A stretch of DNA of 64,000 nucleotides. Source: an uncultured Gammaproteobacteria bacterium. Lineage in GTDB: Bacteria > Patescibacteriota > Patescibacteriia > 2-12-FULL-57-11. The notes beneath the pieces are model-generated. The model saw only the letters and a list, made by a program, of their open reading frames with translations, was not told where the DNA came from and did no database searches. Shown here one piece after another: positions 1 to 64,000 of the stretch (position 1 is its first letter; each line of letters begins with the position of its first letter). Position numbers and translations under genes: made by a program. Where the stretch lies: assembly GCA_964648865.1 (NCBI GenBank), contig CAZYLV010000002.1, positions 15,272-79,271 of the forward strand, given 5' to 3'.

Positions 1-1278
1 TTCACCCCGTCCACGGTGATCCGCATCACCGCCGGCGCGACCAAGGTCTTCAAGGTCACCGCGGACATCAAGTCCGGCGCGACCGCGACCGACGTCCAGG
101 GTGACGGCGTGGTCGACGTCGACAAGGTCTCCGCCACCGGCGTGACGACCGGCACCGACGTCTCGGACACGGACGGCAACGGCCCGACCGAGCTGCAGAA
201 CGCCTGGATCGCGACCAACGGCAACCTGTCGGTCTACCCCGACTCGGCCACGCCGGTCTCGACCACCCAGGTCCTCGGCTCGACGGCCAGCGAACTTGCC
301 CGCTTCAAGCTTGAAGCGACGGTCGAGGAGGACATCAACGTCACCAAGCTCGTCATCTCCGACGTGATGACGAACGGCGGTGCCACGGGCGCCACCGGTA
401 CGCTCAAGAACCTGAAGCTCATCGACGCCAGCACCGGTACCCAGTACGGTGGCGCGATCGCTTCGCTCGACAGCTCGAGCACGGGTTCGACGGTCACCCC
501 GGTCGCCATCTTCGACAACATCACGAACCTCCGGGTTCCGAAGAGCGGCTCCGTCACCATCAAGGTGGTGTCCGACCTCACGACCTACGTCGACGGCGGC
601 GTCTCCAGCTCGTCGCACAAGCTCGTCATCAAGCCTGACTTCGTCAACGCCGGCGGTGCGGAAGCGTCCAACCGCTCCATCGTCGCCACCGGCCAGGATT
701 CCGGCTTCTCGATCTCGAGCACGTCGCTGGACTACAACGCCAACTCGACGAACAGCAACACCGACGTCACGGTGAACACGAACGCGCACAACGCGTTCCG
801 CACCAAGATCACGATCGCCAAGCACTCGTCTGCCCCGTCCGGGACCACCACCGGTTCCGACGACCAGACGGTCGCCATCTTCGTGGTCTCGAACAGCGCG
901 AACGTCGGGAACTACTCGGCATCGCTCGAGCTCATGAACCTCGATATTGGTTCCACGATCTCCGCCACCACGGCGACCCGTGAGATCAAGATCTTCCATG
1001 ACTCGGTGCTGAGCGGTAACCAGCTGGCCTCGACCAACGCCCAGGTGAACGGCAACATCGCGAGCACCTCGTTCGCCGATGCGGACTTCACCAACAGCGA
1101 CATCTCGGCCGGCAGCTCGCGCAACTACTACGTGACGATCGACACCCAGGATGCCACGACGGACAAGCGCCTCACGGTGGGCCTTGCCACGGGTGACATC
1201 GAATGGGGCGACGGCGTGACGGCTTCCATCACGGTGGTCGACTCGCTGCCGGTCACGGGTAACACGCTGTCCTACTAA
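1..1278 (+). CDS. 5'-partial cell-surface protein, Thr/Ser/Asn/Asp/Gly-rich, low complexity (S-layer-like / glycoprotein substrate candidate)
   Basis: The ORF frame is open to base 1. Composition is dominated by T/S/G/N/D/V with several N-x-S/T sequons and no enzymatic motifs. A strong hairpin terminator follows immediately, implying a monocistronic, highly expressed gene. Confidence 0.5.
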   Translation, partial: FTPSTVIRITAGATKVFKVTADIKSGATATDVQGDGVVDVDKVSATGVTTGTDVSDTDGNGPTELQNAWIATNGNLSVYPDSATPVSTTQVLGSTASELARFKLEATVEEDINVTKLVISDVMTNGGATGATGTLKNLKLIDASTGTQYGGAIASLDSSSTGSTVTPVAIFDNITNLRVPKSGSVTIKVVSDLTTYVDGGVSSSSHKLVIKPDFVNAGGAEASNRSIVATGQDSGFSISSTSLDYNANSTNSNTDVTVNTNAHNAFRTKITIAKHSSAPSGTTTGSDDQTVAIFVVSNSANVGNYSASLELMNLDIGSTISATTATREIKIFHDSVLSGNQLASTNAQVNGNIASTSFADADFTNSDISAGSSRNYYVTIDTQDATTDKRLTVGLATGDIEWGDGVTASITVVDSLPVTGNTLSY

Positions 1279-1335
1279 TCCTAGGATCGCGTAAGGCCGG
1301 TCGTGTCGCCAAAGGGCGCGTCCCGCCGAACGACA

Positions 1336-1370
1336 AGACCCCCGGCCATGTGGCCGGGGGTCTTCGTATT
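1336..1370 (+). terminator. Rho-independent terminator after the surface-protein gene
   Basis: 13-bp perfect stem AAGACCCCCGGCC / GGCCGGGGGTCTT with a 4-nt loop, followed by a T-rich tail CGTATTT. Confidence 0.6.
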
Positions 1371-1407
1371 TACGGAGGGCCCTCGTTTTGGTACGGTGCG
1401 GCGGTCT

Positions 1408-3585
1408 ATGCGCGCCTCCGTCATCGCCCGTTGGCTCGGATACGTCTTGGCGACCGCTCCGGTCTGGTACGTCCCATGGACGTTGTTCCCCGCGGTCTTC
1501 GGCAAGATGCCGCTGGTGCTGCCGCTCATCGCGTTCTTCGGGATCCTCGCCTTGTCCGGACCGCGGCAGCCGCGGCAGCCGCGGCAGCCGCTCTCTTGGG
1601 CGATCCTGGCCTTCGGCGCCGCCGCGGCGCTCGCTGCCGCCCTCGGGGTCGACCCTGCGCAGAGCGCATGGGGGAGCGTCGCGCGCGGTACGGGACTCGT
1701 CGTGCTCGCGGCCTACGGCGTCTGGTATTGGGGTGCACGACGCGCGCTGGACGCGGAGGGTTGGCGCCGCTTCTTGGCCGTGGCCGTGGCTGCGGCCGTC
1801 GTGGAGGCGGCGATCGTGCTCGTCCAGGCCGCTACGGGCGCGGCGGCAGGGGAGGAGATCCGCGCCTCCGGACTTTTCGGCAATCCGACGTACGTCGCCG
1901 GGTACCTGGCGATCGCCGTCTTCCTGTGCGCGTCGGTCGCGACGGGAGGGAGCCGGATGCGCAAGACCATCGCTGCGCTGGCAGCCGCGACGATGGCCCT
2001 CGCGCTGGTGCTGACCGGCGCGCGCGGCGGCCTCGTGGCGTTGGTGGGCGGCGCGGCATGTGCCGTCGTGGCCTACGCCACGCTCGCCGGCGGCCGCACG
2101 CGGCGCTTCGCCCTCGGTGCATCGGGCGTCGGCCTGGCCGCGCTCGTGGCGCTTTCCCTCATCCCTCCGGATTCGTGGGCAGCGCTCGGCGCGCCCGCCG
2201 CCGTCGGCCGGACGCTCTATTGGCGCAACTACCTCGGGGACGTGCCCCGCCTCATCCAATGGGGAATCGCCTGGGAGGGGTTCCTGGAGCGCCCGTTCAC
2301 GGGTTGGGGACCGGAGACGTACCAGGCCGTGTTCGACGCCAAGTACAGCCCGGAGCTGCTGCGGTACTCCTTTTCCGAGACCGTCTCCGACAAGCCGCAC
2401 AACCTGCTCCTGGAGCTGCTCGTCGCCGGCGGTGCCGCGCTGGGCGCCGCCTTCGTCGCGGTGCTCGTCACGGCGCTGCTCGCGCTCCGCCGGGCGGCCC
2501 GCTCCGGAGCCGTGCGGCCGATGGAGGCCGCGGCGGCCGTCGGCGGGATGGCGGCCTTCGTCCTGCACGGCATGTTCCTCTTCGAGACCTTCCCCGCCGC
2601 GTTCCTCTTCGTCAGCATCCTGGCCTGGCTGGCGTCGCGGGCCTCGCAGGGGCTCACGGCCCCGGGACCTCGGCCGATCGCCGTCTGGGCGACGCGGATC
2701 GCACTCGCCGGATTCACCGTCCTCGCGTTCGTCGCGGGACCGCTCGCGGTGCGTGCCCAGTACGCCGCCCTGCTCACGCTCGAGGCCAAGACGACCCATG
2801 AATGGACCTCCCGTGCCCGGGCCGCGTTTTCCGCACCGACCGTCTATCATCGGGAGATCGTCAAACAGATCGCCCGCGACTTCCTCAACAAGAGCGCCGG
2901 GGCGCCGGAAGCGTTCGTGGTGGACACGCTGCCGCTGGTGCGCGATCAGGTGGTCGCCGCCGCCGCAGCCCATCCGCGCGATTTCACCTTGCGGTTCATG
3001 GAAGGGCAGCTCTGGGGGTTGAGCGGGAACCTCCAGCCGACGGCCGAAGAGATAGGGAAGGCCATGGACGCCCTTCGAAGCGCCGAAGCGCTCTCGCCAC
3101 GTCGGCAAGCGGTACGGTTCCAGATCGCCAAGACGCAGCTCCTGGCCGGGAACGCCGAGGAGGCCATCGCCACGCTGCGTGCCGTGGTGGCCGATGACGA
3201 CACGCTGCAGGAGCCGCACTGGTTCCTCGCGTTGGCGCTCGTCGCCGCCGGGCAGCGGGACGAGGGTGCGCAGGAGATCGCCCGCGCGCTCGAGCTCGGT
3301 CGGCTTGCGGCGATGGAATCCGTCCGTAACGTAAAGGAGATGCTCTACAGCATCGACGTCCTCGCGGCGGCCGGGCGGTTCGAGGCGATCGTGCCCGTCT
3401 ATCAGGCGCTCATCCGGATCGAACCCGACGACGCCGACTGGCATGCCCGACTCGCGGCGACCTACGAGCGGCTCGGCAGGCCCGAACTTGCGGCCATCGA
3501 GGCGCAGCGAGCCGCGGAGATCGAACCCTCCTTCCGCGATGCGGCCGACGCTTTCCTGCGTCGATTGGAGGACGCCGCCCCATGA
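1408..3585 (+). CDS. O-antigen ligase (Wzy_C)-domain polytopic membrane protein with C-terminal TPR repeats, paralog 1
   Basis: Multiple TM segments and a Wzy_C-like core (GLFGNPTYVAGYLA, WGPETYQAVFD, DKPHNLLLELL). The C-terminal ~250 aa are TPR-like repeats. The track ORF starts at 1303, but that lies inside the terminator, so the start was moved to the in-frame ATG at 1408. Confidence 0.7.
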   Translation: MRASVIARWLGYVLATAPVWYVPWTLFPAVFGKMPLVLPLIAFFGILALSGPRQPRQPRQPLSWAILAFGAAAALAAALGVDPAQSAWGSVARGTGLVVLAAYGVWYWGARRALDAEGWRRFLAVAVAAAVVEAAIVLVQAATGAAAGEEIRASGLFGNPTYVAGYLAIAVFLCASVATGGSRMRKTIAALAAATMALALVLTGARGGLVALVGGAACAVVAYATLAGGRTRRFALGASGVGLAALVALSLIPPDSWAALGAPAAVGRTLYWRNYLGDVPRLIQWGIAWEGFLERPFTGWGPETYQAVFDAKYSPELLRYSFSETVSDKPHNLLLELLVAGGAALGAAFVAVLVTALLALRRAARSGAVRPMEAAAAVGGMAAFVLHGMFLFETFPAAFLFVSILAWLASRASQGLTAPGPRPIAVWATRIALAGFTVLAFVAGPLAVRAQYAALLTLEAKTTHEWTSRARAAFSAPTVYHREIVKQIARDFLNKSAGAPEAFVVDTLPLVRDQVVAAAAAHPRDFTLRFMEGQLWGLSGNLQPTAEEIGKAMDALRSAEALSPRRQAVRFQIAKTQLLAGNAEEAIATLRAVVADDDTLQEPHWFLALALVAAGQRDEGAQEIARALELGRLAAMESVRNVKEMLYSIDVLAAAGRFEAIVPVYQALIRIEPDDADWHARLAATYERLGRPELAAIEAQRAAEIEPSFRDAADAFLRRLEDAAP

Positions 3586-5780
3586 TCCGTCGGTTCCGCG
3601 ACATCGCGCTTTTGGCGACGGCCTTCCTGCCGCTCGTCTTCGCCCGAGGGTTGGCGAACCCGTTCCTGACGCCACGTGAGATCGCCCTGCGTCTCATCCT
3701 GGCCGTCGCCTTGCCGCTCGCCGTAGCCGTCGCGCCGCAGCCGCGGCGGCCCGGGCCGCTCGGTGCCGCGGCGCTGGCGCTCCTTGCCGCGGCCGCAGCG
3801 GGGACCGTCTTTTCCGTCGACGTCGCCAACAGCACCTGGAGCAATCCTGAGCGGTTCACCGGTTTCCTTGATGTCGCGCTTGCCGTCGGGTATGGCGCCG
3901 CGCTCGCCCAGGCCTTCCGTGACACGCGGTTCCGGGCGCGCTTCCTGTGGCTGTGGATCGGCGTCTGGGCGGCGGTCTGCCTGTGGGCGCTCCTGGAGAA
4001 GGCCGTCCCCGGCTTCTGGGCGCAGTTCAACGGCGACGGTGCCCGCAGCGTGGCCACCATCGGCAACGCCATCTTCCTCGCCCACGGCATCATCCTCGCC
4101 ACGCCGCCCATCGTCGCGGCCCTCCGGATGCGTCCGGGCCGGGCGTGGCGCATCGCCTCCCGCGTGGCGTTGGGGCTGGCGGGAGCGGCTGTCCTCGCCA
4201 CCGGCACGCGCGGCGCGCTGCTCGGTGTCTTGGCTGGGGGCGCCGTCGCCGCGATGGCCTACGCCGCATGGTCCCGGCACCGTGCCGCCCGCGTCGCTGC
4301 CGTGGCCGTGCCGCTCGCCTGTCTGCTTGCCCTGGGCGGGATGTTCCTTGCGCGGGACGTGCCCGGTCTGCAGGAAGTGCCGGTCGTCGGCCGCGTGCTG
4401 GCCGTGTTCCAGCGCGACGCCAGCACCGTCCAACGCCTCCAGCTGTGGGGCGTGGCGCTCGAGGCGGTCCGCCAGAGGCCGCTTACGGGCTGGGGACCGG
4501 AGAACTTCGATACCGCCCTGGACCGCAACTACGACACGGCCCTCACGCGGTACGGGGTCAACCAATCGTTTTCGGACCGTGCCCACAACGGCCTGCTCGA
4601 CGTGGCCGCGGCGTACGGGCTCCTCGGCGTCGCCGCATACCTCGCGTTCCTCGGCGCGCTCGGTCGGACGGTGCTGCGTGCGCGTCAGTCCGGGGCCGCG
4701 CCGGCGCCTGTCGCGGCCGTGCTCCTCGGCGGGCTTGCGGCCTACCTTGTGACCTCGCTTACCGCCTTCGACTCCCAGATCACGCTTCTCGGCCTGGCGG
4801 TCTTCGCGGCCTTCGTCGCCGCACTCGGTCGGGAAACCCAGGCGGCGTCCCTCCCGTTCCAGGCGGGGGCGAAGCGGGCCATGCTCGCCGCGGCCGCGGC
4901 CGTCCCGATGGCCGTCGTCGCGTGGAGCGTGGTGCCGCTTGCGCGCGGCGCGCAGCTCGTCCATGTGGCCGTCGTCGCGCCGCAGGACGCCGCGCTGCAG
5001 GAGACCGCCGCGTCCCTCCTGACGTTCGCCAATCCATACCGAGCCATCCAGGGGCAGCGTATCGCCAACGAGATCTTCAAGCGCGTCGGCAACGCGCCGA
5101 CCTTCCTGCCGTCGCATGCGGACGGACTGCGCGCCGCTGAGGCGTTGCTGCGCGACGCCGTCGTCCGCCGCCCGGGGAACTTCAGCGCCCGATACACGCT
5201 CGCCAATGTCCTGCTGCTCCAGGCGGTCAACGGCATGCGTCCGCATGAGGATGCCCTGGCCGTCTTCGAGGAGGCGCGGGTCCTTGCGCCGCGACGCCAG
5301 ATGGTCGACCTCCAGATCGGCAACCTCCACCTCACCCGCGGCGACGGCGCGGCGGCGGAAGCGTCCTTCCGGGCGGCAGTGGCCCTGGACCCGACGGTTC
5401 CGGAGGTCCACTGGCATTGGGGGCGGGGGCTGGCGGTGATGGGCGATCTGGAGCGGGCTGCGCAGGAGTTCCGCGTCGCCTGGGAATCGGGTTTGCGGCA
5501 GGTGCGTCCCGAGCAGGAGTACGCCACGGCATATGCCGCGCTCCAGGCTGCCGGCGACCTGGCGACCATCCGCGACATCACGCGCTTCCGATCCGAGAAC
5601 GACACGCAGGACCCGGACCTTTTCGCGTCGCTCGCCGCGGTGCACGCGGCGCTCGGCGAGCGCGAGGAGGCCATCGCGGCGCTGCTGCGCGCCGTCGCCC
5701 TCGACCCTGCGCTGCGCGCGGAGGCGCTGCTGTTCCTGCGCCAGAACGGGTATCCTGAAGACGTCCTCCCACCCCTATGA
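3582..5780 (+). CDS. O-antigen ligase (Wzy_C)-domain membrane protein with C-terminal TPR repeats, paralog 2
   Basis: Same architecture as paralog 1 (WGPENFDTALDRNYD, DRAHNGLLDVAAAYG; TPR tail). ATGA overlap with the upstream gene. Confidence 0.7.
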   Translation: MIRRFRDIALLATAFLPLVFARGLANPFLTPREIALRLILAVALPLAVAVAPQPRRPGPLGAAALALLAAAAAGTVFSVDVANSTWSNPERFTGFLDVALAVGYGAALAQAFRDTRFRARFLWLWIGVWAAVCLWALLEKAVPGFWAQFNGDGARSVATIGNAIFLAHGIILATPPIVAALRMRPGRAWRIASRVALGLAGAAVLATGTRGALLGVLAGGAVAAMAYAAWSRHRAARVAAVAVPLACLLALGGMFLARDVPGLQEVPVVGRVLAVFQRDASTVQRLQLWGVALEAVRQRPLTGWGPENFDTALDRNYDTALTRYGVNQSFSDRAHNGLLDVAAAYGLLGVAAYLAFLGALGRTVLRARQSGAAPAPVAAVLLGGLAAYLVTSLTAFDSQITLLGLAVFAAFVAALGRETQAASLPFQAGAKRAMLAAAAAVPMAVVAWSVVPLARGAQLVHVAVVAPQDAALQETAASLLTFANPYRAIQGQRIANEIFKRVGNAPTFLPSHADGLRAAEALLRDAVVRRPGNFSARYTLANVLLLQAVNGMRPHEDALAVFEEARVLAPRRQMVDLQIGNLHLTRGDGAAAEASFRAAVALDPTVPEVHWHWGRGLAVMGDLERAAQEFRVAWESGLRQVRPEQEYATAYAALQAAGDLATIRDITRFRSENDTQDPDLFASLAAVHAALGEREEAIAALLRAVALDPALRAEALLFLRQNGYPEDVLPPL

Positions 5781-7981
5781 GCGAACGCCTGGAACGTCTC
5801 TGTCTCGTCGTCCTGCGCTACGGCTTGCCGTTGGCGTTCTTGACGCCCTTCCTCTACACCACCGACGTGACCTTCCCGTTCGTGGTCAGCAAGGTCTGGA
5901 GTTTCCGCGCGCTGGTCGAACTGCTCGTGCCCTTCTATGCGGTGCTGACGATCGTCTCGCCGCGCCACCGCCCGTGGCGCGAGCCGTTGCCGCTGGCCGT
6001 CGTGGCCTTCATGGCCGTCTTGCTGCTCTCCACGGCCTTCGGGGTCGATCCCGCGCGCAGCATCTGGTCCAACCACGAGCGCATGACCGGCGTCTACACG
6101 TTGCTGCACTACGCGGCGTTCTTCCTGATGGTGCGCGCCGCCTACACGACGGCGCGTCAGACAAAGGCCCTGCTTCTCTCGACGCTTGCCGCAAGCGTGG
6201 TCATGACGGGACTGGCGCTGTATGAGCGCAGCCATCCCGGCTTCCTGGCCAACACCGGGAACCGGCCGTGGGCCACGCTCGGCAACACCATCTACCTGGC
6301 CAACTACCTGCTGTTCCATCTCTTCTTCGCGGCGCTCGTGGCCTTCCGCCGCGACACGCGCCTGTGGTTGCGGGTCGCGCTCGGCGCCTTGGCGGCCGCG
6401 CAGACGCTCGTCATCCTCTACACGCAGACCCGCGGCACGCTCTTGGCCGTCCTCGTCACCGCGGCGGTCCTGGGGCTCTGGGCCGCGGCGCGCCAGAAGC
6501 GTCTGCGTCCGTGGGCGGCAGGCGCCTTCGTCGCCTTGGCGCTGGTCGGCGGCGTCCTCTACGTGAACCGCGGGCAGGACTGGGTCGGCGACATCCCCGG
6601 CGTCGGCAAGCTGGTGCGCACCACGCTCACCGAGGGTGGCGGCGTGCGCACGCGCATCATCGCCTGGGAAATCGCGCTCGAGGCGTTCGTCGAGCGGCCG
6701 TTGCTCGGGTGGGGGCCGGAGAACTTCTACTACGCCTTCAACCGTTTCTATAATCCGGAGTCGTATCGGTACGGCTCGTATGAGACGTGGTTCGACCGCT
6801 CGCACAACACGCTGCTCGACGTGCTTTCGATGACCGGGGCGCTGGGCATGTTGGCGTACCTGGCGGTGTTCGCCGTGGCCGTCTGGACGGTGGAGCGCCG
6901 CATCAAGGCCCGGGACATGCGCCGTTGGGAGGGGATGCTCTCGGTGGGCATGCTGCTCGCCTACGTCGTCCAGAACCTGACGGTCTTCGACGCGCACACG
7001 TCCTACCTCTACTTCTATCTGCTGCTCGCCCTCATCGCGGCCCGGCCGCTGCCCGAAGGCGGCGCGGCGACGGAGGGGCGCGTCCGGGCGGGGTTGGTGG
7101 CATTGCCGCTGCTGCTCGTCGGCGGGATCGTCCTGGCCATCGTCACCGACCTCCAGCCGTACGATGCCAACCGTCTGGCGTTGCGCGGCACGGCGGCGCT
7201 GCGCCTGCGCGGCGATGCGGCCGCCGCCATCGTACAGTACGACAAGGCCCTGGCGACGCCGACGCCGCACGACGTGGACCTGCGCGCCGACGGTGCGCGG
7301 GAGATCGCCGATGCCGTGGCCGGCGGGCGGCTGCCGCAGGCGCAGGTGCGGCCGTCCGTGGAGTGGGCCATCGCGCGCGTCGAGGAGAACCGCGCGGCGC
7401 GGTCGGACGTCTACGACGCCATCATCTACGCCGAACTGCTCCAGGACGCGGCGGCGTGGGATCCCACCGCCACGGCGCGCGCGCGGCAGGCGCTCGACGA
7501 GGCCTGGGCGCTCTCGCCGGACCGTCAACAGATCGTCTTCACCATGGCGCAGCTGGCCCTCTTCGACGGTCGGCCGCAGGACGCGTTGGACGTGCTTGAG
7601 GCGTCGTTGACCAAGGAAGAGCGCGTCCGCGACCTGCACTGGAACCTGGCGTTGGCCGCGCACGGCGTCGGCGATTACGGAAAGGCGGCCCGGGCCATCG
7701 CCCGGGCGCGCGAGCTGGGGTACGAATGGCGCAGCGCCTCGGACGTGACCTTCGCGGTCGACGTCTTCCGGAAGTCCGGACGCCTGGACGACGCGCTCGC
7801 CGGCGCGCAGCTGTTGGTGTCGGCGTTGCCCGACGAGCCGCGCGCCCATCTGCTGCTGGCGGAAGTCCACGTCGACAGGGGCGATGCCGACCAGGCCGAG
7901 GCGGCCATCGCACGCGCCGTGGCGCTCGATCCGAGCCTGGCGCCGCAAGCGGCGGTCCTGCGCGCCCGGCTCAGCCAGTGA
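5777..7981 (+). CDS. O-antigen ligase (Wzy_C)-domain membrane protein with C-terminal TPR repeats, paralog 3
   Basis: Same architecture (WGPENFYYAFNRFYNPESYRYGSYETWFDRSHNTLLDV; TPR tail). ATGA overlap with the upstream gene. Confidence 0.7.
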   Translation: MSERLERLCLVVLRYGLPLAFLTPFLYTTDVTFPFVVSKVWSFRALVELLVPFYAVLTIVSPRHRPWREPLPLAVVAFMAVLLLSTAFGVDPARSIWSNHERMTGVYTLLHYAAFFLMVRAAYTTARQTKALLLSTLAASVVMTGLALYERSHPGFLANTGNRPWATLGNTIYLANYLLFHLFFAALVAFRRDTRLWLRVALGALAAAQTLVILYTQTRGTLLAVLVTAAVLGLWAAARQKRLRPWAAGAFVALALVGGVLYVNRGQDWVGDIPGVGKLVRTTLTEGGGVRTRIIAWEIALEAFVERPLLGWGPENFYYAFNRFYNPESYRYGSYETWFDRSHNTLLDVLSMTGALGMLAYLAVFAVAVWTVERRIKARDMRRWEGMLSVGMLLAYVVQNLTVFDAHTSYLYFYLLLALIAARPLPEGGAATEGRVRAGLVALPLLLVGGIVLAIVTDLQPYDANRLALRGTAALRLRGDAAAAIVQYDKALATPTPHDVDLRADGAREIADAVAGGRLPQAQVRPSVEWAIARVEENRAARSDVYDAIIYAELLQDAAAWDPTATARARQALDEAWALSPDRQQIVFTMAQLALFDGRPQDALDVLEASLTKEERVRDLHWNLALAAHGVGDYGKAARAIARARELGYEWRSASDVTFAVDVFRKSGRLDDALAGAQLLVSALPDEPRAHLLLAEVHVDRGDADQAEAAIARAVALDPSLAPQAAVLRARLSQ

Positions 7982-9077
7982 GACGGCGGTAGAGGGCGAG
8001 GGTCTCGCGGAGCGCGCGCTGCTCGGTGAAGAGCGTGTGCACGGTCTCGGCGGCGGCCTTGCCGACGCGCGGCCAGGCGTCCCGCGCCGCGAAGGCGCGC
8101 CGCAGGCCGTCGTCGAGCGCGTCCGTCCGCGTCAGCCACCCGTTCATGCCGTCGGCGATGACGCTGGGGATGCCGCCGACCGACGTCGCCAGGCACGGCA
8201 GCCCGGCCTCCATGGCCTCCAGCAAAGCGAAGGGCAACCCTTCTTTCTTCGACGGCAGGACGAAGAGATCGAAGCCGTCCATGAGCCGGCGGGCATCGTC
8301 GCGCCCGCCGAGCAGGTGCACGCGGCTGCCCAGCGCCGCCGCGGCCTGCTCCACCGCGGGCCGCTGCTCGCCGTCACCGACGAGCACCAGATGCGCGTCC
8401 GCGGGAGCGGCTTCGGCGAAGGCCGCGACCAGCGCCGGGACGTTTTTCGTGGGGAAGAGATTGGCGACGCAGCCGATGCACGTCGCGTCCGTCGGGACGC
8501 CGGCCAGCGCCAGCGCCGCGCGGGCAGCGGCGCGATCGTGCGCGACGGGCGCCACGCCGTTGGGGATGACGTGCAGCCGGTCTGCGGGCGAGACCTTGGC
8601 CGCGAGTGCCGCGGCGCGCTCCTGCGGCGACAGGACGATCGTGGCGTCCCGCCCGAGCCCGGCGATCCGTTCCATCCAGCGGTACAACGGGCCTGGGCGA
8701 TCGGGCTCCAGGAAGACCCACCCATGGGCGGTGAAGACGTGCTTGGGAGCCAGGCCGACGAGCGCCAGCGTGGCCAACAGCCCCGCCTTGGAGGAATTGC
8801 CGTGGACCACGTCGGGACGCAGCTCGCGGACGAGGCGGCGCAGCTCCCGCGTGGCGTGCAGGTCGGCGAGCGGGCGCAGCGCGCGTACCAGCGAGGGCAA
8901 CGCGCGGTAGGAGATGCCGGCGGCGGCGCAGGAGGCCGCGAGCGGACCCGTGCCACCGGCGGCGACCGTCACCGTCCAGCCCTGCGCCGCCGCGGCGCGC
9001 GCCAGGGCGAGGACGTAGCGCTGCGCGCCCCCCAGGGAGGGGCTCGTCACGACCAGCAGCAGGGAGGGGGAGCGCAT
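7971..9077 (-). CDS. GT4-family glycosyltransferase
   Basis: GT-B / GT4 C-terminal motif FVLPSKKEGLPFALLEAMEAGLPCLATSVGGIPSVIADGMNGWL. Confidence 0.8.
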   Translation of the reverse strand: MRSPSLLLVVTSPSLGGAQRYVLALARAAAAQGWTVTVAAGGTGPLAASCAAAGISYRALPSLVRALRPLADLHATRELRRLVRELRPDVVHGNSSKAGLLATLALVGLAPKHVFTAHGWVFLEPDRPGPLYRWMERIAGLGRDATIVLSPQERAAALAAKVSPADRLHVIPNGVAPVAHDRAAARAALALAGVPTDATCIGCVANLFPTKNVPALVAAFAEAAPADAHLVLVGDGEQRPAVEQAAAALGSRVHLLGGRDDARRLMDGFDLFVLPSKKEGLPFALLEAMEAGLPCLATSVGGIPSVIADGMNGWLTRTDALDDGLRRAFAARDAWPRVGKAAAETVHTLFTEQRALRETLALYRRLTG

Positions 9078-9132
9078 TGACGGATGGCCAAGAATGCCCC
9101 ATCATACGCAGGAAATCGTCCTGCCGACAACG

Positions 9133-10119
9133 ATGCCTCATGTCCCGTACGGCAACCTCAAAGGGGCCACCGTCCTGGTGACCGGCGCCGCCGGTTTCAT
9201 CGGCTCCCATCTCGTCGATCGGCTCTTGGCCCTCGGCGCGTTCGTGGTGGGCGCGGACAACCTCTCGACCGGCCGCATGGAGAACCTGGCGGGCGCCCGC
9301 AAGGACGAGCGCTTCACCTTCGTCCGTGCCGACGTCAACCGCTTCGAGGAGGTCGCCCAGATCTTCTCCGCGCATCGCATCGACTACGTCTTCCACTACG
9401 CGGCGGTGGTCGGCGTGCAGAACGTCATCGAGCGGCCGCTCGAGGTGTTCAAGGACCTCGACGGCATCAAGTACCTGCTCGCCCTCTCGCACGCCCACCG
9501 CGTCAAGAAGTTCGTCTTCGCCTCGTCGTCGGAGGCCTACGGCGAGCCGGTGGAGCTGCCGGAACGCGAAGAGGGCATCCTCAACGTCAACGCCGACGAT
9601 CCCTACGGGCTGACCAAACTGGTGGGGGAGAACATGGTCCGCAACTACTGGCGCCGGTTCCGGCTGCCCGGCTGTTCGCTGCGGTTCTTCAACGTCTACG
9701 GCCCGCGGCAGAACGCCACGCCCTACGGTTTCGTCGTCGGCATCTTCATCACACGCGCCCTGGCGGGCGAGCCGCCGGTCATCTTCGGCGACGGCACGGC
9801 GACGCGTGACTTCGTCTACGTCGACGACAACGTCGAAGCGGCGATCCGCGCCCTGCTGCTCGAGACGACCAACGGACAGACGCTCAACGTCGGCAGCGGC
9901 AACCAGACCACCGTCGGCGAGCTCGCGGCGCAGGTGGTGACCTTGTCCGGCAAGGCGCTGCGCCCGATGCGCGAGCCGGAGCGCGCCATCGAGGTCAAGT
10001 ACCGCTGTCCGGACGTCACCAAGATGCGCGAGCTGCTCGATTTCGAGCCGCAGGTGCATCTCCAAGAGGGACTGCGGCGGACCTTCGACTGGTACCGGTC
10101 CGGTGCCCATGGCTCCTGA
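9133..10119 (+). CDS. NAD-dependent nucleotide-sugar epimerase/dehydratase (SDR family)
   Basis: VLVTGAAGFIGSHLVDRL Rossmann motif and a YxxxK catalytic region. An alternative start lies at 9094. Confidence 0.8.
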   Translation: MPHVPYGNLKGATVLVTGAAGFIGSHLVDRLLALGAFVVGADNLSTGRMENLAGARKDERFTFVRADVNRFEEVAQIFSAHRIDYVFHYAAVVGVQNVIERPLEVFKDLDGIKYLLALSHAHRVKKFVFASSSEAYGEPVELPEREEGILNVNADDPYGLTKLVGENMVRNYWRRFRLPGCSLRFFNVYGPRQNATPYGFVVGIFITRALAGEPPVIFGDGTATRDFVYVDDNVEAAIRALLLETTNGQTLNVGSGNQTTVGELAAQVVTLSGKALRPMREPERAIEVKYRCPDVTKMRELLDFEPQVHLQEGLRRTFDWYRSGAHGS

Positions 10120-12364
10120 ATCGACCATCATCCTTTTCTCCGCTTTCTACGACCCGTGGATGAGCGGCGCGGAACGGTGCGTGCAGGAAGTGGTAGGACG
10201 GCTCTCGGGCCGCTACCACTTCACGCTTTTTACGTGCCGTCTCTCCCGGACCGTCCCGGCGCGCGAGTCGCGGTCGGGGCATGAGATCGTCCGTCTCGGC
10301 GTCGGGCATCCGATCGACAAGTGGCTCTTCCCGCTCCTGGCGCCGCTGGCCGCCCTGCGCGTCCGCGCCGCGGTCGCCCACGCGGTCATGGAGTCCTACG
10401 CCGGCATCGCGCTGTGGGTCCTGTGCCTGCTGCGTCCGCGCATGCGCACCGTGCTCACCCTCCAGAGCGGCGACCTGGACAACGACGCCAAGCAGCGGCG
10501 CATCCCGGCCTGGCTGTGGCGGCGTATCCACCGCTCGCCCGACCGCGTGACGGCCATCAGCCGCTTCCTCGCCGACCGTGCGGTCCGTCTCGGCGCCGAT
10601 CCCGTGCGGGTCTCGGTCATCCCCAACGGCGTGGACCTTTCTCGCATCACCCCGCAGCGCCCTGCGGAGCGGGTGGCGCACCGCATCGTCTGCGTGGCGC
10701 GCCTCTCCTGGGAGAAGGGCCTGGGCGAGCTGCTCGAGGCCCTGGCGATCGTCCGTCGCGACGTGCCGGACGCGCACCTGGTGCTCGTCGGGGAGGGCAA
10801 GGAGCGCATCGCCCTCGAGGCCAAGGCGCGTGCGCTGGGCGTCGCGCCGGCGGTCGATTTCCGCGGCGCGTTGCCGAATGCCGAGGCGCTCGCCGTGCTG
10901 CGGACCGCGGACGTCTTCGCCTGCCCGTCGCGGGCCGAGGGGCTCGGCATCGTTTTCATCGAGGCGCAGGCCTGTGGCGTGCCGCCGGTCGGCACGCGCG
11001 TGGGCGGCATCCCCGACGTCATCCAAGACGGGAAGAACGGCCTGCTCGTGCCGCTCGAGGACGCCGAGGCGCTCGCCGCGGCATTGATGCGCGTCATGAA
11101 GGAATCCGGATTGCGGGAACGCCTGGTCGCCGGAGCACGGGAGACGCTGGCGCGTTTCGATTGGCAGGGGATCGTCGAGCACTACGCCGCGCTTTACGGC
11201 CGTCTCCTGCAGGGGCGTTCCGTGCTCATCGCCACCGGCATCTACCCGCCGGCGGTCGGCGGCCCGGCGACCTATACGTACACGCTCGCGCCGCGGCTCG
11301 TGGAGCGCGGCTGGCGCGTGCGCATCGTCACCTATGGCGACGCCGCGACGCGGAAGACCGGCCACGACGGCGCGGCGCTTCATGTGGTGTCGCGCGTCCT
11401 GCCGCCGGGCCTCCGGCATCTCGCCTATCTCCTTTCCGCGTTCCGCCGCGCGCGCGACGCCGATCTGGTATACGCCCAGGACCCCGTCTCCTCCGGCTTG
11501 CCTGCCTCCCTCGCGGCGTTCCTGCGGCGCCGACGGTTCGCCATCAAGGTCGTCGGCGATCATGCCTGGGAGCAGGGACAAGCGCGGTTCGGGGTGCGTG
11601 CGTTGCTCGATGATTTCCAGAAGCGGCGCTTCGGGTTCCGCGTCGAGCTGCTCCGCGCCGTCCAGCGCTTCGTCGTCCGCCGCGCGGCCCGCGTCATCAC
11701 GCCGAGCCGGTACCTTGCGGGCATCGTCGCGCAGTGGGGCGTTCCGGAAGCACGGGTGCGCGTGGTGGAGAACGCCGTGCATGCCATGGACGTCCCGACG
11801 CCGCCGGATGCCGAGGCGCTCGCGGCGCGCACGCCGGAGATCGTCAGCGCCGGACGCTTCCTGCCGTGGAAGGGGATGTGGGAACTCGTCGGCGCCCTGC
11901 CTGCCGTCCGTGCCCGGGTGCCCGGCGCGCGTTTGACCCTCATCGGCGACGGGCCCGAGCGCCCCCGCATCGAGGCCGAGGTCGCGCGGCTCGGACTCGG
12001 GGATGCGGTGACGTTCACCGGCCGCTTGCCGCAGCCGGAGGCGTTCGGCCGCGTCGCTGCCGGGCGCGTCTTCGTGCTCTACACGGGCTACGAAGGGTTC
12101 TCGCACCAGCTCGTCGAGGCCATGTCCAGCGGCGTGCCGGTCGTCGCCAGCGACGCCGGCGGGAACCCCGAGGTCGCGGCGCACGAGCGGAACGCGTTGG
12201 TCGTGCGCTGGGGCGATGCGGCCGCGCTCACCGCGGCCATCGTGCGGCTGCTTGAGGACGCGGCGCTCAGCGCGCGTCTCGCGGCCGAAGCGCGCAAGAC
12301 GGCGGCCCTGTATCCCGAAGAGCGCATGGTCTCCGGGACCGTGGATGCGCTGTCCGACTTTTGA
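10103..12364 (+). CDS. Tandem double GT4 glycosyltransferase (two complete GT4 domains in one 753-aa polypeptide)
   Basis: The first GT4 signature is CPSRAEGLGIVFIEAQACGVPPVGTRVGGIPDVIQDGKNGLLV. The second is YTGYEGFSHQLVEAMSSGVPVVASDAGGNPEV. The reading frame is continuous. Confidence 0.75.
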   Translation: MPMAPESTIILFSAFYDPWMSGAERCVQEVVGRLSGRYHFTLFTCRLSRTVPARESRSGHEIVRLGVGHPIDKWLFPLLAPLAALRVRAAVAHAVMESYAGIALWVLCLLRPRMRTVLTLQSGDLDNDAKQRRIPAWLWRRIHRSPDRVTAISRFLADRAVRLGADPVRVSVIPNGVDLSRITPQRPAERVAHRIVCVARLSWEKGLGELLEALAIVRRDVPDAHLVLVGEGKERIALEAKARALGVAPAVDFRGALPNAEALAVLRTADVFACPSRAEGLGIVFIEAQACGVPPVGTRVGGIPDVIQDGKNGLLVPLEDAEALAAALMRVMKESGLRERLVAGARETLARFDWQGIVEHYAALYGRLLQGRSVLIATGIYPPAVGGPATYTYTLAPRLVERGWRVRIVTYGDAATRKTGHDGAALHVVSRVLPPGLRHLAYLLSAFRRARDADLVYAQDPVSSGLPASLAAFLRRRRFAIKVVGDHAWEQGQARFGVRALLDDFQKRRFGFRVELLRAVQRFVVRRAARVITPSRYLAGIVAQWGVPEARVRVVENAVHAMDVPTPPDAEALAARTPEIVSAGRFLPWKGMWELVGALPAVRARVPGARLTLIGDGPERPRIEAEVARLGLGDAVTFTGRLPQPEAFGRVAAGRVFVLYTGYEGFSHQLVEAMSSGVPVVASDAGGNPEVAAHERNALVVRWGDAAALTAAIVRLLEDAALSARLAAEARKTAALYPEERMVSGTVDALSDF

Positions 12365-12365
12365 T

Positions 12366-13397
12366 ATGCCCGCGCGCGTCTTCATGATCAGCCGCGATCC
12401 GTCCGCCGAGCAGGCGAGCAGCGCCACGGCCGCCCGGCTCGATGCCTACCGTACCGCGGGCGCCGAGCTCGTGGTGCGCGCGCTGACTCCGCGAAGCCTG
12501 ATCCGCATCCTGCGCGACGGGCTGCGTACGGTCGGCCGCGGCTGGGTGGTCACGGCGCAGGACCCGTTCGAGGCCGGGCTCGTGGCGTGGTTCATCGCCT
12601 GGATGCGCGGCGCCAGGCTCGAGCTCCAGATGCATGGCGATTTCCTGAACCCGGCGTGGTGGCGCGAGGTCTGGCACCGGCCCATCCGTCTGGTCCTCGC
12701 GCGGGTGTTGCTGCGTCGCGCCGACGGCGTGCGTGTCCCCGGAGAGCGGGTGGCGCGGTCGCTCGCGGGGCTCGTCCCGGCGGAGCGCATCGTGAAGGTT
12801 CCGGTAGCGCCCACTCCTGGTGCCGTACGGGGCGAACCTGTCGAGTGGCAGCGTGTCCTCCTTGCCGCCCGTTTCAGTCCCGAGAAGGACATCCCGTTGC
12901 TGGTGCGCGCGTTCGCGTCCATCGCGTCGCGGTTCCCCCAAGCGGTCTTGGTGTTGCGCGGCGAGGGTCCGGAGATCGGCCGTATCCAAGCAGAGGTCCG
13001 CTCGGTGCGTGGCCTGTTGGTCCGGCAAGACCAGATCCAATTCCAGAGGCCCTTCACTCCAGATGACCCTTCCCCGGACACCGCCGGTGTCGTCGTCATC
13101 AGCTCGCGGCACGAATCCTGGAGCCGCATCGCTGTCGAGGCCGCGCTCGCCGGGCGCGCGGTCGTGATGACCGACGTCGGTTGTGCTGGTGAAGTCATCA
13201 TCGACGGCGAGAGCGGATGGGTCGTGCCGCCAGGAGACGAGGCCGCGTTCGCTGCAGCGCTTGCCGACGCGCTCGCGCGTCCGGATGAGGCACGTCGCCG
13301 CGGAGAGAACGCACGGAAGGCCGCGGAAGCGTTGCCGAGCGGCAGCGACGTCGCCCGCCGCATCGTCGCGGCGTGGTACAGGCTTGTAGGGGCGTAA
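12366..13397 (+). CDS. GT4-family glycosyltransferase
   Basis: VVISSRHESWSRIAVEAALAGRAVVMTDVGCAGEVIIDGESGWVV. Start placed at the ATG overlapping the upstream stop (TGATATG). Confidence 0.7.
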   Translation: MPARVFMISRDPSAEQASSATAARLDAYRTAGAELVVRALTPRSLIRILRDGLRTVGRGWVVTAQDPFEAGLVAWFIAWMRGARLELQMHGDFLNPAWWREVWHRPIRLVLARVLLRRADGVRVPGERVARSLAGLVPAERIVKVPVAPTPGAVRGEPVEWQRVLLAARFSPEKDIPLLVRAFASIASRFPQAVLVLRGEGPEIGRIQAEVRSVRGLLVRQDQIQFQRPFTPDDPSPDTAGVVVISSRHESWSRIAVEAALAGRAVVMTDVGCAGEVIIDGESGWVVPPGDEAAFAAALADALARPDEARRRGENARKAAEALPSGSDVARRIVAAWYRLVGA

Positions 13398-13419
13398 TGC
13401 ATTACGCCCCTACGCAGGT

Positions 13420-14139
13420 ATGACCTACTCCTTCATCATCCCCGCCTACAACGAGGAATCCGCCATCGCCGAAGCGATCGCGGCGGTCTTGGCGTACGCC
13501 GACCGGCTGGGCGACGCCGAGCTCGTCGTCGTCGACGACGGGTCGACGGACGCCACGGCGGCGCGCGTCGCGGCGGTCCGCGATCCGCGCCTGCGGCTCA
13601 TCCGCCTGCCGCAGAACCGCGGCAAGGGCGCGGCGGTGCGCGCCGGCATGCTCGCGGCCGCGGGGGAGTGGCGCATCTTCTTGGATGCCGACCTCTCGAC
13701 GCGCCCGGAGGAATTCGAGTCCTTCCGCCCGCATCTCGCTGCCGCCGACGTGCTGGTGGGGTCGCGCGCGGTGCCCGGTGCCCGCATCGCCGTGCGTCAG
13801 CCCTTTTGGCGCGAGCAGGGCGGCCGCGTCTTCAACCGCGCGGTCCAACTCCTGCTCGATCTCCCCATCCGCGATACCCAGTGCGGCTTCAAGTGCTTCT
13901 CGGCGCGCGCGGTGCCGGCCTTCGCCGAGACGCGCACCGACGGCTGGGCCTTCGACGCCGAGGTTCTGGTCCGCGCCCACCGCGGCGGTCTGCGCGTCCG
14001 GGAGCTGCCGGTGGCCTGGCGCCACGACCCGACGAGCCATGTGCGCCTCTCCGGCATCGCCCGGGCGGTCATCGACCTCCTGCGCATCCGCCGTTTGACC
14101 CGGGCCGCGAAACCGCCTATGGTGGAGGGTCCGCTATGA
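13420..14139 (+). CDS. GT2 glycosyltransferase, polyprenyl-phosphate sugar synthase-like (DPM1/Ppm1-like)
   Basis: IIPAYNEE...VVDDGSTDAT...NRGKGAAVRAG...LDADLS motifs. Confidence 0.8.
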   Translation: MTYSFIIPAYNEESAIAEAIAAVLAYADRLGDAELVVVDDGSTDATAARVAAVRDPRLRLIRLPQNRGKGAAVRAGMLAAAGEWRIFLDADLSTRPEEFESFRPHLAAADVLVGSRAVPGARIAVRQPFWREQGGRVFNRAVQLLLDLPIRDTQCGFKCFSARAVPAFAETRTDGWAFDAEVLVRAHRGGLRVRELPVAWRHDPTSHVRLSGIARAVIDLLRIRRLTRAAKPPMVEGPL

Positions 14140-15206
14140 AGCACATCGCCCTGGTGGCCGGCGCGCGGCCCAATTTCATGAAGGTGGCTCCGTTGCGCGA
14201 AGCCCTCGTGGCGCGCGGCGCCCGCGTGAGCCTCATCCATACCGGCCAGCATTACGATCCGCTGATGTCGGAGGTCTTTTTCCGCGACCTCGGCTTGCCC
14301 GCGCCGGACGTGCATCTCGGCGTCGGCCCCGGTGACCGTGTCACGCAGACCCGCGCCATCGTCGAGGCGCTCGTCCCGGCGCTGCGGGAACACGTGCCGG
14401 ACGTGCTGGTCGTGGTCGGCGACGTCACCTCGACGGCCGCCGCCGCCATCGCCGGCACGCTCGCCGGCATCCCGGTGGCGCACGTCGAAGCGGGCTTGCG
14501 CTCCTTCCACTGGCCGATGCCCGAGGAGCTCAACCGCATGATCGCCGACCACCATAGCCGATGGCTGTTCGTGACCGAGCCGTCCGGCGTCGCCAACCTG
14601 CGGGCCGAGCGCGCTCCGGCCGAGCGTATCCATCTCGTCGGCAACGTCATGATCGACACGCTGCGCCGCTTCGAGCCACGCGTCGCCGCAGCAGATGTCC
14701 GTGTCCGGCTGTCGCTCCCGGAGCGCTACGGCGTGCTCACCCTGCACCGTCCGGAGAACGTCGACGACCCGCAGGTGCTCTCGTCGCTGGCTGGCGCCAT
14801 CACCGAGGCGTCGACGCGGCTTCCTCTCATCTATCCGGTCCACCATCGCGTCCGCGACCGTCTCGTCGGTACGCCGCTCGCCGCCGCGCCGGGCGTCCGC
14901 ACCGTCGAACCGCTCGGCTACGTGGACATGCTCGCCCTGGTGCGCGGCGCCACCCTCGTGCTCACGGATTCCGGCGGCCTGCAGGAGGAGACCACGGCGC
15001 TCGGCATCCCGTGCATCACGGTGCGCGGCCAGACCGAGCGGCCGGTGACCGTCGAGGTCGGGACGAGCGAGATCGTCGGCCACGACCGCGACGCCATCCT
15101 TGACGCGGTCGACCGCGTCCTCGCCGGCGCATGGAAGAAGGGTCGCGTGCCCGACCTCTGGGACGGCCGTGCCGCCGAGCGCATCGCCGAGATCCTGCTT
15201 GCCTGA
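14136..15206 (+). CDS. UDP-N-acetylglucosamine 2-epimerase (non-hydrolysing, WecB-like), copy 1
   Basis: MKHIALVAGARPNFMKVAPL...HTGQHYD...VVVGDVTST...VAHVEAGLRS. Confidence 0.85.
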   Translation: MKHIALVAGARPNFMKVAPLREALVARGARVSLIHTGQHYDPLMSEVFFRDLGLPAPDVHLGVGPGDRVTQTRAIVEALVPALREHVPDVLVVVGDVTSTAAAAIAGTLAGIPVAHVEAGLRSFHWPMPEELNRMIADHHSRWLFVTEPSGVANLRAERAPAERIHLVGNVMIDTLRRFEPRVAAADVRVRLSLPERYGVLTLHRPENVDDPQVLSSLAGAITEASTRLPLIYPVHHRVRDRLVGTPLAAAPGVRTVEPLGYVDMLALVRGATLVLTDSGGLQEETTALGIPCITVRGQTERPVTVEVGTSEIVGHDRDAILDAVDRVLAGAWKKGRVPDLWDGRAAERIAEILLA

Positions 15207-16225
15207 TGCTTCGCCTCCTCTTTGTCACGCCCAAGATCCACGAACGCGACGATGATTTCGCGTTCACCTCGCTGTGGGCGCAGGCCTTTGCGCGCGCCGG
15301 CTTCGCCGTGACCGTGGTGGCGCTCGAAGTGCGCGAACATGCCCTGCCCTTCCCGGTGCGTTCGCTGGGGCGCGAACAGGGATGGCCGACGTGGCGTTCC
15401 TTCATGGAATTCCAGAAGGTCATCCTGACGACGCCGCATGACCGCGTCTTCGTGCACATGAATCCGCGGTGGCTCGCGGCCGGCGCCTGGTACTGGTGGC
15501 TGCGCCGCACGCCGACGTACCTATGGTACACGCACTACACGCGGCCGCTCTCGCTCAAGATCGGCGACAAGGTCGTGAAGCGCATGTTCGCGGCCACCAA
15601 GGACTGTCTCCCGCAGTACGAAGGGGACGCCCGCAAAGTCGTCACCGGGCACGGCATCGACACGGCCTTCTGGGACGTGCCTGAGGTGCCGGAGGCCGAG
15701 CGCGAACCGGCGACGCACCTGCTTGCCGTGCACCGCATCTCGCGCTCCAAGCGCATGGAGATCGCGCTCAAGGCGCTGGCGTTGCTGCCGCCGACGTACA
15801 CCTTGACCCACTACGGCCGGCCGCTCGACCCGCGCCAGGATCCGGAGTATGCCGAGGAGATCCGCGCGCTCGCCGAGAGCCCCGCGCTCAAGGGGCGCGT
15901 GCGCTTCATGGGCTCGCGGCCGATGCCCGAGCTCCGCGAGGTCTATCCGCGCTACCGCGTGGCCATCAACATGGTGCCGGACACCATCGACAAGACCGTG
16001 CTCGAGGCCATGCACTGCGGGCTGACGCCGGTCATCACGCGCGGGCACGCCGCGGCCATCGGGTGGCCGTCCGCGCCGGCCGACGATTCGCCCGAGGCGG
16101 TGGCCGCCTTCATCCGCGCGCTTGCCTCGGCGCCGCGCGAGGAGCTGCGCCGCGTCGTGCGCGAGGGGCATGGGCTGGATGCGCTGGTCGCGAAGCTCGC
16201 CGCCTACATCCGCCCCGGCACCTGA
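15206..16225 (+). CDS. Glycosyltransferase (GT-B fold, GT1/GT4-like)
   Basis: C-terminal LAVHRISRSKRMEIALKAL...VRFMGSRPMPELREVY...EAMHCGLTPVI resembles GT4 C-domains. TGATG overlap with the upstream gene. Confidence 0.55.
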   Translation: MLRLLFVTPKIHERDDDFAFTSLWAQAFARAGFAVTVVALEVREHALPFPVRSLGREQGWPTWRSFMEFQKVILTTPHDRVFVHMNPRWLAAGAWYWWLRRTPTYLWYTHYTRPLSLKIGDKVVKRMFAATKDCLPQYEGDARKVVTGHGIDTAFWDVPEVPEAEREPATHLLAVHRISRSKRMEIALKALALLPPTYTLTHYGRPLDPRQDPEYAEEIRALAESPALKGRVRFMGSRPMPELREVYPRYRVAINMVPDTIDKTVLEAMHCGLTPVITRGHAAAIGWPSAPADDSPEAVAAFIRALASAPREELRRVVREGHGLDALVAKLAAYIRPGT

Positions 16226-16226
16226 T

Positions 16227-18077
16227 ATGTGCGGCATCAACGGCTTCACGTTCTCCGATCCGGAGGCGTTGCGGCGGATGCATGCCGCCACCCGCCACCG
16301 TGGCCCGGACGACGAGGGCTTCCATGAACGGGACGGCGTCTCGTTGGGGCACAACCGGCTGTCCATCATCGACCTCTCGCCGCTCGGACGCCAACCGATG
16401 TCGACGCCCGACGGCCGCTTCACCGTCGTCTTCAACGGCGAGATCTACAATTACCGGGAGCTGCGCACGGAGCTCGAGGCCTCGGGTGTCCGCTTCCGCG
16501 GCGCGTCGGACACCGAGGTCCTGCTCGCGCTCTTCGCCCGCGACGGCGCGTCCTGCCTGGAACGCCTGAACGGCATCTTCGCGTTCGCCGTCTGGGAGCG
16601 CGACTCCCGGACGCTGACGCTCGCGCGCGACCACCTCGGCGTGAAACCGCTCTACTACCACTGGGACGGCGCTCGGCTGGCGTTCTCCTCGGAGATCAAG
16701 GCGCTGCTCACCTTGCCGCATGTCCGGCGCGAGGTCGATCCCGGGGCGCTCTCGCTGTACGTGCGGTTCCTGTACGTCCCCGGGCCGCGCACCATGCTCG
16801 CCGGCATCCGCAAGCTGCAGCCTGGCCACGTGCTCACCCTGCGTGACGCCGAGCTCGCGGTGCGTCCGTACTGGACGCTCGCGGAAGGGGAGCCGTTCGC
16901 GGACCGGGCCGCCGCACGCGCCGCGGTGCGCGAGGGCGTGCTGGCCGCGGTGCGCCGGCAGCTCGTCTCCGATCGACCGCTCGGCGTCTTCCTCTCCGGC
17001 GGGGTCGACTCCACGCTCGTCCTCGCCGCGATGCGCGCGGCGCACGCAGGCGCCATCAAGACCTTCTCCGTCGGCTACGAGGCCACGGACCAGGCCGACA
17101 AGTACAATGCCGACTTCGACGTGGCCGCGCGTACGGCCGCGCGCTTCGGCGCGGAGCATCATCCGATCCGCATCTCCGGCCGCGACGTCGCCGCCGTCTT
17201 CGAGGACGTCGTCCGGCACATGGACGAGCCGATCTCCAACCACGTCCAACCGTCGACCTACCTGCTCGCCAAGTTCGCCAAGCCGCAGATCACCGTGGCG
17301 CTCGGCGGCGACGGCGGCGACGAGCTTTTCGGCGGGTACGACCGCTACTGGTACCACCAGGCGCTCGGCAGGCTCGCGGCGCTGCCGGTGCCGCTGCGGC
17401 ATCCGCGCGTGCTCGCCGGAATCGGGCGGCTGGCGGGCGCACGGTCTCTCGCAGAGAAGGCCGCGACGGCGCCGGGCGTCGACCGCTTCCTGGCGTTCAT
17501 GGGCCAGAAGGACGGCCGCGCGGCGGGGCTGCTGCGCTCCGGCGTCGATCGGCCGGAGACCGTGCGCGCGACGTTCGCGCCGCATTTCGCCGTGCCTTGG
17601 CGCGACGCCGTGAACCAGGTCATGGCCGCGGACGCGCGCAGTTGGCTGCCGGACGAGTCGTTGATGCGCACGGACAAGATGACCATGGCGCACGCCCTCG
17701 AGCAGCGCGTGCCGCTCTTGGACCCGACGCTCGCGGCGCTCGCCTTCCGCATCCCATCGCGCTGGAAGCTCGGCGGCCGTACCTGGGGCAAGCGTATCCT
17801 GCGCGAGGCCTTCCGCGCCGAGCTGCCGGGGTTCGTCCTCGCGCAGAAGAAGCGCGGTTTCTTCTCTCCGGCATCGAAGTGGTTGCGCGGCGACCTGCTG
17901 CCGCTGGCGCGCGAGCTGCTCTCGGACGGCTACGCGGCCGGCAGCGGGGAGTGGCTGGACCTCGCCGCGGCGCGCCGCATCCTCGACGACCACGTGGAGA
18001 AGCGCGCCTACGGCCTCACCCAAGTCTGGGCCGCGATGACGTTCCAGGCGTGGTGGCGGTCGGCCATGGGCCGCTGA
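16227..18077 (+). CDS. Asparagine synthase (glutamine-hydrolysing) family amidotransferase (AsnB/WbpS-like)
   Basis: N-terminal MCGINGF Ntn-glutaminase start, HNRLSIIDLS, and an SGGVDST PP-loop. Confidence 0.85.
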   Translation: MCGINGFTFSDPEALRRMHAATRHRGPDDEGFHERDGVSLGHNRLSIIDLSPLGRQPMSTPDGRFTVVFNGEIYNYRELRTELEASGVRFRGASDTEVLLALFARDGASCLERLNGIFAFAVWERDSRTLTLARDHLGVKPLYYHWDGARLAFSSEIKALLTLPHVRREVDPGALSLYVRFLYVPGPRTMLAGIRKLQPGHVLTLRDAELAVRPYWTLAEGEPFADRAAARAAVREGVLAAVRRQLVSDRPLGVFLSGGVDSTLVLAAMRAAHAGAIKTFSVGYEATDQADKYNADFDVAARTAARFGAEHHPIRISGRDVAAVFEDVVRHMDEPISNHVQPSTYLLAKFAKPQITVALGGDGGDELFGGYDRYWYHQALGRLAALPVPLRHPRVLAGIGRLAGARSLAEKAATAPGVDRFLAFMGQKDGRAAGLLRSGVDRPETVRATFAPHFAVPWRDAVNQVMAADARSWLPDESLMRTDKMTMAHALEQRVPLLDPTLAALAFRIPSRWKLGGRTWGKRILREAFRAELPGFVLAQKKRGFFSPASKWLRGDLLPLARELLSDGYAAGSGEWLDLAAARRILDDHVEKRAYGLTQVWAAMTFQAWWRSAMGR

Positions 18078-18125
18078 GGTGACGCGTCCGCCCGTTTCCG
18101 ATACACTGCGACCCGACTCCAGGAT

Positions 18126-18857
18126 ATGCCCGCATCCGTCCCACCCGCCTTCTCCTATCTGCGCGGCAAAGCGCTGAGCAGCCGCGTCCTTCCGGAGTTC
18201 TTCTCCGTCGACGGGGCGCGCGTGCTCAATGCCGGGTTCGGTGACGGGCCGCAGGCGCTCGTCTATGCCGGCGCCTTCCGCTCGATGCTGGGCGTCGACG
18301 TCAATGCCGAGCGTCTGGAGCGCGCCCGACGCATGCTGGATGCGGCCGGCGTGACGGACGTCGAGCTCATCCAGGGCACGGTCGAGCGCATCCCGCGCCC
18401 GGACAGCAGCTTCGACGCCGTCTTGGCCATCGACATCATCGAGCACGTCGAACGCCCCGACGCCTTCCTGACGGAGATGCGGCGCCTCCTCGTGCCGGGC
18501 GGCCGCATGCTCGTCACCTTCCCCGCCATGCACGACCGCTTCGTGGACACGGTGTCGGCGGTCGGTCGGCTCTTGGGGCGCAAGGGGCACGCGCATCCCG
18601 AGGGGTGGCACCCCGACTACCACCAACGCGAGTTGCCCGTGCGCGTCTGGAGGAAGACGGTGGAGGACGCCGGGTTCCGCTGCACGCGCAGCGGCGCCAC
18701 GACGATGTTCCCGCCGCTCCACCTCTACGGAGTGCCTCGGTTCTGGTTCTCCAACACGATCATCCATGCCATCGACCGTCGGATCGCCGCGCTGCCCGGG
18801 ATCCGGCTGCTGGGACAGACGGTGATGGCGGAATGCGTCAACCAAAAACGGGCCTGA
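18126..18857 (+). CDS. Class I SAM-dependent methyltransferase
   Basis: VLNAGFGDGP motif I and DAVLAIDIIEHV. A decent AGGA upstream. Confidence 0.75.
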   Translation: MPASVPPAFSYLRGKALSSRVLPEFFSVDGARVLNAGFGDGPQALVYAGAFRSMLGVDVNAERLERARRMLDAAGVTDVELIQGTVERIPRPDSSFDAVLAIDIIEHVERPDAFLTEMRRLLVPGGRMLVTFPAMHDRFVDTVSAVGRLLGRKGHAHPEGWHPDYHQRELPVRVWRKTVEDAGFRCTRSGATTMFPPLHLYGVPRFWFSNTIIHAIDRRIAALPGIRLLGQTVMAECVNQKRA

Positions 18858-18877
18858 GCAGGCCCGTTCCCTTTTTG
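18843..18877. terminator. Bidirectional rho-independent terminator between convergent genes
   Basis: CAAAAACGGGCCTG-AG-CAGGCCCGTTCCCTTTTTG: a 9-10 bp stem with an A-run on one side and a T-run on the other. Confidence 0.6.
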
Positions 18878-18880
18878 CGT

Positions 18881-20245
18881 TCACTCGTAGTACTCGCGGC
18901 CGAGGTGCGTGATGAGCGTCTCCCCGCGCATCCAGCGCAGGGTATTCTTGAGTTTCATCGATTGGATGAAGAGGTCGTGCTCGGGATAGAGGTCTGGCGC
19001 GGTCATCGGGCTCTTGAAGAAGAGCGACAACCATTCCTGGATGCCGGACATGCCGGCACGCTTGCCCAGATCCAGGAAGCGGGCGATGTCGAGCAAGAGC
19101 GGCGCGGCGAGGATGGAGTCGCGGCACAGGAAGTTGACCTTGATCTGCATGGGGTACCCCATCCAGCCGACGATGTCGATGTTGTCCCAGCCTTCCTTCT
19201 CGTCGCCGCGCGGCGGGTAGTAGTTGATGCGGACGATGTGCGAGAGCTTGGCGTACAGCTCCGGGTAGAGGGTCGGTTGGAGGATGTAGTCGAGCACCGA
19301 GAGCTTGCTCTTCTCCTTGGTCTCGAAGGAGCCCGGATCGTCGAGCACCATGCCGTCGCGGTTGCCGAGGATGTTGGTGGAGAACCAGCCGCGGACGCCG
19401 AGCATGCGGGTCTTGAGCCCCGGGGCGATGACGGTCTTCATGAGCGTCTGGCCGGTCTTGAGGTCCTTGCCGGCGATCGGCGTGCCGGTCTTTCCGGCAA
19501 GCTCCTGGAGCGCCGGGATGTCGACCGTCAGGTTGGGCGCGCAGTTGGCGTAGGGGACGCCCATGGAGAGCGCGGCGTAGGCATAGACCATCGACGGCGC
19601 GATGTCCGGGTGGTTGTCGCGCAACCCCTGTTCGAAAGCGGCCAGCGTGGCATGCACGTCACCCGGAGCGATGTACGTCTCCGTCGAGCCGGTCCAGAGC
19701 ATCACGCTCCGCGTCGCGCCGGTCTCGGCCTGGACCTTGGCGATGTCGGCCTTGAGCGCCTCCGCGGCTTCCCAGTGCGTGGCGGCCTGTTTGACGTTGC
19801 TGCCGGAGATGTTCTTGACGAACCGCTGGGTGAAGACGGCGGGCATGGGCCGCAACGCGCGCAAGACGTCGGCGACGCCCTCGAGGTCCTGCTCCTTGAG
19901 CACGCCGGCCTTCTTGGCGGCGTCGTAGGCCGAGTCCGGGTAGATGTCCCAGGCGGCGAAGCGCAGGTCCTCGAGCCGCGCCAGCGGGACGAAGTCCTTG
20001 ATGCGCGGCGAACGGTTCTCCATGCGCTTCCCGAGACGCACCGTGCCCATCTCGGTCATCGAACCGATCGGCTGTGCTTGGCCCCGCTTGATCGCTTCGA
20101 CGCCGGCGACCAGCGTCGTGGCGATGGCGCCCAGCCCGACGAGGAAGACGGCGAGCGGACCCTCGGCCGGAGCGATGTTCACCGGCACCTGCGGCTGGGA
20201 CTCCTGGGTGGTCATAGGCTTGGCGATTCCCGCCAATACTCGCAC
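18881..20245 (-). CDS. ino1: myo-Inositol-1-phosphate synthase (MIPS)
   Basis: Conserved MIPS motifs are present: LWTGSTETY (LWTANTERY-like), NILGNRDG (SYNHLGNNDG-like), and a Rossmann GLGAIATT N-terminus. An alternative start lies at 20215. Confidence 0.8.
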   Translation of the reverse strand: MRVLAGIAKPMTTQESQPQVPVNIAPAEGPLAVFLVGLGAIATTLVAGVEAIKRGQAQPIGSMTEMGTVRLGKRMENRSPRIKDFVPLARLEDLRFAAWDIYPDSAYDAAKKAGVLKEQDLEGVADVLRALRPMPAVFTQRFVKNISGSNVKQAATHWEAAEALKADIAKVQAETGATRSVMLWTGSTETYIAPGDVHATLAAFEQGLRDNHPDIAPSMVYAYAALSMGVPYANCAPNLTVDIPALQELAGKTGTPIAGKDLKTGQTLMKTVIAPGLKTRMLGVRGWFSTNILGNRDGMVLDDPGSFETKEKSKLSVLDYILQPTLYPELYAKLSHIVRINYYPPRGDEKEGWDNIDIVGWMGYPMQIKVNFLCRDSILAAPLLLDIARFLDLGKRAGMSGIQEWLSLFFKSPMTAPDLYPEHDLFIQSMKLKNTLRWMRGETLITHLGREYYE

Positions 20246-20307
20246 ACCGCATGGCCGCCGTCAACGCTTGACAGCGGCCTTCCGCCGCGGGAAACTGCCT
20301 GCGTTTT

Positions 20308-21390
20308 ATGGCCACGAAGCGCATCCTGGTACCGGCGTGCGGCGGCAGTCCGGCGCTCAACTACATCCGTTCGCTCCAGGCCGCTCCGGAAGCCATCGAG
20401 ATCGTCGGTGTCGATTGCGACAAGTACGCGTTGGCGAGGTCCCCGCTGGGGGAGAAGCATCTGGTGCCGCCTGCGAAGGACCCCGCCTATCTCCCGGTGC
20501 TCCAGGACGTGATCCGCCAGACGGGCGCGCAGTTCATCCACCTGCAGAACGACACCGAGCTGGCATTCGTCTCGGAGCGGCGTGAGGAGCTGCCGGTCCG
20601 CCACTTCTTCCCGCCCAAGGAGACGGTCCGCGCGTGCATCGACAAGTTCGAGAGCTATCGCCGTTGGACGGCGGTCGGCATCCCCCAGCCGCGCACGCGT
20701 TTCCTCGAGACGCCGGAAGACCTCGATGCCGCGTTCGCGGAGTTCGGCGCGCCGCTGTGGGTCCGCGCGACGGTCGGGGCGGCGGGCAAGGGTTCGCTCA
20801 TGGTCCACGACGTGTCCACCGCGCGGTCGTGGATCGATTTCAACAAAGGCTGGGGGAGCTTCACCGCCGCGGAGTACCTCTCGCCGCAATCCGTCACCTG
20901 GCAGTCGATCTGGAAGGACGGTGCCCTCGTCGTCGCCCAAGGCCGCAAGCGGCTGTACTGGGAATTCGCCAACCGCGCGCCGTCGGGCATCACCGGGCTC
21001 ACCGGCACGGGCGTGACCATGAGCGATCCCACCATCGACGCCATCGCGCAGCGCGCCATCATGGCCATCGACCCCAAGCCGCACGGCATCTTCTCCGTCG
21101 ACCTGACGTACGACCGCGCGGGGGTCCCGAACCCGACCGAGATCAATATCGGCCGCTTCTTCACTACGCACGAGTTCTTCACCCGTGCAGGGCTCAACAT
21201 GCCGTACATCGCCCTGCGGATCGCCTTCGGCGAGGAGCCGACGCTGCCCGCCCAGCGCCTCAACCCGCTGCCGCCGGGCCTGGCCTGGGTGCGCGGTCTC
21301 GACTTCCTGCCGACGCTGACCGATGAGCGGCGCATCGACGCGGCAGAAGGGGAGCTCGCCGCGCGCGTCAAGAATCTCGGTCTCGCATGA
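20308..21390 (+). CDS. ATP-grasp family ligase
   Basis: Size and pattern (PLWVRATVGAAGKGSLMV, FSVDLTYD...NPTEINIGRF) are typical of ATP-grasp enzymes. The substrate is unknown. Confidence 0.45.
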   Translation: MATKRILVPACGGSPALNYIRSLQAAPEAIEIVGVDCDKYALARSPLGEKHLVPPAKDPAYLPVLQDVIRQTGAQFIHLQNDTELAFVSERREELPVRHFFPPKETVRACIDKFESYRRWTAVGIPQPRTRFLETPEDLDAAFAEFGAPLWVRATVGAAGKGSLMVHDVSTARSWIDFNKGWGSFTAAEYLSPQSVTWQSIWKDGALVVAQGRKRLYWEFANRAPSGITGLTGTGVTMSDPTIDAIAQRAIMAIDPKPHGIFSVDLTYDRAGVPNPTEINIGRFFTTHEFFTRAGLNMPYIALRIAFGEEPTLPAQRLNPLPPGLAWVRGLDFLPTLTDERRIDAAEGELAARVKNLGLA

Positions 21391-22940
21391 GTCGGCTTCC
21401 ACGCGACGGCACCGTCTTCCTGACGGGTGCCACGGGGCATCTCGGCCGGGCCGTGTTGCGTCGTTTGGCGCTGGCCGGGACGCCGGTCTGCGCGGTCGGG
21501 AGGCACCGGCCGCCGGCGCTGCCGGGCGTGCGCTTCCTCCAGGCCGACCTCTCTCGGCCGGCGGCGCATCGGCTGTCCGCCGCGTTGCGCGGCGCTTCCG
21601 TGGTCATCCATCTGGCGGCAGCCGTCCCGCAGGGTACGGATGCCGATCCGGATGCGCAGGCGCTTTTCACGACCAACGTCGGCGGTTCCGCGGCGTTGGC
21701 GTCCTCCGTGCCGCGCGGGGCGCACCTCGTCTTCGCCAGCACCATCGAGGTGTACGGCAGGCCGTCGGCGCGGGGGCCGTTGACGGCGACCTCTCCCGTG
21801 GCGCCGACCACGCCGTACGGGTCGTCGAAGCTGCTCGCGGAAGGGACGTTGGCCGCGGCGGCCCGCGCGCGCGGTTTCGGGCTGACCGTCCTGCGGTTGG
21901 CGAGCGTCTACGGACCGGGCGAGACCATCGATCGTGCCACGACGCGATTCCTCCGCGCGGCGGCGACCGGCGGACCGGTGGCGCTGCGCGGGTCGGGACG
22001 GGAGCGGCGCAATCCGCTGTACGTGGAGGACGCGGCACGGGCCGTCCTCGCCGCCGCCGAGCGTCGTCCCGGCGGCGTCGTCCCGGTGGCGGGTGCCGAG
22101 ACGGTGAGCGTGCGGGGACTGGCCGAGGCCGCCGCGCGCGCCGCGGGCCGCGACGCACGTGTCGTCCCCGGCTCCGCGGCCGCCGGCCACGATCTGGTGC
22201 TCGACACGTCCCGGGCCGAACGGCTGCTCGGTTTCCGTCCCGAGGTCGGGCTGGATGCCGGACTCTGGATGTCCGCGGTCGGCATGCGCCGCGCGCCCGT
22301 GGCCGTCTTGGACGTCGATGGCACGCTGTTCGACGTCTCGCCGCGCTACGTGGCGCTGCATCGCGACCTGGCGCGACGGCACGGCTTCCTCCCGCTCGGT
22401 GCGGCGGCCTACTGGAGATTGAAGCGGGCCCGCGTCCCGGAGGAGGCCATCCTGCGCCGGCTGACGCGCGATGCCGCGGCGCGCAAGCGGTACCTGCGTG
22501 ACCGTCAGGCGCATATCGAGGACCGCGCGTACCTCGCGCACGACCGGCCGCTCCCGGGAGCCGTCGCGGCGTTGCGACGGCTCTCCCGCGTCGCTCCGGT
22601 GGTCCTGCTCTCGCTGCGCAACGACGCGCGGGCCCTGCGCTGGCAGCTGCGCCGCAGCGGCATGTCGCCGTCCGTCGCCCGTACGCTCACCGCGCCCGCC
22701 GGCGCCGATCCCGTCTCCGCGAAGATCGCGCTGCTCCGCTCGTCGCCGGGTCCTGCCGCGCTCGTGGCAGGGGACACCGAGGTCGACGGCGGGCTCGCCG
22801 CGGCCTACGGCGTGCCGTTCTTCGCCGTCACCTCCGGCATCCGGGAGCGCGCCGCGCTGCTCGCGGCCCGGCCCGTCGCCGTCTCCCGGACCATCGACGC
22901 ATTGCCGCGCGGGATGCGGCTGCTCCGGCTCGCCCTATGA
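21387..22940 (+). CDS. Fusion protein: NAD-dependent epimerase/dehydratase (SDR) N-domain + HAD-family hydrolase C-domain
   Basis: N-terminal FLTGATGHLGRAVLRRL...YGSSKLLAE. C-terminal VAVLDVDGTLFD HAD motif I. Confidence 0.65.
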   Translation: MSRLPRDGTVFLTGATGHLGRAVLRRLALAGTPVCAVGRHRPPALPGVRFLQADLSRPAAHRLSAALRGASVVIHLAAAVPQGTDADPDAQALFTTNVGGSAALASSVPRGAHLVFASTIEVYGRPSARGPLTATSPVAPTTPYGSSKLLAEGTLAAAARARGFGLTVLRLASVYGPGETIDRATTRFLRAAATGGPVALRGSGRERRNPLYVEDAARAVLAAAERRPGGVVPVAGAETVSVRGLAEAAARAAGRDARVVPGSAAAGHDLVLDTSRAERLLGFRPEVGLDAGLWMSAVGMRRAPVAVLDVDGTLFDVSPRYVALHRDLARRHGFLPLGAAAYWRLKRARVPEEAILRRLTRDAAARKRYLRDRQAHIEDRAYLAHDRPLPGAVAALRRLSRVAPVVLLSLRNDARALRWQLRRSGMSPSVARTLTAPAGADPVSAKIALLRSSPGPAALVAGDTEVDGGLAAAYGVPFFAVTSGIRERAALLAARPVAVSRTIDALPRGMRLLRLAL

Positions 22941-23674
22941 GCGACGACCGCGCACAGGAGCGCCAGCGCCTGGAGGCCATCGCCGCGCACTTCCGCACCG
23001 GCCAGGGCTTCAACGGCCGGCTGGAGCCGTATCGTATCCGCGCTGTGGCCGAGCTGGCGCGCGGCACGCGCGTGCTCGACGTGGGCTGCGCCGAGGGGAT
23101 GCTGGCGGCCGGGCTTGCCGACCGCGGCTTCGCGGTCACGGCCGTGGACGGCTCGGCCGAGCTCATCGCCTACGCCCGTGCGCATCACGCCCGTCCCACG
23201 GTGACCTACCATCGATCCCTCTACGAGGATTTCCGTCCCGATGCGCCGTTCGATACGGTGGTGCTCGTCAACATCCTCGAGCACGTCGCCGACCCGGTGG
23301 ACCTGCTGCGCAAGGCGCGCGCCTGGACGGCGCCCGACGGCTGCGTCATCGTCCTCGTCCCCAACGCCTTTTCCCTGCACCGGCGCGTCGGCGTGGCCAT
23401 GGGTCTCATCGGCGACGTCCACGACCTCAACGACACCGATCGTCGCGTCGGACACAGGCGGGTCTATGACAAGGCCCTGCTCGAGACCGACATCCGCGCC
23501 GCCGGTCTCGCACCGACGCGGCACGTCGGGCTGTTCCTCAAGCCGTTGTCCGAGAGCCAGATGGAGGCCTGGGACGACGCGCTCGTCGACGCCTACCATG
23601 AGGTCGGCAAGCAGCTGCCCGAATGGTGCGCCGAACTGATCACCGTGGCCGAACCGTATGGTGCCCTTCCTTGA
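22937..23674 (+). CDS. Class I SAM-dependent methyltransferase
   Basis: VLDVGCAEGMLAAGLA motif I, FDTVVLVNILEHV. Confidence 0.8.
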   Translation: MSDDRAQERQRLEAIAAHFRTGQGFNGRLEPYRIRAVAELARGTRVLDVGCAEGMLAAGLADRGFAVTAVDGSAELIAYARAHHARPTVTYHRSLYEDFRPDAPFDTVVLVNILEHVADPVDLLRKARAWTAPDGCVIVLVPNAFSLHRRVGVAMGLIGDVHDLNDTDRRVGHRRVYDKALLETDIRAAGLAPTRHVGLFLKPLSESQMEAWDDALVDAYHEVGKQLPEWCAELITVAEPYGALP

Positions 23675-24767
23675 CCTCACGTCCCAGATCGCGACCATCC
23701 GCGCGGAGATCGACGCGGCCATCGACCGGGTCATCGACAGCGGCGCCTTCATCCAAGGGCCGGAGCTCTCGGCGTTCGAGGAACGCTTCGCCGCGTGGGT
23801 CGGCACCAAAGAGGCCGTCGGCGTCCAATCCGGGACCAGCGCGCTGTTCCTGGCGCTCACGGCGGCGGGCATCGGCCCGGGCGATGAGGTCATCACCGTG
23901 CCCAACTCCTTCATCGCCACGGCCGAGGCCATCTCGCACGTCGGCGCCACGCCGGTGTTCGTCGACGTCGACCCCCAGACGCTGCTCATGGATCCGAGGG
24001 GCCTCGACGCCGCGCGCACCGCGCGCACCAAAGCGGTCATCCCCGTGCATCTGTTCGGCACGCCGGTGCCCATGGAGCCGGTGCTCGACGTCGCCCGGCG
24101 CCACGGGCTGCTGGTGATCGAGGACGCCGCCCAGGCGCACGGGGCGCGGTGGCAGGGCAGGCGCGTCGGCATGTTCGGTCGGATGGCCTGCTACAGCTTC
24201 TACCCCGGCAAGAACCTCGGGGCCTTCGGCGAAGGCGGCGCCATCGTCACCGACGACGAGGCGCTCGCGACGCGCCTGCGGATGCTGCGTAACCACGGCT
24301 CGTCGGCCAAGTACCGCCACGAGACGATCGGCTGGAACATGCGCATGGAGGGGATGCAGGCCGCGGTGCTCGCCGTGAAGCTGGCGCACATCGACGGCTG
24401 GAACGAGCGGCGACGGACGCATGCGGCCGCCTACCGCACCGCGCTGCAGGACCTGCCGCTGACGTCCGTCGACGTCCCCGTCGGCGCGGAGCCGGTCTTC
24501 CACATCTTCGCCGTCCGCACGCCGCGGCGCGACGCCCTCCAGCGCTTCCTGGAGGAGCGCGGCATCGGGACCGGCGTGCATTACCCGACGCCCATCCATC
24601 TGCAGCCGGCGTATGCGCATCTCGGGCTTCCGCGTGGCGCGTTTCCGGTGGCCGAGCGCGCGGCGCAGGAGCTGCTCTCGCTGCCGATGTATCCGGAGCT
24701 GACCGATGCCCTCCGGAACGAAGTGGTGGCCGCGGTCCGCGCGTTTTTCGCCACGGAACAGGGTTGA
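23658..24767 (+). CDS. DegT/DnrJ/EryC1/StrS-family PLP-dependent sugar aminotransferase
   Basis: EVITVPNSFIATAEA, VIPVHLFG, IEDAAQAHGA, CYSFYPGKNLGAFGEGG. Confidence 0.85.
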   Translation: MVPFLDLTSQIATIRAEIDAAIDRVIDSGAFIQGPELSAFEERFAAWVGTKEAVGVQSGTSALFLALTAAGIGPGDEVITVPNSFIATAEAISHVGATPVFVDVDPQTLLMDPRGLDAARTARTKAVIPVHLFGTPVPMEPVLDVARRHGLLVIEDAAQAHGARWQGRRVGMFGRMACYSFYPGKNLGAFGEGGAIVTDDEALATRLRMLRNHGSSAKYRHETIGWNMRMEGMQAAVLAVKLAHIDGWNERRRTHAAAYRTALQDLPLTSVDVPVGAEPVFHIFAVRTPRRDALQRFLEERGIGTGVHYPTPIHLQPAYAHLGLPRGAFPVAERAAQELLSLPMYPELTDALRNEVVAAVRAFFATEQG

Positions 24768-24802
24768 CGGACCGCCTCTCCGGCCGTATCCTTCTTCGGA
24801 CT

Positions 24803-25822
24803 ATGGATACGGTCCCCGTCGCCCTCATCGGGTACGGCTACTGGGGGAAAGTCCTCGCGCGCGTCATCCGGTCCTCACCGGACGCGCGTCTCCTCGTCGT
24901 CGCCGAGACCGACCCGGAGCGGCGCGCGGCGGCGGCGCGCTTGCCCGGCGTCGAGACCGCGACCGACGCCGAGACCGCGATCCGCGATCCGCGCGTCGCC
25001 GCGGTCTTCGTCGCCACGCCCGTCTCCACCCACGCCGCGCTGGTGCGCGCGGCGCTCGGCGCGGGTAAGGACGTCTTCGTGGAGAAGCCCATGGCCGCGA
25101 CGCTCGCCGAAGCGGAGGAGCTTGCCCGCCTCGCGACGTCCGGCGGCCAGGTGCTGATGGTCGATCACCCCTTCCTGTTCACCGGCGCCGTCCGCAAGAT
25201 CCGGCAGCTCGTCGAGAAGGGCGAGCTCGGGCGTCTGCAGTACTTCGATTCCGAGCGCATCAACCTGGGTCTGCTGCGCTCGGACGTGAACGTGCTGTGG
25301 GATCTGGCGCCGCACGACCTCTCCATCCTGCAGTACCTGCTCGAGGAATCCCCGCGCGGAGTGCGCGCCGTGGCCTCCACGCACACCCCGCATCCGCGTC
25401 CGGAACCCGGCGGCGAGATCGCGCACCTCTTCCTCGACTACGCCAGCGGCGTGGCCGCACACGTCGCCGTGAGCTGGCTCTCGCCGGTCAAGATCCGCAA
25501 GCTCATCCTCGGCGGCGACCGCAAGATGGTGCTGTTCGACGACATCTCGCCCTCCGAGAAGGTCAAGGTCTATGACCACGGCGTGGACACCGATCCGGCG
25601 GCGGCCACGCCGTTCCGGCCGCTCTACCGCAGCGGCGACGTCCTCGTCCCCAAGGTCGATGACCGCGAGGCCATGCAGCTGGCCGTCGACCACTTCGTCT
25701 CCTGCGTGCGCACCCGCGCCACGCCGCTCACCGACGGCCGCTTCGGCGCCGCGGTCGTGCGCGTGCTCGAGGCCAGCGACCGCTCGCTGCGCGAGGGCGG
25801 CGCACGCATCGCCCTGCCATGA
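24803..25822 (+). CDS. Gfo/Idh/MocA-family NAD(P)-dependent oxidoreductase (WbpB-like sugar 3-dehydrogenase candidate)
   Basis: VALIGYGYWGK...VFVEKPMA. An alternative start lies at 24764. Confidence 0.75.
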   Translation: MDTVPVALIGYGYWGKVLARVIRSSPDARLLVVAETDPERRAAAARLPGVETATDAETAIRDPRVAAVFVATPVSTHAALVRAALGAGKDVFVEKPMAATLAEAEELARLATSGGQVLMVDHPFLFTGAVRKIRQLVEKGELGRLQYFDSERINLGLLRSDVNVLWDLAPHDLSILQYLLEESPRGVRAVASTHTPHPRPEPGGEIAHLFLDYASGVAAHVAVSWLSPVKIRKLILGGDRKMVLFDDISPSEKVKVYDHGVDTDPAAATPFRPLYRSGDVLVPKVDDREAMQLAVDHFVSCVRTRATPLTDGRFGAAVVRVLEASDRSLREGGARIALP

Positions 25823-26634
25823 AGATCCCGGCATCCGTCACCATCCTGACACGCAACTCGGCGGCCACGCTGGAGCGGTGCCTGGCGTCCGTCCAGGCCT
25901 TCGACGATATCGTCGTGCTCGACGGCAACAGCACGGACGGGACGCGTGCCATCGCCGAGCGGTATGGCGCACGCGTCCTGCCGCAGACGGACAGCGCGGA
26001 ACCGGCCGTGCGCATCACCGACTTCACCGAGGTCCGGCAGAAGTCCTTCGACGCCGCCAAGCACGACTGGGTGTACATGATCGATTCCGACGAGTGGGCC
26101 TCGCCGGAACAGGTCGAGGCGGTGCGGGGGCTCGTCGCGGCGGACCGCACGGACGAGGTCTACCTCTTCCGCAAGCTGGCCGTGCTGGGAGAGCGGGTCG
26201 TCCGGCACGCGTACTACTACCCGGACTACTCCCTGCGCATGCTCGCCAAGAGCGGCGGTGCCCACTGGGTCGCCGGCCGACGGGTCCACGAGCGGATCGT
26301 CTTCCCGGAGCGCGTCCGCCAGGTGCGCCGGGACGAGCCGGTCTACTCGCTGCAGCCGCCGTATCGGGACGCGCTGCGCAAGGACGAGTATTACCTGCGG
26401 CTCGCGCTCGACCGCTACCGAGGCGTGCCGCGACGGCGCATGGTGCGCAACGCGGCAATCAACGTCGCCAAGGGCTGCCTCATCCTCGGTCGCGTCGCCG
26501 CCGTGCATCTCCGGCACGGGTTCCGTGATACCATGCCCCCCATGCAGCACCTGCGCTATCCGCGTTACCATTGGCGTCTGGCCTGGCTGCTGGCGCGCCG
26601 CGCCCTTTCCATGCGACCGTATGCACACGCATGA
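25819..26634 (+). CDS. GT2-family glycosyltransferase
   Basis: VTILTRNSAATLERCL...VVLDGNSTDGT...DSDE. Confidence 0.7.
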   Translation: MKIPASVTILTRNSAATLERCLASVQAFDDIVVLDGNSTDGTRAIAERYGARVLPQTDSAEPAVRITDFTEVRQKSFDAAKHDWVYMIDSDEWASPEQVEAVRGLVAADRTDEVYLFRKLAVLGERVVRHAYYYPDYSLRMLAKSGGAHWVAGRRVHERIVFPERVRQVRRDEPVYSLQPPYRDALRKDEYYLRLALDRYRGVPRRRMVRNAAINVAKGCLILGRVAAVHLRHGFRDTMPPMQHLRYPRYHWRLAWLLARRALSMRPYAHA

Positions 26635-27280
26635 CCACGCCCATCCGGACATGGCTACCGTCTACGAGCAGGTGCCGCCGGATTACTGGGATACGTCCTA
26701 TCGGAACAACCTGATCCAGCGCGTCTACCACGACTGGCGTTTTTTCGTGTTGCGGCGCATGGTCCGGCGGTTGCCGCAGCGCGGTACGGTCCTCGACGTC
26801 GGCTGCGGCGGCGGGTTCTCGGTCGAGATGGCGGTGAAGGGTCGGCCGGACCTGGAGGTCCACGGCATCGACGTCACGGACGAGCTCGTGGCCTACGCCC
26901 GGAAGATGCGGCCGCGGTTCCACTTCCGCAAATCGCCCGGCGAGACCCTGCCGTACCCGGACGCGATGTTCGACGGCGTGCTCTACCTCGACGTCATCGA
27001 ACATCTCGTGGACCCGGCCGCCTCGCTCAAGGAAGCGCTGCGCGTCCTCAAGCCCGGCGGCTCGCTGGTCGTGCTCGTGGTGCAGGAGCATCATCCTGCC
27101 TTCCGCGGCATCTGGTGGCTGTGGCTGCGGCTCAAGGGGAAGGTCTGGCACGAGGCGCATCTCCACGTCTTCGACAGGAAATCCGTGGAGGCAACCATCC
27201 GCGATGCCGGATTCCGCATCGCCGAGACGAAGCCGGTGCACCTCGGTCTCTCGGTGGCGGTCCGTGCCGTGAAGCCATAA
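26621..27280 (+). CDS. Class I SAM-dependent methyltransferase
   Basis: VLDVGCGGGFS motif I, LYLDVIEHLVDP, LKPGGSLVV. An alternative start lies at 26651. Confidence 0.75.
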   Translation: MHTHDHAHPDMATVYEQVPPDYWDTSYRNNLIQRVYHDWRFFVLRRMVRRLPQRGTVLDVGCGGGFSVEMAVKGRPDLEVHGIDVTDELVAYARKMRPRFHFRKSPGETLPYPDAMFDGVLYLDVIEHLVDPAASLKEALRVLKPGGSLVVLVVQEHHPAFRGIWWLWLRLKGKVWHEAHLHVFDRKSVEATIRDAGFRIAETKPVHLGLSVAVRAVKP

Positions 27281-27290
27281 ACCGACAGAT

Positions 27291-27995
27291 ATGGAGCTGA
27301 CCGTCGCCGTCCCGTGCTACAACGAGGCCGAGAACGTCCCCCGCCTGGGCACGGAACTCCTGCCGGCGTTGCGCGCGCTGTCGCGTGACTTCGAGCTGCT
27401 CATCGTCGACGACGGCAGCGCGGACGGCACCGCCGAGGCATGCGAGCGGCTCGGCGCCCCGGAGGTCCGGGTCGTTCGGCACCCCAAGAACCAGGGGTTG
27501 GGCGCGGCCATCCGCACGGCCTTCGCCGAGGCGCGTGGCGACCTGCTCGTGACCCTCGACGCCGACCTGACTTTCGCGCCGGCGGACATCGGCAAGTTGC
27601 TCGCGCGCCACAAGGAGGGAGGCGTGGACTTCGTCATCGGTTCGCACGGCCTCGCCGGGTACGCCAGGGACATCCCGCGCTGGCGCGTGGCCATCAGCAA
27701 GGCGGCGAACCTCTTCTATTCGCTCCTGGCGGGGCGCCGCGTCCGGGGCGTGAGCTCGCTGTTCCGCCTGTACCGTACGGAGATCGTCCGCGGACTCCCG
27801 GTCCGGACCAGCGGTTTCGAGACGCCGGTGGAGATCTTCTTCCTTCTCGTGCACCGCGGACACCGCTTCGCCGAAGTGCCGACCCCGCTCGGGCAGCGCC
27901 GCTTCGGCGTCTCCAAGCTCAACTACTCCCGGGAGATCCGTCGGCATCTCCGTCTGGTCGGCGCCATCCTGCGGGGGAGGCTCCGTCCGGTATGA
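27291..27995 (+). CDS. GT2 glycosyltransferase, polyprenyl-phosphate sugar synthase-like (DPM1-like), copy 2
   Basis: VAVPCYNEAENV...LLIVDDGSADGT...NQGLGAAIRTA...LDADLT. Confidence 0.8.
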   Translation: MELTVAVPCYNEAENVPRLGTELLPALRALSRDFELLIVDDGSADGTAEACERLGAPEVRVVRHPKNQGLGAAIRTAFAEARGDLLVTLDADLTFAPADIGKLLARHKEGGVDFVIGSHGLAGYARDIPRWRVAISKAANLFYSLLAGRRVRGVSSLFRLYRTEIVRGLPVRTSGFETPVEIFFLLVHRGHRFAEVPTPLGQRRFGVSKLNYSREIRRHLRLVGAILRGRLRPV

Positions 27996-28957
27996 GCGTC
28001 TCGGGACGGCCCAAGGCCTGCATCAACATCAATTTCGATTCGCTGTTCTTCCCGCTGCCGGACGCCGCCCGGCGGACGCGCGACCCCTCCTACTTCTCGG
28101 TGGCGGACAGGTTCTTCGAGGCATCCGAGCGGCACGGCTTCCGCTACACGATGTTCGTCATCGGCCGCGACCTCGAGGATCCCGAGGTGGCTGCGCGCGT
28201 GCGCGAGTGGGCGGCAGCGGGGCATGAGATCGGCAACCACACCTGGAGCCACCATCCCAACTTCGGCGCCCTGCCGTCGGCGCGCGTCCAAGACGAGGTC
28301 CTGCGGTCGCATGAGATCATCGCCCGGGTGACGGGCAAGGAACCGCGCGGCTTCATCAGTCCGTCATGGAGCACCAGTCCGGAGGTCGCGTCGCTGCTTT
28401 CCCGCCAAGGGTACCTGTACGACACGTCGGTCTTCCCGTCGCCGCTGATCATCCCGGCCCTGCTCAAGCTGCAGCTCAATGCCCGCGATCATGGGTCCTT
28501 CGAGGCTGCGTGGATGCGTCGCCGCGACAAGAGCGTGCCATTCCGTGCGCCACGGACCCCCTACCGCATGGCCGAGGGTTCGCTGACGCGCGCGGCGCCC
28601 GAAGGCCTGTTGCAGTTGCCGCTCCCGACGGCGCCATTGCGCATCCCGTGTTGGCATACGATGGCCTTCTTCCTCGGCCCGCGCCTGCTGCGTCGCCTGA
28701 TCCGCTCTGCCGCACGCGGCACCGGGGCTTTCTACTATCTGGTGCACCCGGCCGACCTGGCGGATTGGGAGGGCGACCTTGCCCCGGACTTCCGGTCCGC
28801 CTACGGCAAGGAGTTGGCCGTCTTCGAGCGTCTGCGCGTGCCGCTGGCCCGTAAGCGCCTGCTTTTCGATGCCGCGCTCGCCGAGATCCGCTCCTTCGCC
28901 GACATCGTCACGCTCGAGGAGTTGGCCCGCGGCGTCCCGACCCTTCCTGCTCCATGA
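27992..28957 (+). CDS. Polysaccharide deacetylase (CE4 family)
   Basis: NINFDSL...RYTMFVIGRDLE...GHEIGNHTWSH, a CE4-like metal/catalytic motif arrangement. Confidence 0.7.
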   Translation: MSVSGRPKACININFDSLFFPLPDAARRTRDPSYFSVADRFFEASERHGFRYTMFVIGRDLEDPEVAARVREWAAAGHEIGNHTWSHHPNFGALPSARVQDEVLRSHEIIARVTGKEPRGFISPSWSTSPEVASLLSRQGYLYDTSVFPSPLIIPALLKLQLNARDHGSFEAAWMRRRDKSVPFRAPRTPYRMAEGSLTRAAPEGLLQLPLPTAPLRIPCWHTMAFFLGPRLLRRLIRSAARGTGAFYYLVHPADLADWEGDLAPDFRSAYGKELAVFERLRVPLARKRLLFDAALAEIRSFADIVTLEELARGVPTLPAP

Positions 28958-29703
28958 GGATCGCCGTCTTCACCACCGAGGACCACGTCTTCCTGCTCGA
29001 CGCCTGGCGGCGTCTGTTGCCGGATCTGGCGAGGGAACACGAAATCGTCGGCATCCGGACCTTCCCGGACGTGCTCAAGAACCTGCGGGGCGCGGCAATC
29101 CCGCTCTGGTACCTGCGGACCTTCGGTCCCATGACCGTGGCGCGCCTCGCCTGGCGTTCGGTGCGGGCGGGGCTTGCCGCGCGTGGCGGATACGGCGCGT
29201 TGGCCCGCACGCTCGGCGTCCCGCTTCTTCACGGCAAGGATCCGAACGACCCTGACGTCGTCTCTTGGGTCGAACGCGAGCGCGTCGACGTCGTGCTCAT
29301 CACCTTGGGGTACGTGCTCAAGGCGCCGCTGCTCAAAGCGGTCCGCGTCGCCGTGCTCAACAAGCACAGCGCGCTCCTGCCGGCGTACCGCGGCCTGCTG
29401 CCGGTGTTCTGGACGCTGTTGGACGGCACGGTGCCCGTCGGGGTGACCGTCCACCGCGTCGACGAGAAGATCGATCACGGCGAGCACCTCGTGCAGCGCG
29501 CCTATCCGGGGTTCCGCGGCAGCGTCTTCGACGCGTACGTCGCCATCTACCGCGACATGCCCGAACTCTTTGCCGAGGCCATAGCCGCGCTCGTGAGCGG
29601 CCGAAGGACCCTCGTTCCGCCGTCCGGCGTCTCGTGCTATAAGAGCCTTCCGACCCGGCCCGACGTACGCGCCTTCCGCGCCAAAGGACTCCGGTTCGTC
29701 TGA
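28954..29703 (+). CDS. Formyltransferase (Fmt/ArnA-N-like) family protein
   Basis: LNKHSALLPAYRGLLPVFWTLLDG...GVTVHRVDEKIDHGEHL is typical of the formyl_trans_N fold. Confidence 0.7.
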   Translation: MRIAVFTTEDHVFLLDAWRRLLPDLAREHEIVGIRTFPDVLKNLRGAAIPLWYLRTFGPMTVARLAWRSVRAGLAARGGYGALARTLGVPLLHGKDPNDPDVVSWVERERVDVVLITLGYVLKAPLLKAVRVAVLNKHSALLPAYRGLLPVFWTLLDGTVPVGVTVHRVDEKIDHGEHLVQRAYPGFRGSVFDAYVAIYRDMPELFAEAIAALVSGRRTLVPPSGVSCYKSLPTRPDVRAFRAKGLRFV

Positions 29704-29706
29704 GCC

Positions 29707-30348
29707 ATGTTCACGCCCACCGTCCAAGTGCAGAACGCCCATTACGGCGGCGCCTACGACCATAAGGCGCGGTGGTTGAATTACTGGTACCAGATCCGTG
29801 AGGTGCTGGCGGCCAAGCCGGCCACGGTGTTGGAGATCGGTCTCGGCGGCGGGCTGGTGGCGGCGTATCTGCGCGCACAGGGCATCACCGTGACGACGAT
29901 GGACATCGACCCGTCGCTCACGCCGGACGTCGTCGGCTCCATCACGGCCATCCCGCTGCCGGACGCCTCCTTCGACGTCGTCCTCGCCGCCGAGGTCATC
30001 GAGCACATCCCGTTCGAGGAGGTGACGACGGCGCTCACGGAGATGGCGCGCGTCTCCAAAAAGACGGTCGTCGTCTCGACGCCGGACAGCCGCAGGACGT
30101 TGCTGTCGTTCGATGCCAAGCTGCCGTTCCTGCCGGCGGTGCGGCTGTTCCTCAAGGTCCCGTCGCTGCGCCGCCACGCCTTCGACGGCCAGCACTATTG
30201 GGAGATGGGCAAGCGCGGCTATCCGTACCGCCGCTTGGCCGCGGCTGCGGCCGTCGCCGGGCTCGTGGTGGAACGCCATTTCGTCCCCCAGGATTGCCCC
30301 ACCAAACACGTCCTCCGTTTCCGCAAGACGGCCGCCGCCCATGCCTGA
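29707..30348 (+). CDS. Class I SAM-dependent methyltransferase
   Basis: VLEIGLGGGLVAAYL motif I, FDVVLAAEVIEHIP. Confidence 0.7.
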   Translation: MFTPTVQVQNAHYGGAYDHKARWLNYWYQIREVLAAKPATVLEIGLGGGLVAAYLRAQGITVTTMDIDPSLTPDVVGSITAIPLPDASFDVVLAAEVIEHIPFEEVTTALTEMARVSKKTVVVSTPDSRRTLLSFDAKLPFLPAVRLFLKVPSLRRHAFDGQHYWEMGKRGYPYRRLAAAAAVAGLVVERHFVPQDCPTKHVLRFRKTAAAHA

Positions 30349-31483
30349 GCTGCTCTACGTCGCCAACATGCGCCTGCCGTCCGAGAAGGCGCACAGCGTC
30401 CACGTCATGGAGATGTGCGCGGCTCTCGCCGACGAGGGGCTGACGGTGTCGCTGCTCGTGCCGACCCGCAGGACCGCCGTCATCGCCGAGGACGTCCACG
30501 GGCATTACGGCGTCCCCAAGAGTTTCGGCATCGTGCGGTGCCCGAGCCTCGATGCCTTCCGCGTGGCCTGGCTGCCGCGCCGCATCGCATTCGCGATCCA
30601 TGCCTGGACCTTCGCCCGCGCCGTGGCCGCGGAAGCCGCACGACATCCGAAGGACGCGCTCATCCTCTCGCGCGACGCCTACGTCGCCGCGCGGCTGGCG
30701 CGGCAGGGGAGGCGGGTGGCCTTCGAGGTGCACGACCTGCCCGGTCCGCGCGCCGCGCGTCTCCTGCGCACGATCCCGAAGATCGTGGTCACGAACGACC
30801 TCAAGCGGCAGCGGCTCGTCGCCGACGTCGGCATCCCCGCGGAGCGCATCCTCGTGGCGCCCAACGCCGTGGATGCCGCACGCTTCCGCGCGGATCCCGC
30901 GGCCGGTGCACGCTTCCGCGAGGAGCTCGGGATCGCCGTCGGGCGTCCGCTCGTGCTCTATACCGGACATCTCTACGCCTGGAAGGGCGTGGAGACCCTC
31001 GCTCGCGCCGCGGCCATGGTGCGCGCCGGACATCCGGACGCGAAGGTCGTCTTCGTCGGCGGAAGCCCGGGGGAGCAGGCGGCCTTCCGTGGCTTCCTGG
31101 AGCGCGAGGGCCTCGTGCCGCATGTGCGTCTCGTTCCGCACCGGCCGCACGCCGACATTCCGGGCATCCTGGCCGCTGCTGACGTCCTGGTGCTGCCGAC
31201 ATCCGGCCGGGAGCGCATGGGCGCCATCGAGACGTCGCCTCTCAAGGCCTTCGAGTACCTTGCCTCCGGCAAACCGATCGTCGCCTCTGATCTGCCCTCC
31301 TCGCACGAGGCGTTCGGGGAGGCCGGCCAGGTCGCGTATTTCGCATCTGACGATCCGCGGGACTGCGCCCGCGCCATCGGTGCGGCGATCGCGGCGTCTC
31401 CGTCGACAGCCGCACCTGAACCTGCTCCCCAGTGGACATGGCGGCGCCGTGCGCATACAATCGTCGCGTTCCTCCGGCTATGA
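30341..31483 (+). CDS. GT4-family glycosyltransferase
   Basis: VLVLPTSGRERMGAIETSPLKAFEYLASGKPIVASDLP C-terminal GT4 motif. Confidence 0.8.
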   Translation: MPELLYVANMRLPSEKAHSVHVMEMCAALADEGLTVSLLVPTRRTAVIAEDVHGHYGVPKSFGIVRCPSLDAFRVAWLPRRIAFAIHAWTFARAVAAEAARHPKDALILSRDAYVAARLARQGRRVAFEVHDLPGPRAARLLRTIPKIVVTNDLKRQRLVADVGIPAERILVAPNAVDAARFRADPAAGARFREELGIAVGRPLVLYTGHLYAWKGVETLARAAAMVRAGHPDAKVVFVGGSPGEQAAFRGFLEREGLVPHVRLVPHRPHADIPGILAAADVLVLPTSGRERMGAIETSPLKAFEYLASGKPIVASDLPSSHEAFGEAGQVAYFASDDPRDCARAIGAAIAASPSTAAPEPAPQWTWRRRAHTIVAFLRL

Positions 31484-32451
31484 ACGCATCCATGGAGCGC
31501 GTCCGGTGCGCCGTCTGCGACGTCGACGATACCGCCGTCGTCGCCACCAAAGGCGACCTCACCGCCGACATGACCAACGTCGTCTGCCGCCGATGCGGTT
31601 TGGTGTACCTCAATCCGCGTCCGACCGAGGCCGCGTACGACGCCTTCCACGTCGAGGACTTCCTGGTGCAGCGCCACGGCATCAGTTCCACGGCGGACGT
31701 CGCCTACAAGGTGAAGGGGAGCGAGTTGACGATGAAGTCCGCGGTCCGCGATTTCCTGCGGCCGTCGTTCCGGCCGGGCATGCGCGTGCTCGACGTGGGA
31801 TGCGGCATCGGCACGCTGCTGCACCTCATCCGGCAGGAGGTGCCGGATGCCACGGTCCAAGGCATCGAGCTTGCGACGGTCGATGTCGAAGCCGCCAAGT
31901 CCTTCTACGGCCTGGATCTCTTCACCGGGAGCCTGGAGCAGTATGCCGCCGCGCATCCCGAGGACCGGTTCGATCTCATCATCCTCCACCACACCTTCGA
32001 GCATCTCCCGGCGCCGCGCGCCGCGCTGCGCACCATGGAGCGGCTGCTGGCGCCGCGCGGGGAGCTGTTCATCGCCGTGCCGAACGTCATGAACATCCGC
32101 AAACGACCGGAGATCTTCTTCCAGATCGCGCATCCCTACAGCTACTCCCCGGCCACGTTGCGGAAACTCCTGGCGCTCGAAGGGTTCGCTCCGGTGCGCT
32201 ACAACCGGCGCGGTGCCTACCCCGGCGGCATGGAAGTGCTTTCCCGCCGCACCGCCGAGGCCGAGCGGCCGTTGCCGCCCGAGGCCATGCGTGAGGGCGA
32301 CACCGCGGCCGCGGTGCTGCGCCACGTGCGCCTGTCGCGCGTCCGCTTCGCGGCGCTCCGCACCTTGCGCGACGTCTCGCTGTTCCTGTTGCCCAAGCGG
32401 CTGCGCTACAAGGTCGGCACGGCCGTGAGCACGAAGCTCAAGCGCCTATGA
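31480..32451 (+). CDS. Zn-ribbon + class I SAM-dependent methyltransferase (paralog family A, member 1)
   Basis: N-terminal C-x2-C...C-x2-C (RCAVCD...CRRCGL) then VLDVGCGIGTL...LILHHTFEHLP. Paralogous to 43765-44691. Confidence 0.75.
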   Translation: MNASMERVRCAVCDVDDTAVVATKGDLTADMTNVVCRRCGLVYLNPRPTEAAYDAFHVEDFLVQRHGISSTADVAYKVKGSELTMKSAVRDFLRPSFRPGMRVLDVGCGIGTLLHLIRQEVPDATVQGIELATVDVEAAKSFYGLDLFTGSLEQYAAAHPEDRFDLIILHHTFEHLPAPRAALRTMERLLAPRGELFIAVPNVMNIRKRPEIFFQIAHPYSYSPATLRKLLALEGFAPVRYNRRGAYPGGMEVLSRRTAEAERPLPPEAMREGDTAAAVLRHVRLSRVRFAALRTLRDVSLFLLPKRLRYKVGTAVSTKLKRL

Positions 32452-34271
32452 AGATGCCGTGGTGGGTCGTCGCGCTCGGCGCCGTCGCCGCGACCATGCT
32501 CTTCAACCTCACCCAGATCCTGGTGCTCATCGAGGTGCTGCGGCAGGGCGGGGCCTACAACTACTTCACGTTCCTGGGGCCGGACGCGATGGTCAACCTC
32601 GCGCCGATGCTGCGCGACGTGCTTGATGGCCATCTGCGCATCGCCGACGGCCGCGTCCTCGAGCATGTGCACCTGCCGAGCCTGTGGTCGAACGTGACCC
32701 CGTACCTCGTGGCCCCGTTCATCCTCGCCGCGCGCTCGGTGCCCTACGGATTGTTCGTCGGCCGCATCGTGGTGGTCCTGGTCTCCTTCCCGCTGGCGTA
32801 CCTCATCGCCCGGCGGCTGGTCGGCGACGCACGTTGGGCGATGGCGTACGCGTTGCTCTTCTTCGGGCCGACCTTCCTGGGGCTCTACGCGTTCCCTGTC
32901 TCGCGCGAGGGGATCGGGATCCTCTTCCATGCGATCGTGCCGTTCGTCGAGCCGGCGCATGGGGTGCTGCTGAGCAAGTACAACAGCTTCTCCGTCCTGC
33001 CGACGCTCCCGATCTTCCTCGCCGTGACGCTCTTCCTGCTCGTCTGGCTCCAGGAGAAGAAGCGTTGGGCCGCGGCCGCCGCCGGACTCTCCCTCGGGCT
33101 CCTGCTTTCGACCTACGCCACGAGCGCCATCTATCTCGGTGCGGCGATCGGCATGCTCTTCGTCGGCGCGCTCGTCCGGCGTGCCTGGCGGGACGTACGG
33201 CACCTGCTGCTCCTCGGTCTGGCCGCGTTGCCGACCGGCGCCTACTTCATCGTCAACTACTTCACCATCCGCGCGCTGCCGCACGCCGCGGAGTTCTACG
33301 ATCGGCTGAGCGGCGACATCACGCATGCCTTCCGCTGGAGCGCCTGGCCGGAATACGCGGTGTACGCCGCGCTGGCCGCGGCGGTCGTCTGGGCCGCGCG
33401 GCGCGCGAAGGCGGTCGAGGCAGGGCGGCTCGTCGCGGCGCTGCTCCTCTCCGGCATCGTGGTCTGGAACATCCAGGTCCTGACCGGCTACAACCCGGCG
33501 CCGCCGGTCTGGCGCATCCACCAGATCTTCTTCGGGATGGGCCTGGCGGCGTTCTTCCTCGCGCATCGCCTGGTGGCGGAACTGCGGCAGCGGCGGGCGG
33601 CATGGGGGAAGGCCGCTGTCGCGGTCCTGCTGCTCATCGCCACGAGCGCCACCGTCCAGGTGGTCCGCGCGGAGGTCTCGCTGGCGCGCGACCAGGCGCC
33701 GCGTGCGGCCGTCCCGTCGGCGCTCGAGGCCTCGTTCGTCTGGATCGACGGGCACGCGCCGCGCGACGCCGTCTTCGCCAGCCCCTCGCTCGTCTCCGAC
33801 GCCCTCCTGCCGATGCGCACCCACGCCCGCGTGGTCATGCCGCGGGCCATCACCTCGCCCGCCCCGCAGGAGGAGATCCTGGACCGCTGGCTCGCCACGT
33901 ACGCGCTGTTCGACGCGCCCGTGGAGCGGTTCGAGGCGGCCCTGCGCGGCGATGTCGAGGCGGACGACCCGTACGCCTTCAACGCGGAGAACGGGTTGCC
34001 GATCCAGCTCTACGAGTACGCCTTTTTCCCGCACGACCTGGATTACTTCCGCACGCCGCGCAAGAAGGCCATCCCCGAGGACGTCATCCGGACGTTGCTC
34101 GAACGGTATCGGGCGTATCCCCGCGACCTTTCCGCCATCGCCGGGAAGTACCGGCTCGACTACCTCTACGTCGGTCCGTACGAGGAGCGTTTCGCCGGAC
34201 GCGACTTCGACGCCGAGCCGGGCCTGACCAAGGTCTATGATGCGGACGGCGTGCGCATCTACGGCCTATGA
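32448..34271 (+). CDS. Large polytopic membrane protein, putative GT-C-type glycosyltransferase / polymerase
   Basis: About 10 predicted TM helices in the first ~380 aa, then a ~200-aa soluble C-domain. No named motif recognised. Context: two DPM1-like lipid-sugar synthases in the locus. Confidence 0.4.
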   Translation: MKMPWWVVALGAVAATMLFNLTQILVLIEVLRQGGAYNYFTFLGPDAMVNLAPMLRDVLDGHLRIADGRVLEHVHLPSLWSNVTPYLVAPFILAARSVPYGLFVGRIVVVLVSFPLAYLIARRLVGDARWAMAYALLFFGPTFLGLYAFPVSREGIGILFHAIVPFVEPAHGVLLSKYNSFSVLPTLPIFLAVTLFLLVWLQEKKRWAAAAAGLSLGLLLSTYATSAIYLGAAIGMLFVGALVRRAWRDVRHLLLLGLAALPTGAYFIVNYFTIRALPHAAEFYDRLSGDITHAFRWSAWPEYAVYAALAAAVVWAARRAKAVEAGRLVAALLLSGIVVWNIQVLTGYNPAPPVWRIHQIFFGMGLAAFFLAHRLVAELRQRRAAWGKAAVAVLLLIATSATVQVVRAEVSLARDQAPRAAVPSALEASFVWIDGHAPRDAVFASPSLVSDALLPMRTHARVVMPRAITSPAPQEEILDRWLATYALFDAPVERFEAALRGDVEADDPYAFNAENGLPIQLYEYAFFPHDLDYFRTPRKKAIPEDVIRTLLERYRAYPRDLSAIAGKYRLDYLYVGPYEERFAGRDFDAEPGLTKVYDADGVRIYGL

Positions 34272-35788
34272 CGCCCCGCCTGCTGGTCTTCTTCGTGGAT
34301 GGCGGGACATGGACGCTGCTCAAGCCCTGGATGGAGCAGGGGAAGCTTCCGGCGTTCGCGCGTCTCGCGCGGGACGGGGCGACGGCGACGCTCGAGAGCG
34401 TCATCCCCACCGAGACGAGCTATGCGACGGCGGCCTTCGCGCTCGGCAAGCATCCGGCGGCGCTCGGCGCCTTCGCCCCGGGGTCGCGCGGCTTGATCCC
34501 GGCGACCTCCGAGGGTTTCTCGGGCACACGTCTCTGGGAGGCGCTCGGCGAGGCCGGTCACCGCACGCTCGTCATGGACTTCCCGGGCACCTGGCCGCCG
34601 CGAACGGTGAACGGCGTCTTGTTCACCGGCTTCTTCACTCCCGAGGACGCCGAGGACCACATCGTCCCGCCGGAGATCCGTGCGCGGTATCCCGACTATC
34701 CGCGCGGGGGGAGCGAACTCGTCCGCATGCTCGACCAAGGGAAGGATGCGTTGCGTGACAAGGTCTTCGAGGTCACGCGTCGGCGCTTCGCCGCGTTCCG
34801 GGATGCCTGCCGGCGGGAGCCGTACGCCTTCGCCTGCTTCTACGTGAAGGGGACGGACCTGCTCCAGCACTATTTCTGGGACGATCCGGCGACGCTGCTG
34901 GATTACTGGACGGCCGTCGACGGCATGCTGGCTGAGGCGCTAGCGGACGGCTGGACGCACGTCCTGGTGGCCTCGGACCACGGCTTCGACGCGGCCCCCC
35001 GCACGACGTTCTCCACCAACCGCTGGTTGGCCGACGAGGGCTTCCTGCGCCTCACGGCGCGCTCCGGCGCGGGCGGCGCGGTCCGGCGGTTCCTTGCCGC
35101 GCATCCCGGTCTGGCGCGTGCCTACTACCAAGCCCGGCATCGCCTGGTCGGGTCGCGTCCGGCCGCGCGGACCGCCGTGGCCGCCGACCATCTGGTGGAG
35201 AAGGCCGAAGGCAGCGGCACGGTCAGCAAGGACGTCGACGTCGCCAAGAGCGCGGCCTACGCGCCCGGCGGCGCCCTCAACGGCAAGGGCATCTATCTCA
35301 ACCGCACGGCCACGCCACCCGGGTCGTCGGCGTACGACGAGCTGCGGGAGCGCATCATGGCACGCCTGGCCGCGGTGCGTCTCGGCGATGCTCCGGCGTT
35401 CCGCGCCGTGCTGCGCGGCGAAGATGCCTATCCGGGCACCGAGCCGGCCGCCATCCCGGATATCGTGCTGCAGCCGGTACCCGGACTGTTCGTCGAGGCG
35501 CGGGTCGGTCGGGCGGCCATCGGTCCGCGGGAGACCCGCAGTCGGGCGCTCGGTCATCACCTCGCGTCGCCGGACGGGATCCTCATCTGCCGCGGGCCCG
35601 ACATCGCTCCGGGGGAGCGGGGGACCGTCTCCATCCTCGATATGTACCCGACCGTCCTGGCCTGGTACGGTGTCGGCGGACCTGCCGATCTCTCCGGCGC
35701 GGCCGTGCCCTCGCTGCTCGGGCGTGCTCACGTGTCCGCGGCCGATGACGCCGCCGCGCGTCGGGCGATCGGCGAACTGGACCTCTGA
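34268..35788 (+). CDS. Alkaline-phosphatase superfamily protein (type I phosphodiesterase/nucleotide pyrophosphatase / sulfatase-like), paralog 1
   Basis: LLVFFVDGGTW N-terminal metal-site motif and VLVASDHGFD (SDHG). Confidence 0.65.
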   Translation: MTPRLLVFFVDGGTWTLLKPWMEQGKLPAFARLARDGATATLESVIPTETSYATAAFALGKHPAALGAFAPGSRGLIPATSEGFSGTRLWEALGEAGHRTLVMDFPGTWPPRTVNGVLFTGFFTPEDAEDHIVPPEIRARYPDYPRGGSELVRMLDQGKDALRDKVFEVTRRRFAAFRDACRREPYAFACFYVKGTDLLQHYFWDDPATLLDYWTAVDGMLAEALADGWTHVLVASDHGFDAAPRTTFSTNRWLADEGFLRLTARSGAGGAVRRFLAAHPGLARAYYQARHRLVGSRPAARTAVAADHLVEKAEGSGTVSKDVDVAKSAAYAPGGALNGKGIYLNRTATPPGSSAYDELRERIMARLAAVRLGDAPAFRAVLRGEDAYPGTEPAAIPDIVLQPVPGLFVEARVGRAAIGPRETRSRALGHHLASPDGILICRGPDIAPGERGTVSILDMYPTVLAWYGVGGPADLSGAAVPSLLGRAHVSAADDAAARRAIGELDL

Positions 35789-35789
35789 T

Positions 35790-37181
35790 ATGCCCCGTGT
35801 CTTTTTCTTCGGCGTCGACGGCATGCCTCCGCAATGGGTGCTCGACCGCTGGCTGCCGGAGCTCCCGACCTTCAAGCGCCTGGCCGACGCCGGATGCAGC
35901 GGCCGCATCATGAGCACCGTGCCGCCGACGTCCATCGCCGCCTGGACGTCGATCTTCTCCGGCTGCGACCCGGGGCGCCACGGCATCACCGGCTACGTGC
36001 GGCGTCCGCATCCGCCGTCGGTCGAGATGGGGCTCGTCGACGCCACCGACGTGCGCGTGCCGCGGCTCTGGGACGTGCTCACCGCCCAGGGCAAGCGGTC
36101 CATCGTGCTCAACGTGCCGATGACCTATCCCGTGAGGCCGTTCGAAGGCGTGATGGTCAGCGACTTCCTGACACCCGGCTTCGACGGCCCGAGCGTGCAT
36201 CCCGAGTCCTTCAAGAAGGACATCGTGGACCTGCTGGGACACCCGTACAGCTTCGACGTCTCGGAGTTCGGCGGCTACCGGCGCCTGACCAGCGAGGAGC
36301 TCGTGGAGCGCGTCTTCGCCATGACCGATGAGCATGTGCGTCTGGCAGAGCGGCTGCTCGACGGGCCATGGGACCTTTTCGTCTGGGCGACGCTCGGCAG
36401 CGATCGCCTGCACCACACGCTCTGGCGCTACCTGGATCCGAGCCATCCCCAGCACGAGCGGCACCCGGTCTTCTCCTCGGCCATCCTCGACTACTACAAG
36501 AAGCTCGATGGCGTGCTTGCGCGGATGCTCGAACGCCTGACGCCGGAGACCACGGTCATCATCTCTTCCGACCACGGCATGGCCACGATGCACGGCCGCG
36601 TCAACCTCAACGACTGGCTGTTGCGCGAGGGGTACCTCGTGCTCAAGGACGACTTCGCCGCCGAGGTGCGCGAGGGGCCGAAGAAGCTCGCCCTCTCCCG
36701 GGTCGATTGGGACCGCACCCGGGCCTTCGGGTTGGGCGCGTATGAGGCGCTCCTCTATCTGCATCCGGAGAAGAAGGACCAGGACCCCGCGGCCTACGAC
36801 GCGCTGTTCGCCGAGATCGCCGAGGGGATCGCCGCCATCCCCGGTCCGGACGGGCGCAGGTTGGAGACGGTGGTGCATCGGCTCGACCGCCTCTACGGCG
36901 ACGCCGCGCTTGCCGAGGCGCCGGACGGCGTGGTCTACTTCGATGGGCTGGCCATGGGAGCCAATTGCGACGTCGGCAACAACGGGCTCCACTCCTGGGC
37001 CAATACGGTCGGGCCGGACGACGGCCTGCATGCGCCGGAGGGGACCCTCATCATGAGCGGTCGCGGCGTGCCGCAGCGCGACGGCGTGCGTTGCTCCGTG
37101 ACCGACCTGGCACCGACCATCCTCCGGCTGCTCGATTGTCCCGTGCCAGAGCATATGACCGGCAAGGACATCCTGGTATGA
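35790..37181 (+). CDS. Alkaline-phosphatase superfamily protein (type I phosphodiesterase-like), paralog 2
   Basis: VFFFGVDGMPPQW, TVIISSDHGMA. Paralogous to 34268-35788. Confidence 0.65.
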   Translation: MPRVFFFGVDGMPPQWVLDRWLPELPTFKRLADAGCSGRIMSTVPPTSIAAWTSIFSGCDPGRHGITGYVRRPHPPSVEMGLVDATDVRVPRLWDVLTAQGKRSIVLNVPMTYPVRPFEGVMVSDFLTPGFDGPSVHPESFKKDIVDLLGHPYSFDVSEFGGYRRLTSEELVERVFAMTDEHVRLAERLLDGPWDLFVWATLGSDRLHHTLWRYLDPSHPQHERHPVFSSAILDYYKKLDGVLARMLERLTPETTVIISSDHGMATMHGRVNLNDWLLREGYLVLKDDFAAEVREGPKKLALSRVDWDRTRAFGLGAYEALLYLHPEKKDQDPAAYDALFAEIAEGIAAIPGPDGRRLETVVHRLDRLYGDAALAEAPDGVVYFDGLAMGANCDVGNNGLHSWANTVGPDDGLHAPEGTLIMSGRGVPQRDGVRCSVTDLAPTILRLLDCPVPEHMTGKDILV

Positions 37182-37402
37182 CCGACAAAGCCAAACGCAA
37201 GTTCACCTCGGTCTCCATCCCGACGTTCCTCTTCGAGAAGATCAAGGAGCGGATGGGGAGGAGCGGCTTCCCGTCGGTCTCGAGCTACGTGGCCTACGTG
37301 TTGCGGGAAGTGCTCACCGACTCCCAGCCGGACGCCGCTTTGACTCGGGACAATGCAGAAAAAGTCAAGGAGCGGCTACGCTCCTTGGGCTATATCGACT
37401 AG
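37178..37402 (+). CDS. Small ribbon-helix-helix (CopG/Arc-like) DNA-binding protein, paralog 1
   Basis: 74 aa. KFTSVSIPTFLFEKIKERMGRSGFPSVSSYVAYVLREVL fits a beta-strand + two helices RHH pattern. The C-terminal tail ...KERLRSLGYID is shared with 43493-43708. Confidence 0.55.
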   Translation: MTDKAKRKFTSVSIPTFLFEKIKERMGRSGFPSVSSYVAYVLREVLTDSQPDAALTRDNAEKVKERLRSLGYID

Positions 37403-37417
37403 TTTTCCACAGAGAGG

Positions 37418-37446
37418 AGACCCTGCCGCTTGGCAGGGTCTTTTGG
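37418..37446 (+). terminator. Rho-independent terminator
   Basis: AGACCCTGCC-GCTT-GGCAGGGTCT stem-loop followed by TTTTGG. Confidence 0.6.
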
Positions 37447-37450
37447 CTAT

Positions 37451-37488
37451 GTCATCATATGTAATGATTAGTAATTACGGGTAATGAG
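37451..37488 (+). promoter_or_regulatory. AT-rich island with three GTAAT repeats at 10-bp phasing (candidate operator/promoter of the phosphonate module)
   Basis: GTCATCATAT GTAATGATTA GTAATTACGG GTAATGAG directly abuts the start codon at 37489. The local AT content is far above the ~70% GC background. Confidence 0.35.
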
Positions 37489-38256
37489 ATGACTCCTCGG
37501 ACTGCCATTATCGTCGCTGCGGGCATGGGGAACCGCCTGCGGCCGCTGACGGAGGATCGTCCCAAGTGCCTGATTGAAGTCGGCGGTCAGACCATGCTGG
37601 AGCGCGCCGTCCGCATCCTGCGTGGCGTCGGCGTTCCAGAATTGGCCATCATCCGCGGCTATCGCGGCGGGCAGATCGCGGTCGACGGCGCGCGGTACTT
37701 CGAGAACCCTGAGTACGCGCACAACAACATCCTCCATTCTGCCTTCTGCGCCGAAGAGGCCATGGCCGGAGGCTTCCTGCTGTCCTACAGCGACATCGTC
37801 TACCGGCCCTCTGTGGCAGAAGCGGCGTGCGCGACGGACGAAGACATCGCCGTGGTCGTCGATCGCGATTGGAAGCGCGCCTACGAGGGGCGTGACCTGC
37901 GCATGGAGGATGAAGCCGAGGTGGTCCTCGACGCCGATGGGGCGATCAGGAAGATCGGCAAGGGGGCGGTCTCGCCGGAGGAGGCGACCGGCGAGTTCAT
38001 CGGCATGGCGACGTTCTCCGGGCGCGGCGCGGACGTCCTGCGCGCGGAGTTCCATCGCCTGCTCGAGGCCTACCGCGGCCGCTTCGATGAGCCGTTCCAG
38101 CGGGCCGCGTCCTTCCGTAAGGCATACCTGACGGACATGCTCCAGGAACTCGTCGACCGCGGGGTGCGCGTCGGCGTGGTCCCTATCCACGGCGGTTGGC
38201 GGGAAATCGACACGCCGCAGGACCTGGAGCGCGCCAGCCGATTGTTCGCTTCATGA
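37489..38256 (+). CDS. MobA-like/LicC-like nucleotidyltransferase (sugar-/alcohol-phosphate cytidylyltransferase candidate)
   Basis: AIIVAAGMGNRLRPLTEDRPKCLIEVGG N-terminal NTP-transferase signature. About 255 aa. Confidence 0.7.
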   Translation: MTPRTAIIVAAGMGNRLRPLTEDRPKCLIEVGGQTMLERAVRILRGVGVPELAIIRGYRGGQIAVDGARYFENPEYAHNNILHSAFCAEEAMAGGFLLSYSDIVYRPSVAEAACATDEDIAVVVDRDWKRAYEGRDLRMEDEAEVVLDADGAIRKIGKGAVSPEEATGEFIGMATFSGRGADVLRAEFHRLLEAYRGRFDEPFQRAASFRKAYLTDMLQELVDRGVRVGVVPIHGGWREIDTPQDLERASRLFAS

Positions 38257-38260
38257 CCGT

Positions 38261-39610
38261 ATGACGGACCTCCGCAGGAAACGGGAAGGTGCGCTGCTGC
38301 TCGCCGTCCTCAACGACCTCAAGCGCAACGACGAGGTCGCGGCGCAGGAGCTCGGCGTCCCGCTCGAGGAGCTGCGTTCGTGGCTGCGCGGCGATGCCGA
38401 GATGCCCCGCGCGGCGAAGGAACGCGCCGCCGCCATCTGGCCGGTCAACATCCGGGACCTCGAGGTGGTCGAGGATGACGCGCCCGACGGGGTCCGCATC
38501 ATGCGCGCCGCGGAGTCGGAGGCGAGCGAGCGCATCCTCTCGCGCGCCGGCACGCCCTACTACGCCTATCGCGACACGGCCATGTCACGTACCGCGGCGT
38601 TCCGTCCCGAGTGGATCGCGGAGCTGGTCTCCGTCGACGGCGCCGACGCGGACGACCCGGCCGTCCAGTGGAACAACGGCCATCTCCTGCACCAGTTCAC
38701 CTACTTCATCGGTCCCGTCAATTTCTATTATGTCGAGGACGGGCAACGACGCGTCGCCGCCATGGAGACCGGCGATACCATGTACATCACGCCGTTCGTG
38801 CCGCATTCCTTCACGACGCGTAGGACCCCCGAAGGGACACGCGGGCTGATCCTGGCGCTGACCTTCGGCGGGCGGCTCATCGGCGACGCCCATCAGGAGC
38901 TCTCCGTGCTCGGCGAGCGACGCGCCCGGGCGTTGCGCCTGGGGGATGCCGTGGGCGACCAAGGGACGGCCGAGCTGCTGCGGCGCCGCATGCGCGACGC
39001 GCTCCACGCGCAGGATTCCTTGGCGGCCGCGAGCGGCGTGCCGCAGGACCGCCTCGCCGCTCTCCTCTCCGGGGCGCGCGCCTCGCCGGACGAGTTGCGG
39101 TCGCTGGCGGCGGCGCTGGGCGTCAATGTCCGCGACCTCCTGGGGCACGATGCCTCGGAGCCTGCCGTCATCATCGAGAGGCGCGACGCCGGGGAGGAGC
39201 GGGGATCCTCCACGGCCACGGTCCGCCCCCTGGCCGGTACCAGTCGGATGCCGGACATGCGGGCCTTCGAGCTGACGCTCCCGCCCGGCGATGGGACGCA
39301 CGGCCTCGAGACGGACCTGCACCAGTACGGCTACGTGCTCGCCGGGAAGGTCGCCCTGACCTGGGACGCCGACGGCACGGAGCGGCGCGAGGTGTTGGCG
39401 CAGGATGACTCCTTCACCATGAAGCCCGGTACGCCGCATCGCCTCATGGCCACGGACGGGCCGGCGCGGCTCCTGCTCCTGCGCATCGGCGGGGCGCTCT
39501 CCGGTGATGCGCGGCTCGAACTCTCGGCCATCGACGCCGGCGGCATCGGTCGGGCCGTCTCGGAATCGACGCAGTGGTACACGCCGTCCGGTTCGCGCGG
39601 CGTCTCATGA
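38261..39610 (+). CDS. Bicupin non-heme-iron oxygenase of the HEPD/MPnS/HppE family (tandem HTH-like + cupin repeats); MPnS-like candidate
   Basis: 449 aa with two repeats of a helix-turn-helix-like segment plus a cupin barrel. The first cupin has a putative metal site H141-x3-Q145...H182. It sits inside the Ppm-Ppd-ADH phosphonate module. Confidence 0.55.
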   Translation: MTDLRRKREGALLLAVLNDLKRNDEVAAQELGVPLEELRSWLRGDAEMPRAAKERAAAIWPVNIRDLEVVEDDAPDGVRIMRAAESEASERILSRAGTPYYAYRDTAMSRTAAFRPEWIAELVSVDGADADDPAVQWNNGHLLHQFTYFIGPVNFYYVEDGQRRVAAMETGDTMYITPFVPHSFTTRRTPEGTRGLILALTFGGRLIGDAHQELSVLGERRARALRLGDAVGDQGTAELLRRRMRDALHAQDSLAAASGVPQDRLAALLSGARASPDELRSLAAALGVNVRDLLGHDASEPAVIIERRDAGEERGSSTATVRPLAGTSRMPDMRAFELTLPPGDGTHGLETDLHQYGYVLAGKVALTWDADGTERREVLAQDDSFTMKPGTPHRLMATDGPARLLLLRIGGALSGDARLELSAIDAGGIGRAVSESTQWYTPSGSRGVS

Positions 39611-39629
39611 ACCGACCTGATCCAACCAT

Positions 39630-41273
39630 ATGACCAAAGCCAAGAAGCTCCGTGCGCTCCTCGCCGATCCCGCAAAGACCATCGTCATCGCCGGCGCCCA
39701 TAACGGCCTGTCCGCCAAGCTGGTGGAGGAGGCCGGCTTCGAGGGCGTCTGGGCGAGCGGCTTCGAGATCGCCACCTCCCACGCCGTGCCCGACGCCAAC
39801 ATCCTGACGATGGACGACACGCTGCGCGCCGCCAAGGACATGAACGACGCCGTCGGCATCCCGGTCATCGCCGACTGCGACAACGGTTTCGGCAACGCCA
39901 TCAACGTCATCCGCACCGTGCAGGAGTTCGAGCGTGCCGGCATCGCCGCGATCTGCATCGAAGATAACCAGTTCCCCAAACGCTGCAGCTTCTATTCCGG
40001 CGTGAAGCGCGAGCTGGAATCCGTGGAGGAGTTCGCCGGCAAGATCCGCGCCGCCACGCAGGCCCGCAAGGACCCGGACTTCGTGGTCATCGCCCGCACC
40101 GAGGCCATCATCGCCGGCTGGGGCGTGGAGGAGGCGCTGACCCGCGCCAACGCCTACGCCGACGCCGGCGCGGACATGGTGGTCATCCACTCCAAGTCGC
40201 CGGATCCGGGCGAGATCGCCGAGTTCGCGCGCCGCTGGCAGCGCCCGGTGCCGCTCATCGCCATCCCGACCATCTACAAGGACACCTCGGTCGACGATCT
40301 GGCCAAGATGGGCTTCAAGCTCGTCATCTTCGCCAACCACGCCATGCGCTCGTCGATCAAGGCCATGCGCGAGACGCTGCAGACGCTCCGCACGAGCAAC
40401 GTCGCCGCCTCGGTCGAGGACCGCGTGGTGCCGCTCACCGACGTCTACCAGATCGTCAGCCTGTCCACGATGAAGGAACAGGAAGCGGCGTTCCTGCCCA
40501 AGTCGCCGCCGCCCACCAAGGCGCTCATCCTCGCGGCGGGCGCGCCGCACAACGGACTCGAGGCCGAGGGCAAGCCTGTCTGCCTGCTGGAGGTGAAAGG
40601 CAAGACCATCCTGGACCGTCAGCGCGAGCTCTTCGAGTCCATGGGCATCGGCTCCGTGGCATTGGTGCGCGGCTTCGGTGCCGACCGCATCAGCGCGTCC
40701 GGGATCCGCACCTACGACAATGCCGCGTTCGACAGCACGCTGAACGCGGCCTCGCTGCTCGCGGCCGCCGACGAGCTCGACGGTCCGATCGTCATCTCCT
40801 ACGGCGACGTCATCTTCAACCGCGAACTCCTGCAGCAGCTGCTCGAACGTCGTGCCGACGTGACCGTGGCCGTCGATCACTCCTGGCGCGAGCGCTATGC
40901 CGCCAACAAGCAGGTCCGCCCCGGCACCGAGCTCGTGGTCACGGAACGCACGCCGGCCGTGACCAACGGGTATCTGGTGGACGTCGGTCCGAACCACGTG
41001 AAGGCGGTCGGTGCGGCCGTCGACCCGGCTGCCGCCAATGCCGAGTTCATCGGCCTGGCACGGTGCACGGAACGCGGTGCGACGCTGCTCGCCGAGACGC
41101 TCAAGGAGCTCAAGGCGCGCGACGCCGCGCGCTTCGCCAAACTGCGCCTGGCCGACGTCCTGGCCGAACTCGTCGCGCGCGGCGTCGCCGTGGAGACGCT
41201 CGACGTCTACAAGGGCTGGATCGACGTCGACACGCTGCTCGACTACCGCGCGGCGCTCGCCGAGGTCGCCTGA
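39630..41273 (+). CDS. Fusion: PEP mutase-like (ICL/PEPM superfamily) N-domain + LicC/PntC-like cytidylyltransferase C-domain
   Basis: N-terminal PEP-mutase fold (AGAHNGLSAKLVEEAGF, IADCDNGFGN, ICIEDNQFPKRCSF). C-terminal NTP transferase (LILAAGAPHNGLEAEGKPVCLLEVKGKTIL). The EDKx5NS motif is altered to EDNx5CS. Confidence 0.7.
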   Translation: MTKAKKLRALLADPAKTIVIAGAHNGLSAKLVEEAGFEGVWASGFEIATSHAVPDANILTMDDTLRAAKDMNDAVGIPVIADCDNGFGNAINVIRTVQEFERAGIAAICIEDNQFPKRCSFYSGVKRELESVEEFAGKIRAATQARKDPDFVVIARTEAIIAGWGVEEALTRANAYADAGADMVVIHSKSPDPGEIAEFARRWQRPVPLIAIPTIYKDTSVDDLAKMGFKLVIFANHAMRSSIKAMRETLQTLRTSNVAASVEDRVVPLTDVYQIVSLSTMKEQEAAFLPKSPPPTKALILAAGAPHNGLEAEGKPVCLLEVKGKTILDRQRELFESMGIGSVALVRGFGADRISASGIRTYDNAAFDSTLNAASLLAAADELDGPIVISYGDVIFNRELLQQLLERRADVTVAVDHSWRERYAANKQVRPGTELVVTERTPAVTNGYLVDVGPNHVKAVGAAVDPAAANAEFIGLARCTERGATLLAETLKELKARDAARFAKLRLADVLAELVARGVAVETLDVYKGWIDVDTLLDYRAALAEVA

Positions 41274-41274
41274 T

Positions 41275-42384
41275 ATGGTGGACGCACGCGCATTCGTCTC
41301 GGCGCTCGGCGCGGAAGGGTACCGGCTCGCCAGCGGCGTCCCATGTTCGCTGCTGGACACCTTCCTCGAGGCGCTCGATGGCCAGCAGGAGATCGCCCAC
41401 GTCCGGGCGGCCAACGAGGGAGACGCCCTGGCGATCGCCGGCGGCGCCGTCATGGGCGGGACGCCGGCGGTCGTCTATCTGCAGAATTCGGGACTCGGCA
41501 ACCTCATGAATCCGCTGACATCGATGACCGAGATGTACCGGTTGCCGACGCTCATGATCGTCACCTGGCGCGGCAACCCCGCGCGCAGCAAACCGGACGC
41601 ACCCGAGCACGCGTTGATGGGGGAGAAGACCCCGGCCTTCCTGGAGCTGTTCGGCATCCCGCACCGCATCATGCCGGACGACGACGCCGGCGCGCGCCAG
41701 GCGCTTGCCGAGATGTCCGCCGCCGCCCGTGCGCGTCGCGGCACCGCGGCGCTCATCGTCCCGGAAGGGCTGTTCGCCGCGGCGCATGCGCATGAGGCGC
41801 ATCCCGGCTTCACCCGGCAGGACGCCATCCGTGCCCTCCTCGGCCGCGCCCGTCCGGACGATCTCTTCGTGGCGACGACCGGCTTCACGGCGCGCGACCT
41901 CCAGGCCGTCCGCAAGGAGCGCGGCGAGACGAGCGACCGTGATTTCTCGATGATCGGCTCGATGGGGTGCGCCGCACCGATCGGCCTCGGCTTGGCCCAA
42001 GCCTCGGGCAAGCGCGTGGTGGTGCTCGACGGCGACGGCGCGCTCCTGATGCGCATGGGTGTCCTCTCGACGATCGGCTCCCTCCGCCCGCGGAACCTCG
42101 TGCACGTCGTCTTCGACAACGCCGCATACGAGAGCACCGGCGGCCAGGCCACGACCAGCCCGACCACGGACTTCGCCGCCGCCGCGCGCGCCTGCGGCTA
42201 CCCCGAGGCCGTCGTCGCGACGGATGCCGTGGCTGCGGCGCAGGCCTTCTCCGATGCGCCTGGCCTGCGCATGATCGTCTGCAGGGTCCCCGGCAGCACC
42301 GGCGCACCGGCCCCGCGCATCGCCGCCGAACCGGCGGACATCGCCCAAGACATCCGGCGCAGCGTGGGCGCTCCCCCCTTGTGA
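41275..42384 (+). CDS. ppd: Phosphonopyruvate decarboxylase (ThDP-dependent; sulfopyruvate decarboxylase-like family)
   Basis: Single-chain alpha+beta ThDP enzyme, 369 aa. GDGALLMRMG ThDP-binding motif. Adjacent to the PEP mutase-like gene. Confidence 0.7.
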   Translation: MVDARAFVSALGAEGYRLASGVPCSLLDTFLEALDGQQEIAHVRAANEGDALAIAGGAVMGGTPAVVYLQNSGLGNLMNPLTSMTEMYRLPTLMIVTWRGNPARSKPDAPEHALMGEKTPAFLELFGIPHRIMPDDDAGARQALAEMSAAARARRGTAALIVPEGLFAAAHAHEAHPGFTRQDAIRALLGRARPDDLFVATTGFTARDLQAVRKERGETSDRDFSMIGSMGCAAPIGLGLAQASGKRVVVLDGDGALLMRMGVLSTIGSLRPRNLVHVVFDNAAYESTGGQATTSPTTDFAAAARACGYPEAVVATDAVAAAQAFSDAPGLRMIVCRVPGSTGAPAPRIAAEPADIAQDIRRSVGAPPL

Positions 42385-43496
42385 CCTCCTTCCGCTTCCG
42401 CAACGCGTCGGTGACGAGCGGCGCAGGCGCGCTCGAGGTCCTGCGCACGTCGGCGCTGGACACGCGCGTCTTCGTCGTCTCCGGCCGGCATGTCGTCTCC
42501 GATCAGGTCCTGCATCGGCGCGTCACGTCGGCGCTCGGCGAGCGCCTCGTCGGTTGGGAAGCCGTCACGCCGCTTCCGTCCGAGGAGGGGGTCGGCCGCG
42601 TCGCGGCGCGGGCACGCGCGTCGGCCGCCGACACCGTCGTGGCCATCGGCGGCGGCTCGGTCATCGACACCGCCAAGACGGTCTCCGTGTTGGCCGCCAA
42701 CGCGATGGACGTGCGCGACGCGCTCGCCGGCGCCCTGGCCGACGCCACCGTGAAGCTGCGGACCGTCGCCGTGCCGACGCTGTGCGGCAGCGGGAGCGAA
42801 GTGACCCCGTTTTCCGTCCTGTACGCCGACGCGAGGAAGCACTCGCTCGAGTCGCCCCTGCTCCAGCCGGATATCGTGCTGGCGGATCCCGACGTGGTGC
42901 TCGCGCCGCCGGCGCCGCCCGCCAGCGCCGCCTTCCTGGATGCCGTCGCTCAAGCCGCGGAATCCTTGTGGGCCGTGCGTGCGGATGCCGAAAGCGAGGG
43001 GCACGCCGGGCGCTGCCTCGCGGCGGCCGCGGCGTTCCTCCAGCAGGACGATCCCGCGCTGCGCCGGGCCTCGCTCGGCGCGCTGTCGCTTGCCGGCGGC
43101 ATGGCCATCGCCATCTCCCGCACCACTGCGGCGCACGCCTTGTCCTACCCGTTGACCATCCTCCACGGCGTCCCGCACGGCGTCGCCTGTGTCGCGACGC
43201 TCCCGGCGGTGCTCGCCTGGAACGCCGACGTGCAGGAGGAGGACTGTCTCCATCCCCGCGGATCGGCCTTCGTGCGGGAGCGGGTGGCCGAGATCGCGGC
43301 ACTGCTGGACACGCTGGGCGGCGTGACGGGCGTCGCGGAGCGGTTGCGGGTGCCGGTGCGGTTGGGGGAGTGGGGCATCGGCGAGCGCGACCTGGATGCC
43401 TTGGTGGCGGCTTGCGCCAACCCGGAGCGCATGAACAACAACCCCCGCAGGATCACCGCGGAGGCCGTCCGTGCGCTGTACGCGCAGGCGCTCTAA
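42381..43496 (+). CDS. Iron-containing (group III) alcohol dehydrogenase, phosphonoacetaldehyde reductase candidate (PhpC/FomC/Pdh-like)
   Basis: VAIGGGSVIDTAK, GSGSEVT motifs. GTG start overlapping the upstream stop (GTGA). Confidence 0.7.
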   Translation: MTSFRFRNASVTSGAGALEVLRTSALDTRVFVVSGRHVVSDQVLHRRVTSALGERLVGWEAVTPLPSEEGVGRVAARARASAADTVVAIGGGSVIDTAKTVSVLAANAMDVRDALAGALADATVKLRTVAVPTLCGSGSEVTPFSVLYADARKHSLESPLLQPDIVLADPDVVLAPPAPPASAAFLDAVAQAAESLWAVRADAESEGHAGRCLAAAAAFLQQDDPALRRASLGALSLAGGMAIAISRTTAAHALSYPLTILHGVPHGVACVATLPAVLAWNADVQEEDCLHPRGSAFVRERVAEIAALLDTLGGVTGVAERLRVPVRLGEWGIGERDLDALVAACANPERMNNNPRRITAEAVRALYAQAL

Positions 43497-43708
43497 TCGA
43501 TGTATCCGAGGCTGCGGAGCCGATCGCGGACCGTGGCCTCCTGCTCGGCCGTATAGCGCTGCGTCGGCGTCTCCAGCCGGTCGCCGATCTTGTCCGCCAT
43601 CTGCCGCAACGCCCAGGCGAGATAGGCCTCGACCGAGGCGTATCCCTTCTCTGCGGCGCGTTTGGCGAAGCGGTCGTAGAGGTCTTGAGGGATTTCGATA
43701 TTCGGCAT
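43493..43708 (-). CDS. Small ribbon-helix-helix DNA-binding protein, paralog 2
   Basis: 71 aa. NIEIPQDLYDRFAKRAAEKGYASVEAYLAWALRQM plus the C-terminal ...RDRLRSLGYID. Convergent with the phosphonate module. Confidence 0.55.
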   Translation of the reverse strand: MPNIEIPQDLYDRFAKRAAEKGYASVEAYLAWALRQMADKIGDRLETPTQRYTAEQEATVRDRLRSLGYID

Positions 43709-43764
43709 AGACTGGGGGCAACTCACGGGCGATGATAGCACCGTCCCAGGACGGTGTCGATGGT

Positions 43765-44691
43765 ATGGAACACGTGCGATGCGCAATCTGCGGGACCGCC
43801 GACGCGGCGGTCGTGGCCACGCGCGGCTCGCTCGAAAAGGGCGGACCGACGCTCGCGATGCGCAACGTGATGTGCCGCCGGTGCGGCCTCGTGTACATGG
43901 ATCCACGGCCGACCGCCGAGGAATACGCCGAGCAGTATCGGCGGTTCGAGAAGCACCGCTACGGCATCGACAGCCAGGAGGGGGCCGACGCCTTCGTCGC
44001 CGAGCGCGGCGCGCGCTTCGATAAGGCGGACCTGATCCGTTTCGTCGCCTCGCATGTCGCGGTGCCTCCGGGGTCGATCCGTGCGCTCGACGTGGGCTGC
44101 GCCCATGGCCTCTTCTCGGAGCAGCTCAAGCGCACGCTCGGCTGCGCGGTGCAGGGCGTCGAACCCTCGGAGCGCCTGGCTGCCGCGGCCCGCAAGCGGG
44201 CGGAGATGGACGTCTTCGTCGGCACTCTCGATGCGTTCCTGAAGGCGCACCCGGATGCGGGCGGCTTCCACCTCATCGTGCTGAGCCATGTCTTCGAGCA
44301 CTTCCCGGATCCGCACGCCGCGCTCGAGGGCCTGCGTCGGCTGCTCGCGCCCGAGGGCGTGGTCTACGTCGAGGTCCCGGATGTCTCCCATTTCAAGAAG
44401 ACCATGGACCGGTTCTTCGACCTCTTCCACCCCTACTCCTACAGTCCGGCGACGCTCTCGCGGCTGTTGGAGCGCAACGGATGGAAGGCCATCGGCCGCG
44501 CCGACACCAAGAAGTACCGCCTCCAGGCCATCATCGCTCCGGAACGCCATCCGATGCCCGCGACCCGTTGGACCGAGGGAGGCGACCCGCGCGCGCTGAT
44601 GGCCGCGCTGCGCGCCAAGCGGCGTTGGGACGCCCTGCGGCGCGTGGCTGCGCCGATCGCGCGTCTGGTCCCGCGCCGACCCGTCGCATGA
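43765..44691 (+). CDS. Zn-ribbon + class I SAM-dependent methyltransferase (paralog family A, member 2)
   Basis: MEHVRCAICG...CRRCGLVYMDPRPT, then LDVGCAHG motif I. Clear paralog of 31480-32451. An alternative start lies at 43732. Confidence 0.75.
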   Translation: MEHVRCAICGTADAAVVATRGSLEKGGPTLAMRNVMCRRCGLVYMDPRPTAEEYAEQYRRFEKHRYGIDSQEGADAFVAERGARFDKADLIRFVASHVAVPPGSIRALDVGCAHGLFSEQLKRTLGCAVQGVEPSERLAAAARKRAEMDVFVGTLDAFLKAHPDAGGFHLIVLSHVFEHFPDPHAALEGLRRLLAPEGVVYVEVPDVSHFKKTMDRFFDLFHPYSYSPATLSRLLERNGWKAIGRADTKKYRLQAIIAPERHPMPATRWTEGGDPRALMAALRAKRRWDALRRVAAPIARLVPRRPVA

Positions 44692-46052
44692 CCCTCTCAC
44701 GCACCGTCCTCTCCGGCGTCTCGACGCTCGGCGGAGCCAACGTGGCCACGCGGCTGCTGTCCTTCGTCTCCGTCCTGCTCATCACCCGCGGCCTCTCGCT
44801 CGAGGGCTACGGCATGTTCCAGCTCGCGTTGGCCACCGTCGCCCCCGCGGCCACCTTGACCGCATGGGGGCTCGAGGCCGTGGTGCTCTCCGAAATCAGC
44901 CGCGCCGTCGGCACGCAAGCGTTCGGCCGCGCCAAGCGGCTCATGCTGAGCTTCGCGCGCAACAAGATCCTGCTCTCGGTGGCGCTCGTCGCCCTCGCCT
45001 GGCTCTTCCGGCCGCTGGTCGTCGCCCGCTTCGGCGGGTTCCTCAACGAGTACTTCGTCATCCTCAGCGTCTGGGTCGTCGCCAACGAGGCGTTGGCTGC
45101 CGTCGCGCTCCTGCTCCATGCGCACACGCGGTTCAAGGCCATGGCGGCCATGACCGTGGCCGAGCCGATCTTCCGTTTCGCGGCGGTCCTGGTGCTCTGG
45201 CAGCTCAAGGGCTTCACGCCGGTCACCGTCATCGGCGCGTACCTCGTGGGCAAGGCCGGCAGCGCGCTGATCGGCCTGCCGGCCATGGCGCGCGTGCTCG
45301 CGGGCTACCGAGGCGTCGCCGCCGACCCCGAGCGGACGTTCTGGCAGATGGTCCGCGGCCACGGCAAGTGGGGGGCCGTCTCCCAGGCCATCATCCCGCA
45401 GATCGACAGCACGCTGCGTCCGTGGATCACCAATCTCATGCTCGGCACCCAGGCCGTGGCCTTGGTCTCCGTCTCGACGACGGTCTTCTCGGCGCTGACC
45501 AGCCTCCTGCCGGTGCAGAAGGTGCTCATGCCCATCGTGGCGCGTGAGAGCGCTGACCGCCGCAAGGCCGCGCTCATCGCCCAGAAGGCGTCCAAGTACA
45601 GCCTCCTTGCGTACCTGGCGTTCGGCGCCGTGGCGGCGCTCGCGGTCGGGCCGTTCGTGCGGTTCTTCTTCCCCTACTACGGGGATTCGATCCTGCTCAT
45701 CCTCATCACGCTCCTGCGTTTGCCGTTCACCGCCGTCACGCCCGCCCATGACGCGCTCTTCAACGCCTATCGTCTGCAGAAGGGCTTGGCGGGCCACACT
45801 TTCCTCAAGCTGGTGTCGGACGTCACGCTGCTGCCGCTATCCATCCTGGCGTTCGGCATCGCCGGCATGTATTGGGAGCGCCTGCTCAACGTCGCGCTGA
45901 CGACGGTCCTGCGCGAGCGCTACCTGCGGTCACGGGCCCATCTCGCGGCCATCTCGTTGCGGAACCTCGTCGTTTTTGATAATACCGACGTCATGCTGCT
46001 GAAGATGGTGACCTCGCGGTTGCCCTTCTTCCGGCCACGTCCTTCCTCGTGA
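44688..46052 (+). CDS. Wzx-like polysaccharide/oligosaccharide flippase (MOP superfamily)
   Basis: About 12 predicted TM helices, the 'polysaccharide biosynthesis protein' family pattern. ATGA overlap. Confidence 0.65.
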   Translation: MTLSRTVLSGVSTLGGANVATRLLSFVSVLLITRGLSLEGYGMFQLALATVAPAATLTAWGLEAVVLSEISRAVGTQAFGRAKRLMLSFARNKILLSVALVALAWLFRPLVVARFGGFLNEYFVILSVWVVANEALAAVALLLHAHTRFKAMAAMTVAEPIFRFAAVLVLWQLKGFTPVTVIGAYLVGKAGSALIGLPAMARVLAGYRGVAADPERTFWQMVRGHGKWGAVSQAIIPQIDSTLRPWITNLMLGTQAVALVSVSTTVFSALTSLLPVQKVLMPIVARESADRRKAALIAQKASKYSLLAYLAFGAVAALAVGPFVRFFFPYYGDSILLILITLLRLPFTAVTPAHDALFNAYRLQKGLAGHTFLKLVSDVTLLPLSILAFGIAGMYWERLLNVALTTVLRERYLRSRAHLAAISLRNLVVFDNTDVMLLKMVTSRLPFFRPRPSS

Positions 46053-46056
46053 TCCC

Positions 46057-47463
46057 ATGCGCACCATCCTGATCATGCTCTCCCGCGGGATCGTCGCCCG
46101 GAACATCCTCCGGACGGGCGTCTTGGACATCCTGCTCTCCGATCCGGACGTCCGCCTCGTCGTGCTCGTACCGCCGAACATCCCGGACTATTTCCGGAAG
46201 GACTTCGACCATCCACGCGTCATCCTCGAGGAATCCGAGGAGGTCCGCTACGGGCTGTTCCATCGGAAGGTCTTCGCGCCGGTCTACCAGAAGCTGGTCT
46301 ACACCGAGACGGCCAAGTTCTTCATGCGCTACGGCGGCCGCATCCCCAAGGGCAACAAGAGCCCCGTCGCGGCGTTCTTCGGCCACATCGGCGCCAGCAT
46401 CATCTCGCGGATGCCCTTCCTCAAGCCGATCTTCCGGGAGCTCGAGTTCCACCTCTTCCCGTACCACGGCTTCGACCGCTTCTTCGAGAAGTACAAGCCG
46501 GACCTGGTCGTCTCGACCATCGTCAAATCAAAACGGGACATCGCCATCCTCAAGGCGGCCAAGCGCTTCGGCGTGCCGCACATCAGCATGGCCCGGAGCT
46601 GGGACAACCTCGACCGTATCCTCATCGCCGTGCGGCCGCAGAAGATCATCGTCCAGAACGAGGTCATGCGCGAGCTGGCCGAGACGCTCCACGGTATCCC
46701 AAAGGAAGACGCCTTCGTCTCCGGTTTCCCGCAGTTCGACCTCTATAACGACCGTTCGCTGCTCATGTCGCGCGCCGACTTCCTCGCGTCGCTCGGGCTG
46801 GACCCCGCGCGCAAGGTCATCTTCTTCGCCTCCGAGGGCGTGTGGGCGCCGCACGGGGACCATGTGGTCGCGGCCCTCATCGCGCGCATGCGCGGCGGCG
46901 GGTTCGCCGAGCCGGTCTCGCTCATCGTCCGTCCGCACTATTCCGACCGCGCCGACGACGGTTCGAGCCGCTACGACCGCTTCGTGGGCGAGCCCGACGT
47001 CTTCGTGGACCGCAACCAGCGCATGCTCCGGTTCTTCGTCGACAAGTGGGACGCCTCACGCACGGAGATGGTGCACCTCATGAACGAGCTTGCGCATGCC
47101 TCCGTGCTCGTGACATACGCCACGACGATGGCCATCGAGGCGGCCATCTTCGACACGCCCGTCGTCAACGTCGCCTTCCGTTTGCCTGGGGAACCCAAGG
47201 ACGGGCCGTTCTTCGGCATGTTCTACGGCTCGTCGCACTACTCGAACGTCGTGAGGACCGGCGGCGTCCGCCTGGCAACGTCCGAGGAAGAGCTGGTGCG
47301 GTACGTGGATGAGGCGCTGCTGCACCCGGAGACGTTGCGCGCCGAGCGCCGCGTCATCGTGGAGCGCTTGGCGTACGGCAACGACGGGAAGTCCGGTGAG
47401 CGCGTCGGCCGTTTCATCCTCACATGCCTGCGGGAGCTGCCCTTCCGCCGCGTCATCGCCTGA
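46057..47463 (+). CDS. Putative GT-B-fold transferase, TagF/CDP-alcohol glycerophosphotransferase-like (uncertain), paralog 1
   Basis: 468 aa soluble protein with two Rossmann-like halves. Paralogous to 51006-52391 (shared MxxxxxxSRGxxARNxLxT N-terminus and PVVNVAF). Family assignment by weak resemblance only. Confidence 0.35.
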   Translation: MRTILIMLSRGIVARNILRTGVLDILLSDPDVRLVVLVPPNIPDYFRKDFDHPRVILEESEEVRYGLFHRKVFAPVYQKLVYTETAKFFMRYGGRIPKGNKSPVAAFFGHIGASIISRMPFLKPIFRELEFHLFPYHGFDRFFEKYKPDLVVSTIVKSKRDIAILKAAKRFGVPHISMARSWDNLDRILIAVRPQKIIVQNEVMRELAETLHGIPKEDAFVSGFPQFDLYNDRSLLMSRADFLASLGLDPARKVIFFASEGVWAPHGDHVVAALIARMRGGGFAEPVSLIVRPHYSDRADDGSSRYDRFVGEPDVFVDRNQRMLRFFVDKWDASRTEMVHLMNELAHASVLVTYATTMAIEAAIFDTPVVNVAFRLPGEPKDGPFFGMFYGSSHYSNVVRTGGVRLATSEEELVRYVDEALLHPETLRAERRVIVERLAYGNDGKSGERVGRFILTCLRELPFRRVIA

Positions 47464-47466
47464 CCT

Positions 47467-48936
47467 ATGCCGACCATCAAGGAATTGCGGGAGGTCTGCC
47501 AGAACTCCACGCAGGCGCCCTCTTGGGCCAGCCAGACCGTCTTCGGCAAGCTCAACCGTCGTTGGGCGATCTACCTGACATGGATCTTCGTGCACCTGCC
47601 GTTCACGCCCAACCAGGTGACCGCGGCGGGTACTGTCGTGTACCTGCTGGGCGCGGCCTGCTTCCTCGGCGGGACGCGCGGGTGGAATTTGGCGGGCGTC
47701 GGTCTGATCATCTTCTCCTTCATGCTGGACGCCGTGGACGGCGAGCTGGCGCGCTGGCGGGCGCATGTCAGCGGGCAGAAGGGCAAGCGCTTCGACATGG
47801 GCGGCGTCTTCGTGGAGCCTGTCTCGCACGATGTCCAGTACGGCTGGTTCTTCCTGCCGATCACGCTCGGGGTGTTCTGGCGGACGGGTTCCGATTGGGC
47901 CATCGTCGCAGGCATGGCCGCCACGGCCGGCAAGCTGCTCTTCCGGTTGCTCGAGTTCCGCACCGACGCTTTCCGCCGCTACGCCGACGAGACCCGCGGG
48001 ACCGTCTACGGCTGGGCCACCAAAAAGAGCACGCCCAAGACCGCGGCCTACGGCATCTACCGCAACCTGTTCGTGGGCACGGGCATGATCCCGCCGTTGC
48101 TCGTGGCGAGCGTCGTCGACCGCGTGGACGTCTTCCTGTACGCCTACGGCGTCCTGTTCTTCGCGGCCTGGGCGGCGCTGATGGTCCGCAACAGCCGCCG
48201 GGTGCTGGACGCCAGCAAGCGGCACGGCGCCGGACGCGTCCGCGCGCTGTTCCGTCCCAAGACCATCGTCTTCGACTTCGATGGGACGCTGGTCGACACG
48301 ATGGGGGAATACGCCGACATCGCCGCGGCGGTGATGGTCGAGTACTACGGCGCCGACCGCTCCTGGGCGCGGGAGAAGTACATGGAGACATCCGGCGTCC
48401 CGTTCCTGCAGCAGCTGGGCGTCATCTATCCGGGCGATGACCGCAACCCGCAGGCCTCGGAGGCCTTCGAGCACCGCAAGAACGTCTTCTTCGAGACGTT
48501 CCACGTGCCGGACGGGACGCGGCGGCTTGTCGCCGACCTCCGGGCGCGCGGCTACGCCGTCGGGGTGTCTTCCAACAACTTCCAGGCCAGCCTGGACCGC
48601 TTCGTGGAGCGGGAGCGGCTCTCCTTCAGCCTGGTGATGGGCTTCCGCGAGGGCTTCCGCAAGGGCGAGCAGCACCTGCGCCACGCCATGGAGAAGACCG
48701 GCTGCGCCATGGAGGAGATCCTCCTGGTGGGCGATTCCTTCCATGACGCCGCCGTGGCCGCGGGCAACGGCATCGGCTTCGTGGCCCGTGTCGGGACCTT
48801 CAGCGTCGAGGCATGGAAGGACAAGTACCCGCACGTCGTGGCCATCGGCGACCTCCAGGAACTGCCGCCGCTGCTCGAAGCGGCGGGTACGGAGGATGCG
48901 CCGTCTGCCCCGCCTGCACCGGAGACCTACGCCTGA
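47467..48936 (+). CDS. Fusion: CDP-alcohol phosphotransferase N-domain (membrane) + HAD-like phosphatase C-domain
   Basis: DAVDGELARW...G...D matches the CDP-OH_P_transf motif, within about 6 TM helices. The C-terminal IVFDFDGTLVDT and LLVGDSFHD are HAD motifs I and IV. Confidence 0.65.
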   Translation: MPTIKELREVCQNSTQAPSWASQTVFGKLNRRWAIYLTWIFVHLPFTPNQVTAAGTVVYLLGAACFLGGTRGWNLAGVGLIIFSFMLDAVDGELARWRAHVSGQKGKRFDMGGVFVEPVSHDVQYGWFFLPITLGVFWRTGSDWAIVAGMAATAGKLLFRLLEFRTDAFRRYADETRGTVYGWATKKSTPKTAAYGIYRNLFVGTGMIPPLLVASVVDRVDVFLYAYGVLFFAAWAALMVRNSRRVLDASKRHGAGRVRALFRPKTIVFDFDGTLVDTMGEYADIAAAVMVEYYGADRSWAREKYMETSGVPFLQQLGVIYPGDDRNPQASEAFEHRKNVFFETFHVPDGTRRLVADLRARGYAVGVSSNNFQASLDRFVERERLSFSLVMGFREGFRKGEQHLRHAMEKTGCAMEEILLVGDSFHDAAVAAGNGIGFVARVGTFSVEAWKDKYPHVVAIGDLQELPPLLEAAGTEDAPSAPPAPETYA

Positions 48937-48939
48937 AGC

Positions 48940-48968
48940 TTGACAGGACCCCGCGGACCCGCGAGAAT
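48940..48968 (+). promoter_or_regulatory. Sigma70-like promoter candidate (TTGACA-N17-GAGAAT)
   Basis: Perfect -35 hexamer and a 4/6 -10 hexamer at 17-bp spacing, about 27 nt upstream of the ATG at 48996, in a 58-bp intergenic gap. Confidence 0.35.
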
Positions 48969-48995
48969 ACCGCACGATTTCCGTAACGCCTTCCT

Positions 48996-49919
48996 ATGAA
49001 CATCCTGGTCACCGGCGGGACCGGCTTCCAAGGCAGCCACCTGGTGGAGGCGCTCGCCGCGCGCGGCCATGCCGTCACCGTGCTCAACACGCTGACGCCG
49101 CATTCCGAGGAGAACAAGAAGCATCTCGCCGGCAAAGCCGAGATCATCTGGGGGTCGATCACCGACGCCGAGGTCACCGAGAAGGCCATGCGCGGCAAGG
49201 AACTGGTCTTCCATCTCGGCGCGCGCATCAACGTCGACGAATCCATCGACGACCCATGGGGGACGATCGACGTCAACGTCCGCGGGACCTTCAACGTGCT
49301 CGAGGCCGCCCGCAAGGCCGGCTGCCGGATGATCCACACCTCGACGTGCGAGGTCTACGGCAAACCGGAGTCCGTGCCGATCAAGGAGAACGCCGACCTC
49401 CGGCCGCACAGCCCGTATGCCGCCTCCAAGGCGGCCGCCGACCGGTTGTGCTACGCGTACGTGCAGACCTTCAAGACGCCCATCATCATCCCGCGTTTCT
49501 TCAACATCTTCGGCGAGCGTCAGAAGGAAGGGAAGTACGGCGCGGTCATCCCGATCTTCGTCGGGCAGGCCATGCGCGGCGAGCCGTTGCGCGTCTTCGG
49601 CACCGGCGAGCAGACGCGGGACTACGTCTACATCTCGGACGTCATCGACGGGTACCTTAAGCTGCTTGACCATCCGGAACTGGTCGGCGAGACCATCAAC
49701 TTCGGCACCGGGGTAGGCACCAGCATCCGCGACATCGCCGAGCACGTCGCCAAGCGTCTCGACGCCCGCGTGGAGTACGTGCAGGCGCGGCCGGGGGAGG
49801 CCACGCACATGATCGCCGACGCCAGCAAAGCCAAGACGCTCCTCGGCTGGGAGCCCAAGGTGGGGGTCTTCGAGGGCATCGACCGCTACATCGCCTGGCG
49901 CACCGGCTCCGCATCCTGA
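48996..49919 (+). CDS. NAD-dependent nucleotide-sugar epimerase/dehydratase (UDP-glucose 4-epimerase / 4,6-dehydratase-like SDR)
   Basis: ILVTGGTGFQGSHLVEAL, YAASKAAAD (YxxxK). Confidence 0.85.
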   Translation: MNILVTGGTGFQGSHLVEALAARGHAVTVLNTLTPHSEENKKHLAGKAEIIWGSITDAEVTEKAMRGKELVFHLGARINVDESIDDPWGTIDVNVRGTFNVLEAARKAGCRMIHTSTCEVYGKPESVPIKENADLRPHSPYAASKAAADRLCYAYVQTFKTPIIIPRFFNIFGERQKEGKYGAVIPIFVGQAMRGEPLRVFGTGEQTRDYVYISDVIDGYLKLLDHPELVGETINFGTGVGTSIRDIAEHVAKRLDARVEYVQARPGEATHMIADASKAKTLLGWEPKVGVFEGIDRYIAWRTGSAS

Positions 49920-49923
49920 CGGT

Positions 49924-51009
49924 ATGGCGAAACGCCTGGCCATCCTCTTCGGCACGCGCCCCGAGATCATCAAGATGGCGCCGTTCATCAAGGCCGCGCT
50001 CGCCAGGCGCGCGGACTTCTTCGTCATCCACACCGGGCAGCACTACTCGGAGATCATGGACAAGGTCTTCTGGAGGAACCTCGAGCTGCCGGACCCGAAA
50101 TACAACCTGGGCGTCGGCTCCGGCTCGCACGCCGAGCAGGTCGGGAAGATGATGATGGGCATCGAGAAGGTCCTCGTCGAGGAGCGTCCGGACCTGGTGT
50201 GCGTCTACGCCGACCTCAACACGTCCATCGCCGGCGCGCTCGCGGCGGCCAAGCTCGGCATCCCCATCCTCCAGCTGGAGGCGGGACTGCGCTCCTTCGA
50301 CCGGGCGATGCCGGAGGAGATCAACCGTCTGGTCGTCGACCGGCTGGCCACGCATTACTTCGCACCCACCGAGCTGCAGCGCGAGCACCTGCGCCGCGAG
50401 GGCATCGTCGAACGGGTCCACGTGACCGGCAACCTCATCGCCGACGCCGTAGCCGGCGCGCTGCCGACGGCGCTCGCCACGAGCGACGTGCTTGCGCGCC
50501 TCGGACTCCGCCCCAAGGGCTACGCGCTCGCCACCGTCCACCGCGCCGGCGCGGTGGACAGCAAGGGGACCTTCGGACGCCTGCTCGAGGGCCTCGGGCG
50601 CGTCGCGGCCGAGAACGGCCTGCCGGTGCTCTATCCCGTCCACCCGCGCTCGCGCAAGAACCTCGAGGCCTTCGCCTTGCCCGTGCCTGACGGCGTCCGG
50701 CTGACCGAACCGGTGGACTACTTCGACTTCCTGACGCTCGAGGCCAACGCCCGACTCATCCTTTCCGACTCCGGCGGCATCCAGGAGGAGGCGGCCATCC
50801 TGGGCGTCCCGCTCGTTACCTTGCGCGAGAACACCGAACGCCAGGAGACCGTGACGCTCGGCTCCAACGTCATCGCCGGCTACGATCCGGCGCGCATCGC
50901 CGCCGCGGCCAAGGACATGCTGGCGCGGCCCGCCGCTTGGCGGCATCCCTACGGCGAACGGGTGGCCGAGCGGATGTGGGACATCATGGAACGCGACATC
51001 GTGCGATGA
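49924..51009 (+). CDS. UDP-N-acetylglucosamine 2-epimerase (non-hydrolysing, WecB-like), copy 2
   Basis: LAILFGTRPEIIKMAPF...HTGQHYS...ILQLEAGLRS. Confidence 0.85.
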   Translation: MAKRLAILFGTRPEIIKMAPFIKAALARRADFFVIHTGQHYSEIMDKVFWRNLELPDPKYNLGVGSGSHAEQVGKMMMGIEKVLVEERPDLVCVYADLNTSIAGALAAAKLGIPILQLEAGLRSFDRAMPEEINRLVVDRLATHYFAPTELQREHLRREGIVERVHVTGNLIADAVAGALPTALATSDVLARLGLRPKGYALATVHRAGAVDSKGTFGRLLEGLGRVAAENGLPVLYPVHPRSRKNLEAFALPVPDGVRLTEPVDYFDFLTLEANARLILSDSGGIQEEAAILGVPLVTLRENTERQETVTLGSNVIAGYDPARIAAAAKDMLARPAAWRHPYGERVAERMWDIMERDIVR

Positions 51010-52391
51010 CCGTCTTCGTCACCGTCTCGCGCGGGGCCATCGCCCGCAACCTGCTGCACACGGCCTTCCTCGGCCGGCTGGCCGCCGCAGGCGTCGAGGT
51101 GGTGCTGCTGACCTCGGCCGCCGCGGACCAAGAGTTCCAGGCGGCCTTCTGCCGCCCGGGCGTCGCCTGTGCACCGCTCCTGCCGCATCGCTGGAGCCGG
51201 CTGGACTATGCCCTCGCCGGCCTGCACAAGGGGCTGGTCTATAACGAGACGCGCGAGCTCGTCGACCGCTACGGGATTTACGGCATCGAGATGCACGAGC
51301 GCGGCGGCGCGCCGCGGTTCCGGCATCTCCTCAAGAAGGCGGTCTTCAAGCCGTTGTCGCGCTCGCGGTCCCTCAAGCGCGCCGCGCGGCGTCTGGACGC
51401 GCTCTTGGTGCGTCCGCACGCCTACGATGCGCTGTTCGACCGGCACCGGCCCGCGGCGGTCTTCGCCACCAACCCTTTCGAGGATGCCGACACCGACGTG
51501 CTCAAGACCGCCCACGCCCGGGGGATCCCGACGGTCATCTTCCCCAAGAGCTGGGATAACCTCTCCAAGATGAACCTGCGCGTCGCGCCGGACCTGCTGC
51601 TCCTGTGGGGGCCGACGCTCGTCCGGGATGCCCGACGGTTCCACCTTCTCGACGGGGAGAGGATCCGCGTCGTCGGCGTGCCCCAGTACGACATCTATGA
51701 GGAGCAGGGCACGATCCAGCCGCGGGAGGCGTTCTTCCGGAGCATCGGTGCCGATCCGGCACGCCCGCTCGTGGTCTTCGGCTCCGAGGGCAAGATCAGC
51801 CCCGACGACGGCGACGTGGCGGCGATGCTGCACGCGCTCTTCCAGGCCCAGCCGACGGGACGCCGCCCGCAGCTCTTCGTCCGGCCGTACTACGCCCTGC
51901 CGGGCGAGGAGGAGAAGTTCGCCGCGCTCGTCGGCGCGCCGGACGTCATCATCGACCGGGCCTTCCGTCCCCGGCCGCAGTTCCGCGACCGTTGGGACTG
52001 GTCGCGCGAGCATGCCGTGCACTTCGCGAACCTCATGACGCACATGGATGCCATGGTCTGCGGCGCCTCGACGCTCACGCTGGACGCCGCGTATCGCGAC
52101 AAACCTGTCGTCAACGTGGCCTTCGACGGCAAGCGCGAGCTCCCGTACGGCCAGTCGGTGCGCCGTTGGTACGATTCCACGCATTTCAAGGCCATCCTCT
52201 CGCACGGCGGCACCGATGTCGTGCGCAGCGAGCAGGAGTTGGCGGAAGCGACGCTGACGGCGCTCCGCGAGCCGGGCCGCCGCGCGGCTGGACGCGCCGC
52301 ATTGCGGGCGGCATACTGCCCGCACATCCCGGGCGGGAGCGGGGCGGCCATCGCCCAGGCCGTGCTCGACGTGGCTGCCCGGAAGGGATAA
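51006..52391 (+). CDS. Putative GT-B-fold transferase, TagF-like (uncertain), paralog 2
   Basis: Paralog of 46057-47463. ATGA overlap with the upstream gene. Confidence 0.35.
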   Translation: MTVFVTVSRGAIARNLLHTAFLGRLAAAGVEVVLLTSAAADQEFQAAFCRPGVACAPLLPHRWSRLDYALAGLHKGLVYNETRELVDRYGIYGIEMHERGGAPRFRHLLKKAVFKPLSRSRSLKRAARRLDALLVRPHAYDALFDRHRPAAVFATNPFEDADTDVLKTAHARGIPTVIFPKSWDNLSKMNLRVAPDLLLLWGPTLVRDARRFHLLDGERIRVVGVPQYDIYEEQGTIQPREAFFRSIGADPARPLVVFGSEGKISPDDGDVAAMLHALFQAQPTGRRPQLFVRPYYALPGEEEKFAALVGAPDVIIDRAFRPRPQFRDRWDWSREHAVHFANLMTHMDAMVCGASTLTLDAAYRDKPVVNVAFDGKRELPYGQSVRRWYDSTHFKAILSHGGTDVVRSEQELAEATLTALREPGRRAAGRAALRAAYCPHIPGGSGAAIAQAVLDVAARKG

Positions 52392-52408
52392 GGTCTTCAC
52401 GCGCTTCC

Positions 52409-53107
52409 ATGGGCACGCCGTATTACCCGTCCGCGCACATCCCGAGCCGACGTGAGGAATTGCGTCGGCATTTGGGGAAGGCGAGCTGGATCGTCCAGAG
52501 GGAGCGTGCCGAGGGCGTGCTCTCCCGGCATATCCTGGAGCGCCACGGCACCGGCGCGCGCATCTGCGAGCTGGGGACCGCGCACGGCGCCGTGCTGCAG
52601 TCCCTCCTGGAGCGGGGCTTCCGCGACGTGATCGGCGTGGACGTCGACGATTACCTGACGTCCGACGCCTTGCGCCCGCATCTGCGGATCGCCGACCTCA
52701 ACACGCAACCCATCCCTGCGGCGGATGGATCGCTCGATTGCGTGTTGGCCCTGGAGACGTTCGAGCATCTCGAGAACCCGTGGCACTTCGCCCGCGAGTG
52801 CGTGCGCATGCTGCGGCCAGGCGGCACGCTCATCCTGTCCACGCCCTGGGGACACACCGTCTGGGACAAGCTCCGCTTCGCGCTGCGCGGCAACCTCGTC
52901 AATTTCCATCTCAAGAACAACCACATCACCTTCCTGACGCGCGACAACTTCCGGCGCGCCTTCGGCAAGGATTTCACCCTCGACCGCCGGATCTTCCAGC
53001 ACGGGTTCGCGCCGTTCGTCCCGCGACGGCTGCGTCGGTTCCTTCCGCCGCATCCGCTCTGGAGCCTCAAGGCCTGTTTCTTCTTCACCCGCGTCGGCAC
53101 CTCGTGA
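52409..53107 (+). CDS. Class I SAM-dependent methyltransferase
   Basis: ICELGTAHGAVLQSL motif I region, LDCVLALETFEHLENP, LRPGGTLIL. Confidence 0.7.
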   Translation: MGTPYYPSAHIPSRREELRRHLGKASWIVQRERAEGVLSRHILERHGTGARICELGTAHGAVLQSLLERGFRDVIGVDVDDYLTSDALRPHLRIADLNTQPIPAADGSLDCVLALETFEHLENPWHFARECVRMLRPGGTLILSTPWGHTVWDKLRFALRGNLVNFHLKNNHITFLTRDNFRRAFGKDFTLDRRIFQHGFAPFVPRRLRRFLPPHPLWSLKACFFFTRVGTS

Positions 53108-53111
53108 GCAT

Positions 53112-54110
53112 ATGGCCAACGGAACGACCTTCGAACAGCGTACCCTCCGGGACGAGTACGACGCCGCGCGGCGCGAGGAGATCGCCCGGCTCATGGATCC
53201 GGCCACCGGGACGCTCGACCGCCGCTTCGCCAAGGACGTCGCCTGCCTGGTGTGCGGCTCCCGTGACGCCCGCCCCCTCTTCACCAAGCAGGGGATGGGC
53301 TTCGTGCGCTGCGCGTCCTGCTCCTTCATGTACGTCAACCCGCAGGTCGACGAAGCCGTGCTCGAGGAGGCCTACAAGCAGAGCCGCTCCAACGACATCT
53401 GGTTCGAGATCCTCAAGACGCCGGATCAGCAGAAGTACAACGTGGAGAAGTACGGCTGGTTCCTGGACCGGATCGGGGAGATCGCGCCGCCGCCGGCGCG
53501 GCTGCTCGACGTCGGCTGCTCGCTCGGGCATTTCCTGGCCATGGCGCGTGACCGTGGGCACGAGACCCTCGGGCTTGAGCTCGGGGAGAAGGCCGCTGCC
53601 TACGCGCGCGAGACCTACGGCCTGGACGTCCGCGAGACGCGCGTCGAGCGTCTCGAGGAGCCGGACGGCTCCTTCGGCGCCGTGACGCTCTTCGGCGTGC
53701 TCGAGCACCTCTCCGATCCTGTCGGCATCCTCAAGGTCCTGCGCCGGCTGGTGAAGCCGGACGGGGTGCTGGCCATGCTCGTGCCCAACAACCACAGCCT
53801 GGTGGCGCGCATGCTGCATGGCGAGGCCTTCGGTTTCGATGGCCGCAACCACCTCGGCTACTACACCAAGGAGACGCTGGCGCTGGCGCTCGATACGGCA
53901 GGCTTCGTCCCCGTGTCCATGACCACGCACGTCAGCTGCATCAACCCCATCCTCAACTGGCTGCACTACGACGATCCGTACTTCCCCAAGGAGGCGGGCA
54001 ACCTCGAGACCGAGTTCTCCCGCGTCGCCAAGCCGGCGCTGCTGAAGCTCATCGAGGAGCACGACCTCGGTCACCATCTCTACTGCATCGCCCGACCCAA
54101 GACCGCATGA
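53112..54110 (+). CDS. Zn-ribbon + class I SAM-dependent methyltransferase (paralog family A, member 3)
   Basis: CLVCGS...CASCSF Zn-ribbon, then LLDVGCSLGHFL motif I, LFGVLEHLSDP, LVKPDGVLAM. Confidence 0.75.
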   Translation: MANGTTFEQRTLRDEYDAARREEIARLMDPATGTLDRRFAKDVACLVCGSRDARPLFTKQGMGFVRCASCSFMYVNPQVDEAVLEEAYKQSRSNDIWFEILKTPDQQKYNVEKYGWFLDRIGEIAPPPARLLDVGCSLGHFLAMARDRGHETLGLELGEKAAAYARETYGLDVRETRVERLEEPDGSFGAVTLFGVLEHLSDPVGILKVLRRLVKPDGVLAMLVPNNHSLVARMLHGEAFGFDGRNHLGYYTKETLALALDTAGFVPVSMTTHVSCINPILNWLHYDDPYFPKEAGNLETEFSRVAKPALLKLIEEHDLGHHLYCIARPKTA

Positions 54111-55174
54111 GCGCCCCCGCATACATCCTGACGTCCGCGCCGCAGGGCATGCCCGACGCCCGTACGTTCCTGTTGGCCGGCACCTCCTTGCGCGAACGCG
54201 CCGAACGGCTCGCCACCGATGCGGGGCTCACCGTCGCGGGTGAGGCCGCGCGTCCGGGGGAGAAAGGCGAGGGTATCTACCTCGACCCGTTCCGGCCGCT
54301 CGTGACGCCCGCGACGCTCCGCGCGCAGGCGGCCGGCCGCCCGGCGGGGGAGGCCGCGCTCGCGGGCGACGCGTGCGCCGGCGTCGAGGGCCTGCGGCTC
54401 GTCGACACGGAGTCCGTGCGCGCGGCCGAGGCCGTGCTCGCGGAACGCATGCCGCCTGCGGAACGCGGCTACTACCGCGCCCTGCCCGTGACCGTGGAGG
54501 AGAAGGACGACTGGGCCGTGCCCAAGACCGACCCGGACGGCGTGCTGCGCGACCCGCTGCAGGAGCGCGAGCGCTACATCGAGGACGCCAAGCCGCAGCT
54601 GGCCTTCATCAACGGCCTGCCGCCGGGGCGCATCCTGGACGTCGGCTGTGGGCCGGGCCACATCCTTTCGGCCGTGGCCGCGGGCTGGGACAAGCACGGC
54701 GTGGAGATCTCGCCGACCGCCGCGGCCGCCGCCCGGGCGCACGCGACGGTCTTCCAAGGTCCGCTCGAGGAGTCGCCGTACGCCGACGGCAGCTTCGACG
54801 TGGTGCTGATGCGCAGCGTCATCGAGCATCTGACCGACCCGGTGGGCGTGGTGCGCCGCATCCACCGCATCCTCAAGCCGCTCGGACACTTCATCGTCAG
54901 CACGCCGAACTTCGACAGCGCCGCGGCGCGGCGCTTCGGCAAGAACTACCGACTGCTCCATCCGTTGCACATCGCCATGTTCAGCGACCGCTCGCTCATC
55001 CGCATGCTCGAGGATCTGGGCTTCACGGTCGACCGCGTCGAGTACCCGTATTTCGAGACGCGCTACTTCACCAAGGAGAACCTGGAGCGGCTCTTCGACG
55101 CGTCCAAGACCTCCCCGCCGTTCTACGGCAACCACGTCATCCTCTTCGCCCGCAAGACCGGATCCCGCCCATAA
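54107..55174 (+). CDS. SAM-dependent methyltransferase with an N-terminal ~130-aa domain of unknown function
   Basis: C-terminal ILDVGCGPGHIL, VLMRSVIEHLTDP, LKPLGHFIV. Confidence 0.7.
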   Translation: MSAPAYILTSAPQGMPDARTFLLAGTSLRERAERLATDAGLTVAGEAARPGEKGEGIYLDPFRPLVTPATLRAQAAGRPAGEAALAGDACAGVEGLRLVDTESVRAAEAVLAERMPPAERGYYRALPVTVEEKDDWAVPKTDPDGVLRDPLQERERYIEDAKPQLAFINGLPPGRILDVGCGPGHILSAVAAGWDKHGVEISPTAAAAARAHATVFQGPLEESPYADGSFDVVLMRSVIEHLTDPVGVVRRIHRILKPLGHFIVSTPNFDSAAARRFGKNYRLLHPLHIAMFSDRSLIRMLEDLGFTVDRVEYPYFETRYFTKENLERLFDASKTSPPFYGNHVILFARKTGSRP

Positions 55175-55203
55175 GCAAAGCCCCGCCATCGGCGGGGCTT
55201 TGC
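55175..55203. terminator. Bidirectional rho-independent terminator between convergent operons
   Basis: Perfect 13-bp stem GCAAAGCCCCGCC-ATC-GGCGGGGCTTTGC immediately after the TAA stop and before the minus-strand neuB stop. Confidence 0.7.
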
Positions 55204-55212
55204 TTGGCGCGT

Positions 55213-56271
55213 TCATGCCAGGTGCTCCGGAAGGATGTGCTCGTCCATGGGTACGGCGGCGATCAGGCGCTTGCCGATGACCTCGGCCGAGCGGTTCGGG
55301 GGCAGGCCGCCCTTGCCCGGGCGCTTGAAGGCGATGTCCGTCTTGGCGACCACCTCGCCGGGGACGAGATCCCGCAGCGCGACGATGGCCGAGCCGGCCC
55401 AGGCGCGGCCTGCCGCGACGCTCTCGAGACGCTCGGTCTCGCTCTTGCCGCGCAACGCCGCCTCGAGCTCGCGGACCTGCGCGACCATGGCGGTGAGCTC
55501 CTCCGGCAGGAGCGCTCCCGGATTGTCCACGGAGCGCGGGTCCGCCTTGTCGAAGGTCAGGTGCTTCTCGACCATGCACGCGCCGAGGGCCACGGCCGCG
55601 AGCGGCAGGTGGAAGCCGCGCGAGTGGTCCGAGATGCCTACCGGCAGGCCGGTCAGCTCGCGCAGCTGCCCGATGCGCGGCAGGTTGACGTTCTCCGGTT
55701 CCGTCGGGTACTGGCTCACGCAATGGAAGATCCCGATGTCGCGCGCGCCGGCGTCGCGCAGCGTGGCGATGGCGTCGAGCACCTCCTGGTCGCTCTGCAG
55801 GCCGAAGGAGATGAGCACCGGTTTGCCGCGGCTGCCCACGTCGCGCAGGAAATCGGGATTGTTGGATTCGCCCGAGCCGACCTTGAAGTAGGGGACGTCC
55901 AGCGTCTTATCGAGGAACTCGATGGCCCAGTGGTCGTGCGGCGTGGCGAACCAGGCGATCCCTTTTGCGTCGGCCTCGTCGCGCAGCGCGCGCAGCTCGT
56001 CGTCGGTGAACTCCTTGTACTTGAGGCGCTCGAACCAATCGTAGCCGAGCTCGTCCTTGAGTCGGGCGCTGACGCGCTTGCTCACCAGGTTCTCCGTCTT
56101 CCAAGCCTGGTACTTCACCGCGTCGACCTTGGCCGTGACGGCCGCCTCGAGCTGGCCGCGCGCCAGGGCCATCTCACCGTAGTTGGTGACGCCGGCCTCG
56201 CAGATGATGAAGACGGGGTGCCCGTCGCCGACGGGCCGTCCGCCGAGGCTGATGGGTGAGACGGGCCTCAT
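55213..56271 (-). CDS. neuB: N-acetylneuraminate (nonulosonic acid) synthase, NeuB/LegI/PseI family with C-terminal SAF domain
   Basis: HPVFIICEAGVTNYGE...VDAVKYQ...KVGSGE...ISDHS, then an antifreeze-like SAF C-domain. Confidence 0.85.
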   Translation of the reverse strand: MRPVSPISLGGRPVGDGHPVFIICEAGVTNYGEMALARGQLEAAVTAKVDAVKYQAWKTENLVSKRVSARLKDELGYDWFERLKYKEFTDDELRALRDEADAKGIAWFATPHDHWAIEFLDKTLDVPYFKVGSGESNNPDFLRDVGSRGKPVLISFGLQSDQEVLDAIATLRDAGARDIGIFHCVSQYPTEPENVNLPRIGQLRELTGLPVGISDHSRGFHLPLAAVALGACMVEKHLTFDKADPRSVDNPGALLPEELTAMVAQVRELEAALRGKSETERLESVAAGRAWAGSAIVALRDLVPGEVVAKTDIAFKRPGKGGLPPNRSAEVIGKRLIAAVPMDEHILPEHLA

Positions 56272-56978
56272 GCGTTGGGGAACAGCACGGGGACGAGCGC
56301 CTGCGCGGTGCGCAGGTCCTCGGGGCCGTCGACGTCGAAGGTCGAAAGGCCGCTGATGACGAGCGGCAGGCAGCGGTCGCCGATGGGGATCTGCTTCTCA
56401 CGGATGACCTCAGGGCGGAACAGCCAGAGGTTGCCCATGGCGTAGAAGACCGGCTTGGACTGCCGCGTGTTGTATTTGGCGCGTTCCTCCGGGTTCGCGA
56501 AGCGCAGGCAGCCGTCCTCCTCGATGCGCCTGAGGTTCACGGGATGGAAATGGTTGGGGACCTCCTGCACGGACGTCACCGAGTCGGCCTCGGGGTGCGC
56601 GGCGAGCAGGGCGATGGCATCGGCGATCTCCTGGGTGCGGACGAAGGGCGAAGTCGGCTGCAGGAGCAGCACGGCGTCCGGCCCGTAGCCCTCGTTGGCC
56701 TTGAGCCACTCGAGCGCATGGCGCAGCACCGGCATCGTCGGCGACGTGTCCGTCGCGAGTTCCGCCGGCCGCACGTACGGGGTCTCGGCGCCGTGGGCTC
56801 GGGCCACGGCGGCGATCTCGGCGTCGTCCGTGTCGACGACGATGCGGGAGACGGCCGGGCAGGCGCGGGCGGCGGCGATGCCATAGGCAAGCATCGGCTT
56901 GCCGCCGAGGTCCGCGATGTTCTTCTTGGGGATGGACTTGGACCCGCCGCGCGCGGGAAGGATCGCCAGGACCTTCAT
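56268..56978 (-). CDS. neuA: Acylneuraminate cytidylyltransferase (CMP-nonulosonic acid synthetase)
   Basis: ILPARGGSKSIPKKNI...GKPML (CTP_transf_3 signature). Confidence 0.85.
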   Translation of the reverse strand: MKVLAILPARGGSKSIPKKNIADLGGKPMLAYGIAAARACPAVSRIVVDTDDAEIAAVARAHGAETPYVRPAELATDTSPTMPVLRHALEWLKANEGYGPDAVLLLQPTSPFVRTQEIADAIALLAAHPEADSVTSVQEVPNHFHPVNLRRIEEDGCLRFANPEERAKYNTRQSKPVFYAMGNLWLFRPEVIREKQIPIGDRCLPLVISGLSTFDVDGPEDLRTAQALVPVLFPNA

Positions 56979-57011
56979 ATCTGGGCTCCATCCTGGCCCA
57001 TCCGGGCAGCC

Positions 57012-57040
57012 TTGTCAAAGCCCCGGCGGGTCGGTACGAT
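57012..57040 (+). promoter_or_regulatory. Sigma70-like promoter candidate in the neuA/neuC divergent region (TTGTCA-N17-TACGAT)
   Basis: 5/6 -35 and 4/6 -10 at 17-bp spacing, about 20 nt upstream of the neuC start. Confidence 0.3.
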
Positions 57041-57060
57041 CGCGCGGAACCCCTGTGGAC

Positions 57061-58272
57061 ATGCCCCTCACGCGCATCGCCATCTTTTCCGGGAAGCGCG
57101 GCGGGCTCGGTGCCTATCTGCCGCTCGTCCGGCTCATCGAGGCCGACCCGTCCCTCTCCGCGCATCTGGTGCTCGGGGACATGCACGCCTCTCCTTTTTT
57201 CGGGATGACCGAAGGCGAGGCGCGCGCGCTCTTTCCGGGCACCGACATCCGGGTCGTCGACATGGCCACCGGCGGCGACGATTCCGTCGCGGCGCGCCTG
57301 CGTGGCCTGGGGACGCTGCTCAGGGAGTCGGTGGCCGCGCTCGCCGATGTCCGGCCGGACGTGCTGTTCGTGCACGGCGACCGCGCCGAGCATCTGCTCA
57401 TGGCGCTGGCCGCCTCGACCAGCGGCATCCTCGTGGCGCACACTCAGGGCGGCGACGTCTCAGGCAACATCGACGAGCACCAGCGGCACGCCATCACCAA
57501 GCTGGCGCACCTCCACTTCCCGGAGACGGCCGAGGCCGCGGCGCGTCTCGCCTTGCTCGGCGAGGAAACATGGCGCATCCATCCGGTGGGATCCCTGTAC
57601 GTGGACCGCATCGTGGCGCGGATGTTCCCGCCGGCCGCCGACGTCCGCCAGCGCTACGGTCTGGGCCCGGCGGGCGACTATGCCGTGGTGCTGCTCCATC
57701 CGGAGACCTGGAAGTCGCGTGCCGAGAACCAGGCCATGGCCGAGAGCGTCCTCACGGCGGTGGCGGCCTCCGGCATGCGCGCGTTGCTGGTCTACCCGTG
57801 CTCCGATCCCGGCTTCGGCGGCATCGTCGATGCCATCGAAGCGCGGCGCGGAGCACCCGGCGTGGCCATCGAGAAGAACGTGCCCAACATGGATTTCCTG
57901 AGCCTCCTCTCCGGCGCGGCCGTGCTGGTGGGGAATTCCAGCGCCGCATTGGTCGAGGCGCCGTATCTGGGCGTGCCGGCCGTCAATGTCGGCGAGCGCC
58001 AGCGCGGCCGACGGCGCGACGCCAACGTCATCGACGTCCCGGAACCGAGCGTCGCGGGGGTCGCTGCGGCCCTCACGCGCGCCCGCGAGGACGTCGCCTT
58101 CCGCGCCGGTCTGGCCGCCGCGGGCGGCAGGCTCGGCGACGGCACCGCCTCGCGCCGCATCCTCGAGGTGCTGCGCGGGCTCGACCCTGCGGCGACCGGC
58201 GCGCTCCAGAAGCGCCTGACGTACGCCGCCGCGGACATCGACGCCGCGGGATTGCTAAGGAAAAAGGGGTGA
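57061..58272 (+). CDS. neuC: UDP-N-acetylglucosamine 2-epimerase (hydrolysing, NeuC/LegG-like)
   Basis: IAIFSGKRGGLG N-terminus, HGDRAEHL and HTQGGDVSG motifs. A third, distinct 2-epimerase type in the window. Confidence 0.75.
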   Translation: MPLTRIAIFSGKRGGLGAYLPLVRLIEADPSLSAHLVLGDMHASPFFGMTEGEARALFPGTDIRVVDMATGGDDSVAARLRGLGTLLRESVAALADVRPDVLFVHGDRAEHLLMALAASTSGILVAHTQGGDVSGNIDEHQRHAITKLAHLHFPETAEAAARLALLGEETWRIHPVGSLYVDRIVARMFPPAADVRQRYGLGPAGDYAVVLLHPETWKSRAENQAMAESVLTAVAASGMRALLVYPCSDPGFGGIVDAIEARRGAPGVAIEKNVPNMDFLSLLSGAAVLVGNSSAALVEAPYLGVPAVNVGERQRGRRRDANVIDVPEPSVAGVAAALTRAREDVAFRAGLAAAGGRLGDGTASRRILEVLRGLDPAATGALQKRLTYAAADIDAAGLLRKKG

Positions 58273-58273
58273 T

Positions 58274-58282
58274 GGTATAGTC
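58274..58282 (+). promoter_or_regulatory. Extended -10 promoter candidate (TGgTATAGT) upstream of sqdB
   Basis: TG-n-TATAGT in a locally AT-richer 40-bp gap, about 30 nt upstream of the ATG at 58313. Confidence 0.3.
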
Positions 58283-58312
58283 CTGCCGCTAGTTTTCCTG
58301 TCGCCACGACCT

Positions 58313-59473
58313 ATGCGTGTCCTGATCCTCGGAGCTGACGGTTACCTCGGTTGGCCCACCGCGATGCACTTCGCCGCGCGTGGCGACGAGGTGGCGGTCC
58401 TCGATAACATGGCCAAACGCGTCTGGGAGGCCGAGGTCGGCGCGCAGCCCCTCTGGGCCATCCCGACCCTGCAACGCCGTCTCCAGCTCTGGAAGGAGAA
58501 GACCGGCAAGCCGATGAAGCTGTACGTCGGCGACATCGCCGAGAACCACCGCTTCGTCTACCACGTCTTCGAGCAGTTCCGGCCCGAGGCCATCATCCAT
58601 TACGCGGAGCAGCCCTCGGCGCCCTATTCGATGATTTCGCGGGAGAGCGCCGTCTCCACCCAGCGCAACAACGTGCTCGGGACGCTCAACGTGCTCTTCG
58701 CCATGAAGAAGTACGTGCCGGACGCGCATCTCATCAAGCTCGGCACGATGGGCGAGTACGGCACGCCGAACATCGACATCGAGGAGGGCTACATCACCAT
58801 CGAGCACAACGGACGCTCGGACCGTCTGCCCTTCCCCAAGATGGCCGGCTCCTTCTATCACTGGAGCAAGGTCCACGACAGCGGCAACATCATGTTCGCC
58901 GCCAAGATCTGGGACCTGCGCGCCACGGACCTCAACCAGGGCGTGGTCTACGGGATCGACACGCCGGAGACGCTCTTGCACCCCGACCTGCGCACCAGCT
59001 TCCACTACGACGGCGTCTTCGGCACGGCGCTCAACCGCTTCTGCGTGCAGGCCGTGGCCGGGATCCCGCTCACGCTCTACGGCACTGGCGGCCAGAAGCG
59101 CGGCTTCCTCAACATCAACGATACGCTGCAGTGCGTGGCGATCGCCGCGGACAACCCCGCCGAACGCGGGGAGTTCCGCGTCTTCAACCAATTCACGGAG
59201 GTCTTCACCGTGGCCGAGCTGGCCGAACGCGTCGTCTCGGCGGCGGGCGCCGTGGGGATCCAGGCCACGACGCGGCGCCTGGAGAACCCGCGCATCGAGA
59301 AGGAAGACCATTACTACAACCCCAAGAACGACGCGCTCCTCAAGCTCGGGCTCAAGCCCCGGCTGCTTTCCCAGGAGCTCGTCGACAGCATGCTCAAGAG
59401 GATCAGGGAGGCGCAGGCCCAGGTCGACCTGGACACCATCTTGCCTGCGGTGCAATGGAAGCAGCGCACATGA
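58313..59473 (+). CDS. sqdB: UDP-sulfoquinovose synthase (SQD1/SqdB/Agl3 family)
   Basis: Near-collinear identity with plant SQD1 signature blocks: LGTMGEYGTPNIDIEEGYITI, RATDLNQGVVYG, GTALNRFCVQA, GEFRVFNQFTE, HYYN.K. Confidence 0.9.
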   Translation: MRVLILGADGYLGWPTAMHFAARGDEVAVLDNMAKRVWEAEVGAQPLWAIPTLQRRLQLWKEKTGKPMKLYVGDIAENHRFVYHVFEQFRPEAIIHYAEQPSAPYSMISRESAVSTQRNNVLGTLNVLFAMKKYVPDAHLIKLGTMGEYGTPNIDIEEGYITIEHNGRSDRLPFPKMAGSFYHWSKVHDSGNIMFAAKIWDLRATDLNQGVVYGIDTPETLLHPDLRTSFHYDGVFGTALNRFCVQAVAGIPLTLYGTGGQKRGFLNINDTLQCVAIAADNPAERGEFRVFNQFTEVFTVAELAERVVSAAGAVGIQATTRRLENPRIEKEDHYYNPKNDALLKLGLKPRLLSQELVDSMLKRIREAQAQVDLDTILPAVQWKQRT

Positions 59474-60216
59474 TGCCGCCTATGGACGCGACAGGCATCA
59501 TCCTGTCCGCGGGCATCGGCCAGCGGATGGGCGAGCCAACCAAGGACCGGCCGAAAGGCATGCTCGACCTCGGCGGCCGGCCGCTCTTGGCGTACGGCAT
59601 CCGCTTCCTGCGGTCCGTGGGCGTGTCCCGTGTCGTCGTCGTCGCCGGGCACCATGCCGCCACCGTCCATGACTTCGTCCGGGGTTTCGATCCGGCGGTC
59701 GAGGTCGTCGACAACCCCGACTACCTCAAGGGCAACCTCTACTCGGTGTTGACGGCGTTGCGCGTCGTGCCCGGCGCCTTCCTGTTGGCCAATGCCGACC
59801 ACATCTACTCGCGGCAGATCGCCGCGACGGTGGCCGCCGCCGCGCGCGGCATCACCGCCTACTGCGACACCGACCGCGCCTTGGGCGACGACGACATGAA
59901 GGTCAAGCTGGACGCCGCGGGCATGCTCGCAGGCATCTCCAAGCGGCTCGTCGACTTCGACCGCGGCTACGTGGGCCTGACGTACTGCGACGCGGCCTCG
60001 CGTCCGCTCTACGACGCCGCCTGCGCGCGCGTCGTGGCACGCCTGGGCGACAAGGCCGTGGCCGAACAGGTGCTCCAGGAACTGGCCGACGGCGGCGCCG
60101 CGGTCGGCATCGGCGACATCTCCGGCCATGGCTGGCTGGAGGTCGATTTTCCGGAGGAATTCGTCCGCGCGAAGGCCGCGGTAGCCAAGGACGTGGCGCG
60201 GTACTGGACCGCCTGA
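59470..60216 (+). CDS. MobA-like nucleotidyltransferase (NTP_transf_3), second stand-alone copy
   Basis: GIILSAGIGQRMGEPTKDRPKGMLDLGG. ATGATG overlap with sqdB. Confidence 0.65.
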   Translation: MMPPMDATGIILSAGIGQRMGEPTKDRPKGMLDLGGRPLLAYGIRFLRSVGVSRVVVVAGHHAATVHDFVRGFDPAVEVVDNPDYLKGNLYSVLTALRVVPGAFLLANADHIYSRQIAATVAAAARGITAYCDTDRALGDDDMKVKLDAAGMLAGISKRLVDFDRGYVGLTYCDAASRPLYDAACARVVARLGDKAVAEQVLQELADGGAAVGIGDISGHGWLEVDFPEEFVRAKAAVAKDVARYWTA

Positions 60217-60228
60217 GCGCGGTCGCGT

Positions 60229-61134
60229 ATGCGGCAGGGCGCCTGCGGCCATCTCGACCGGCTCGAAGCCGAGAGCATCCACGTCTTCCGCGAGGCCGTG
60301 GCCGAGTTCCGGAATCCGGTCATGCTCTACTCCATCGGCAAGGATTCCAGCGTCCTGCTGCGGTTGGCGCAGAAGGCCTTCGCGCCCGGGCCGATGCCCT
60401 TCCCGCTGCTGCATGTCGACACCAAGTACAAGTTCCGGGAGATGATCGAGTTCCGCGACGCCGTCGCCCGGGACAACGGGCTGCGGCTGATCGTCCACAG
60501 CAACGAGGAACCGGCCGCCCAGCAGATGAAGCCCGAGGAGGCGCACACCGAGACCTACATCTACTACAAGAAGACCAAGCCGCTGCTCGAGGCCATGCGC
60601 ATCCACGGCTTCGATGCGGCCTTCGGCGGGGCACGTCGTGAGGAGGAGAAGTCCCGCGCCAAGGAGCGCATCTTTTCCGTGCGCAACGAACATGGGGTCT
60701 GGGACCCCAAGCGCCAACGGCCCGAGGTCTGGGACCTCTACAACTGCAAGCTCAACGCCGGGGAGACGATGCGCGTCTTCCCGCTGTCCGACTGGACGGA
60801 AGCCGACGTCTGGGCGTACATCGCGCGCGAACGCATCCCGGTGGTGCCGCTCTACTTCGCCGCGACGCGTCGCGTGGTCCGGCGCAACGGCGTCCTGCTG
60901 CGGCTCGACGAGCACGTGCGGGCCCGGCCCGACGAGGAGGTCATGGAGCTTTCCTGCCGCTACCGGACGCTGGGCTGTTCGCCGTCCACCGGCGCGGTGC
61001 CGTCGACCGCCGCGACCGTAGAGGAGATCCTGGCCGAGGTGGTCTCCGCGCGCAATTCGGAACGCGAGACGCGGGCCATCGACCACGCCGGCGAGAACGC
61101 CATGGAGGAGAAGAAACGGGAAGGGTATTTCTGA
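60229..61134 (+). CDS. cysD: Sulfate adenylyltransferase subunit 2
   Basis: PAPS-reductase-fold ATP sulfurylase small subunit: [27 protein letters not shown]. Confidence 0.9.
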
Positions 61135-61135
61135 T

Positions 61136-62398
61136 ATGGACGCATCCGCCTACGCCTTCGGGCTGCGCCGCGTCGCCGCCATCGGCAGCGTCGACGACGG
61201 CAAGTCCACGCTCATCGGACGCCTGCTCTACGACACCGGCAACGTCTACGACGACCAGCTCGCCGCCGTCGAGAAGAGCAGCCGCCGCAAGGGCAAGGAG
61301 GGCATCGACCTCTCCTTCATCACCGACGGCCTGGCCGCCGAGCGCGAGCAAGGCATCACCATCGACGTGGCCTACCGCTACGTCACGACGCCGACCCATC
61401 GGTTCATCCTCGCGGACGCGCCGGGCCATGAGGAGTACACGCGCAACATGGTGACCGCCGCCGCCGGCGCCGACACCGCGGTGGTGCTGACGGACGTCGC
61501 CGCGGGCCCGACGCTGCAGACCGTCCGCCACCTGTACCTGGCGCATCTCTTCGGCGTCCGGCAGCTCATCGTGGCGGTCAACAAGATGGACCAGGTAGGC
61601 TACGCGCAGGACGGCTTCGGGCGCATCCGCGATGCGGTGGCCGCCTCGCTGGAGCGGATGGGCGTCCAGGGTGTGGCCTTCATCCCGGTCTCCGCGCTCG
61701 CGGGCGACATGGTGGCGCACCGCGGTGAGCGCCTGCCCTGGTACGGCGGACCGACCCTGCTCGAGGCCATCTCGCGCGACCCGGCCACGGCCGCGCAGCT
61801 CGACGCGCCGTTCCGGATGTGCGTGCAGACGGCGGTGCGCGCCGGCACGGACTTCCGTGGGTACGCCGGAACGGTCGCCGCGGGGCGCCTGCGCGTCGGC
61901 GACGCGGTCGTCGTCTTGCCGAGCGGCCGCACCTCCGCCGTGACGCGCATCCTGCTCGACCCGCACGGACTCCCGGAGGCGCGCTGGCCGCAGGCCGTGG
62001 TCGTGACGCTTGCCGACGACGTCGGGGTGAGCCGCGGCGACGTGTTGGTGCGCGGCGACGAATCCGCCCGTCCCCGGATCGGGGATGCGCTGGCGGCGGA
62101 CGTCTGCTGGATGTCCGAGCATCCGCTCGCGCCCGGCGCCACGTACCTCATCAAGCACGGCACCCGCACCACCAAAGCGACGGTCACGGCCATCGACCAC
62201 CGCATCGACATGCGGACCGTCTCGCCCGTGCCGGCGGAGTCCCTGACGCTCAACGACGTCGGCGCACTGCGCATGGCCGCGCACGAGCCGCTCGTGTACG
62301 ATGCTTATCGCGACAACAGGACCACCGGCGCCATCCTCATGATCGACCCCCTCTCCAAGGCGACGGTCGGCGTCGGCCTCATCAGGCACGCCCCATGA
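61136..62398 (+). CDS. cysN: Sulfate adenylyltransferase subunit 1 (GTPase), without an APS-kinase domain
   Basis: GSVDDGKSTLIGRLL (G1), DAPGHEEY (G3), NKMD (G4). 420 aa, so no fused CysC. Confidence 0.9.
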   Translation: MDASAYAFGLRRVAAIGSVDDGKSTLIGRLLYDTGNVYDDQLAAVEKSSRRKGKEGIDLSFITDGLAAEREQGITIDVAYRYVTTPTHRFILADAPGHEEYTRNMVTAAAGADTAVVLTDVAAGPTLQTVRHLYLAHLFGVRQLIVAVNKMDQVGYAQDGFGRIRDAVAASLERMGVQGVAFIPVSALAGDMVAHRGERLPWYGGPTLLEAISRDPATAAQLDAPFRMCVQTAVRAGTDFRGYAGTVAAGRLRVGDAVVVLPSGRTSAVTRILLDPHGLPEARWPQAVVVTLADDVGVSRGDVLVRGDESARPRIGDALAADVCWMSEHPLAPGATYLIKHGTRTTKATVTAIDHRIDMRTVSPVPAESLTLNDVGALRMAAHEPLVYDAYRDNRTTGAILMIDPLSKATVGVGLIRHAP

Positions 62399-63114
62399 GC
62401 CCTCGACCCGTCGACGCGTCCGCCGTGCCCGCGCTCGCTGCGCGCTTCCGCGAGGCCTCCGCCGAAGACCTCATCCGCTGGGCGGGCGAGACGTTCGGTG
62501 ACGGCTTGGCGATCGCCTCGAGCTTCAGCGCCGAGGACGTCGTCCTCATCGACCTGGCCGTGCGCCTGGCACCGCGCACGACGGTCTTCACGTTGGATAC
62601 CGGCCGGCTGCCGGAGGAGACGCACGCCGTCATCGACGCCGTCCGCCGCAGGTACGGGCTGGCGGTGGAGGTCCATATGCCTGATGCGGGGAAGGCGGAA
62701 GCGTTGGTGCGCGAGAAGGGGATGTACTCCTTCCGGCAGGGCCTTGAGGAACGGCGTTCTTGCTGCTTCGTGCGCAAGGTGGAGCCGCTGCGCCGCGCGC
62801 TCCAGGGCAAGGGAGCCTGGATGACCGGGCTGCGCAACGGCCAGGCGGCCACGCGCCATGAGGTGGATCGGATCGCGTGGGACGGGCTCAACGGCGGGCT
62901 CGTGAAGATCAACCCGCTGGCGTCATGGACGTCCGAGCGCATCTGGGAGCATGTCCGCGCCAACGGCCTGCCGTACAACGCGCTCTACGACAAGGGCTAC
63001 ACCTCGATCGGCTGCGCGCCATGCACCCGTCCGGTGCAGCCGGGCGAGGACGAACGCGCCGGTCGCTGGTGGTGGGAGGATCCCGACAAGAAGGAATGCG
63101 GCCTGCACCGCTGA
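62395..63114 (+). CDS. cysH: Adenylyl-sulfate (APS) reductase, 4Fe-4S type
   Basis: PAPS/APS-reductase fold with the cluster cysteines CC (RRSCCF) and CxxC (SIGCAPCT) characteristic of APS-specific enzymes, plus catalytic KECGLH. Confidence 0.8.
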   Translation: MSPRPVDASAVPALAARFREASAEDLIRWAGETFGDGLAIASSFSAEDVVLIDLAVRLAPRTTVFTLDTGRLPEETHAVIDAVRRRYGLAVEVHMPDAGKAEALVREKGMYSFRQGLEERRSCCFVRKVEPLRRALQGKGAWMTGLRNGQAATRHEVDRIAWDGLNGGLVKINPLASWTSERIWEHVRANGLPYNALYDKGYTSIGCAPCTRPVQPGEDERAGRWWWEDPDKKECGLHR

Positions 63115-63117
63115 GCG

Positions 63118-63960
63118 CTAGAGCGCAAGCAACGCGGCGCCGAGCACCATGAGCGCTCCCGCGGCCACCCTCTCCGGGTGGCCGCGTTCCTTGAGCATCG
63201 GTCCGGACAGCAGGATGACGAAGAGGATCGACGTCCGGCGCAGGGCGGAGGAGTAGCTGGCCGGACCGAGGGTCAGCGCCATGTTGAAGAGGACGATGAC
63301 GCCCGTGTAGATGACGGGCGAGAGCAGCAGCATACCGAGCTGGCGGGGGGTGAGCCGTCGGGGCAGATGCTCGCGACGCAGCGTCGTCGCGACGATGAGT
63401 CCGACGAAGCCGAGCACGGCCATCGGCGCGAAGGTGGCCGAAGTCCGGGCCACGGCGAGCTTGTCGAAATTGATGGAGATGCTGGCCGCGAGCGCGCCGA
63501 GGAAGGCGATGCGCACGCCTGCGTCGGAGCGCAACAGCCGCCACGGGAGCAGGAAGTCGCGTGCCGTGTGGAGATGCCGCCGCCAGCCGGGCGGGCCGCC
63601 GTCCGCGGCGCCGGGATTGCCGCGCGAGAGCACGTAGAGACCGAGCGAGAGCAGCGGGACGCCGGCCCAGCCCGCCGGTCCGGGGATCTCTCCGAGGATG
63701 AGGATGCCGGTGAACAGGGCGAAGAGCGGCGCCGTGGCGGAGATGGGCGCGACGAGCGAGGCGTCGGTGCGCGCCAGCGCGAAGAGCTCCCCGCCGATGA
63801 TGGCGATGTTGAGCACGGCGGTCGCGGCCAGCGGCCAGAAGGCGCCTGTGGGGGAGTACCAGTCGATGTCCGGCGGCGGGCGCGACCAGACGGCGGTGAG
63901 GACGGCGAGCAGCACGCTGCCCATGAGCATGTTCACCGTCGTCACGAAGCGCGCGGGCAA
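63118..63960 (-). CDS. EamA/DMT-family transporter
   Basis: 10 predicted TM helices in two 5-TM repeats. The upstream end lies close to the window edge, so the start is uncertain. Confidence 0.6.
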   Translation of the reverse strand: MPARFVTTVNMLMGSVLLAVLTAVWSRPPPDIDWYSPTGAFWPLAATAVLNIAIIGGELFALARTDASLVAPISATAPLFALFTGILILGEIPGPAGWAGVPLLSLGLYVLSRGNPGAADGGPPGWRRHLHTARDFLLPWRLLRSDAGVRIAFLGALAASISINFDKLAVARTSATFAPMAVLGFVGLIVATTLRREHLPRRLTPRQLGMLLLSPVIYTGVIVLFNMALTLGPASYSSALRRTSILFVILLSGPMLKERGHPERVAAGALMVLGAALLAL

Positions 63961-64000
63961 CTCGCGCAGGACCCGCTTGCTGTTGACGACGTAGAAGGCG

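Follow-up and report, generated by a model that had tools for sequence, protein, structure and literature searches.

Described routes to sulfonated and nonulosonic sugars

Several of the closest described systems to the locus reported here are built on enzymes of the SQD1/SqdB/Agl3 family. In sulfolipid operons (sqdB-sqdX, sqdB-sqdD-sqdC), this family acts at the first committed step. Sulfolobus acidocaldarius agl1-agl4 employ a SQD1 homologue for a surface glycan and not a lipid: Agl3 supplies sulfoquinovose to N-glycans, and the cluster encodes a glucokinase, an NDP-glucose pyrophosphorylase and a membrane glycosyltransferase (PMC4388408). Both SQD1 and Agl3 have been characterised with UDP-glucose only (PMC4388408, PMC8987622). 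In the pathways to legionaminic, pseudaminic and neuraminic acid (LegB/PseB, then LegG/NeuC, LegI/NeuB, LegF/NeuA), an SDR works on C4/C6 of UDP-GlcNAc, and a hydrolysing 2-epimerase, a condensation with PEP and activation with CMP follow. A glycoconjugate locus may also carry its own sulfate-activation genes, separate from housekeeping assimilation, as is the case for rhizobial NodP and NodQ, dedicated CysD/CysN paralogues for Nod-factor sulfation. NodQ contains an APS kinase and provides PAPS, which a sulfotransferase uses for O-sulfation.

Here, we compare these systems with a locus in a 64,000-nucleotide stretch of DNA, referred to as the window. Its genes very probably constitute a dedicated glycan module that leads from sulfate via sulfite to a C6-sulfonate and serves neither assimilation nor sulfolipid synthesis. 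The region of sqdB and the cys genes is best explained as one half, the one that provides the sulfur, of a conserved module which also includes neuC and a divergently transcribed neuB-neuA pair.

A SQD1-type enzyme encoded beside sulfite-supply genes

The window sqdB (58313-59473, plus strand) encodes a 386 aa protein of the SQD1/SqdB family, proposed to be a sulfite-dependent, C6-sulfonating SDR. It resembles Arabidopsis SQD1 (1QRR) throughout, with 496 bits over the whole length, and T145, M146, G147, Y182, H183 and K186 of the SQD1 active site are retained. Since the catalytic residues are identical, the same sulfite addition to a UDP-4-keto-hexose-5,6-ene is very probable, and no part of the catalytic machinery for it is missing from the predicted enzyme. 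However, its end-to-end match to NCBIfam NF041015 (464 bits, E 3e-139) does not reach the model cut-off of 575 bits, and it belongs to a separate clade, termed KPH.

Overlapping the sqdB stop codon with its ATG (ATGA) is a gene for a LicC/IPCT/PntC-type nucleotidyltransferase (59470-60216, plus strand; 248 aa; PF12804 NTP_transf_3, 70.6 bits) that is predicted to be translationally coupled to sqdB. The best PDB matches of the protein are inositol-1-phosphate cytidylyltransferase 2XME (50 bits), 4MND, the PntC fusion 6PD1 and LicC 1JYK. The protein is closer to inositol-1-phosphate, phosphocholine and phosphonate cytidylyltransferases than to a glucose-1-phosphate uridylyltransferase. The Sulfolobus agl genes likewise have a nucleotidyltransferase gene alongside the SQD1 homologue; unlike them, the window has one of this particular type together with sulfite supply genes and neuCBA, and no glucokinase. 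Among 28 KPH-clade loci the gene occurs in the window alone, and it is outside the conserved module.

With 441 bits, CysD (60229-61134, plus strand), the small subunit of sulfate adenylyltransferase, exceeds the cut-offs of TIGR02039 and NF009214. The GTPase subunit CysN (61136-62398, plus strand; 420 aa; TIGR02034, 475 bits) aligns only to positions 24-432 of the 632 in the CysNC model and therefore has no APS-kinase domain, as the earlier note had claimed. CysH (62395-63114, plus strand), a thioredoxin-dependent Fe-S APS reductase, reaches 251.6 bits against TIGR02055 APS_reductase (cut-off 235.3) and 280 bits against NF002537, and its translation contains the CC...CxxC cysteines and an ECGLH motif. 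Judging from these sequences, CysDN can form APS from sulfate and the Fe-S CysH can convert APS to sulfite. Unlike the NodP/NodQ system, the window would use its APS reductase to provide sulfite for a C-S bond.

From sqdB to cysH (58313-63114), all genes lie on the same strand, with gaps of at most 12 nt or 4-nt overlaps. The earlier note had named six genes, whose identities all hold in profile and PDB matches of the translations. It had also placed sqdB, the nucleotidyltransferase gene, cysD, cysN and cysH in one direction, which is correct; the sixth gene, for an EamA/DMT-family membrane protein (63118 to beyond 64000, cut by the window end; PF00892, 83 bits), is convergent to cysH on the minus strand. 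The EamA protein measures 314 aa at full length in identical metagenome contigs (L004), was found in no other KPH-clade locus and is probably not a part of the module. Two promoter-like sites, both on the plus strand and consensus matches only, were found in 9 kb, against 0.4 expected: TTGTCA-17-TACGAT (9/12 matches) in the neuA/neuC divergent intergenic region (57012-57040), and an extended -10 site, TTGCTA-18-TATAGT after TG (58252-58281), 32 nt before the sqdB start codon.

CysD, CysN and CysH clear general family cut-offs, and their sequences alone cannot separate them from assimilatory enzymes. They could form an assimilatory sulfate-reduction operon that lies beside glycan genes by chance, and the earlier note had raised the case of such an operon being completed just past the window. 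This is highly improbable. Sulfite reductase and cysK were found neither among the scanned window ORFs, in agreement with the earlier note, nor in the next 6.6 kb (L004/L005), a stretch of further glycan genes. Moreover, the cys genes share the strand of sqdB and crowd closely behind it, and the same cysH-cysD-cysN-sqdB run recurs in a Falkowbacteria MAG (locus L038), whose CysD is 70% identical to that of the window.

Linkage of one SqdB clade to nonulosonic acid genes

Directly upstream of sqdB (55213-58272) lie neuC, neuA and neuB, which were absent from the account in the earlier note. The NeuC-type hydrolysing UDP-GlcNAc 2-epimerase (57061-58272, plus strand; 403 aa; PF02350) scores 269 bits against TIGR03568 NeuC_NnaA, exceeding the cut-off of 235.9. 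The minus strand encodes a NeuA-type CMP-nonulosonate synthetase (56268-56978; 236 aa; PF02348 CTP_transf_3) and a NeuB-family nonulosonic acid synthase (55213-56271; 352 aa; PF03102 NeuB and SAF), both of divergent subtype. The top NCBIfam match of NeuA is PseF, with 152 bits under the cut-off of 205.7. NeuB misses both TIGR03569 (256 bits, cut-off 399.65) and PseI (199 bits, cut-off 340), and scores 143 bits against N. meningitidis NeuB.

This sub-threshold pattern of NeuB and NeuA is shared by L038, L013 and L019. As in the legionaminic, pseudaminic and neuraminic acid pathways, NeuC clears the hydrolysing UDP-GlcNAc 2-epimerase equivalog in 4/4 loci tested. In contrast to these pathways, NeuB (251-266 bits) and NeuA (145-155 bits) of four loci are all under the Neu5Ac and Pse equivalog cut-offs, and the module pair falls below all three equivalog cut-offs. 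Being uniformly sub-threshold, NeuB and NeuA form a coherent separate subtype. NeuB of these loci also carries conserved changes such as F112H, at a position that is Phe in both N. meningitidis NeuB and PseI.

We sampled 79 SqdB relatives, all of full length and each taken from a species-representative genome, and numbered residues as in SQD1. The 28 relatives with K36/P47/H231 form a single group in an NJ tree. Their signature comprises invariant K36/E40/P47/H231 plus S, A or G at position 229 (S229 in the window SqdB), whereas the canonical clade keeps R36/S47/R229/D231. It is present in all of the best 120 database matches to the window SqdB, and these invariant substitutions suggest an altered specificity.

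At least two of NeuA, NeuB and NeuC are encoded within 10 kb in 25/28 KPH-clade loci and in 0/51 others (Fisher p = 1.3e-17, uncorrected for phylogeny); for NeuC homologues, the counts are 24/28 and 0/51. The strand is that of sqdB for 66 of the 72 neighbouring neu genes, and two of the three loci without linkage lie at the end of a contig or on one that is 5.9 kb long. KPH-clade loci come from Patescibacteria, Actinomycetota, Desulfobacterota-type MAGs and gammaproteobacterial MAGs, and the linkage is kept despite differing gene orders: neuC-sqdB-neuA in Saccharibacteria, sqdB-neuA-dehydrogenase-neuB in Gaiellales-type MAGs and neuA-sqdB-neuB in Kaiserbacteria-type MAGs. An independent look-up in another database gave the same neighbours, with Epimerase_2, CTP_transf_3 and NeuB genes adjoining sqdB of three additional clade members, P0074, P0072 and P0114 (3/3). 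No NeuB was found within 10 kb in four Saccharibacteria loci with neuC-sqdB-neuA, and no SqdB-Neu fusion protein among 150 representatives. One locus, L026, additionally has a PseB/PglF-type dehydratase and a DegT aminotransferase.

Two further window genes deserve mention. The class I SAM methyltransferase gene (53112-54110, plus strand; 332 aa; Pfam Methyltransf_23/11/12/25) is a recurrent accessory gene of the sqdB-neu module; its product shares 39% identity with a counterpart within the L038 operon, and homologues occur in 8/28 KPH-clade loci. GT461 (51006-52391, plus strand; 461 aa) is a conserved GT-B-fold, TagF/TarL-like protein and a candidate transferase for a CMP-activated product. 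A paralogue of it is located at 46057-47463.

Bacterial sqdB most commonly serves in sulfolipid synthesis, and the window could in principle be a sulfolipid locus with sulfoquinovosyl-diacylglycerol as its sole product. We regard this as most improbable, and the view in the earlier note that the locus is not of sulfolipid type is borne out. The window sqdB is outside the canonical clade, in which a GT4/GT2 gene lies directly downstream (as in sqdB-sqdX) in 6/10 loci sampled; KPH-clade sqdB never adjoins sqdX/sqdD-type transferases and nearly always adjoins neuC/neuB/neuA. The window sqdB has no sqdX- or sqdD-like gene adjacent to it and lies in a glycan island that exceeds 64 kb and includes Wzy-like and Wzx-like genes as well as many GT genes. 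The 51 canonical loci have no nearby neu or cys genes.

Sulfur-supply genes in other loci of the clade

The L038 operon encodes, on one strand, a GT461-like protein, neuC, a methyltransferase, neuA, cysH, cysD, cysN, sqdB and neuB; it contains one transferase-like gene only. HisF/HisH-like and sugar-amidotransferase-like ORFs lie upstream of it. A CysH-like gene is directly beside KPH-clade sqdB in 6/28 loci and in two of the three independent look-ups (PAPS_reduct, directly 5' of sqdB), and two loci have CysDN. A gene of the TauE sulfite-exporter family is found within the module in two loci; one of the three look-ups has TauE. Patescibacteria MAGs are among the carriers of cys and TauE genes. 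This recurrence, including TauE, supports the proposal in the earlier note that cysDN-cysH serve the SQD1-type enzyme and not cysteine synthesis.

It also bears on whether KPH-clade SqdB uses sulfite at all. As a UDP-GlcNAc 5,6- or 4,6-dehydratase, SqdB would lead to a plain 9-deoxy nonulosonic acid, with the cys genes serving otherwise. Agl3 yields UDP-glucose-5,6-ene when sulfite is lacking, and Bacillus thuringiensis Pen yields UDP-6-deoxy-GlcNAc-5,6-ene en route to pseudaminic acid (PMC8987622). However, SqdB retains the T-M-G motif, H183 and the remaining SQD1 active site, and not the TDE/TDK motifs of dehydratases (PMC8987622). With CysH, CysDN and TauE recurring as described, a sulfite-independent SqdB is very improbable.

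A proposed pathway to a sulfonated nonulosonic acid

In the pathway that we propose, CysDN would convert sulfate to APS and CysH would release sulfite. The later steps are modelled on the conserved gene neighbourhood. KPH-clade SqdB, whose substrate is possibly UDP-GlcNAc, unlike that of the characterised enzymes, would combine UDP-GlcNAc and sulfite into UDP-6-deoxy-6-sulfo-GlcNAc. The NeuC-type hydrolysing 2-epimerase would free 6-deoxy-6-sulfo-ManNAc, and the divergent NeuB would condense this sugar with PEP, giving a nonulosonic acid of the 9-deoxy-9-sulfo-Neu5Ac type, which the divergent NeuA would activate with CTP. Epimerase_2 enzymes proceed via a 2-acetamidoglucal intermediate, and the NeuC substrate must therefore be N-acetylated. 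GT461 may transfer the product to a surface glycan, with the conserved methyltransferase as an optional modifier. The order of steps would be that of legionaminic acid synthesis, an SDR followed by NeuC-, NeuB- and NeuA-like enzymes. Whereas the legionaminic-type pathways begin with a 4,6-dehydratase, the window SDR is of the sulfite-adding SQD1 type and the core module needs neither aminotransferase nor acetyltransferase; one sulfonating SDR would stand in for the dehydratase, aminotransferase and acetyltransferase steps of the legionaminic pathway.

The strict link to neuC/neuB/neuA makes a sulfonated nonulosonic acid a likelier end product than sulfoquinovose itself. The sulfo-glycan module put forward in the earlier note is upheld, and sulfoquinovose as its likely end product is not. 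For a CMP-activated end product of the 9-deoxy-9-sulfo type, with a C-S bond, we consider the case evenly balanced.

The main rival slightly widens the reading in the earlier note: SqdB forms UDP-sulfoquinovose (or UDP-6-sulfo-QuiNAc), which one of the island's glycosyltransferases transfers as a hexose, NeuC/NeuB/NeuA provide that glycan with a second sugar, a nonulosonic acid free of sulfur, and the genes travel together only as both sugars share one repeat unit. UDP-glucose as the only known substrate of SQD1 and Agl3 and the role of Agl3 in N-glycans agree with this, as do the Saccharibacteria loci without nearby NeuB. The window and several other loci hold many GT4/GT2 genes whose products might transfer a UDP-sulfo-hexose directly, among them L010 with three GT4 genes 5' of neuC-sqdB-neuA, which counts against a nonulosonic product. 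However, the neu link is limited to one SqdB clade and kept through varied gene orders in several phyla, the invariant KPH-clade substitutions point to a changed specificity, NeuB and NeuA are of a coherent non-canonical subtype, and the L038 operon would have to serve two activated sugars with its single transferase-like gene. Two separate sugars are a possible but rather unlikely outcome.

In the literature, no published description of a sulfo-nonulosonic sugar or of such a module was found. If the sulfonated nonulosonic acid pathway is true, its product would be a nine-carbon, sialic-acid-type sugar bearing a carbon-sulfur bond.

Organisation of the sqdB locus

Because the G+C content of the window is about 70%, coding ORFs were chosen by third-position G+C. 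Five tightly packed genes follow one another on the forward strand: an SQD1-type sqdB (58313–59473), a gene for a 248-aa nucleotidyltransferase (59470–60216) whose ATG overlaps the sqdB stop codon, cysD (60229–61134), cysN (61136–62398; 1 nt from cysD) and cysH (62395–63114; 4-nt overlap with the cysN stop). Profile scores confirm the families of these genes and of an adjacent EamA gene, all six of which an earlier note had reported in the stretch 58313–63960. The co-directional order described there holds for the first five; the EamA gene runs convergently on the reverse strand, from 63118 to past the end of the window, which cuts it. Directly upstream of sqdB lies neuC (57061–58272, forward strand), with neuA (56268–56978) and neuB (55213–56271) also upstream, on the reverse strand. 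Two sigma-70-like sites were seen in total, both consensus matches only. One, with an extended –10 element (TTGCTA-18-TG-TATAGT; 58252–58281), is a good match and lies in 70% G+C DNA. It overlaps the end of neuC, and the sqdB start codon follows 32 nt downstream; a clear Shine-Dalgarno sequence is not visible there.

A subset of sqdB genes is linked to neuC, neuB and neuA across genomes

A scan of species-representative genomes for SqdB yielded 80 loci with 51–71% identity, which were then searched with the window proteins. Homologues of the window neuB, neuA and neuC accompany sqdB in one subset of loci only. Where SqdB carries the signature residues K36, E40, P47 and H231 (SQD1 numbering), at least two of NeuA, NeuB and NeuC are encoded within 10 kb in 25 of 28 loci, compared with 0 of 51 other loci (p = 1.3e-17, with loci counted as independent and relatedness uncorrected). 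The three exceptions are L012, at a contig edge, L030, on a 5.9-kb contig, and L042. At the signature loci, 66 of the 72 neighbouring neu genes share the strand of sqdB, and the linkage persists while gene order varies by lineage. As an independent check, three clade members from a second database were looked up on long contigs, and all three sit beside Epimerase_2, CTP_transf_3 and NeuB genes; a PAPS_reduct gene lies directly upstream of sqdB in two of these contigs, and in one the module includes a gene of the TauE/SafE sulfite-exporter family.

The neighbourhood of non-signature sqdB genes is of another kind. In 6 of 10 sampled loci a GT4 or GT2 gene stands right downstream, which is the classical sqdB-sqdX sulfolipid arrangement. 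The window sqdB is flanked by NeuC upstream and NTP_transf_3 downstream, and neither SqdX (GT4) nor SqdD (GT8) is adjacent, in agreement with the earlier note's remark that the usual sulfolipid glycosyltransferase is not obviously adjacent. Sulfolipid synthesis is thus an unlikely function of the locus.

The window NeuC scores 269 bits against TIGR03568 (cut-off 235.9), and at each of the four loci examined NeuC passes this equivalog for hydrolysing UDP-GlcNAc 2-epimerases. The window NeuB carries PF03102 and SAF domains and the window NeuA PF02348 (CTP_transf_3), and both fall below the cut-offs of the canonical pathways: NeuB reaches 256 bits against 399.65 for NeuB_NnaB and 199 against 340.25 for PseI, and NeuA 152 against 205.7 for PseF. 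The same pattern recurs in L038, L013 and L019, so that NeuB spans 251–266 bits and NeuA 145–155 bits over the four loci. Such uniform scores under the Neu5Ac and pseudaminic-acid cut-offs argue that NeuB and NeuA of the module are a coherent non-canonical subtype. The module NeuBs share changes such as F112H, at a position occupied by Phe in both N. meningitidis NeuB and a PseI structure; we regard this as a lead, not as evidence.

The associated SqdB proteins form a distinct clade

The window SqdB aligns with Arabidopsis SQD1 (1QRR) over its full length as an extended SDR (496 bits; residues 2–384 to 3–384). It matches the NCBIfam UDP-sulfoquinovose synthase model NF041015 end to end with 464 bits, which is below the 575-bit equivalog cut-off. 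The window protein and almost every member of the clade have the catalytic T145, Y182 and K186, the T-M-G motif (T145/M146/G147) and H183. Relative to SQD1, R36K, D40E, S47P and D231H are invariant in the clade, and R229 is replaced by S, A or G (R229S in the window SqdB). Given these clade-specific substitutions, UDP-glucose is a possible rather than an assured substrate, and UDP-sulfoquinovose a possible product. Arg101, which is essential in Agl3, was considered as a further discriminator and rejected, because the Pro found in the window SqdB is shared by 30 of the 53 sequences that fall outside the NulO-context set.

In a neighbour-joining tree of the SqdB relatives from species-representative genomes, the signature subset forms one group. 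All 120 best matches in a large protein collection (65–73% identity) bear the clade signature, which is thus carried by at least 120 protein clusters at 90% identity. Its carriers comprise Saccharibacteria, Kaiser-, Falkow- and Parcubacteria, Gaiellales-type actinobacterial, Desulfarculales-/Syntrophaceae-type and gammaproteobacterial MAGs, and the high-GC bacterium of the window. Current databases label these proteins 'UDP-sulfoquinovose synthase' or, generically, 'NAD-dependent epimerase/dehydratase'.

Among 150 representatives, no Rosetta-stone fusion of SqdB to Neu or Cys enzymes was found; the long matches carry either inserts of about 340 aa within SqdB or a C-terminal extension of no assigned family. 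SqdB homologues of 680–1160 aa (P0149, P0167, P0180, P0194, P0295 and about 20 others) have the ~340-aa inserts at residue ~145, where the catalytic Thr/Met lies, or at residue ~234, and some bear both. The inserts look like inteins, and their host proteins lie outside the window's clade.

A probable dedicated sulfite supply

CysD and CysN pass their family cut-offs (441 bits against 396.6 and 475 against 336.1, respectively), and CysN ends at the point where the APS-kinase domain of CysNC would start. CysH scores 251.6 bits against TIGR02055 (cut-off 235.3), and its translation contains the CC...CxxC cluster cysteines and an ECGLH motif. By family criteria, it is predicted to be an Fe-S, thioredoxin-dependent APS reductase.

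These genes might simply constitute a sulfate assimilation operon, and the earlier note, which saw no sulfite reductase or cysK nearby, had named such a gene just beyond the window as the sign of one. An identical CysH is encoded on the metagenome contigs L004 and L005, which reach 6.6 kb beyond the window. Neither a sulfite reductase (cysIJ/sir) nor cysK was found among the scanned window ORFs, which cover most of the window, or in these 6.6 kb; the observation therefore stands, and plain assimilation is unlikely. Beyond EamA, L004 and L005 instead encode a second CTP_transf_3 protein, a NeuB-cupin fusion, a GFO/IDH/MocA oxidoreductase, a histidine-phosphatase-family protein and an APH-type kinase.

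CysH-like genes adjoin sqdB in L013, L021, L024, L028, L038 and the window, and the L013 protein passes the sulfonucleotide-reductase cut-off. A sulfite-independent dehydratase activity of the clade SqdB is unlikely. The clearest case of a recurring sulfite supply is L038, from a low-GC Falkowbacteria MAG with unambiguous ORFs. A single strand of this locus encodes a 463-aa protein (32% identity to window 51006–52391), neuC, a methyltransferase (39% identity to window 53112–54110), neuA, cysH, cysD (70% identity to the window CysD), cysN, sqdB and neuB. Nine genes of the window are thus found again, grouped in a single operon, in a distant bacterium, which supports the central idea of the earlier note, namely that the SQD1-type enzyme is the one the cys genes supply. 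An initiating sugar transferase gene follows this operon on the other strand. Ahead of it, at 107–2727, are HisF-like, HisH-like and apparently frameshifted N-acetyl-sugar amidotransferase-like ORFs, their translations judged by eye; trios of this kind introduce acetamidino groups into nonulosonic acids and similar sugars.

Some loci show other sulfur- or redox-related neighbours. L013 (12287–13033) and L094 (10287–11033), which have cysH and lack cysDN, encode a TauE/SafE sulfite-exporter-family membrane protein between the methyltransferase gene and neuA. In the Gaiellaceae MAG locus L014, a divergent gene directly beside sqdB (7107–9986, reverse strand) encodes a 959-aa protein that includes a BFD-like [2Fe-2S] domain; for this protein a redox role in sulfite supply is conceivable.

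The proposed product and its alternative

In the known pathways to 9-deoxy nonulosonic acids, an SDR acts at C4/C6 of UDP-GlcNAc and is followed by NeuC-like, NeuB-like and NeuA-like enzymes. NeuC-family enzymes proceed via 2-acetamidoglucal, so their substrate must be N-acetylated. The SDR Pen forms a 5,6-ene on UDP-GlcNAc (PMC8987622). By analogy, the clade SqdB would sulfonate C6 of UDP-GlcNAc, and NeuC, NeuB and NeuA, acting in turn on the product, would yield a CMP-activated 9-deoxy-9-sulfo nonulosonic acid. With every step after sulfite drawn from gene context, this route is the most economical reading of the module, and the single transferase-like gene in the L038 operon fits one activated end product. 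We tentatively propose, at a little under an even chance, that the widespread SQD1-like clade defines an undescribed pathway to this acid, with its own sulfate-to-sulfite supply in some loci, including the window.

It is also reasonable, though rather unlikely, that sulfoquinovose or an N-acetyl form of it is transferred directly, with the neu genes responsible for a separate acid of the same glycan. In favour of this reading, UDP-glucose is the substrate of the only enzymes characterised so far (PMC4388408), and the window is rich in glycosyltransferases; moreover, four Saccharibacteria loci have no NeuB within 10 kb, and L026 also encodes a PseB/PglF-type dehydratase and an aminotransferase. 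In the Sulfolobus Agl-type sulfoquinovose N-glycan cluster, the synthase has as its neighbours a glucokinase, an NDP-glucose pyrophosphorylase and a membrane glycosyltransferase. The window differs from this arrangement: a glucokinase was not found in the scanned ORFs, and the nucleotidyltransferase resembles IPCT, LicC and PntC.

This nucleotidyltransferase (59470–60216) is translationally coupled to sqdB and was found in none of the other loci; by sequence, its closest structural relatives are inositol-1-phosphate cytidylyltransferase, a phosphonate cytidylyltransferase fusion and LicC. That it supplies UDP-glucose is unsupported, given its cytidylyltransferase-like character and its absence elsewhere. 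The enzyme may serve inositol or phosphonate decoration, since genes for a phosphonate pathway, for inositol-1-phosphate synthase and for a CDP-alcohol transferase/HAD fusion are also in the window. The EamA gene, too, occurs at this locus only among those compared.

For the CMP-activated acid proposed here, the conserved 461-aa protein encoded at 51006–52391 is a candidate transferase. It is confidently modelled as GT-B, with resemblance to NeuC-type epimerases and TarL/TagF and, at a greater distance, to Kdo and polysialyl transferases. The island has a paralogous TagF-like GT-B gene at 46057–47463; the close L038 counterpart is that of 51006–52391 only (32% identity), the paralogue showing 29% identity to the same protein.

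The surrounding glycan island

Upstream of sqdB, the whole window is one glycan island, with three Wzy_C-TPR proteins, many GT4/GT2 glycosyltransferases, SDRs, an AsnB-like amidotransferase, a DegT aminotransferase, a formyltransferase, myo-inositol-1-phosphate synthase, a Wzx-like flippase, several methyltransferases, and a PEP-mutase/cytidylyltransferase fusion with a decarboxylase and an Fe-ADH. The Wzy_C (O-antigen ligase/polymerase-like) domains are fused to TPR repeats in three tandem paralogues at 1285–7981, and this architecture also adjoins the module in L096 (11961–14324), an unrelated 474-kb contig.

A phosphonate module spans 39621–46052. Its genes encode a fusion of PEP mutase with an NTP_transf_3 cytidylyltransferase (39621–41273), a TPP decarboxylase-like ORF (about 41002–42384), an Fe-alcohol dehydrogenase (41943–43496), a methyltransferase (43732–44691) and the Wzx-like flippase (44481–46052). 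This gene set suggests that a CMP-activated phosphonate, possibly of the hydroxyethylphosphonate type, decorates the same glycan. Four further regions (18881–20260 on the reverse strand, 37468–38256, 47464–48936 and 59470–60216) hold myo-inositol-1-phosphate synthase, three LicC/IPCT/PntC-type nucleotidyltransferases and a CDP-alcohol phosphatidyltransferase/HAD fusion. Together they look like a route to CDP-inositol or inositol-phosphate decoration, which would be unusual for a bacterial glycan island.

A second ulosonic-acid set, consisting of CTP_transf_3, a 510–530-aa NeuB-cupin fusion and a GFO/IDH/MocA oxidoreductase, lies just past the window (L004, 5396–10568) and recurs beside the sqdB-neu module in L096 (389–4492). 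It ends with a phosphatase and an APH-type kinase in L004 and with a HAD hydrolase in L096.

Implications

The more modest conclusion, already useful for annotation, is that an SQD1-type enzyme is fed from within a glycan island, through a sulfate-to-sulfite line that the island itself encodes. Full-text literature searches returned neither a report linking sqdB with neu genes nor a natural C-sulfonated nonulosonic acid, the matches to 'sulfo-sialic acid' being synthetic neuraminidase inhibitors. The enzymes come from known families and the pathway logic is known; the product, if confirmed, would be a new sugar class and the first natural sialic-acid-like sugar bearing a carbon-sulfur bond. 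To our knowledge, SQD1 chemistry has only two outputs: the headgroup of the sulfolipid and, in archaea, the sulfoquinovose of N-glycans. A third would add sulfonated nine-carbon acids as a new class of strongly acidic surface sugar, whose makers would include bacteria with very small genomes. Such an acid would escape current surveys of nonulosonic acids and nucleotide sugars, and through it sulfur would enter the organosulfonate cycle by a new route.
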